DNA of 51,452 nt, the filler included, from Streblomastix strix (Eukaryota), in the NCBI GenBank assembly GCA_008636045.1. It is 3 parts of 3 records of this genome, joined end to end, with 100 filler letters (N's around TTAATTAATTAA, not from the genome) between each part and the next. Parts side by side here need not be neighbours in the genome. Positions count along the whole stretch, not along the records: positions 17,194 to 34,280 come from SNRW01000728.1; 2 more parts are not named here. One strand, written 5' to 3'. Of this stretch, positions 1 to 51,452 are shown in pieces. A model generated the notes under the pieces. It made no database searches and had not been told where the DNA came from. It was given only the letters and a program-made list of their open reading frames with translations. How positions within the stretch are numbered: the first letter of the stretch is position 1; the number at the start of each line of letters is the position of its first letter. A program made the position numbers and the translations under genes.

Positions 1-3000
1 GAAGAAGAAGAAAGAAGACAGGCTGAAATGAAGGAGTTGAGGAAGAATAAGCAAAAAGAGATGATGGCTGCACAATCTGACACTAAATAAGGGACATAAG
101 GATAAATGAAGAGAACTGGTGCTGTGCATTAATCTAAAGCATAACTTGCATAACTTGTTATTAAAGATAAGAAAGATAGATAGAGGGAGAAGAAGGATGA
201 ATAAGATGACGAATTAAAGAAGAAACAATAGAAGAAACCTCCAACTCCTTCTGGTTTGTATTTAAGAAATATATATTTAGTTGTATCAATTATATATTCA
301 TATTCATTTTCATATTCATTATATGTAGATTAAGTAGATAAAAGATCCAAATCAGCCCAGTAATTGACCAAAGATGGCAAAGTAAGAATAGGAGGATATT
401 AGAGAGCCAATAAATTAAAGAATAAAGTAGAATAACTAAACAAAGACAAATCCCAGTCTCCATTAAAGAAAGAATAAACCCTATTGGAGAAGTATGATTA
501 CTTATCAGATGAAGAAAGAGCCAGATTGGAGCGAGAAAATGAAAGAGAAGAAAGAGAAAGAGAGAAAGAGAAGCAACCTTTTGTTATTCCTTATTTCTCT
601 CCTTTCGCATCTGAACCTGCTCCCATTAAATACCCTGAAGGTATATACATTGAATTATGAGCTTTATATATATATATGATTCATTCTTTATTATATTAAT
701 TAATAAGGTTTTATTGATCCAGCTATAATAGCAAGATAAAAGAAAGAAGAAGAAATAAGAAGAAAGAAAGAAGAAGAGGAAGAAGAAGGATATGGAATAA
801 TGGCTGGTATATGTTATATTCATTTTGATTTATATTATACAATAATATATTATATAAGGAAAATATTATTATTATTATTAATTCATATTGTGTTACTCTA
901 TAATATTTAATAGTTCCAAAAGAGAAAAAAGAAGTGAAGATTGAAGATTATTCAGGTGAAGAATACATTGAAATTAGTAAAAGATTTATTCCTCTTATTA
1001 AAATAGAACTATTACTTTCATAGGTACTATAAAATATATTGTGATCTATTTAATATTGCCTAACTAATCATATATTTCTACAAAATATTATTATATATTA
1101 TATTTTATTTTAAGGGAGGAACAGCTATTAATAGAGACCAATCAAAATTAACATTCTCTCCTTCAATTGATGAAATGACAGATTGTCTTCATGATCAAGT
1201 TTTTATTAAGAATTATAAATATAAAAATTATTATTATATAAAACACATTTATATTTTACTTTCATTATATTAATATGTGTTAACATTAATGAATATGAAT
1301 ATTTCATAGGTAACATTATTCTTAATAGATGCATGCTCAGTTGAAAGACTTCTGCTTAATCCAAAATTTAGAACATATACTTCTGGTTCTATTGGAGAAT
1401 AGTAATAATCTTCTGGTTTGTAAATAATATTAATATATATATTATCATTAATGATATTAATTCATTATTATAACTTTATTATATCTGTGAAATTATATTA
1501 TTATTATATAGCACCAGTGTAATAGTAGGCATAACAGCAACCTCCAACATCTGCACCTTCACAATCTATGAATATTCTTCCTCCTATTGGAGGTATATTA
1601 TATTAATATACTATATTTGAAGGATATTGATTGATTATTCATAGAAATAATGAGTTTAATATGCTAATAATATAAATATAATAATAAATAATTATTATAT
1701 TATTTTTGTTTTATAATACCTAGATGAAAATTAGACTTAATTATAAGCACCATCATTATCATAAATGTCTGGAGCTGAATCTATTGCTTCACTTATGGAT
1801 TCCAGGTATTATTATTTTATAAGAGAATAATTATTGACTGAAATGGATACAAATATTATTAATATTTGTTTATTAATAAATATAAACAATTATTATATAT
1901 TCAGATGTTAAGACGATAAATTATTTTCAAATTTAAGAAATGAAATTAAATAAACTATTACTGAAGCATATACAAAGGTTTATTAAATATATAGAATTTG
2001 ATGAATGCTAATGAAATTAATTTTATATGTTACAGTCAACAAGACATTGCACATTCTATGTTCCATTTGCTGAACTTCTAAAAGGGCATGTTACTGTTAA
2101 GGAAGTATACAAATTACTATTATATTAATAGTATTAATAATTATGTATACATTCTGTATTTAATAGGTAGAAATATTAAAATAATATACTAAAGAGAATG
2201 CAGAAAGAGGATTAAACATTGAAGGATTGACATTTGAAGACAGAGATGGGAGTAAAACTAAATCCAAAAAGAATAAGGATGAAGATAAAGATAAAGAAAA
2301 GAAATGGAAAGAAGAAAGAAAAAGAAAAAGAAAAGCCAAAAAATTAGTGAAAAGAAAAGAAAAGAATTAAGAAGAAGAAGATCTGGATGATGAAGGGTTT
2401 AAAAACAACAATAAAGAAGGAGAAGATAAATAAGAAGGAGAAGATAAATAAGAAGGAGAAGAAGAGGAAGAAGAAGAAATAGATGTTCATTAAATGGAGA
2501 AAGAAGAGCATTAGAAGGAAATAGAGTGGTCAAGAGCCAGGGAAGATCTTCTTCTTACTTTACCTTAATTCTTTTATCATCATTCATTATCTTCAGCTAA
2601 AAGGAATTATGGAGAAATGAAGGAAGTTAATAATAGTAATTTTAATAATTAACTGATTAATTAAGCATAGTAAGCACTTACAGATAGTGTATCAAATATT
2701 TTACACTTTGCTACATTAAAAGGAATATTATATTAATTAGTAAAAGATTTAGTAATATTATAGGAGAAATAAAGTAGCACTTCACCCACACCACAATCAT
2801 CCTCATAATAATCTTAATTATAATTTAATTCTTTACAATAATAAATATAATAACAAATATTAAGTACAACAACCAAAGTAAATACTGAAATAAAAGAGAA
2901 AGAGAAGGAGAAAGATAAAGATAAAGATAAGGATAAGGATAAAGAAGGATCTGGAGTGACAACTAAAGATGAAAGAAGAGACATGTTAATTGGATAAATA

Positions 3001-6000
3001 ATATAATCAGAATTTGGGAAATATTTTGAATAGACTTAATACTTACTTACTGATAACTATTATTTAGCGGTCACTTAATTCATTAATGTTAATTCATACT
3101 TTAATATTTATTCTGTTAGTGGAGGATAAACAACAAGCAATACCAATATTAATCTTGTTGCTAGTCCCACTAAAACTGATATTGAACAGGATGGTATTAT
3201 TATGATATAAATACTATAAATGATTCTAATGGTTTATTATTTATTATTATTATCATTGTTTATAAATAAGATAAAGATGGAAAAGAACTTAGTAAATCTA
3301 AATCAAAGGCTAAACTAACACCTTAATAAATAAAGGAACAGGAGGAAAAGAAGAAGAAAGAAGAAATTAAAAAAAGTTTATAGAGGTACTTAATTTGTAT
3401 TTTAATAAAATATTAACATTTTTTACTATTAAAATATTTGAAAAATGTGATAGAAATTTATTTTATGTTTTTATTTCTCTCTTATTTTATACAAATATTT
3501 TTTTCATTTCTTCGTATATCTCAATAATTTCTTATTTATCATTAAATAATTATATATATATAGATCCAATACAATATTATTAATAGAGTAAGGATAGGCA
3601 ACTCCAAACTAAATAATGAATGCTGCATATTATGGATTTAATGGAGAGACCAATTTGCTTTTCCCAACTAATCCTGATGACCCATCTGAATAAGTTTGGA
3701 TTCATATTAAATAAGATTGAATGAGTTGAATATTAATATAATTTTGTTTTAATCCATATTTTCATTATTACTATTTATATTATTATAATAGACTTTATGG
3801 TTCATTCCAACAGCTAAATGGTTTTAGGATTAATTTGATAGATATTCATCTGAAATTAAAGATATATTAGCCTTAAATAGTTTGAATATTTATTAGAAAG
3901 AAAATATATATATTTTTTAAATTGAAACTATATATTATAAATGTAATAAATATAATTTTATTTTCAATATCATTTTATTGTATTTGTTATATGTAGAATC
4001 AATAAATATTTGTGCACTTGAAATTAAATTGGATCCCCTCAAATTAGCACTTCTTCCATAAATTAAACAATGCTATGATTTATTATGTTCTTTATTACCA
4101 ATTACAGCTGGAGTTCTTAGAAATGCTTTATGTATATTATTATTTAATCTAATTAGTTATTATTTACAAAATTTCTTACACTATTTGTCGCTTTTAAATA
4201 TAATTATATAGAAGCGGAGATTACAAACACATAAAAAATATTTTCGTAAGATCCAAATTCAGTTGAAGACTTTGCATATATACTATCATAATTAACAAAA
4301 GCATAGAATGAATAGGTATTATATAGCAATTATTTATTTAATTAACCATTTTGTGAATGAAAATTTATTGTTTCATTCATTTATTATTATTTACTAATTG
4401 CTATTAATATTTTTTTATGATAGGAGTAAATGTAAGCTAAATTTGATGCGGTAATAGCTTTATATGGAATAATGAAATAATATGAAGGAATGGAAATTGA
4501 TACTTAGGAATAAGCCAATCTTAATTTCTTTGAAAAGGTATATTTATATTATTTAAATATAAAGTTTATGTAAAGTATTAAGAATATGAATAAAGAATTA
4601 TTTGATTTTTAACTGTTAATTATCTTTTTTATTCATTAATGACAATTTTAGGCACATTCATAACTTAGATAAACTATAATGTAAATTGAAATGACTAAAG
4701 AAGATTAAATTAATTATTTTGCAACCCTTCTAGCTGCAAGAGTAAAAGAAACTCACACTGATGTTAAAAAAGTATATATTTATTTTATTTATAATAGCAT
4801 TAATTTTATAAAATAATTTATATATTTGAATGAATACATATTTTATAATGGCAATCTTTATAATTAAATATTAATAGATTAGAAATAGAATAGATGATGG
4901 AGCATTAATAACAATGCCTCCAATTGAACAGCCATAATAAAATTAATAATTAACTTTTGCTTAAAAAGAAGAATTGCAATTCAACGTTAAAGGATTTGAA
5001 GAACTTTTAATATAATCTTAATAATTATAAAAAGAAGTTCAAAAGATTTAAGATAATGTTAGTAAGAATGCTTAATTTTAAGCTTTATTCAACGTTAAAG
5101 AAGATAAGTTTGATGATTTGGCATCAGCTAAGAGTGATATTGATTTGAGGTATTTTTTATATTTAAATTAATAATCATATTATTACTAATACATTCATAA
5201 TTAATTTGTCTTATTTTCTTTTGTTTAAATATAATATTTAGAGTATTATTATGGAAATCAATGATAGAATATGAGTAAATGATGAGTGAGTGGTTACCAT
5301 CTTAATTTAATACTTTGAATCCTGATGTGATAAATTAACAATTAGCCAAATATTAAAAGACTTATAATAAACTGGAAAGAGAATTGCCGCCTAATGGTGC
5401 TGTAATTAAAGCTAAAACTAGGTATTAATACAATTTAGAAATAAGAAAGTTAAATAATAATGAATATATATTATTAATAATTACACTCTCTGATATTTGT
5501 TTATTATCAGAGTACATAAAATGTCTTAAGCTTATCCAGTAGTATTTTGTTTAAGGAATAAAGATTTGAAACCTGCTCATTGGGTTAAAGTAAAAGAAGT
5601 TTTAGATCTTCCTACTGAATATAATGAGGTATTTATTTATCATATACTATAAATTGAAATTATAAAATAAAGAAGAAATATAGGACAAAAGAATATCACT
5701 TTGATATTTATTCACTTTTATTTAATATAATACATAGAATGAATTTACATTAGAATATCTTCTATTTCTTGGTGCATCTGAGAAACGAGGAGAATTAGCA
5801 TAAATATCTGATGAAGCAAGTTCAGAGGCTATTTTAATTGAATAATTGCATCAAGTCATGGACAAATGGTAACATTTAGAACTTCATGCCAAACCATTTC
5901 ATTCAGAATCATATTTACTTGTTGATATTGATGATTTAATGAGAGAATTGGATGATTCACAGGTATTAATAATATATTTAATGATATATAATTATTATCA

Positions 6001-9000
6001 TTATTATATAATATACGATATTATATGAATTAGGTATCATTAGCAACAATAAGAGGATCAAGACATGTTGGTGCTATAAAAGAGATGGTCGACTTTTGGG
6101 TTAATAGATTGGCATATTTCTCAGAATGCTTGGATGTCTGGTTAACATTCTAATAGAAATGGCTTTCTTTAGAACCTGTTTTCTAAAGTGATGAATTATT
6201 GAAGGTATAAAAGATATGATATAACAGTTGAAGAGAAAATTAAAATGAAATTCTTATATTAGTATTAATAACTATATTAACTTTATTTTACTTCCATTAT
6301 AACAATTCAATGAATAGGAATGGGCAAAGAAGTTCCATGAATGTGATAAGTTTTGGCATGATATTATGAGAGCTGTATATGAATTCCCTTCTGCTTTAAG
6401 AGCCACAACACAACCTGGTCTTGCAAATACATTTAGATAATATAATTAAACTATGGATGAAATATAGGTATTAATTATAAGATATAATTCATATTATCAT
6501 TCATATTATAATATATTTAATATTACTAGTCTGCTCTTAATGGACTTCTTAATACAAAACGTAATGCCTTTGGAAGATTCTTCTTTTTACCAAATGATGA
6601 TTTACTAGAAATATTGAAAGAAGGAAAGAATCCTATGAAAGTATTTAATAATATAATATACATAAAAATTTTGATGTTAATTCTTATAAATTATTATTTT
6701 TTTATTATTTATTACTTAAATTTATTCATAGGTGATGCAATATATGAATAAATTATTTGATAATATAAAAACTCTTGAATTTACATCATTTGAAGATATA
6801 AGAAAAATGGAAATAGTTGCGATGATATCAGGAGAGAATGAAAATGTTTAATTTGGAGATGAAAAAGTATATAATTAAAATATTTTATAATAAAAGAGAA
6901 TAAAAAAAGATAATGATATTGATATTAAAAATACTCTTTTTATTATTCACATATAAAATTATTTATTTCAGGTCATTCCAAGATCAAAACCTGTGGAAGT
7001 TTGGATGAAAGCAGTTGAAACATCAATGAGTAAAGTATTAAGAAAATTATTAAGTGAAGCCATTCAAAGGTATTTATTATAATAATTAAATCTTATTTTT
7101 AACATTATCCCAATTCTTTATATTTATTATATACAAATTAAATAGACATGCAATTCTCCCTCGACCGTAATGGATATTATCAACTAAAGCATAACTTGTT
7201 TTAGCTTGCTCATAAATTGTTTGGACAGCTCAAGTTGAGTCTTGTTTATAATCTGATAAGCCAAATGATGAATTAAAAAAATTATAATAGAGATGTGAAA
7301 AACAATTAGAAGAATTAACTGAAGTTGTAAGATCTGATTTAGATACTTTAGAAAGGGTATGAATGTGAATAATATTATTATGAATTTAATAATAAATATT
7401 ATTATAATATGTAATATAATAGATTTCAGTAGGAGCATTAATAGTAGTAGATGTTCATGCAAGAGATATAGTAGAAGATATGGTAAGAGATTAGATATCA
7501 TCAGTGAATGACTTTGATTGGAAGAAAAGACTCAGATATTATTGGGAAGCACAACCACTTAAATCAGGGAAGCCACCTTCATAGAAATCAATTACTCAAA
7601 TTAATTAAATAATAAATTTAGCAGCTGGTGGATCATTGGGAGGAAAAGAGAAAGGATTAATTGGAGGAATTGGATAAAGGACAGCCAAATAGTAATAATA
7701 ACAAATAGCAGAGAAAACATAATACTTTAATGACATGCCATAAGCAGATAGAAATTCATTCAATGAAGGAGATTGCATGGTCAGATAGACCAATTCTACT
7801 TTCAAATATGGATATGAATATCTTGGTTGTACTCCACGTCTTGTTATAACCCCACTAACAGATCAATGTTATATCACACTCACATCTGCACTGCATCTTA
7901 AATTAGGTGGTGCACCTGCTGGACCAGCTGGAACTGGTAAGACTGAGACATCAAAGGATCTTGCAAAGGCAGTTGCAAGATAATGTGTTGTGTTCAATTG
8001 TTCTGATGGTCTGAATGTTGATACAATGGGTCAGATGTTCAGTGGGATGTGTCAAGCTGGTGCATGGTTCTGTTTTGATGAATTCAATCGTATTGATATC
8101 GAAGTACTTTCTGTTGTAGCTTAGTAGATAAGAGAGATTTAGAATGCTCTTTAAGCAGGATAATCACCTTTCAGTTTCTAAGGAACTGAGATTCCATTGA
8201 ATCCAAATTGTGCTGTTTTCATAACAATGAACCCAGGTTATGCTGGAAGAACTGAACTACCAGATAATCTTAAGTCTCTTTTCAGACCAGTTGCTATGAT
8301 GATTCCAGATTATGCATTAATTGCAGAAATTATGTTATATTCAGAAGGATTCAAGACAGCAAAACCACTTTCATAAAAGATGGTTTAATTATACAAATTG
8401 AGTTCTGAATAACTTTCCTAATAAAGACATTATGATTTTGGTATGCGTGCTGTCAAATCAGTACTTGTAATGGCTGGATAACTTAGAAGAGATAATACAT
8501 AACTATCTGAAGATATTATACTAATCAGAGCAATGAGAGAATCAAATCTCCCAAAATTCTTAGCTGAAGATGTCCCACTGTTTGAAGAGATAGTAAGCGA
8601 TCTATTCCCAGATGCAATTGTACCCAAAAATGATTATGGAGCATTAATGAAGATGCTGGAAAAAGTGAGTAAATAAAAACACCTTTAATTGATTCCTAAT
8701 CAACTTCATAAGACGATTGAATTATATGATACATTTGGAGTTAGACATGGAGTTATGCTTGTTGGTCCAACTCGAGGTGGTAAGACTGTATGCAGAGATA
8801 TATTAGCAGAAGCAATGACAAGATTGAGAGAAGAAGAAAATAATCCAGATGAAAGATTCTAAACAGTTATTCAGAAGCAGATGAATCCTAAATCAATATC
8901 AATTGATGAGATGTTTGGATGTTTCTCTGAATTGACTCAAGAATGGAAAGAAGGTCTTCTTTCATATTTTGTGTCTGATGTTGTCAAAGATGATTCACTT

Positions 9001-12000
9001 ACTAAGAAATGGATTATTTTTGATGGACCAGTTGATACACTCTGGGTTGAATCTCTTAATACAGTACTTGATGATTCAAAGACTCTTTGCTTACCAAATA
9101 GAAAGAGAATCAAGTTGACTCCAACAGTTGCATTGTTATTTGAAGTGGAGAACTTGGATGTTGCATCTCCAGCTACTGTATCCAGATGTGGAATGGTTTA
9201 TATTGATCCTGCTAACTTCCCATGGAGAGCTGTTGTCAAATCATGGATTGAAGCATTACCAGATAATATTTGGGATTAAGATAGAAGACGAGTATTATAT
9301 TAAATGTTTGATAAATATATAGATCCATTATTAAATGTGATAGATGAATCAAATTTATAAGAATAAGTAAGATAGCCTACCCTTACCAAAGTATAAAACG
9401 TAATTAATATAATGGAATCACTGTTTACTCCTAATTTTGGTTTTGCACCAATATTTGGAGCAGATGCATAAGTTGATGAAGAAGATGGAGTAATGACTTT
9501 AACTAATGCAAAATAAGGAAGAGCAAAAAGATCTGCAATGTTATAAGCCATATAATAAGAAGCAAATAAAGGACCAAAAATAATTAAAGATTTGGCTGAA
9601 TTTGAAGGATGTTTAAAGACTCTATTCTATTTCTCATCAATTTGGGGAATTGGTGGATCACTTCATGACAAATCAAAAGATGAGTTTGATGCAATTGTTA
9701 GAAAGACAATTGATGGAGTATTCTTACCTGGAGTTGAATCTGTATATGAAGTAGTTCCTGATTAAGACACTAGGAAGATGGCTGTATGGTTAGTTCCTGA
9801 TTTCAAATATGAATTGGGGATACCATACTTCAATATATTAGTGCCAACAGTAGATACAGTAAGATTCTCATATTTAACAGATATACTAATTGAGCATAAT
9901 ACTCCAACAATGTATGTTGGTGAGACAGGTGTTGGTAAGTCAGTTGTTGCATATGATCTATTTGATAGAACAAGAGAGGAAAAATAGAGATTGCCTGTTA
10001 TAATAAACTTCAGTGCATAAACATCATCTGGAAGAACATAAACTATGATTGAATCTAAGTTATTGAACAGAAGAGATCATTTTGCAGCTCCACCAGGACA
10101 ATCAGTTGTTCTATTCATTGATGATTTCAATATGCCAGCACCAGATACTTTTGGATCTCAACCTCCATTGGAACTTCTCAGATAGATGTTGGGTACAGGA
10201 GGATGGTATGATAGAACCCAATTAGCTTTCAGAGCTGTTAAAGGAGTGTCAACAGTTGCTGCTTGTGGACCTCCAGGTGGTGGTAGAAATAAAGTATCTG
10301 AAAGACTGACTGCACTATTCACTTAATTCAATATACCCCAACCATCAGAGAAATCATTGGTCAGAATATTCAATTCAATCTTAATGGGATATATCTGTGC
10401 ATTACCATTCATTGGAGGTATGAGAGAGCTGGCTCCTTCAATTGTAAGAGCTTCAGTTGATTTATATAATCATGCATTGGCTGAACTTAGACCAACACCA
10501 TCTAAATCGCATTATGTGTTCAATTTAAGAGATCTTTCTAAAGTCTTCTAAGGGATATTATAAGTGAAACCAGAAGGACTGAAAGATGAAGAAGAATTTG
10601 CCAGACTCTGGGCACATGAATCTCTTCGCGTATTCTCTGATCGTCTTACAAATGATGAAGACAGAGCAATATTCTCAAAGAAGATTGTTTAATTGGCAAA
10701 ATAATATATGCATATAACTTGGGATCATGATGATATGTTTGTAAAGAAGACAACATTTGAAGAAAATTCTGATTAGTTGGATAATAAAGAATAGAAACCT
10801 CAATCAACTGCTGAATCAACTGAAGTTCCTAAATCTAATTTCTTACCAATTTGGAGCGATTTGGGGAAACTTCCTGCAGATGAAAGACCATATGAAGAAG
10901 TTACTGATATGAACAAACTATAGATTCAATTATAGAATTCAATCTCTGATTATAATCTGGATTGTGTAGCTAGAAAGACCAAAGAGATGGATTTAGTCTT
11001 CTTCTCAGATGCTATTGATCATATAGCCAGGATAACAAGGATCATCAAACAGCCTCGTGGGAATGCATTATTGGTTGGTGTTGGTGGATGTGGTAAGTAA
11101 TCATTGACAAGATTAGCTTCATTTATTGAAGGATATTAATGTTTTGAGATTCAATTGGCTAAGAATTATGGAATGAATGAATTTAGAGAAGATCTAAGGA
11201 AGTTATATGATATTGCAGGAGCTGAAGGATCTTCAGTAGTTTTCTTATTGAGTGATGCATAAATAGTATAAGAATCTTTCTTAGAGGATATTAATGGAAT
11301 ATTAAGCAGTGGAGAAGTACCATCTCTATATGATCCAGTATAAAGAGAATAAGTAATATAAAAGATTAGATAGAATTAGAAAGAAGATGAGAAAGTCCCA
11401 GAAGCTCCAGATGCAGTTATGGCATATATGATATAAAGAGTAAGAGATAAACTTCATATTGTGCTTTGCATGTCTCCAATTGGTGATTCATTCAGAAGAA
11501 GATGCAGAATGTTCCCATCTTTAGTTAATTGCTGCACAATTGATTGGGTTGCAAGTTGGCCTGAGATTGCACTTCACTCAGTGGCTCAGAAGTTTCTATA
11601 AGAAGCATCATTCATTGGAACAGATAAAACATTAGCAAGAAGAGTTGGAGATATTTTAGTTAGAGTTCATATAATGGTTGAAGAAGCTGCAGATCTATTC
11701 TATAAGGAGATGAAGAGGAAGACTTATGTTACTCCTACTCTTTTCTTAGAGATGATTACTCTGATGTTTAAGTTTATGAAAGAAAGAGATGATGCACTCG
11801 AAGAAAAAATCAATAAATATGAGAATGGTGTTAATACACTGAATGAAACAAAGAAGTCAGTTGCTGATATGCAAGTAGATCTAAAGAAGATGGAACCTAT
11901 ATTAAAGATCCAAGGAGAATAGATTAAAGAATTAATGGAGAAGATTCTTATTGATTAAACTAAAACAGCTGAGATTAGAGCTACAGTTACAACTGAAGAA

Positions 12001-15000
12001 GCAATGGTTCGTGTTGAAGCAGATAAAGCATAAGCATTAGCTGGTGAAGCACAAGCAGAGTTAGATAAGATCATGCCTGTCTTCCTTGAAGCTAATAAAG
12101 CTCTTGAATCTCTCTCAAAAGCAGCTATAACTGAAGTTAAGACTTTTGCTAATCCACCAGAAGGAGTTAAGCGTGTAATGAATGCAGTGTGCACTTTGAT
12201 GGGTAAGAAACCAGATTGGGATAATGCAAGATCACTTCTGTCACAGACTAACTTCATCCAGATGCTTCTTAATTTTGATATCACTGAAATAACTGATGCT
12301 GTTGATAGAAAGATGAGACCTTTCATTGAAGATCCAGATTTCAAGCCAGAAAAAGTTGAGTCTGTGTCAAAAGCAGCTGCAAATCTCTGTTAATGGACTG
12401 TTGCTATTGTTGAATTTGCTCGAGTGTCTAAAATAATCGAACCTAAGAAGCATGCAGCAAAAGTTGCATAAGAGAAATTATAAGACCTGTAAACCAAGCT
12501 TGCCATTAAATAGAAATAATTAAAAGATGTGGAAGATGCACTTGCAACAATGTAGGCCAACTTTGAAGCAAAGAAGAACGAATCTGCAGAAACAGAAGCC
12601 ATGATTGCATAAACATAAAAGAGGTTCACAAATGCAACACGTCTTGTAGCAGCACTTGGTGATGAAGGAGTTAGATGGAATGCATCATTGGATTAAGCAC
12701 GAGGATAAAAGAAGCTTATTCTTGGAGATGCTATTCTATCAGCGGCATGTTTGTCTTATTTGGGACCATTTACAGCATAATACAGATAAGAGCTATTAAC
12801 TGAATGGGTGGAGATTAAAAATGAATTGAATATTCCTGGTAGTGAAGTTTTTAACTTAGAAACTGTGCTTTCAACTCCTGTTCAAACAAGAGATTGGTAA
12901 ATACAGGGACTTCCTTCAGATCCACTTTCAATTGAGAATGCTGTATTAGTTACAAATACCAGAAGATGGCCTCTAATGATTGATCCTTAGGTATATAATA
13001 GAATAATATTATTTGTTTGATTCAATTCTTTCTTTATATTTTATATTATTTATATTACTTTAGGGATAAGCCAACAGATGGATCCGAGCAAAAGAAAGAG
13101 ACAATAAATTGAAAGTGATGAGACCAAACGAAAATAATTTTATGAGAACTTTGACTAATGCGATAAGAGTTGGATAACCCATATTGTTGGAAGATGTTGG
13201 AGAGTCACTTGATCCTTAAATAGGTCCTTTATTACTATAATAGACAGTCAGATAGGGAGGGAGAGTTATCATTAGACTGGGAAATTAAGATGTGGATTAT
13301 AATGCAAACTTCAAATTCTTTATTACAACTAAATTAGCAAATCCCCATTACTTACCAGATGTCTGCATCAAAGCTACAATAATCAACTTCACTGTCACAT
13401 CACAAGGACTCGAGGATTAACTATTGGCTGATGTTGTGAAGAATGAGAAAGCTGAATTAGAAGAAGCAAAAGATAAACTTGTTAGAGATATGGCAGCTGA
13501 TGCAAAACTATTAGTATAAACTGAAGCTAAGATTCTTGCACTGCTTAAGTCAACAACTGTTTAGCAATTACTTGATGATCTATCTTTAATTGAAACTCTT
13601 GATTAAGCTAAGAAAACATCAACTGAAATTATGTAAAGGGTCAAAGAAGCAGAAATAACTGAGAAATAATTAATGACAGCAAGAAATGAATACAGACCAA
13701 TGGCTGTGAGAGGATCTGTATTATATTTTGCAATTGTAGATTTAGCTTAATTAGATCCAATGTATTAATATTCACTCATATATTTTAAGAATGTATTTGG
13801 ATTGTCGTTGACAACAACATAAAGGAATAATAATATAAATATAAGATTAAAAACTCTTATTGATGCATTAACTGAATTAGTGTATTCCAACATATGTAGA
13901 GGTCTCTTTGAGAAGCACAGATTATTATTCTCATTCATAATGGCTACTTAAATAGCAAAGAAAGCTGATGAAATATGTTAAAAAGAATGGGACGTATTTA
14001 TGAGAGGAGCTTCTTTAGCATTATAATCTCCATCTAATGATACAAAAAGGATTAATCCATAACCTCCTTAGTTTATATTCCCTTCTCAAGAAGAAATTAG
14101 AGAAATGGAAGTATATATTATATTATATTATATATTATATAATAATAGTTAATATAAATACAAAATGAATCAGAATAAGAGATATTATTTATTATATATT
14201 TCTAATACTTATTATTTCTATTATTATATAATTATAGCTATAAAACGAATAAACCCCTTAATCTCTTAATTCATCAATCCAAACTCCTATTACTTAATAA
14301 GGTATAAATTAATTATGTTTATCAATTTATTGTAGTATTAGAATTTATATTTATCAATTAATCATATCATCTCTTATATATTATTATATTTGATAGGATC
14401 AAATGTAATACAAAATGGAAGTATATTCCCTTATTTAGGAACAATCGAATAGAAATCCTGGAATGAATTAGTAGCATTGGATTAAAGGTAAATATTTTGT
14501 TAAAATATATTTGTGTAAATAAACGAATCACATGTATTAATTTATGAACATAATTGGTTATTATTATTATTATTATTATTATATGATTAATAGATGGGAT
14601 GAAGTATTTGGAGGATCGTCAAAAGCATTATCTGAATCTAAGGACTAAGTTGAATAATGGATTTAAATATTATAAACATCTGAACCAATGCTATCTACTT
14701 TTCCAAGGTTTATTATTAGTTGAAAATATTAAGAGAATTATAAAGATAATATCCAATAATATTTTATATATTTTTTTTATGTATTATCCATGTAATATTA
14801 GATGTGTTACGCTTGCTCCATCATCACTAACATAATTATAATAAAGATTAACATTATTTTAAAGATTAATTCTAATTAAAACAATAGCACCTAAAACACT
14901 ATCTAATTGTACAATGACATATGTAAGAGAAAGATTAGGTGAAATATTTACAAGATCTCCTCCTCTTGACCTTGAAAAAGCTTATGGTGACTCATCCAAG

Positions 15001-17093
15001 GCTAGAATCTATTTAATAATTTATTAATAAAATGATAATGATTATTAGTTTTACTTTATATTATTCTTATTTCAATATTATTATATTTTCCTTATAAAGT
15101 CAACACCAATTATATTTATTTTGTCTACTGGAGCTGATCCAACTTAATTATTTGTAAGATATGCTAAATCATAAGGTAAGATTAAAATATTATTAATAAA
15201 ACATTATTATTATTAACTATTTATTCATAATTGATTATATTTGACAGGAATGGAAGATAAATTATAATTGTTATCATTAGGATAAGGTTAAGGTCCAATA
15301 GCTGTTTCTATGCTTAAAGAAGCCACCACAAAAGGAAACTGGGTCTTTTTATAGGTACTATAATATGCTTTATAGAATATTAATATAAAATTGGTAATAT
15401 TATAAAATATATATTAGAATTATTTACAATATTCATTTATTATATATATTAATATTAATAGAATTGTCATCTTGCTGCGTCTTGGATGCCTGAACTTGAA
15501 AGAATATGCCTTTCATATCAAGTATAACATATTTAGGATGATTATTCAATAAATAATTAATTGTATAATCTTATCTATTTACTTTTATATTTGTGTTTTA
15601 TTTAAATTTCAGGTCCCAGAAACATCACCACAACATAAAGATTTCAGATTATGGTTATCAGCAATGCCTACTTCTGCATTTCCAATCGCTGTATTACAAA
15701 ATGGAATTAAATTAACAAATGAACCACCAAAGGGTATTAGGAATAATGTGTTGAGGTATTAATTTGAGAATATTAATAATAATAGTTTAATACGATAAAT
15801 AATAATAGTTTAATATACAATATTATTAAATATATATATAATTTTTATATTATTTTTCTTTTCTAATCATATTCATTTTTATTTTAGATCACTTCGTACC
15901 ATCTCAAATGAACTATATGAAGGTGCATGTCCAAAGAGAACTTATTTTTGGAGAAGAATACTTTTTGGATTGGCTTTCTTCCATTCATTAGTTTAGGTAT
16001 ATAATAATATAATAATAATATTTTATAAATGAAAATAATTAATCAATTATAATAAATATTATTTATATTTTTTATATTAATTAATTTTCTTACAAACAGG
16101 AAAGAAGAAAATATGGACCATTAGGATGGAATATTGTATATGAATTCAGTGATAGTGATTTTGAAGTATGTAATAATTAATACAAAGAATAACATTGCTT
16201 TATTTAAATAATAATAATTTAGTTATAATAAAAATAACAATAATTGATTGAAAGACGGATAAATTCATAATTTATCATTTTTTCTATATTTTTCTCACAT
16301 TTTTATTACATTATTTTAGGTTTCATGGTCTCATCTTAGAATGTATTTAAACCAATAAGCTGAATAAGTATGAATATAAATATAATAGAATCAATATAGC
16401 CTATATTATTATTATTAATAATAATTATTATACACTAGGATGAAGGATCGAGCGGAGTTGGAGGATAAGGAGATAAGAAAAAGAAGACAAAAGCATAAAC
16501 ATTGCAGACACCGTAACAATCAAATCAAAATAATTCACAGCCTAATTTAGAATAAGCAGAAACACCCAGAGATAATTCTCCAGGCAAAGATTAAAAAGAA
16601 ATCGATTAAAACACAATTAAAGAGAAAGATTAAGGATGTATATATAAATATATTATTATTATTAATTTATTAATTTATTAATTTATTAATATATATAAAT
16701 AGTAACTACAATACCATGGAAAGCACTCAAATATATGACTGGTGTAGTGAATTATGGAGGAAGAGTCACGGATGATTGGGATAAGAGGACATTAGCTGCT
16801 GGTATGTACTTATATGAATATATATAATATATATAATATATCTCCAATTAATATCTATTCAATATATCTTCATATATATCGTAGTACTTTCAAGGTTTTA
16901 TACAGAAGAAATAGCAAATAGAAAACCATTCAACCTTGGAGCTTCGCCTTAATAATCATCATCTTAATAAGCTTCTACTTCTAATGACATTAATTAATAA
17001 TAATTGACACCATAATTGATTAGAAGGCCATCAGTAGCATCGTCATAAATTACAATTGCAAATACTAATACTTAACAATAATCTTAATAATCT
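1..17093 (+). CDS. Axonemal dynein heavy chain, probably single-headed inner-arm (DNAH6-like); multi-intron, truncated at both ends
   Basis: With TAA/TAG=Gln: [10 protein letters not shown] (~7438), AAA1 GPAGTGKT (7921), [20 protein letters not shown]2 [15 protein letters not shown] (~8743-8787), [12 protein letters not shown]3 GETGVGKS (~9919), [13 protein letters not shown]4 GVGGCGKQS (~11077), stalk coiled coil, [55 protein letters not shown]. One 5568-bp exon (7423-12990); many short exons elsewhere. The subfamily call comes from remembered motifs, not a search. Confidence 0.97.
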
Positions 17094-17193
17094 NNNNNNN
17101 NNNNNNNNNNNNNNNNNNNNNNNNNNNNNNNNNNNNNTTAATTAATTAANNNNNNNNNNNNNNNNNNNNNNNNNNNNNNNNNNNNNNNNNNNN
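17094..17193. other. Artificial contig-joining spacer (44 N + TTAATTAATTAA + 44 N)
   Basis: Exactly 100 bp with a 12-mer that gives TAA in all six frames; identical spacer at 34281-34380. Confidence 0.97.
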
Positions 17194-17646
17194 CAATGAA
17201 AGATAGAACAATGAATAAACGGAGGATAGAACAATCATATACACAAAGATAAGAAAGGATGAGAGGGTTAAAGAGTTCAATATTAAGTAATTGAAGAGGA
17301 ATGACGTTTGTTGTGCGCATGGGGCGTTAAGGTTGTGGCTAATGGATAGTCATTGTGAAAAGAATGAGGAAGGGAGTATATGGTGGAATTTTTCGCACAA
17401 TAGGGCTTTGGGCAGTCTTGGCTGCAGTGGTGAGTTGAAGGAGTTGATTGTGTAAACAGGAATGGAAGATGAGTTCGGGAGGAATACAAAAGGCATTCAG
17501 TGATAACGAAAATAAGATAGGAATGTGCTTCTTTAGAGTAGGCTAATGAGTTTACTAGGTATGCACCGGGGTCGAGTGTAATGGATAGATTTTAAAACAA
17601 ACCAGAGAAGGCTGAAGATTAGGGTAACTTGTTGTTGATGGATTGA
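17194..17646 (+). pseudogene. Degenerate tyrosine recombinase C-terminus, DIRS/YR-element-like remnant
   Basis: Reads ...DVCCAHGALRLWLMDSHCEKNEEGSIWWNF...ELKELIVQTGMEDEFGRNT[1-nt frameshift ~17490]RHSVITKIRQECASLEQANEFTRYAPGSSVMDRFQNKPEK...TGA. This matches the YR box II layout (xxRHS...TRH...F-Y-xKP), with the second His read as Tyr (17560) and the nucleophile Tyr position read as TAA (17593). Intronless and less AT-rich than its flanks. Confidence 0.7.
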
Positions 17647-17884
17647 GGTCTGTTTATATATGGATGGGTGGTGGTGTTGATACATGGTTGTTGATGAGTA
17701 TTTATTAATATTTGTTGTGTTATATGGAGGGGTTGTATGAATAATATATGGAGGTGGAGGTTGTTATAATGGTGGGTGATCGGGAGTGAGACGGATGATA
17801 GAAGTTATGGATAATTGAGTGGAAGGAAATGGATTGTGGATTTGATGGTTGATCCATGAGCAACCTAATTTTAAATGACATATG

Positions 17885-18213
17885 TATCCAATAAAAACAG
17901 TGCTGGGGTTGATGGTGACTGGTTTGGATCAAACCCACTTGTTGGGTTTGAAACCGAACCGGAACCAATTAACTACAGCACTGCGTTTTGATGAAACTTA
18001 GAGTTTCTAACACCATGCAAATCAGAGCACCACGTCTGGACATGTGGGGTTGTCGTTTGATGGGAAGCTCATGATGGAATGTTATCATACGTAGTGGTTG
18101 TTTGATTTGTGACTCACTTCACTCAGTTTATATTATTCGAGGATCTGGACCATTTCATGCGTATATCCAATAAAAACAGTGCTGTGTTTGATTGGTTTTG
18201 GTTCGGTTTCAAA
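17885..18213. repeat. Foldback (imperfect ~86-bp palindrome) plus a third copy of the arm
   Basis: Hairpin 17898-17983 (cagtgctg...tcaaaccca-cttgt-tgggtttga...cagcactg). 21-bp exact direct repeat tatccaataaaaacagtgctg at 17885 and 18164. 18177-18213 is a near reverse complement of 17947-17983. Confidence 0.85.
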
Positions 18214-18920
18214 ATTTGAGTCAATTAATTTCTTTCTAGCTCTTGACTGTCTAATTTCATTATGATCTCGATAATCAATTAATATATTAATTTTTTTTAT
18301 GAATTAAACTTACAGCAAAAAATATGCTCAATTGTTACTGAAAAAAATATTATTTTGTCTGTTTTGGTTGCACAACATTTTACTCAGCATCTAATCATTA
18401 ATACGAGTAAAATTATTTGTTAGTAACTGCTGATTTTCCATTTATGATAATTACTTTGGTTTACAAATCTGACTAAATAATATTTTCACTAGAAAATTTT
18501 GATTTAAAATTGCAAAATGAAAACTTCAGCTTATTTACTTATTTATAGTTTTAAAATTTCATTTTTATACCAATTTCAATCATAAATATTTTTTTATTAT
18601 TATTTATAATTATAATACAGAAAAACTAAAATTTGATTTAACAAATCAAGCAATTTTTTTCTCAGTTAAAAATAATTTCATGTTTTAACCATTTATTTTG
18701 TTTTCGTTTATATAATATCAATTTTATTACACATGCATTCAAATTTATTTATTTTGCTTTTATAATATGGATTTTATTTCAAAATTGCAACGAAAACAAA
18801 CAAAATATCTAAAAAAAACTAAACATTAGCATTATTTTCAGAATTACATTCATTCTAAACAATTTAACTATTATATATTATATGGTATATATTTATTTTT
18901 ATTTATTTATTTCACATAAG

Positions 18921-21900
18921 ATGTCATTTTCAATATTGTTGATTTCTATCGTTATCCTTAGCGAAAGTTTTTCACTTTTACATTCCGAGACATCATAAAA
19001 ACATATTTCAACACCTTCACTTCACTTTGAAACCAACCTGTCACCATCTTGCAAGTCTTCAAACGAACCTTGCTCGTTCAACATAAGCAATAACTATAGC
19101 GGGTTAGATAATTCTACTTAGACCGCTAAAACCATTACATCTGCACTATCAATTGCCTGTTCTGATAGATACATCATCACATTGATGGATGCTACACACT
19201 TCGAATATATCAACATTAGTAAAACTTAATCTACACCAATTTCTATTACGGTTTATTTTTTAAATCAATTTTTTAAATTTTTTTATCTTCAATTTTTCTT
19301 TTATTTATTCATAATCTTAATTAGGGTGGAGCTACTTAGGATGAAAAGAGCATCAGAACATCATGGACAATTAGCGCATAATCTGACAATATAATCTATC
19401 TTAACAACGGCGAAGTAACACTTCATAATCTAGAATTCAACTACACAAAAATTAGTAGTACAATTTTGCCAGCAGTATGTCTTATTGAAGCTTCGGAATC
19501 AAGAGTATATTATAAAACACTTACAGTAACATCGTGTGTCTTCAACGGTCTTGGACTTGGGAGCAGTAACACTGTAAGAACGATGATCATTGCGTATTAT
19601 TTAGATTCATTAACTCTAAGAGATGATGTTTTCTAAAATGCGCATATTACTGAAAGTAGATATGCTGTCTACAGTGTTTCAAACAAGACAAAAACGTCAT
19701 TTTTTGTGGAAAGATCGCAATTCCTGAACATATAGATTGAATAAGCAACTGGATTAGGCGCTCTTGTAATAACACTTGCTGGTACAAACTAGACAGCATT
19801 TATCAATTAGTGCAACTTCACAAACTGTTCCTGCATTAGCCAGGATAGCATTTCTGGAGCTATTTATCTATCCTCTAATATATCTAGTGCCAGCTAGAAC
19901 TAGTATATAGTATCAAATAACATATTCATAGGCAACTCTGGACATGAGACTGGAGCTCTATATGCAACTGGTATCCCATCAAGAAATTCTTATGTCTCAA
20001 ACTAGTTCTCTGATAATAAGAAATATGGATCAGATCAACAAGGTTGCGATTCGTCAATGTTATGGCCTAGCTATACTGAAACACAAACAATAATAGAAGC
20101 TAGAGAGAAAGTAAGTAAATTGTTTGAGCCAAGTTAATCGATGAGCAATTTTAGTTTATATTTCAAATTTGTTGTTAACAGTGCTACTGATGTTGAAGGG
20201 TATGTTAATATTAATCCTACAATAGAGTTATGCAAGTCTAAAGAGTTAATAACCAGTAGCTGTATGTGTGATCCATATTCTACTTCATATTCACATGATC
20301 AATGTTTGAATGACAAAGTTTGTGTTGTGGATATAGTTAATTAGAATAATATAACGTGTCCATGTTTGAGCACTGGTGATCGAAGAGCTGGAAAAGGATA
20401 ATGTCCAGCATATTGTGTTAAAGGAAATGTGACTACAAATTGCACATGTGATTCGAATATAACTGGTTACACAGTTTAATAATGTTAATAGGAGAAGTTA
20501 TGCACATTCAATTTATCTAATCAAACAAATGCCACCTGCCCATGTTTAAATACTTCTGATCCAAGAGCTGGTAAAGGATAATGTCCAGCTTATTGTGTTA
20601 AAGGCAAAGTGGATTCCACTTGTGTATGTGATACAAACCTTACTGATTATACATTTTAGCAATGTCAAACCGAGAAGAAATGTATAACAGATTTGATTAA
20701 TCAGAATAATTTGTCTTGTCCATGTTTGTCAACTGGTGATCCTCGAGCTGGTAAAGGTACTTGTCCAGCTTATTGTACAGCTTAAGATAAGCCAACTACT
20801 GATTGTGTTTGTGATTCAGGTCCAAATGCAAGTTATCCTTATTCTACATGTTAATCGAATAAGAAATGCACTGCAAGCTCAAATTCTACAGTACCATAAG
20901 ATTCATGCACTTGTTCGAGTACAAATTATCCATCTGGTTGCAAATGTCCAACAGATTCATCACAACTGACCAATATTCCATAAAATAGATGTGAATGTCT
21001 AAAAACTGGAGATCCCAGAGCAAATGGAATCTGCCCAGCATATTGTGTGAAAGGATAAGTAACTGCTAATTGTGAATGTGACACAAACTCTTCTTCATTT
21101 CCTTTATCCAATTGTCAAACTGAGAAGAAATGTATAACAGATTTGATTAATTAAAATAATATAACTTGCCCATGTTTGAGCACTGGCGATCCTCGAGCTG
21201 GAAATGATTAGTGTCCAGCTTATTGTGTTAAAGGATAAGTAACAACAAATTGTACATGCAATACAAATACACCTGGTTATACTGTTGATTAATGCCAGAA
21301 AGAGAAGTTATGTGTTATAGATCTAATTAATTAAGCTAATACAACGTGTCCGTGCCTTCCTACTGGAGATCCAAGAGCTGGAAAAGGATAATGTCCAGCA
21401 TACTGTATTAAAAATCAAGTTAATTAATCATGCGTGTGTGATACAAATATTCCAGGTTATACAGTAGCTCAATGTCAGACTGAAATTAAATGCAAATTTG
21501 ATTTGGCTAATCAAACAAATGCCACCTGTCCATGTTTAAATACTGGAGATCCTAGAGCTGGAAAAGGATAATGTCCAGCTTATTGCACATCCAAAGATTA
21601 ACCATCTTCGAACTGTGCATGTGATATTAATTCATCTTCATATCCTCCATCTTCATGTTAATCAGAAAAGAAATGCAATGTTAGTTCAAGTTCAACAGTT
21701 ACAAAAGATTCATGCACATGTTCTGGATCAAATCATCCAACTGGTTGTAGATGTCCATCTGAGACTACACAACTAACTGGAATTCCAATAAATCAATGTG
21801 AATGTTTATCATCAGGTGATCCAAGAGCTGGAAGTACATGTCCAGCATATTGCTTGAATGGATAAGTTAATACAAGTTGTGTTTGTGATTCAAATAATGC

Positions 21901-24433
21901 TTCTTTCCCTTATACAACTTGCGAAAGAGATAAAGCTTGCACCATCAATTTAGTTAATTAAAGTAATATAACATGCCCATGTTTGAGCACGGGTGATCCA
22001 AGAGCTGGATTAGGTCAATGCCCAGCATACTGTATTAAAGGATATGCAAACACAACATGTGCATGCGATACTGGTTCAACATCTTACCCAGCTGCTTAAT
22101 GTTAGAAAGATAAACTCTGTATAACAGATTTATTACATTAAAATATAACTGACTGTCCTTGCATGACATAAAGCGATCCAAGAGCTGGCGGTATTTGCCC
22201 AGCTTATTGCACATCAAAAGATGAACTTACTCTCAAATGTGTTTGTGAATTAGGATCTACCATATATCCATAAGCAACATGCGAGAGAGATAAATTATGC
22301 GTTGTAGATTTAATTCATCAATCAACTGCTAACTGTCCATGTCTAGAATTTAATGATCCAAGAGGTGAATCAGTTTGCAAATAAACAGAAATTGATCCAA
22401 CTGATCCTATAATTCCTGATCCATCTGAAAAAGATCCCGAAACTGAATAAGAATAAGAAGGTGGAACAAAATAAGATGATGAAAAAAAGACTGAAAAAGA
22501 AGAATCAAGTTCTTCGAGCTTGATTTGGATTATTTTCATTGTTATTGGAATAATAGCCATAGTTGCAATTATTGTTATCGCATTGTTCATCTTTAGATCG
22601 AGAAATCAGAAGAAATAAATGGAAATAAAAAAGAAAAATCAAGAAATTCAGATGGAAGTAAAAGAAAGAATAATAGAAGTTGAAAAGCAGAAAATATTAA
22701 ACCCAAAGAATTAATAGTTTTAAATTCGTCAAATTTCTCAATTATAACAGAAAAAATAATAATCTGCATCTTCATCTTCTTCTTCTTCTAAATAAGAATA
22801 AATTTAACCTCAAACTATTTCTCAATCCGAAACATCTTCAACTTCTGCTTCATAACCACAATAAGAAACACATCTCATTCCTGATCTATCTTAATCACTG
22901 ATGTCAATATCATCTTCAATGATATCTTTATCTTCTTCAATGGATTCACTTTCTTAATCATTGAAATCAATATCTTCATAAAGTACATAAAGTAAACTCT
23001 CTGATTCAATGAGCTCGCTATCATCTTCTACTTATTCTACTGCTTCATTATAATCATCTGAGGATGAATAACTATTTATATCAAAACGATATAATCTGAC
23101 TGACAAGAAGAAATAATAAGAAGGATAAACTTAAATTAACACCAAAACTAAAAAGATAGATAATAAATTAAAAAAGAAAGATTCAAATAATAAACTAAAT
23201 AAATCTGAAAAGTAATCTGATTTGAATAAAGAAAAAGAAAAAGAAAGTGAATCAAAAAGAAGCTTATCTAAAGAGAAAGAATAAAAATTAAATCATTCAA
23301 AATCGAAGATCAGAAACAATGATGAAATTAAATCCAATAAAACAATAAAGAAAAAGAAGATGAATAAATCATAAAGTGAAACTCGTGAAAAAGAATAAAA
23401 AGATGAAATTGATGATAAAAACCCAATGAATAAATAAAAGAAATAGGACAAAAGTCGAACGAGAAGTAAATCAATGACAAATAAAGACAGGTTTATATTT
23501 TAATAAATCTTTTTATATAAATTGATTTAAATTTCAATGATTTCAATTATTTTTTTATTTATATTTAATCTTTCTATATTATTCTAGACCTGCCCAGAGT
23601 AGAACTAAAACCAGAAACAAAGTTCATTCAGTGAAAGACGATGATGAAGATTCCAGTTCTAGTTCCAGTGAAAGTTCAGATAATAGTAATGATTTTAAAG
23701 ATAAGAAAAAGCAAAATTCAAACAAAAAATCAAGAAAATCAAAATCTCATTCAACCTAATAAAAAAAGAGAAGTAATTCTAAAAAGAAATAAAATAAAAA
23801 AACGCATGATGATGAATCTGAAAGTTCTAGTGAATCTTCATCATATTCATCAACATCATCATAATCTTCATCTTCTTCATCATCATAATCTTCATCTTCA
23901 TCAATATCTTCTTCTTCTAAATCTCCTTCTAAATAATCTCGCCATAAACCAGTAATAAAACCCTTCTATAAATCAGCTGAATTGGATTAAAGCTTCAAAA
24001 CTGCATCAGAAAGTCATCGTGGGAGCATTAATGAAGCCGATTCCGAAAGTGTTGTGTCAATTTTGACATTGGGTGATTTGAATGAGAAAAGTTCAATTCA
24101 ATCGAGTAATGGTGGTTTAGATTAATCACAGGCATCTAGCTCATATCTGTGGGATATGTACAAGTAGTACATGGTGTGAAACAAATAATTTATTATTATG
24201 CTTAGATAAATGAATAATTTAAATGAATTTGAACGTTTTTTGTTTTATTTCAATTTTCTTATTTAATTTTTATTTTATTAATGATTGTCATATTTTAATG
24301 ATTTCAGCCATCAGATCAGAGATCTTAAAGTAATGTTGAGAGTATCAATACACGAGGAAGAAAAGATGCTGAATCACCAATCACATAAAATTCGATCAGC
24401 AGTTTTGAATCAGAAAAATAAGAAAATTAATGA
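18921..24433 (+). CDS. Type I membrane surface protein (~1735 aa): signal peptide, putative parallel beta-helix domain, Cys-rich repeat stalk, TM helix, long Ser/Lys-rich tail
   Basis: Exons 18921-19250, 19325-23490, 23588-24173, 24308-24433 (sum 5208, divisible by 3). Hydrophobic N-terminus MSFSILLISIVILS; FxNC/FxGNSG..GALY-type repeats; 11 CxCLxTGDPRAG..CPAYC units; TM LIWIIFIVIGIIAIVAIIVIALFIF (~22520-22594). Without the last intron the CDS ends at TGA 24179. Confidence 0.85.
20330..22380 (+). repeat. Coding tandem repeat: 11 Cys-rich ~60-aa units with an ~810-bp higher-order period
   Basis: (G/S/N)D(P/R)R anchors at 20375, 20555, 20735, 21008, 21185, 21365, 21545, 21815, 21992, 22172, 22352. 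Confidence 0.93.
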
Positions 24434-25118
24434 AGAATACTAAATTGTTGAATAGCTGCAATATTTTTTGAGATTTATAAAGACATATCTGAAACTGAAA
24501 TTGATTTAAATCAGTTGTTTGAATTTATTAATATTCCTAGTACACTTCACCTCTCTTTGTAGATTTCTATCTAGAGTTTGATTTTCTATTTTAAACGTCT
24601 TTTTTTTTCGTATCTTTTATTAGTCACATAATTTTATTTAATAGTAAATATAATAATTTAATATATTGATAAAATTTTAGTACTAAATGAACCAGTTATA
24701 TTTTTATCTTAGTTTGGTGCAATAAATGTTCATTCTTCAGATTATTATTCAAATTCAATATCAATGATACAACTTACAACACAGGTGAATAAAAGCAAAC
24801 TTCACTTTTATTTTCCCTTAAAACAATTCTTTACTTTGAAAGAGTTTGTTATTTATTTATTATTGTTGCAATATTCATACAAACTGTATATATATTATAT
24901 TTTGATAAAATATTTAACTTTTAATTCCTAAATCTAATAATAAACACTACTAAACAAAAAATATCAATTTCTCACCAATTTCATAATAAAAACCAAAATT
25001 TATTAATAAATTAATAATATTTAATAGCTACTCAAGTACATCATTCAATTTTAATCTATATTTACTACAATTTTACCTTGTTACCGACAATATTCATTTT
25101 TTATTTTTAAGAATTAAA

Positions 25119-28100
25119 ATGATTCCGCATCGTAGACCAATAGGTAATGTGAATTAGCAGTTTGAAGAACAGCGAAAGTTATTGAGCGATATTAAGAGAT
25201 AAATAGGTTTATATTAACATTTTTTTATTTTAAAAGTCGAGAAATTTTTTATTTTTATACCGTTGTATTGATTTTTAGAGTTCTATTTCTCAGACGAAAA
25301 TTTACCGCTAGATAAATACCTGAAGAATGAGATTAGCAAGGACCCTGAAGGATGTATGAGTTAATTACATTTGTTTCCAAAAATAATGCTAAATATTCAA
25401 TATATTTATTCAGGGGTGTAAATCGAAGTACTCCTGACATTCCCCAAATTAGCAGCCTTGACAGTGGACAGTGAAGTTGTTTCACTGGCGCTTGAAGATT
25501 CAAAGATGCTTTAGGTATCTGATGACAAAACAAAAGTGAAACGGATTGGAGAAGTTCAGAGTTTTGAGGAATATGATCGTAGAAGTTTATATGCAGTATG
25601 CAAACTCTTGTTATGTTGTAAATTATTCTTTAATTAATAATTTAAATTCTGTTCTTTATATATGGAAAATGAAGAATGGTTTCCCTTTAGCTACTTAACG
25701 AGAAGAAATAGAGTTGCTATTTGGGAAGTTCGGGAAGATTGGAGCTGTGTTTCAACTTCGAGATATATATGAAGATCGCTTTAATGTATTTCACATTATT
25801 TTTTCAATAGTTATTTTAATTATAATGATTATTTATTATCAACCACAGGGCTGTGCACGAATTACCTATGCGCGCAGTGCTGATGCTGAAAGACTGCTTG
25901 CTTCTAAAGATCAACCAGATGTTAAATAGATGCTTGTTTTCACACCATAAAGGACTTTAGGTTAGAGGGATCCTGTTTAAATTATTGTCTAATCAAGGTA
26001 AGAAACTGATTATTATATATATATTGTTTTCATATATATTGTTTTATATTTTATATTTGATAACTGTTTTAACTTAGAAAAGAATATTATAGTGATGAAA
26101 ACAAGATCTAAAAATAGTAATTAAAGGATAGTATGCAAATTTGAATTGATTCATTGTCATAGTTATTTATTATTAACATTCTTAGATTGGACTTTGACAG
26201 ACAATATACCATCAATTATTGTAGATCGCCTTCCGCAGTCAACTGATGTTCAGAAGAGCCTTGAATAGATCTTCAAAACTTATATCCCACGAAGAATTGA
26301 TGTAAGAGGGCTGAGAACATCAAATGCTCGTGTTTATGCGTTTATCAGGTTTAAAACAGAAGACGAAGCATAAAAAGCTTTGGATGGAATTAATGCTGCA
26401 AATGCTTAAATAGGAGGGATTGTTATTCGTGCACGAAAATACCTGAAAAGCGAAGAAATGGAAAAGTTGAATATGAAACTCAAATCAGTATATATAAGAG
26501 TAGATTTCTTGCCAGATGAAACAACAGAACAAGAAATCAAAGGAATATTTCAAGCTCGCGCTCCAATCAAGAAGGTGGATATTATTGTTGCTCAGAAACA
26601 ATTTAAAAGATGCGCAGTTTTGACTTTTGATACAGCTGACCATGCAGAGAGAGAATTACTCCAAGTTCGAGAGAAAGAAAAGTTAAATGGAAGGATGAAA
26701 ATTAAAGGCACAGTTATTCGTATTCTTTTCTGCACGAAGTTTGAGTTTCAAAGACTGATGAACATAGAAATGGCTTCACGAGCAAATCTTACTCTCCACC
26801 CCATAATGGGAGCAGAAACTCCTGGGAAATTGATAATTGATGGTCTTCATCAATCAACAACAGAAGAAACACTACGAAATGAACTGGAGGATTTCAATCC
26901 AGGAAATATTACTTTCATTCTGAGAGGAACAAGAACAACTCGTGGAATTGCTGAAATTACTCTTCAGAACTTTGAAGAAGCTTAAAGAGCAGCAGAAGAA
27001 ATGAATATGAAAGAAATTGATGGATTACAAGTTCGTGCTTTTGCTGATGGAAATGCCTATGAAATTCGAAACAATAAAACGAGACCTGATCAAACAGATT
27101 CTTAAAGACCATCTTCAAAAGTCTTTCATGAAGAGAGTTAGAGAACTGTATTCATATGGAAAGTACCCGTGTCTGCCACTCTTGAAGAGATAAAAGATTC
27201 TTTTTCTGACCCAAAACCGTAACGCATTGTTCGTGTTGTTGATCGAAGCACAGGATTGTTCAGAGATTTTGCAAATGCCATTTTCAGTTCAGTTGCTGAC
27301 AGGGAAGTGAATTTAGTGAAGATGAAGAATGAAGTTGTAATTAAAGGGAGAAGATGTCGAATGAAGAGATTTGGAGATAGGAGTGAAGAAAAGAATGTTG
27401 GAGGATTATAAGGAATGAGAACTAATGAAAGAAATGTTCAACAATCAGAAAAACTCCACATTGCAAATATTCCACCAAATATAACTGCATTTGCACTTAA
27501 GGACGCTTTCTCAAAATTTGATGGTGAAGTATAAATATAAATTGTAACAGATATTAGAACTGGACGTTCACGTGGGTTTGGATTTGCAACTTTCCATACA
27601 GTGGATTAAGCCAGAAATGCTTTGCAGAATCTGAATGGCAAATGCATTGCTGGAGGAAGTTCAGGATTGATACTGTCTTTTGCTCGTTCATCCATGGGCA
27701 CGAATGCGAAGCTGCATGTTTCAAATATTCCTCCAAATGTAACTGAGAAATAATTGATGGATATATTTAGGAATTATAGAGTGAAAGCTGTTAATTTTCT
27801 CCCATAAAGGAACAATAAATTTAATTCTATGGCTGGACGCACTTCTATGAAGACCAGAGCTGCATTTGTCATCCTCGAGGAAGAAAGATTTATAGATTAA
27901 GCCGTTTAAGATATCAATAACAAACCTATTGGAGGATTTATGCTGAATGTGAAAAAAGCACTTTCAAATGAAGAAAAGTTGCAAAGAAAGAGCGAATTCT
28001 GGAAGATGATCAAATAGAAGAGTGTCAACATAGATGATTTGGAGAAAGAAGTGAACTAGTTGTAATAGAAAGTATAGGATATGCTGATATCTGCACAAAA

Positions 28101-29325
28101 ATCACGCGAATATGTTGAATAGAAAGAAATAGACCAGAAAATTGCTCAAGCTGGAGCAAATGCAACTGATATCTATGTTGCAGGTTTGTCTTCAATTCAA
28201 ACAGATGCGAAGCTTCTTGAGTTGTTTAAGCCGTATGGAGCTGTAAAAGCTTTTCTTATCAGGGATTAAGTGACCAAATAATCAAAAGGATTCGGATTTG
28301 TGACCTTTCTTCAGGGAAGCGATGCATAAAGAGCAACAAATGCTATAAATGGTAGAAATGATGGAGGAAGAAGAATAAACATCAAACCAAGCAATAATCC
28401 ACCAAGGTTTAATCAAGATCCAGACTTTGAGAAATCAAAAGAAATTGCGCGTTCAAAGGAAATATAAGCACGAAGAGTCTAGGCTGAATTTGTTGCAGCC
28501 ACACAAGAACTTCAAAACAGGAAAATAAGAATAATGAAGAGATAATCATAAAGTGAATAGAAAGGAAAAATATAGGAAGAAGAAGATGATGAATCAGAAT
28601 CCGATGAAACAAATGAATCTGGATAATGTCCAATCTGTATGGATGATATGGACAGTGTGGAGACGTGTTCATGTTCAGGTGAAGGGCACAGATTATGCTG
28701 CACGTGTCTTAAAGCATCACTGGAGAGTGATCTTAATGCAGGCGTTCTTAACATCTCATGTGTAGCTGATAGAGATTGCACAGCTGAATACAGCATGGAT
28801 ATAATTGAGAAAGTTCTGGATGAAAAGGACCTCAGGCGTCTGCAGGAATTACAGGCGCTTGAAGCAGGTGGTGGAACAGCAGACGAAGAAGATAAGAATA
28901 AAAAAGGAGACGTTTAATAAGTGAGATTAAATGAGACTGATTCTGACCGAAAGAAAAGAGAAGACGAAGAGTTTGTGAGAGTGATTGATATTGCAATGAC
29001 AAACGCTCGTATCAGGCACTGCCCTAAATGTGGGAAAGGTATAATAAAAGAAGAAGGTTGCAATAGAATTTCATGCCATTGCAAAGCAAATTTTTGCTAT
29101 TGCTGCGAAAAAGATATAACAGATATTACATATGGACACTTCAATAAAAGTGTTTCCTAGTGCCCATTATACATGGGCGATAACATGAAAGCTGAGTAAG
29201 AGCGTCAAGTGGACAGAGCTTTGAAAGCAGCAGATGTGTTTTCTAGGGAACATCCTCATTTCAGAGATGGTGAGGTGAAACTGAGGAGCTACTTAGACAT
29301 CTGGGCTGTGGGATATGAATTTTGA
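25119..29325 (+). CDS. La motif + 8 RRM + RING1 + Rcat (RNF216/TRIAD3-like) protein, ~1265 aa; putative RNA-binding RBR-type E3 ligase without IBR
   Basis: Exons 25119-25206, 25279-25353, 25414-25595, 25675-25785, 25849-25997, 26078-26130, 26186-29325 (3798 nt). La motif IKRQIEFYFSDENLPLDKYL...GWVQIEVLLTFPKL...VSDDKTKVKR. RNP1 motifs RGFGFATF and KGFGFVTF. RING CPICMDD...GHRLCCTC...CVADRDC. Rcat CPKCGKGIIKEEGCNRISCHCKANFCYCC...YGHF. The last exon has no in-frame TGA before 29323. Confidence 0.92.
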
Positions 29326-29432
29326 AAAGGGAAGATAATTGATTGATGAGTCAAACTCGTTATAGACGGAACTTATAAACACATTCTTATTATATATTGC
29401 ATTTGAAATGATTATATCAAACATTAAGTTTG

Positions 29433-29510
29433 AAAAAGGAATACTTTAAATCAATAAAAAATTACTTTATATTTTCAATATTTATTATTGTATTTGCACA
29501 TGTTATTTAT
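29433..29510 (+). repeat. ~70-80-bp motif downstream of the La-RRM-RBR gene, repeated at 31517-31585
   Basis: aaaaaggaatactttaaa(t/c)caataaaaa...tttcaatatttattattgtatttgc(a/t)catg(t/c)tatttat at both sites. Confidence 0.8.
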
Positions 29511-29925
29511 TTTTAAATATTTTTGTATGTAAAAATTTGCCAGCTCCCTCTGGGTTGATTTAGCTTCCCCAATATATATGTTTATAATTAGTTATATAAT
29601 TCTAAATATTTAAATTTATTTATAAAAATTACAGCTTTAAACCTCAAGAATTGATTATTTAATTTAAAAATTCAATTATTTTATTAATATAGTATAATAC
29701 ATGCAATTTTACAAGGTAATATTAATTAAAATACATATATATGTTTAATTATATTAAAATTCAATCAAATATTTGATTATTAACTGAAAAATTTAGAAAT
29801 TTATTTTTTATTTCAAATTTTTATTTTATGCTAGAATTATTGATTTATATAATTTAAAATTGCTAAATTCTACTAAATTTGCTTAAATTTCATTATATTT
29901 TTAACTTAATTTAAAGTATTATTAG

Positions 29926-31491
29926 ATGATTCCGACTATTTTTTTAGCTCTATCACTTTTAATCTGTAATAATTGCAAAGATATTCATCCATAGCCTGCT
30001 ATTTCTACTAATAATGCATGCTTATTCAATGTTAGTCAAACTATTTATCATGGCTATCATAAAATTGCTGAAGTACTTGAATAAAATTGTACTTAATCTG
30101 ATGGATTTGATATAGCACTACTTGATTCTACACACGTTGAATAGATATTCATAGCTCAAGAATCTTCAATTCTTATCAAAGTATGCATTAAATATTATTT
30201 ACATTATGTAAAGTTGTATATAATTATTCTATTAGGGTGAAAAAGAAATCCCAACTATTTGGAGTTGTAATGAATTTTCCATAGGAACAATTGAAATTGT
30301 TTAAGGTAATCTCACACTGGAAAACATTGAGTTCTAATTTTTAATCATCGACAATTAAATTAAACCAGTTAAATGTATAATTGATGCTGGAAATTATTAA
30401 TATTTTCGAACATTGAATATTAGGAAATGCATATTCTAGTCAATTGCAGGATATGAAGATACTTATAATATAACTCACATTCATTCATATTGTACCAAGA
30501 AAGTAGAAATTACTGACTCTATCTTTAATGGATTGAATAAAACGATCTCAAATAATACTCTAATTGTTATATAGAAATGCAATTAGATAATTCTGAAGAA
30601 TTCTATTATTCAGAATATATTATTCTAATCTTAGAGTGAACTTGTAAAATTAGTAGCAGATGATTAAGGTGCATAAATCATTATCTAAAATTGTATGTTT
30701 ATCAACATTTAAATTAATTCAGATTATCAGTTATCAGCTTTATAAGTATAATGCAATAGTACACATAAGATTGAAATAACAGGAAACACATTTATAAATT
30801 GTCACAATCCCAATTAACTTGTTGGTGCATTGTACATATTAGATTTATCAGAAGAAAAGGATACCAATTCATTTATAATCAATAATAATATATTTTTCAA
30901 TAACAAAGGAAATTATTCCGGTGGGATTTTCTTAGATTCATCTAATCAATTCTCTAATTATAATTTCACCAATAACATATTCTCTAATAACTCTAATAAT
31001 GCAATACAAGGAATAGGAAAAGATGCGTTCTTAAAGTTTGATAATCCTCCTCAGAATTGGACATCGGATAATATTCAAGACATAATAAAAGACTTGTTTA
31101 ATAACAGTATTTCTGACGCCAGGGCTGGTAGTATTTATTATGAGATGAATCACGATAACATTACTTACCCAGGTAATATTACACTTCCTGATCATATACA
31201 ACCATCTCCAGAACCAATTCCAGAAAAGAAGCATAATACAAAATATATCATTATTGGGGTTATCGTTGGATTTGTTATTTTTATCTTAACTGCATTTGCC
31301 ATTTTTATTGTCTTCAGAAAGGTTTATGAATAGTGTATTTGAAATTAATAATTACTTATTAATTGTTAAAATTTTTTATTAAAATTACTTTTTTATTTCA
31401 ATTTTTATAATTTTGGATATAGAGTAAGATAGCATATGATCCGAATGATAGAAGACAACTCATAAAAAGAGGACAGTATAGATCAACTTGA
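29926..31491 (+). CDS. Type I membrane surface protein (~469 aa) with putative parallel beta-helix (pectin lyase-like) ectodomain
   Basis: Exons 29926-30180, 30236-31321, 31423-31491 (1410 nt). Signal peptide MIPTIFLALSLLIC; INNNIFFNNKGNYSGGIFL / FTNNIFSNN repeats; Pro-rich linker; TM YIIIGVIVGFVIFILTAFAIFIVF; short tail ending TGA. Confidence 0.85.
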
Positions 31492-31516
31492 GGGCCAGTG
31501 GAACAATATTTAATTA

Positions 31517-31585
31517 AAAAAGGAATACTTTAAACCAATAAAAATGATTTCAATATTTATTATTGTATTTGCTCATGCTATTTAT
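31517..31585 (+). repeat. Second copy of the 29433-29510 downstream motif
   Basis: Direct near-identity with 29433-29510 apart from a short indel. Confidence 0.8.
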
Positions 31586-31734
31586 TATATCAAGAAAAAA
31601 TAATAGATGAGCAATATATTAATAGTTAAAAGTTTAAAACAAAATTAAAATATACTATTTGTGAAATGTTTAAAAATATTAATCTTGACATTACCAAAAA
31701 AAAACATTTTCAATAAGTACAAAAAGTCATTTTT

Positions 31735-33471
31735 TCATTCATCTTCTTCTTCATCATCATCTTCATCTTCACTGTAATAGAATTCTCCAGATTGTCCAAT
31801 ACTGAAAATATCTTGGAATTATGGAGTTGCACTAACACTCAATGGAAATGAAACATTGCCAACAAAACTTGGTCCAGAATGAATATCATCACTAAATGCA
31901 TTATGAATGGCTTTCGCTCCGAGAAGAATAGCTCCCAATGGAAACCTTTTTGTCTGTTTTGGACCAATTGGACGTTTTCCAATTGATTCTCTATATCTGT
32001 TAATTATATCTAATGCATAGAATCTACAATCAAATACTCCATATTCATAATCTTTGAATTCACCTCTTTCAACTTTGGCAATGTCTTCATATATACATTT
32101 CTTAGCAAAAGCAGCATCTATTTTATAAATTGGATCAAGAGAATATTCACTCAAGTGTTCATCATCGTCTGGTTTAACAACTCCATCAACAGATGTTATA
32201 AGACCCCAATTAGAAGTTGGAAAGAAACCATAATGTTCATTACTCCCATCTTCTATGAATATCTCACAGTGCCAAAGCTTATCTGTAGGAAGTGATTGCC
32301 CATTAGCTAATAAATCATTTCGTATGTCATATAATGCTTCAATAAAACCTTTTTCTACTGGTCTGCATCTAATAACTGCTTTGCATCTATTTCTTTTCTG
32401 TATTTCATCAGCCAAAGTATGAATGGTTTTATTTCCATTTATTTATATATCAAAACTAAATTGTTTCTTTTATTTAAACATATCCAAAGACTGAATATTA
32501 CTTTTTCTTCTTATTATTTTTTCAATTGTATTTATTTCTTCATTCTTTGGAATTTCACTCAATAAATGGATTTTATTGCCTTTGTGTGATTGATCTTCCT
32601 TATTTTCCTTCATTTGTTATATATCACTTTATCCTACAGTTTATTATTATTATTGATTTTGAATTTCATTCATTACTTATTACCATTTAATATCACTTTC
32701 GTACTTTTCAATTTCTCTCTGCTGTTTTTCTTACTCAAATTAAATTCCTTCATTTCTTTCCCATTCTTCTTTTCCTTATTGAATCAATTATCTTTCTCTT
32801 TCAAGTTTGTTTTGAGTTTATTATTATTTTTATCTATTTCTTTCAATTATAAATTAATTCTCTTATATTTATATTTCATTACCATTATTTTATATGTTAT
32901 TCTCATCTAATATTTATTATCAAATTCTTATTTAATTTATACGCGCTTCATCTAATAAATATGAAGCAGCCATATTTTTATTTCCATTTGCTGCAATCAA
33001 TGCTTATTCTACAGTTTCCTTTGAAAATTCCATATCAATTATATTATTAACTGATTCAGGATCCAACTAAGCAAGAACTATAGGAGTAGAATTAGTTGAT
33101 GATTGGAGAACTTGAATTTGTTCATTGAAAATAGTTTATTACAATGCTACTGATAAATTATCTGCTTATTGAACATCATCATTATATCTAGTCCTTTTCC
33201 TTGAATTTCTTCTTCTATTTCTCATTGAATCATTTTAATCTTCTTCATCTCTTTTATTTAATTCGTTATTAAAGTTCCTTCTTCCTCTTTTAATGGGTTT
33301 CCCTATCTAATTAATTTCATCATCTATGAGTAATGATGCTGCTATATTTATATCACCATTTGCAGTTCTCAGAGCTTGTTCAACATTCTGTATGGGAAAT
33401 TAGTCCAAAGAAAGGAGTTATTCAACTGCTTCAGGATCTAATTTAAAACGATTAGAAGATCTTTGCGACAT
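31735..33471 (-). CDS. 2x UBA + C-terminal permuted papain-like (PPPDE/DeSI-like) domain protein, ~566 aa
   Basis: ATG at 33471, TGA at 31735-31737, one 36-nt intron (32907-32942). UBA1 LDPEAVEQLLSLDQFPIQNVEQALRTANGDINIAASLL; UBA2 LDPESVNNIIDMEFSKETVEQALIAANGNKNMAASYLL. C-domain LWHCEIF...EHYGF...YEYGVFDCRFYA (His before Cys, as in PPPDE H...YxLxxxNCxxF); acidic tail. Confidence 0.8.
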
Positions 33472-33946
33472 TCTGATAAAAATATAAGATAATACAAAAA
33501 AAATAGTAAATTTTTGAAAAAGCAAAGTTACTTTATTTTTGAAAAAAATGTAAAGAAAATGAAAAAAAAAAAGCAAATCAATTAATACAAATTACTTCAT
33601 AAGATATATTTTACAAATAAAACAAACGAAACAAATAATTATTACTCAATATAGATTGGATGCAAAGATAAATAATTCAATTCATTGATTTCGCATGCCC
33701 TTAAATGTTTTAAAATATATATATTATATGATATAACTCAAAAAATGTTTAAATAAACTGCATTACATAAATACTTATTATAAATACGCCTTTATTATAC
33801 TCTTATTTTGAATTTTTATTTTTTAACCATTTTTGCTTTCTTTTTGTAAAATCTATTTCTCTCATAATCACTTGTATAATTTGGTTATGATTTATAAAAT
33901 AATATATTATAGTTGAAAAATATATTATTAAATAGAGCTGTTAAAA

Positions 33947-34229
33947 TTCGTCAAAGAATATTGTTTTTACGAACGAAATAGTCAGTAAATTTAAGTATTT
34001 TGACGAAAATAACTTAATAGCAGGGTTTTTCCTAAGAGCAAAAGTTTGGCGTAAAAACTAATAGTATGGCGTAAACATCAAAAAAGTTTGGCGTAACGAA
34101 ATATTAATTTAATGAAAATTTTATAGTAAATGCGTGGCCCGAAGGGCAGAGCCCAAAAATTTTTATAAGTTATAATAAATTTTAGGGTATTTAGCGAGGC
34201 CCGAAGGGCCGAGCGAGAAATTTTTATAA
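33947..34229. repeat. Cluster of short direct/inverted repeats and GC-rich GAA mini-hairpins at the contig end
   Basis: ttcgtcaaa/tttgacgaa inverted pair (33947, 33999); tggcgtaa three times (34040-34096); gcccgaagggc..gagc..aaatttttataa twice (34137, 34199). Confidence 0.6.
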
Positions 34230-34280
34230 AATTTATTGATATATAATATTTATTATTGAAAACAAGTGACGTAGGAGCAA

Positions 34281-34380
34281 NNNNNNNNNNNNNNNNNNNN
34301 NNNNNNNNNNNNNNNNNNNNNNNNTTAATTAATTAANNNNNNNNNNNNNNNNNNNNNNNNNNNNNNNNNNNNNNNNNNNN
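34281..34380. other. Artificial contig-joining spacer (44 N + TTAATTAATTAA + 44 N)
   Basis: Identical to 17094-17193. Confidence 0.97.
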
Positions 34381-35577
34381 ATCTGAGCGATTCAAATATT
34401 GATTTCTTCTTCTATTTAATTTATTATTATTATTCATTCTTCTTCTTATAATCTTTTTATTCAACTTTCGCAATCACAGTTTCAGGATCATAAATAACAT
34501 CAGATGGACTCATCCAATAAACTCCAGCAAAGAACTTCACAAGTTCATATGTTGTATTTGGAGAAAGAGTTGGTACAATCCATCTTCGTGGTGCAGCTAA
34601 GAACTAATATGCTTCAAATGCACCACTGTATGGAGCAGCAACTGATGCGAAAGATTCAATGAACTTGTCTTTCCATTCTTGTGTGATTGGTGGATAGCGT
34701 GTGAGGAACATGTGTGAGATAATACCACCTGAAAAAAAAAATTTAAAAAAATTTTGAAAAAAAATAAAAAATATTAAAAAAAATTACTTTTTTTAATTAT
34801 ATCATATAATATATTAATTTGTTTATAGCATACCACAACTATGACCAACTATAATAACACGACTGTTGTTGTTCATTACATATGCTTTTTCAATCATTCG
34901 CTTCAAATCGCTTAAGAAAGTCCCATACATTAACGAATTTGGAGTTTCAATGCGGAAATCAAACTGAAATAATTAAATATATTTATGAAATAATTGAGAA
35001 ATGAATTAACACTAATATAAATTAAATCATACAGGAACGCCAAAGAGGTTGACTTTAGGTTTGTAGCCTACAGAAACTAAAACGTCAACCATAGATTGAA
35101 AATATGTGGAAACTGATTGGAAATTTGGGTCTAGATAAGAAATTCCCTGATAATTGAATGAAGATGATGATAATAAATAATTTAATTGTCAAATAAAATG
35201 AATTAGCAAACGTCTAATCCGCCATAGTCTACAGGTACTACTTCTCCGTAATCTGCCGTTTCGAATACATTTTTATCAGCGTTGTACGTAGTGTTTAATT
35301 CATGCACAAATTCTGTTGGTTCCACACTAGCTCGCAGCAAGTTGAGCCAAGCATTTTCAAACTTGGCAGAAGGCTATTTCTTTTCGCGGAATTGTAATCG
35401 GCTTCCTCCCAATCCAGGCACAAGAATTATTGGATGTGGATTGGGAATTGGATCAAAAATAGGAATATCTTTCAATTTTTTATTTTTATCATCCAAGTTA
35501 TTTAGATCACTTATCAGAAAATCGTCATCGAAAATAAAAGCGCGGATACCAAGGACGAATAGTGTGAGTGCAATCAT
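34381..35577 (-). CDS. LCAT / lysosomal phospholipase A2 (group XV) family alpha/beta hydrolase, 3'-truncated at the gap
   Basis: Signal peptide MIALTLFVLG; PIILVPGLGGSRLQ; DYGGLD|GISYLDP; GYKPKVNLFGVP|FDFR; nucleophile elbow VIIVGHSC|GG; WKDKFIESFASVAAPYSGA; three introns. Confidence 0.92.
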
Positions 35578-35757
35578 ATTAGTGCTCTATTAAAGGGGAA
35601 ATTAAGTAGATAAATAATAAATTAAAATTAAGAAAATAATCATTCAGTGAAAGGAGTGATATCAATCGGAATTATCAAGAAAAAAATTAAAAAGTATTAA
35701 ATTCAATCACAAAATGATTTTACTTTATAATACAATATTAAGACAATTTAAAATTAA

Positions 35758-38700
35758 TCATTTCTTTGATTTTGCCTACTTGGGAGCTAGCTCTTTCTAC
35801 GATTTATCACCTGAATTCAATTCTGCGGTATTCCAAAGTGCAGTTTACCTAGTGCTTTATTCACCATCACTTTCTTTCTATTTCTCTTTTGACTATCATG
35901 TTTTATCTGAATCAATTTTCTTTTCTGTGCTACCAGGACTTTATAATAACTTCTACAATGGATGTTTGAGCGAAGAAGCATTTATAGGAATCATTGTTGT
36001 AGTTATATTATTATTAGTAGTAGTAGTATTAACATTTGCAATACCACTACCAACATTCGCATTCGAAACATGCTTCTTGCTCAAATCACCAAATTCCAAA
36101 TTTCCAGTGGCAACAACATTAAATCCGCCTCTTTACTGTATTTTCATGTTCAAAGGAACATTTTATGGGGGAGAAGCATTCAGAAAAGACATTAATGGAG
36201 GAGCTGGAGATGATTATGGTCGCTGTAATTGAGGAAGAGCGATTATTTGCTATTATTATTATGTTGATGATGAAGTTGAAGTTATTGTTGATGAAGGTTG
36301 GATTTATTATTATTAAATTTATTATTGTTGTTTTTATTTCTTGTATTAGGATTAAATTTATGATTTTGATGAAAAAGATGATGAAAATGGAGTTTTTATT
36401 GAATTTAGTTATTAATACGGTTATTTCTAAGGTTTTGTTGATGCTTGAGAAGTTTTTGGTTTTTGTTGTATATTTAGTTGATTTTAATCTTTTGTAAGAA
36501 ATACTGGAGGATTTTAGGTAATTACTTATGGCATAATTAAATCTTTTTTATCTACTTGAATTATTTATTCTGATTATTCTTGTATATCAGAATTTAATTA
36601 TTAATTCTATTATTATATTAATTCTAATTATTAGTTATCTTTATCTTTATCTTTTTCTTACGATTGAGATTTTTTAGCATCTGGCGATAATGATCTCTAT
36701 TTCCCTTAATCATGAGCATCATTAAACTAACTCTATTACATTTACTATATCAACTACTGTTACATGTAATTTTATAGTAATAATTACTCATTTGTGAATA
36801 ATTAGCCTGTTGTTTACATCATTTGTGGGATTTATTTGGCTATTTTTTGGGATTGTTTTCTCTGTTGATTGCGTGAGAAAATTGAGGGTGTTGAAGGATT
36901 GGATTTGGAAAGGACGTTGAAATCTGGTAAATAAAATAAGAATTAAATGTAATAATAATATTATTATTATTTTCTTGTATAATAATACGAAATGAATAAA
37001 AAAAATATTTAATTCAACAATTAATAATAAAATGTATTATTACCTTAGAATTTATATCCAGTCATTGGTCCACCAGAAGTTCTGCTTTGATGTCCTTGAG
37101 TTCCAATTTGTTAGATCATTGCCTATAAAATAATATTATAGGTATTAATAATATTTTTTATTTTGTGTTAAATAATTAAATAATAAGAAATTAGATACTT
37201 TTTTATTTAAATATATTATTAAATTATAATTTCATACTTAATATTACGCAAAAGACTCCATCATCTATTTATATAATCCTTCTTCGGAAGCTTAACCTTC
37301 AGCGAACAATTATTTATCACTTTAATATTAATTAGAAAGTAGCATTTATTATCTAGCTTATAATTATAACTGTTATTACAATTGATTATATTATAATATG
37401 TTCATCATCATTGCAGCTTCAGATGTTGGATCTTCAATCTAATTTGGAGTTTAGCCTTCATTTGTACTTTATTATTATTTCTGTTATTTTTCTTAAAATT
37501 GTTTTTCTATTATTTCTTGAAGTTATTATATTTGCTTATAAGTTATTTTTTATTATCTTTGAATTGTAGATAATTATTTTTTTTGTTTCTCCTTTTCTAT
37601 TTCTTTTTCATTGTCTTTTTCTTTTTCTTTTTCCTATTAATCTTTATTTTATTCTTTTTATACCTTTTAAGGAGAATGCGTAGTAAAAAGATTAGTAAAC
37701 GGATCAAAATGTTTTTTTATTATATCTTCATTTGTTTGAACGTTGCTGCTTTGTTATTATTAATCTTTATTCTAATGTAATTATTGTAGATTTTATGGGA
37801 AAATTGAAGTTGATTGTGAAACTGATTATTAAGATTGTCCTGAAGCAGTTGAAGTTGATGATGAAGATGCAGTTGTTGTTCCAACTGTAGTTTCAACAGT
37901 AGAATTCACTGATTAAGGTATTTATGACTATTCAATTAATAATGGTGATATTTCATCAATAAATTTCTTGACTTTTTATTCTTTTTCTTTTTCGGTTTTA
38001 TTTATTAAATCTTTCTATTTTTCTTTATTTCTTTCTTTTAATTACTTGTCTTATGGGCTTCTTTCTTTATGAAATGAGACAATTGGTGAATTTACTGACG
38101 GTTTTTAATTTGACTAAGATTATATTTATTATTACTATTACTAACTTAACTATAATTATGATTATGGTAACAAATATTAGAACAATTACTATGTATCAGG
38201 TTTCTTAGATGTTTATAGTTATGATTTTATTTACTATTATAATTATTATTACGTTTATAATCTTTGTGTTGTTTCAATTGGTGTTCCCAAAGGAGTGGAT
38301 GTTGTTAGATTAGCTGATTATTCATACAATTGTTGTATTGATTTAATTTATTACTATTTTTATTACTGTTATTATTTTTAATGCTGATTTTATAATTTCA
38401 TTTATTAGTCTTTTTCTTTCTGTAGTTTGTGTTTTGAATTTGACCTTGGTTGTGCATAAAATTGTTATGAGGAAAGTTATTGCTATTCTGATTATTTTTA
38501 TTATTCATTTTATAAAATTTCACTAGAATTTAATTGTAAATCAATTAACTATTATTTTTATTATTCTGTTTTGAAATGAAGATTCTATTCATAAGCAGGC
38601 AAACTTTAAGCAAAGTCGGAATTTGAATGTTACATGATGAATGTATTTTATTATTATTATTATTATTGTGGTTATTATTTCTATTATTATAAATCAGGAA

Positions 38701-41700
38701 TTTGAGCTTCAGATATAGATGATTTTGGCTGTTGAATGATTTCTCCATAAAAAGATGGTGAAAGTTGTCTGTTTGGTGAAGATATTTCTTTGCTTACTAT
38801 TTGAGTCAAGTTTTAGCTCAGGTCTTACAGTAAGTTCTGATTATCTATTTAATTTGTATCTGCATTTTAATTGGATCTTAAATTATCGACATAATCGTGT
38901 ATTTCTTTGTTCCTTTACATTAAATACTATTGATACTGCTGGTTCTGAATATTCTTCATCAAAGAAGCTTGATTCTTCATCATTTGATCTTTGACCATTT
39001 GTGAAGTAATTTTTTCTCTCTTGTATTTTTCAAGCAGCTGTGATAAAGCTTATTGTTCAGAAAATGAAGCAAAAGTTTCAGTTTACGAAGGGCCAGTTTA
39101 TGATTAGTTTTAATTTGTTGATTTATTAATGTTTAATTGTTATTCTAACTCTTATTATTGATTTTATAATTATAAATTTTATAATTGCAAATAATTAACA
39201 TTTTATAGTAATTGTTATTGATATTACTATTGCTATTAAATTACTAATTATTATAATTAAATCTATTTCTGAGTCATTATTGGAGTCACAGGTCTAGATT
39301 TCTACTGTGAAAGAGGTCTTAAACTCGGAGATAAAATTTTATTCTCGGTTTATTCTTATGTTTTTTCAATATCTGAAATATTCTCTCTATCTTTCATTTA
39401 ATCCTAATTTTCTATCTATTTTTACTATTAATCAGTATTTTCTAATTATTATTATTACTACTACTACAATATAATTTCCTCCTCAAAATTACTTCTTCCT
39501 AATCCTTCTTTCAAGAATTAGTTCCCATCAATCACTTATGTAGCAATTCTTCCAATCATTCTGTTGTGTGAAGCGAAGGGAGACGATCTAGAAGGATATG
39601 GGAAATAGTTGAGTGTGGATAATGGGATGTAATTTTGTGGGGTGGATGAAGTGTTTTATTGTTATTGTTATTGTTATTATTATGATTGTGAATATTATGA
39701 AGAAGTATATGAAATATTAGATGGTAGTTATTATTATTGTAAAGATGGATTAATTGGAGATAATGACCTTGTTTGTGAAGGTGAATGTAATCTATTATTG
39801 ACTTAATTGAAAGTATTGAACATCAGATCTGTTGAATATGATGAAAAAGCTTTCTGATTTGGCGACATGTGATATTTTTGCTGCTGTATTGACTATTGGA
39901 TTAATTACTATTATTTATTTATTTTTGAATATCTTGCATCGCGATTTCTATCTAAAATAAATTACTATTATTATTGAATGTACATTTAATACTATAATTC
40001 TTTTTATTATTGACTTTATTCATCTTTAGGAACTAGATTACTCAATCCAGTAATTGTCATAGGCAGCAAATTATTCCAATTCTGAGTATATTGATCATTT
40101 AATTGATTAGCGAATTAATTGTACTGCATCTAATATAATTCAGGATGAAATTGGTCAATCGCAGGTTGATGCTATGATACTAAGTTGATTAAATCCTGTG
40201 CAGTCATTTTTTATAATTAGGTTTATGAAAGATGTAATCTTTAGATTTCACCCATCGCTCCTGGAAGAATTGAGGCTTGACGAATACCAGATTTTTGATT
40301 TTAGAGTTTTCCTTATTGTGATTATTATTATTATTATTATTATTATTGTGATTATAATAATTATTGTTGTTGTTGTAATGAATTTGTTTATGAAGATGAA
40401 TAAGTAGATTATGATGATTGTAAAGTGTTTGGAGGTTTAATGTATTATTTCTAATTTTTCTAACCATAAGATCCATGTGAAGAAGTTGTAGATTCTTTAG
40501 TAATTGAATTTTTAAGTTAATTTTAATCAATTTATTTTTTCTATGGTTTCACGCTAATAAACTGAGATAATCTTCCTCCATCGTTTCTTTTCTACTTTAA
40601 TGATTTGCTTAATTCGTTCTCTAATTCATTCTCTTCCACTTGTTGAATCAATTTTTCTAATTTTTTCCCAGATTTTCGCAAATTATCCAATTTTTGCTGT
40701 TTTTCTTATTTCTTTGATAAAAACCCACCTTAGTTCAATCTGCCAAGTCCAGAATTTTCTTATAAATAATTCAAAGTTTTAGATTAATTGTATGGTCTGA
40801 TATCATATGTATTCAAATCAATGTCTATTTCGTACATACCAGGAAAGGTGGGGACAAAAGGTAGTGTTTAAAAAACATTGTCGTTTAAGTCAATTTTCTT
40901 GAATTTGAGGAAAAATCCATATTCGCCTGATTTGTATCGCTAAAAATGCCTGAAAAACTTCGATCTGAAGTGTTTGTGTCGTGGATCATCGATATAGTGA
41001 TATATTTGTGCTTACATCGGATTGGAATAATAACTCTTGCTTTGAAGATATTATTCATCTTCATCTAAATTTTATTATTCGTTTTTTCCATTCAGATTTT
41101 TTTTGCTTTTCACTCCTTCCAATTTTCTTGCTGATTGATCATTTAACTGCTTCTTAGATGATCAACCTGAAACTCTAGTACTGTTCTACTGTTACATCTT
41201 AGCCAGTTTATCTTTCGTGTTTGAATGCCCAAATATATACGGGTTCTGATATTTGCTGTAATCTTTCCATTTCATTACTTCTTTGGAATCTTCGTTGGTT
41301 TCAGCCTGAATCAGATAATGCTTGTATTGATATGATTGAGATCCGTTATCTGATTAAGATGAAAGTCCATCTTATGATTGATACATAGTTGAATCTATTG
41401 TTTATGAAAGGCCAACATGTTGCAGTTATTTTTTGCTTCTCTTTTATTTATCTCTTGATTTTCCTTTTCTTTTTGTTTTGGGTTTATCTTTTTGATTTTA
41501 ATTTGTTCTTTTATTTTTCAAATTTCTTTTCTAATCATCATACTAATCATCTTCATCTTCTTCTTCTTATTATTATTATTATTCATTATTTAAATTATTT
41601 TTTGATTTATCATCAGCATTCAATGAATTTTTCACTTCAAACCTGAACAAATCCTTCTCCAATTCATTTTCTTTGCTGATTTCAAGAACTTTCTTCAGTT

Positions 41701-44700
41701 CTTCTTCTCTTTCATCTCTAATTTACTGCAGATGTTGAACTAAGAAAGATTTTTGTACGGGTTTATTTTACTATTTCTTATTTGATCTGTTCAGTATCGA
41801 AGGAGATGCAGTTTCACTTACATTAGACAATGATGAATGTGTTGTTAAGAAAGAATGCTTTAATGAGTCAAATTTGCTTCTTCCATCTAATTTTTATTAT
41901 TGTTACAATTATTCTTATTCACTTCTTATATTATCTTCTATTGACTTCTCAGTTCTTAGAGTTTGTAGTTTATCGATAATTACAGGTGAGTTTGGGCCTG
42001 TTTATCTCCTTTTCAATTATTTTACCCTTTTCTTCTCATTTTCTTATTTATTTTCTTAAGATTATTATTGTTGTTGTTGTTTCAATATTTAATCATCATC
42101 AACAACTTGCCCATCTATTTCAATCTCAATTCCAGCACTTTTATCTTACTCATTATTATATTCATTATTATATTCATTATCATTATTATCTAATCCATCA
42201 TAATCTTCATTCTACTTACTAAATTTATTCCCTATTAAATTAGCTTAAAATTCATCTCTGTCTTATCCGTACATATATTCAACACATGCTGGAAGTGGGG
42301 TTGATTTGTACCATTATCCTGTTCTGGTGAGCAATAGGTAGGCAATGGGTAAATAACCTTCCCTTGAAATTGGAGAAATGATATAAATAGAAATAAAATT
42401 AATAAAAATTTAATAATAATAAATAATAATAAAATCTTTAAATTAAATAAAATATTATTTTTTATGAATCTATAAATTAATAAGTACATACATATCATAA
42501 AACACATCCATCTCATCAATATAATCATATTTCTTATTCATTTTCTTTTAATTCTTCTAATCCAAATACGGATCTGATTTATCATCATCAAGATACAGAT
42601 TCTATGTAGAATAATCATCCACTCTTCTTTTAGTTATATCATAAGTCCCAGACAAACCATCATCTGATGATGAGTAATAATCTTCATTTGTCTTCTCCTG
42701 TCCAATTAACTCCAGGAATTTTCTGGACTCTCGATGTCTTTTTCTTCTTTCTTTGATTATCAGTTTGTGATCAGTTGGACGTGGTTTTCTTTTTATTAGT
42801 TATTATGAATCTTTTGTTTGATGTTGTTTTTGTTGTTATTATTATTGTTATTATTAATTCAATTTCTATAAATTATCTTCTCCGTTTACAAATACTGATT
42901 CTGCACTGTTAATGCTTATCTCTTCATCTGTCAATAGATCGTCTTCTTCTGTTGGTTCTTCATTATCATCTTATTATTATTATTATTGATTCTCATCTTC
43001 ATCTTCATCTTCATCATCTTCTTCATCCTAATCATTTTCATCTTAATCTTAATCTTCATCATCATCTAAATATTGTCTGTCATTATCATTTTAGTTTTCA
43101 TTCGCGTTTTCGTCTGATTTATCATTTAAATTCCGCTTTGATGTGGATTATTTGTCTTTTCTGCTTCCGCTGAGATTTTTTGATTTCTTCTTTTTTCCTA
43201 ATTTTAATTTTTTGAGCTTTTTTGATGTTGCTACTTTAATGAACCTTTTCCTGGATTGTGATTCTGCTTCTTCTTTGTCAAATTGTTTCTGTAGAAGTTA
43301 TAGACGTTTTTTCAGACTGGATAATAGAATAAGAAAATAATAATAATTAATAATTTAAATTAATTAATAATAAATAATATAAATATATTTCATATAATAA
43401 TTATTATATAAATTTCTAATATATATTTATATAAATCTCGAATACTCTTCAATCTCCTCCTACAAAGCAGCTTTTTCTTTCTTCCTCATAGCCGCCTGAT
43501 CAGCAATTGTATCAAAAAGAGCTTTTTTATCATTTTCCAAATCTGTGATTCTTTTCCTTAAATCATCTTTTTCTTCATTAAACCTTTTCTTATCTTTTTC
43601 TATAATGATTTTATAACCATCATCTTTCTTCTGTTGTGCATCTTTGATCAGCTCTGGGATTTCAGCTACTTGAAACTATAATCTTTTATTATCTGCTTCT
43701 AATTGTACCATTTTCTTGTATTTTTCTTCCAATAAGAAACATTAGAGCTTTAAATCGGTTCTTTCTTTGTTCCAATCTCCTTATTGAACTTGGAATGATG
43801 ATTAAGTTCTCTTCAATAATTCGCATAGTTCTTTTATTTGCGCTTTAAGAGCTTCTATGTATATCAATTGTTTCTAAAGCACATTAGACAAGTCAATTGA
43901 AATGAAAGTGTTTAACTCATTTTTGAATTCATATGATTTATCATCTTTCAACTATTATAAATCTTCATTAATTCCTACGTTTTATTAACTCTTATTATTA
44001 TTATCAACTTCAAAAACATTCATATTTTCGTTTTTAACTTCATTCTTATTCAAATTAATCTCTCTTTCAACTCCTGCATCTGAATTTTTTCTATTAATTT
44101 ATTCATTTTCAAAATTATCAGATTATCTTTAACTATTATCTTAAGTTGATTATTTTCCTTTCTTTAATGTTTTTGCCCAAGAATCAAAATTATCATATTC
44201 AATATTTCTGTTACTATTACTTTGCTATTATGAATAAGATTATGATTACGATTATATTGAATGTGAATATGAAACATCAGATTGACCGGTAATTGTAGTT
44301 GTGCTTATAGGATCATATTTATCAAAGGATAATTGACTGAATTTTTTTTCTCGGGCTTATTTATTATTGATATTATTATTATTATTACTATCATTATTCT
44401 AATTTTATTCATTTTATTTACTATTTTAATCTTACCATTTAACTCTTTCTTTTTCCTATTAATACTAATTCCTGACACTCATTAATGCACCTCTTCTCGC
44501 AGTTTCCATGGCTTCAGCTGCTTCTGCCACTTTCTGGAGTATTTTGTCATTGAAATCCAACATCAAAACTTCTTATTTCCCATTTTCTGCTTATTGTTGC
44601 GATTCTACTGCAGTTTGTGCTGTTTGAGTACCGACAGTTTTCATTATCATGTTGTACTGCTATTGTTGTTAGTTTTGTTTAATTTATGCTGAAGGTTAAA

Positions 44701-46864
44701 ATTAGAATGTGTTTGGTTGAAATTGTTATTATTTTTGTTATTATAATAATTGTTATTTCTATTGTTATTATTATTATTAGATTAGTTGTATTTATTTAGT
44801 TGAATTTGATGGTGTTAAAAGTCTTTTATTTCTAGATATTATTGGTTAAATTCTACTAATTGATGGAGCAGTAGATAGAGTTCTTAATTACGATTACGAT
44901 TATTAATTATAGTCGTTCTTCGTCTAATTATAAATTTGCAATCTCGATTATGACGAATAGCTTTGTAATGACTTATCAGTTTAGATTTCATATTCCTTAA
45001 ACATATTATTTGCATTTTCTTGTGCTCTTTGCATTCTTCAATTTCCAATTGCTGTCATCTCTTTGATTTTCTCAACTTTATTCTAATCACTCAATAATAG
45101 AATTTACTATGAAGGAAATGTTGATGGAGGCCCAATATCTTCATCTACTCCCATTGAATGAAAACTTGCTGTATCATTATCATATTAATTTTGATTATCT
45201 TATTAAATTTCATCTGAATCTGAATTTGAATCTGAATCATTATTTGATTTTTTTAATTATATTTTATATAATTATTATTTAGATTATTATTATGATTTAT
45301 CATTCTTTCTTTCGCTTGTTTTAGCACTTCCTGATTTCCCAGTTTTACTTCTTCTTTTCTTCTTCTTTTTCTTTTCTTATTAACCAAATCGAATTCGAAG
45401 GAATTTTTGTATCTCTTTCTTTTATGTTGAATATTTCTCAACTACAGAATGCAAGATCTCAATTGATTTATTCACTTCCTCGCCCATAGATGGATCCAAT
45501 ACTAATTTTTCTTCTTCTTTCTTCTTTTATTCTGATATTTACTATTATTTCAATGTCTGAAACTAATTTTCTTCGTTTTCAAAGAACTCCAAAGCATCAA
45601 CTTCTTTAATATTCGAGATCTGATATTCCTGTTTTATTACTTTGGGTAACAATTATCGTGATTAACTCAACTTCTCCAAATCTCGCCAATCTCTCAGTCC
45701 TCTTTATTCTAACAGAGATTATTATTATGGATGATTCTTTTATTAGTTGAGATATTCAGTTAGTGAAACTTGTGAGCTGAATTGTTAAGGTAAATTATTG
45801 TTATCATTATTTTATTATTGTGTGTTTGAAGGTTGTATAATTAATGGTTATATTTCATTATCATCATTATTTTCTCCCTTTTCTGTATTCTATCCTACTT
45901 TAATTGATTCATTTTCTTCAATTTCTTTATTTTATGATTCTAAATCTGATTCATTTTCAATTGAATCTTATTATAATTAATTTAATTCATCCAATTCTTA
46001 TAATTATTTTTAACTTTATTTTTTCATTGCTTCAGATCCTTCCACTTAACCACTTTGTTATTCTTATTCTTATTATTATTACTTTTAATCATCAATATTT
46101 TTCTTCTAATTCAATTTAATTAACTTCCTTCTTTCTCTTTCATCCTTCTCATCAAGTATTTCATCACCAAACTCCAATTTTCTAGTCGCCTATTAATCCA
46201 AATACTGCTTCAATTCCTGCATCATCTACTCTCTCTTTTCAGTTCCTTTATCATGTTATCTCAGTAAATAACTGATCCGCGTATATCCAATATCTACATC
46301 GTCATTTGAATGTATCAGTTAATAGATGTCTTAATCTGTGACACCGTTGATCCTTCTTTACGCTTTGCAGACTTTCCAGTGGTTGAGCATGGCTTGCTCC
46401 ATATGTGATCTGCAGCAGTATCGGGATACGGAACATTGAGTACAAACACACTATTGAAGAATTTTCTTCTGCTTTTCTTTGTCAACGACTTCAACATTGT
46501 TGTATAAATCCATTATCATCTTTAAACGGTCTTTTGTGTTTTCGTCTTCGAGTTTTTCATAGCAAAACTCGCAGAATTTAGGTCGGATGAATGAAATACC
46601 AAGACGTATAAATTCCCATCTATCAGAATCTTCTAGGCTGTAGTAAGTGATTATTCCTTCTTAGATTCGAACTTGCTGACTTTCAAGGTCGCTCACAACT
46701 GTCTGAGATGAAGTCGTTCGTAGTTTTGCACTGGAGGTACGAGCATTAGCAAGTCTGTACTAAATAATAGCATAGATAGTAAACACAAATGGCGGAGGAG
46801 AGAGTTCTACAATATCGGATGGAACAACTAGGCGATCTGCGGCCCGTAGTGTTTGTCCTTCCAT
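35758..46864 (-). CDS. Giant (~3537 aa) low-complexity Q/E/K/S-rich coiled-coil protein with an N-terminal MYND-type zinc finger
   Basis: Exons 46864-43446, 43316-42492, 42362-37238, 37122-37044, 36923-35758; all splice phases are mutually consistent (10614 nt). FCEFC...CTQCSVSRYCCRSHMEQAMLNHWKVC at 46367-46573. The many TTA/CTA/TTG runs on + are poly-Gln on -. Not every codon was checked for TGA. Confidence 0.75.
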
Positions 46865-47298
46865 ATGTCTGATTAATAAAATAAAATAAATTAAAAATAA
46901 AAAATATATTCAAAAATTAAGTGTAAAATTAAAAAGTAACACAAGTAGGAGATAATATTTCAAAATTAAATTCTAAACATTTAATTTGAAGTTTATAAAA
47001 AGAATTATTAAATTCTACCAATAATTAATAATCTGTTAAAATATTATATATAAATAAGTAATGTTTATGTTTATATTTGAATGACGATCCTGAAGATAAA
47101 TACTTTTTAACATAAAATTATGCTTAACTCATTATAAACATAGTATCTAACATTGTTTTATCAAAAAAATATTTATCTTGTTCTTGTTATCAAAATTTTA
47201 AATTAAATGGTGATATATTAACGAATACCTACTAAGTTTAATGAACACACAAAAAATTAAAATAAGTGTAAGGCTTTCAAAGAATTATGATCGTTACC

Positions 47299-49029
<1,731 letters not shown>

Positions 49030-50769
49030 ATATTTATCTAGATAATATTAAACAAAATAATAAAAAATATAATTAAAGTCGGGATGTTAACAACAAGGCG
49101 AGTCCAAAAATATAGCAAAATGAGATTTCATAATTTTGTTCTAAATCAGCTAGCAGAGTTAAGATAAATGTAAATTTACCAGTAAAATTTTTGATATTTT
49201 AAATAAGTTAGTTTATATGTTACAAAAGTTTCTAGTTTCTGCTAGTATATAGGCAGAAAATCTAAATAACTTGTTTCTTAAAAATTTCGCCATTTGCACA
49301 TATCCATACTATATAGTATATAAAAACAATATAGTATAAACATTTTATTGTAATTATTTATATTATTAAATAATTTAATTCTCTGAATGAAAACATAAAA
49401 TTTTTAACTAAATTCAATAATAAAAATTTCTTTTTTTTATTGAAATCAATAAAAACTCTACTAAGGTTTAGTTAGATTATCTGCAAATTGCAACTCTCGT
49501 TTAAATATTCTTAGTGCAATCTTAATTACTTAAATTTCTGACAATAATAGTTAAATTTACGTTTTTTTCTATTTAAATTTCAAATAAACAAGAAAACACG
49601 TCGCTTCGCTTCCGATCCTGGGTTGGTTTTAAAGAAATTAATTTTACATTCATTATAATGTTTAAAATTTTATTTATTTGAATATTTATTGTAAAAATAA
49701 AAATAAATTTTGATAGTTGTGCACAATTAGAGTAAATAATATATATTCATAATAAATCAACAATATATCTATTATTCTTTATCTTTTTTATTATCATAAT
49801 TATTAGTAAATTTCATTAGTATTAGTTTCAATTTACTCAAAATTACTCTTTTATTGTTCATGATTTCGTGAATATATTCAGAATTTGAAAGAAAGCTGAT
49901 TTATTAACTTCGAGATGGTTATATTGTCTTTTTTAATGATCAATGCCAATTGGATTATGTTAATGGAGATTATTATACAATTTGTAGATACATATTTGAA
50001 TAATAATTTAAATTAATTACAATTAATATCTTTCTTTTTCTATTTAATATTCATTAGCTTAGTTCAATGTTCATCATTTCAATAAACTCAAAACATCTTT
50101 ATTTTATTTATATCATAACTGTATAACAGATGAAAGGATATATATATCATTCCTTAACAGGTTTTTGATTCAAAGTAACTTTTTCTAATCTAAAATTGTT
50201 ATAAAATATTTAAAAAAGTAATTTTCAGTATTAATTGTAAAATATTTGTATTGATTCAATAAAAATTATGTAAGAATTTGATTTAAATATAATTAAATAA
50301 TAAAAAATTTATAACTATTGAAATTCAAAATTAATTTTGTTATTTAACCGCTGTGAAAAAAGATTTTTGAAATAATAATTGATTTTTTGTTCACTATTTG
50401 TTTGCAATTTGCATGAAATATAAAATTTGTAATGTTTTAAGTTTATTTATATTAAATCTGTCAAAAATAATTTTAATTGATATTAATTATAAACTTTTTT
50501 TCAATTTTTCGAACAAGGCATTTTCGTGACGTGTTGTGCAAATTAAATTTTTCATATTTAAATCATAAAGTAAGAATATTATAGTGCTATATCTGGTTTC
50601 GTACCCCTCTTCCTCTCCCCCCTTTTATAGAATTTTTTCATGCCAATATGGAGATTTTGGCTTTAAAAAGCTGATTTTTTGTTGGCTCAAATTTTTTCCA
50701 AATTATAAAAATAAAAAATCATGGATTGATACAACCAATTTATTCTAATTAATAAAAAATAGTTACTGT

Positions 50770-51452
50770 CTGCGAGCCCCAATCAGCTTCAGATTTTAAA
50801 GAATATTAGATATTTACTAAAATTGATAGAAATACAAAAATCAAAATAAATTTGGCAATTTCGGGATAAACACGTAAGGATATTTATATCGTTAATGAAG
50901 AATAGCTGCTGTTTCAAAACTTGGGCGCAGCGCAATTTGATTCTCAGCCGTTAGTCTTGCCAATTGTTTAATCTAAACCTTTTCTTTCATTAATGATTGT
51001 TATCTTCTCTTAAAATCATGACCATGCGATCTGCAAACAGGGAGCTAGCGACTTACAGGTAAGACTCCACTTATACATTAAATTAATTCATTTGCCTTAA
51101 TTTAATAATAAAATTTAAATTCGTGAAATATAATTATCTTAAACAATTTATATATTTTCTCATTCATTACATGATTTGAACAACATTGATTTTATAGGTT
51201 CTATTCGTCACAAAATTTAATTAATATTTTTGATTCTTTATCATTTAGTCTAGGCGGCCTTCTGTCTATTCCAATATCTCTGTTGTCCTTTAGAGCGCGT
51301 ATTCCTCAATCAATTTAACCTCGCAAATTAGGCCAAAGCTGCAAAAAGTAAGATCTTGGCACTTTCCAGTCTTGAATGAGATGCACCGCTCTCTCAACAT
51401 CATCATCAAATTCATCTACTAGTTCAGATTCAAGCTATTTTTTGCTTCAATA
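50770..51452 (-). pseudogene. Possible degenerate pogo/Tc5-like transposase N-terminal (HTH) fragment
   Basis: One frame reads ...VERAVHLIQDWKVPRSY...RGQID*GIRALKDNRDIGIDRRPPRLNDKESKILIKFCDEQ, resembling the GRPxxLxxxEExxL linker before CENP-B-type HTHs. In-frame TGA at 51306-51308. Another frame is also open, so the call is weak. Confidence 0.3.

Follow-up and report, generated by a model that had tools for sequence, protein, structure and literature searches.

RBR ubiquitin ligases act by a two-step transfer in which ubiquitin passes through an E3~Ub thioester, and within them the RNF216/TRIAD3 subfamily has a preference for K63 chains. Genuine La proteins, for their part, bind UUU-3'OH ends and protect Pol III transcripts. 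A 2014 review of RBR ligases treats the RING1-IBR-RING2 triad as invariant and the IBR as required, with the role of the IBR a mystery; later work described an allosteric ubiquitin site which the IBR partly forms, and RNF216 mutants at the RING1-IBR interface lose baseline activity. RNA-binding ubiquitin ligases (RBULs) are a known class with CCCH, KH, RRM and K-rich types, and the portion of that literature covered here describes no La-module type. In the classical genuine La protein, La motif and RRM1 are followed by a single RRM2 of atypical form and, at the C terminus, a GK/R motif; some La proteins have no RRM2.

The gene EZS28_004919 of Streblomastix strix, at 25119-29325 (+) of the window (the whole stretch of DNA that was analysed, 51,452 nucleotides with filler), is a single ORF of 1265 amino acids when TAA and TAG are read as Gln (table 6), and its splice model, drawn from the sequence, has seven exons (25119-25206, 25279-25353, 25414-25595, 25675-25785, 25849-25997, 26078-26130 and 26186-29325, all +). 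The six introns are all GT-AG, 55-80 nt long and 15-22% GC, while GC is 35-40% in six of the seven exons and 19% in exon 6. This model is identical, letter for letter, to the NCBI model P0002 (EZS28_004919, KAA6399553.1), and so the sequence-only reading of one spliced ORF carrying La, RRM, RING and Rcat domains, with RRM2 to Rcat in one exon (exon 7, 3140 nt, RRM2 to the stop codon), was correct, but this record and the sequence analysed share one contig (17,087 nt), and it is not independent support for the gene model. If intron 6 (26131-26185, +) were retained, an in-frame TGA would follow after 4 codons and the predicted product would be a 223-aa La module only. From this alternative stop to exon 7 there are just 40 nt, with no start codon ahead of RRM2, and the earliest Met in exon 7 (26458) is downstream of RRM2.

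That neighbouring genes or a mis-joined contig have been taken for one gene is extremely improbable. The shared contig leaves room for such an artefact, as do the run X1 contigs, which are interrupted where intron 6 ends (26154-26183) and show a gap at 26574-26716 among the pieces listed; against it, one X1 contig covers 26717-31601 (RRM4 to RING2) with zero differences, and the 40 nt just described offer no separate start. Misassembly, named beforehand as a way to refute the fusion, is also opposed by P0007, a paralogue on a distinct contig of 8,208 nt, which repeats the whole La-to-RING2 order at 32-34% identity. It aligns with aa 7-520 (32%) and 538-1254 (34%) of P0002, so that homology crosses intron 6, and misjoining is unlikely because of this collinear paralogue and four partial paralogues in S. 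strix, one of which (P0006) repeats RRM6 to RING2. It is thus nearly certain that the La-RRM-RING1-RING2 fusion is a single gene.

The La motif (aa 22-100, exons 1-3, 25182-25550, +) was placed by Pfam and by alignment to human La, and the Pfam check suggested earlier on the table-6 translation gave a La match of 73.7 bits (aa 25-82, cut-off 37.1) and an RRM_1 match of 253.5 bits. As in genuine La (SSB) and LARP7, RRM1 follows directly (25581-26130 with its trailing segment, exons 3-6, +, by the same alignment and an RRM profile), and La motif and RRM1 align to human La in one stretch (73 bits, E 1e-19). This is the best score over both domains, followed by LARP7 (67), and matches to LARP1, LARP4 and LARP6 were mostly confined to the La motif. 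The binding pocket is kept or conservatively changed, with human La Q20/Y23/Y24/D33/F35/F55 aligned to Q28 (encoded by TAA)/F31/Y32/D41/Y43/F64 just as had been read from the sequence (four of six identical, two conservative, Y23F and F35Y). Unlike classical La, P0002 has seven further RRMs, and no GK/GR repeat was found in it. Neither DM15, PAM2w, LSA nor the C-terminal xRRM of LARP1/4/6/7 was among the 11 Pfam families matched at E <= 1, and unlike those LARPs its C terminus is RING1-RING2.

The further claim, that an RNA 3' end guides the ligase, was not borne out by these residues. LARP4 and LARP6, which bind stem-loops or poly(A), also keep all six, and so the residues are no predictor of 3'-oligo(U) binding; moreover the pocket has decayed in P0007, where only Q and D are unchanged, F55 is Y, and L, I and S stand at Y23, Y24 and F35. 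Guidance of the ligase by a 3' end is a plausible hypothesis. The suggested role in antiviral or transposon surveillance found no support in any of the results.

It is also conceivable that the gene mainly supplies a housekeeping La, with the 223-aa La module as its main product (intron 6 being retained, or polyadenylation occurring early) and the ligase form as an additional isoform that does something else. The in-frame stop comes straight after RRM1, La proteins without RRM2 are known, and the X1 contig with the La module ends at intron 6 at twice the depth of the rest (43 before, 18-19 after), though the depth of these contigs is not copy number. P0007 is fused despite its decayed pocket, and no annotated short copy with the P0002 La module was returned by a weak word-index search of short proteins (2 of 1529 candidates, a fragment of the EZS28_004919 gene and one unnamed La-motif protein), which missed human La and says nothing on a separate oxymonad La. 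We regard this explanation as quite improbable.

The eight RRM units of the sequence-only reading were recovered by an RRM profile made from non-Streblomastix matches, with starts at 25581, 26212, 26485, 26824, 27142, 27451, 27709 and 28168, within about 10 nt of those proposed; seven have iE <= 7e-5 and RRM5 has 0.1, while Pfam RRM_1 gave seven stretches. In an AlphaFold2 model (mean pLDDT 70.7, from a 4-row alignment) all seven exon-7 units, RRM5 included, are predicted to have the RRM-type order of strands and helices. All on the + strand, RRM2 (26212-26436) is placed by profile, PDB matches and model; RRM3 (26485-26730), in which RNP1 has no aromatics, RRM4 (26824-27045), whose RNP motifs also have none and which is 41-47% identical to its paralogues, RRM5 (27142-27372), weak in the profile with an RRM fold in the model, and RRM7 (27709-27960) are placed by profile and model; RRM6 (27451-27687), with a canonical RNP1, and RRM8 (28168-28395), with canonical RNP1 and RNP2, are placed by the profile. 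A 65-residue helix (H594-658, 27961-28161, +) is predicted by AlphaFold2 between RRM7 and RRM8. The idea of RRM2 as a La-type xRRM gained no support: of its 64 PDB matches, the 60 listed include neither the RRM2 of La nor that of LARP7, and Pfam RRM_3 reached only E 0.72. On these domains P0002 very probably binds RNA.

Which RNA it might bind is a separate matter. The best-scoring matches of RRM6-8 are Pab1, nucleolin and HuD/HuR/Sxl (mRNA proteins that bind poly(A) or U/AU-rich sequence) and those of RRM2 are Sxl/Hu, although such scores are generic and assign no RNA specificity. The RNP1 aromatics of RRM6-8 are kept in all four aligned S. strix copies while the La pocket of P0007 decayed, and the other RNAs bound by LARP4 and LARP6 with the pocket kept point the same way. 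Together these suggest an active IBR-less ligase working on mRNPs, its RRM array reading internal U/AU-rich sequence or poly(A) and its La module an accessory, but P0002 is the copy with the shortest branch (0.19), has the full pocket and has a La module nearest to genuine La, and we find this alternative rather doubtful.

RNF216 is the closest solved ligase to P0002, being the top PDB match both by sequence and by fold. After a predicted helix and acidic spacer (28405-28617, +, from the model) comes RING1 with its following helix (28627-28863, +), which has all eight C3HC4-type ligands and matches the fold of an RBR RING1 (Z 11.4, rmsd 2.1 to 1wim). Five residues lie between RING1 ligands 7 and 8, compared to two in canonical RINGs, and a long loop here is reported to block the direct RING route in HOIL-1 (PMC9834252). 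The pre-RING2 helix and RING2/Rcat (28957-29166, +) include a catalytic cysteine, C1178 (29059-29061), which aligns with RNF216 C688, and all eight RING2 ligands, so that 16 of 16 zinc ligands are kept over both RINGs. Scores of 49.8 bits to RNF216 RING2 vs 0.3 to RNF216 IBR led us to reject the alternative in which RING2 has been lost and the zinc domain at the C terminus is the IBR. C-terminal helices (29167-29307, +) match the RNF216 post-RING2 helix by structure alignment, and residues 175-291 of the predicted model superpose on RNF216 652-771 (Z 9.7, rmsd 4.5), with the placement of RING1 against RING2 left unfixed in that model (pTM 0.40). By the positions in PMC9834252, the RNF216 donor-ubiquitin residues E664, I672 and I683 correspond to D1154, I1162 and I1173, and the RING1 E2-contact positions 517 and 519 to I1036 and M1038. 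RNF216 R660 is not kept, V1150 standing in its place, which counts against activity. The position of the triad His is R1180, and RNF216 is active without a triad His.

P0002 thus resembles RNF216/TRIAD3 (7M4M, 8EB0), as well as the oxymonad relatives of that ligase (M. exilis MONOS_6753 and B. nauphoetae KAK2949534.1 and KAK2958173.1), in RING1, the post-RING1 and pre-RING2 helices, the catalytic Cys of RING2, the Arg at the His position and the C-terminal helix. It differs in that these proteins have 109-138 aa with 7-8 Cys between the RINGs, whereas P0002 has 80 aa with no Cys and no IBR, a charged linker of low confidence by alignment and model (28864-28956, +) standing where the IBR would be expected; its RING2 zinc-finger insert is also short, and the La module and RRMs at its N terminus are unlike RNF216 relatives (neither La nor RRM was found in the three oxymonad-type matches scanned, P0048, P0125 and P0152). 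The assignment as an RNF216-like module stood as to RING1, Rcat and closest ligase, but the absence of the IBR had gone unnoticed. Five S. strix copies include the ligase part, and none of them has a cysteine between the RINGs, compared to 7-8 in all six outside relatives, and loss of the IBR is family-wide in the copies carrying that part.

Such a loss could have uncoupled the RINGs and left a dead or crippled ligase, the module serving as an E2- or ubiquitin-binding scaffold on an RNA-binding protein. The view of the triad as invariant with a required IBR and the need for the RING1-IBR interface in RNF216 both favour this, as do the loss of one RING1 ligand in P0006 and the incomplete RING1 in the partial sequences P0010 and P0011. 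However, the catalytic Cys, which is no zinc ligand, is kept in five of five ligase copies at pairwise identities of 41-65%, along with the donor-ubiquitin helix, and Parkin fragments without RING1 can be active (2014 review), which implies that the RBR module tolerates cuts. We consider a dead ligase unlikely; P0002 is probably an active thioester ligase.

Our main reading, to which we give a probability of roughly 45%, is that P0002 may be an RNA-tethered RBR-type E3 which docks on 3'-oligo(U) RNAs and ubiquitylates proteins on the same RNA. The La module would cap an RNA that ends in UUU-3'OH, such as a Pol III transcript, and RRM6-8 would hold the body of the RNA; RING1 would bind E2~Ub in its open form, a flexible linker of roughly 30 residues would let RING2 reach it, and ubiquitin would be transferred to C1178 and then to a nearby protein. 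Given the remaining steps, it is fairly probable that 3'-oligo(U) would be the true target. In P0002 the RING1-IBR helix of the allosteric ubiquitin site is kept and the IBR half gone, and with that half gone the switch would be RNA-driven proximity, not di-ubiquitin. More tentatively, and with the odds against it, this may be a natural RING1-Rcat ligase active without an IBR and with RNA as its switch, in which the La module, by reading UUU-3'OH ends, directs it to RNPs of Pol III while other RNAs have become the targets of fast-evolving paralogues.

The claim of a previously undescribed system holds in part. No La-E3 fusion was found described in the literature searched, and an E3 module goes unmentioned in the main text of a survey of 345 La-motif proteins, with the supplements of PMC6759080 and PMC7928011 possibly listing oxymonad La proteins. 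Like the RBULs, P0002 by its domain content unites RNA binding with an E3 module in a single polypeptide, but its E3 is of the RBR-derived thioester type without IBR, and ESM Atlas clusters of fungal RRM+IBR and KH+IBR proteins likewise join an RRM or KH to an RBR-like core. These clusters are leads only (scores 0.76-0.81, all scores in that search being < 0.9) and, unlike P0002, 99-100% of their members have an IBR and their listed families include no La. No fused La-ligase relative outside S. strix was found in our searches. A word-index search with the La region among proteins of 695-2214 aa, weak in that it missed P0007, retained 2 of 1243 candidates, P0002 itself and a brown-alga La-motif protein. 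A pattern scan of JGI metagenomes confirmed 0 of 203 matches, with back-translated patterns that may miss TAA/TAG-coded Gln, and a second confirmed 1 of 97 (L001, 38% over 40 aa), which was rejected as a chance match to a bacterial-looking membrane-transporter locus.

The fusion comes so far from one uncultured termite-gut protist, and RNA-binding ligases are already a known class. If our reading is true, RNA 3'-end reading and ubiquitylation would be combined in one chain, in a La-motif layout absent from the 345-protein survey as far as its main text goes. The S. strix family is a natural deletion experiment on ligases whose IBR has been deemed invariant, and its RING1-linker-RING2 fragment has roughly 240 residues. 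Membership of EZS28_004919 in a paralogue family had not figured in the sequence-only reading. RING2 is the best-kept domain among the S. strix copies (60-62%), and in a 10-row tree, drawn with other RBR subfamilies left out, the five S. strix rows make up one side of a 95/96 branch.

We conclude that the combination of a La module, an RRM array and an RNF216-like core without the IBR (BRcat) is a real protein family, expanded in Streblomastix strix. In the window, table 6 (TAA and TAG as Gln) leaves a frame of 1261 codons open at 25540-29325, and once six AT-rich GT-AG introns are removed the gene (25119-29325, +) has 7 exons and encodes 1265 amino acids. This translation is identical to P0002, the S. 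strix record EZS28_004919 (annotated as a hypothetical protein), which lies on the same contig as the gene (the middle one, 17194-34280, 17,087 nt) and so is not a second assembly; as a separate prediction it confirms the splice calls. The acceptor of intron 3 is AAG instead of YAG (25672-25674), the same acceptor being implied by the NCBI model, and if intron 6 were retained, 4 codons of it would be read before a stop (26131-26145), giving a 223-residue protein with the La module only. The contigs of the window measure 17093, 17087 and 17072 nt, and the flanks of the linkers at 17094-17193 and 34281-34380 (44 N, 12 bases, 44 N) are not genomic neighbours.

Table 6 translation and domain search, as suggested by the sequence-only reading, gave one 1265-residue product carrying La, RRMs, RING1 and RING2 (Rcat). 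Pfam found La (73.7 bits) and RRM_1 in 7 stretches, a purpose-built RRM profile found 8 units (RRM5 weakly) and an AlphaFold2 model gave RRM2 to RRM8 the RRM-type strand-helix order, upholding the La motif and eight RRMs originally proposed; the proposed domain coordinates and La pocket residues were also correct, by coordinate check and alignment to human La.

A misjoin of two genes was considered using X1, a DNA sequencing run which may itself be the source of the window DNA. One X1 contig covers 26717-31601 with zero differences, and RRM4 to RING2 is therefore continuous. Where intron 6 ends (26154-26183) the X1 contigs are interrupted; depth is 43 on the upstream side versus 18-19 on the downstream side, and 26574-26716 is absent among the X1 pieces listed. 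The contig with the La module (23862-26183, depth 43) stops where intron 6 does, and pieces upstream of it have depths of 49-88. The depth step may stem from amplification having been uneven or from the La module being present in a second copy. Within exon 7 the earliest Met is downstream of RRM2, which speaks against a separate downstream gene. A stronger test, a phmmer query of RRM8-RING1-RING2 against 1.84 billion representatives, matched 10,725 proteins (E <= 0.001); among the best 150 of these, 141 had only RRMs, 8 had a RING2-like domain and 1 was a fragment of the gene itself, RRM and RING2 occurring together in two (P0006 and P0007). These and P0010, P0011 and P0034 are S. strix paralogues, all from other contigs (three marked partial). 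P0007 (1370 aa) runs from La (42.1 bits) through an RRM array longer by one unit to RING1 and RING2, and its alignment covers P0002 residues 7-520 and 538-1254. With the same domain order found twice at 32-34% identity, a misjoin is unlikely, and the single-gene fusion first proposed is borne out by P0007 and by the X1 contig spanning RRM4 to RING2. RRM number differs among paralogues, P0007 and P0034 having a unit after RRM4 which is missing from P0002, and P0034 having no clear RRM5.

RNF216 is the closest solved protein to the ligase module of P0002, by sequence and by fold. All 16 zinc ligands of RING1 and RING2 are kept, and C1178, the predicted catalytic Cys, aligns with RNF216 C688; this Cys is present in all five S. 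strix copies with the ligase part. One RING1 ligand is replaced by Leu in P0006 and one RING2 ligand by Asp in P0010, and P0010 and P0011 are incomplete. The stretch from the last RING1 Cys to RING2 spans 63-84 residues and is free of Cys in the five S. strix rows; in the six outside rows (Monocercomonoides exilis P0156, P0048 as a near-copy of it, three proteins of B. nauphoetae and Talaromyces TRIAD3) it spans 109-138 residues and contains 7-8 Cys. In the predicted model the linker replacing the IBR has pLDDT <50 and both flanking helices are retained. The IBR of the RNF216-like P0156 and P0048 carries a charged insertion of ~25 residues that separates its first Cys pair from the second, possibly a halfway state to IBR loss. 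In a 10-row tree (omitting P0048, equal to P0156 over the aligned part, and P0034, which has no RING part) a 95/96 branch separates the five S. strix rows from the others, P0002 having the shortest branch; lacking an outgroup, this unrooted tree dates nothing.

At the RNF216 positions R660, E664, I672 and I683, the last three of which are donor-ubiquitin residues, P0002 reads V1150, D1154, I1162 and I1173 by alignment, and RING1 loop II is 5 residues. The E2-binding half and the catalytic half are thus preserved, with half of the allosteric site gone. In the accessible text of PMC3940038, RING1, BRcat and Rcat always co-occur and all are taken as required, the function of BRcat being called a mystery; the activity of RNF216 does not depend on the triad His, which it lacks (PMC7458406, in part). 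The RBR signature is defined as including the IBR (PMC2904391, relevant excerpt), and it is by lacking the IBR that P0002 falls outside the RBR ligases. The linker would be long enough for RING2 to reach the E2; the model leaves the placement of RING1 relative to RING2 free (pTM 0.40). P0002 is likely to work like an RBR ligase tethered to RNA.

The La module scored 73 bits against human La across LaM and RRM1, 67 against LARP7 and <=50 against LARP1, 4 and 6; P0002 departs from classical La in its C-terminal half. Its pocket (Q28/F31/Y32/D41/Y43/F64) has four residues identical and two conservative relative to human La, and that of P0007 reads Q, L, I, D, S, Y. Q20, Y23 and D33 are linked to UUU-3'OH binding (PMC9705548, accessible part), and all six pocket residues are retained in LARP4 and LARP6, which bind other RNA (PMC4288179, accessible part). 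RRM6, 7 and 8 retain their RNP1 aromatics in 4/4 aligned copies, and RRM3 and RRM4 have none; the best PDB matches of RRM2 and RRM6-8 (Pab1, nucleolin, Hu/Sxl proteins) do not assign specificity. Our leading guess for this copy is that RNA 3' ends may guide the ligase, at a probability of roughly 0.45 for the whole mechanism; targeting to mRNPs instead ranks next and is rather unlikely. No support was found for the antiviral or transposon surveillance role once suggested.

Ligases that bind RNA already form a recognised class (PMC5707401, in part). The main-text survey of 345 La-motif proteins from 135 species (PMC7928011), in its accessible portion, records one lineage-specific La/DUF3223 pairing and mentions neither ubiquitin, RING nor fusion. 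In the titles and abstract openings given by a literature search whose reach left out most subscription journals, no La motif, RBR and RRM layout was described, and for 'lacking the IBR' the only match, within the text it covered, was a paper on zebrafish parkin. Fungal RRM+IBR clusters in the ESM Atlas are a lead; such proteins are not within the best 150 of 10,725, which thus leave room for weaker fused relatives elsewhere. Genes with TAA/TAG as Gln are presumably under-represented in collections whose genes were predicted with the standard code.

Elsewhere in the window, 7384-14602 (+) encodes the motor region of a dynein heavy chain, with strong matches to Pfam AAA_6-9 and MT, and 33680-34280 (-) an LCAT-family fragment (Pfam scan) truncated by the contig end. 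A long protein of surface-protein appearance is encoded at 19166-23644 (+); it has Cys-rich repeats, a predicted single membrane span at about residues 1125-1145 and no Pfam match at E <= 0.001. A Cys/His cluster at 45041-46909 (-), with no Pfam match, resembles a MYND zinc finger.
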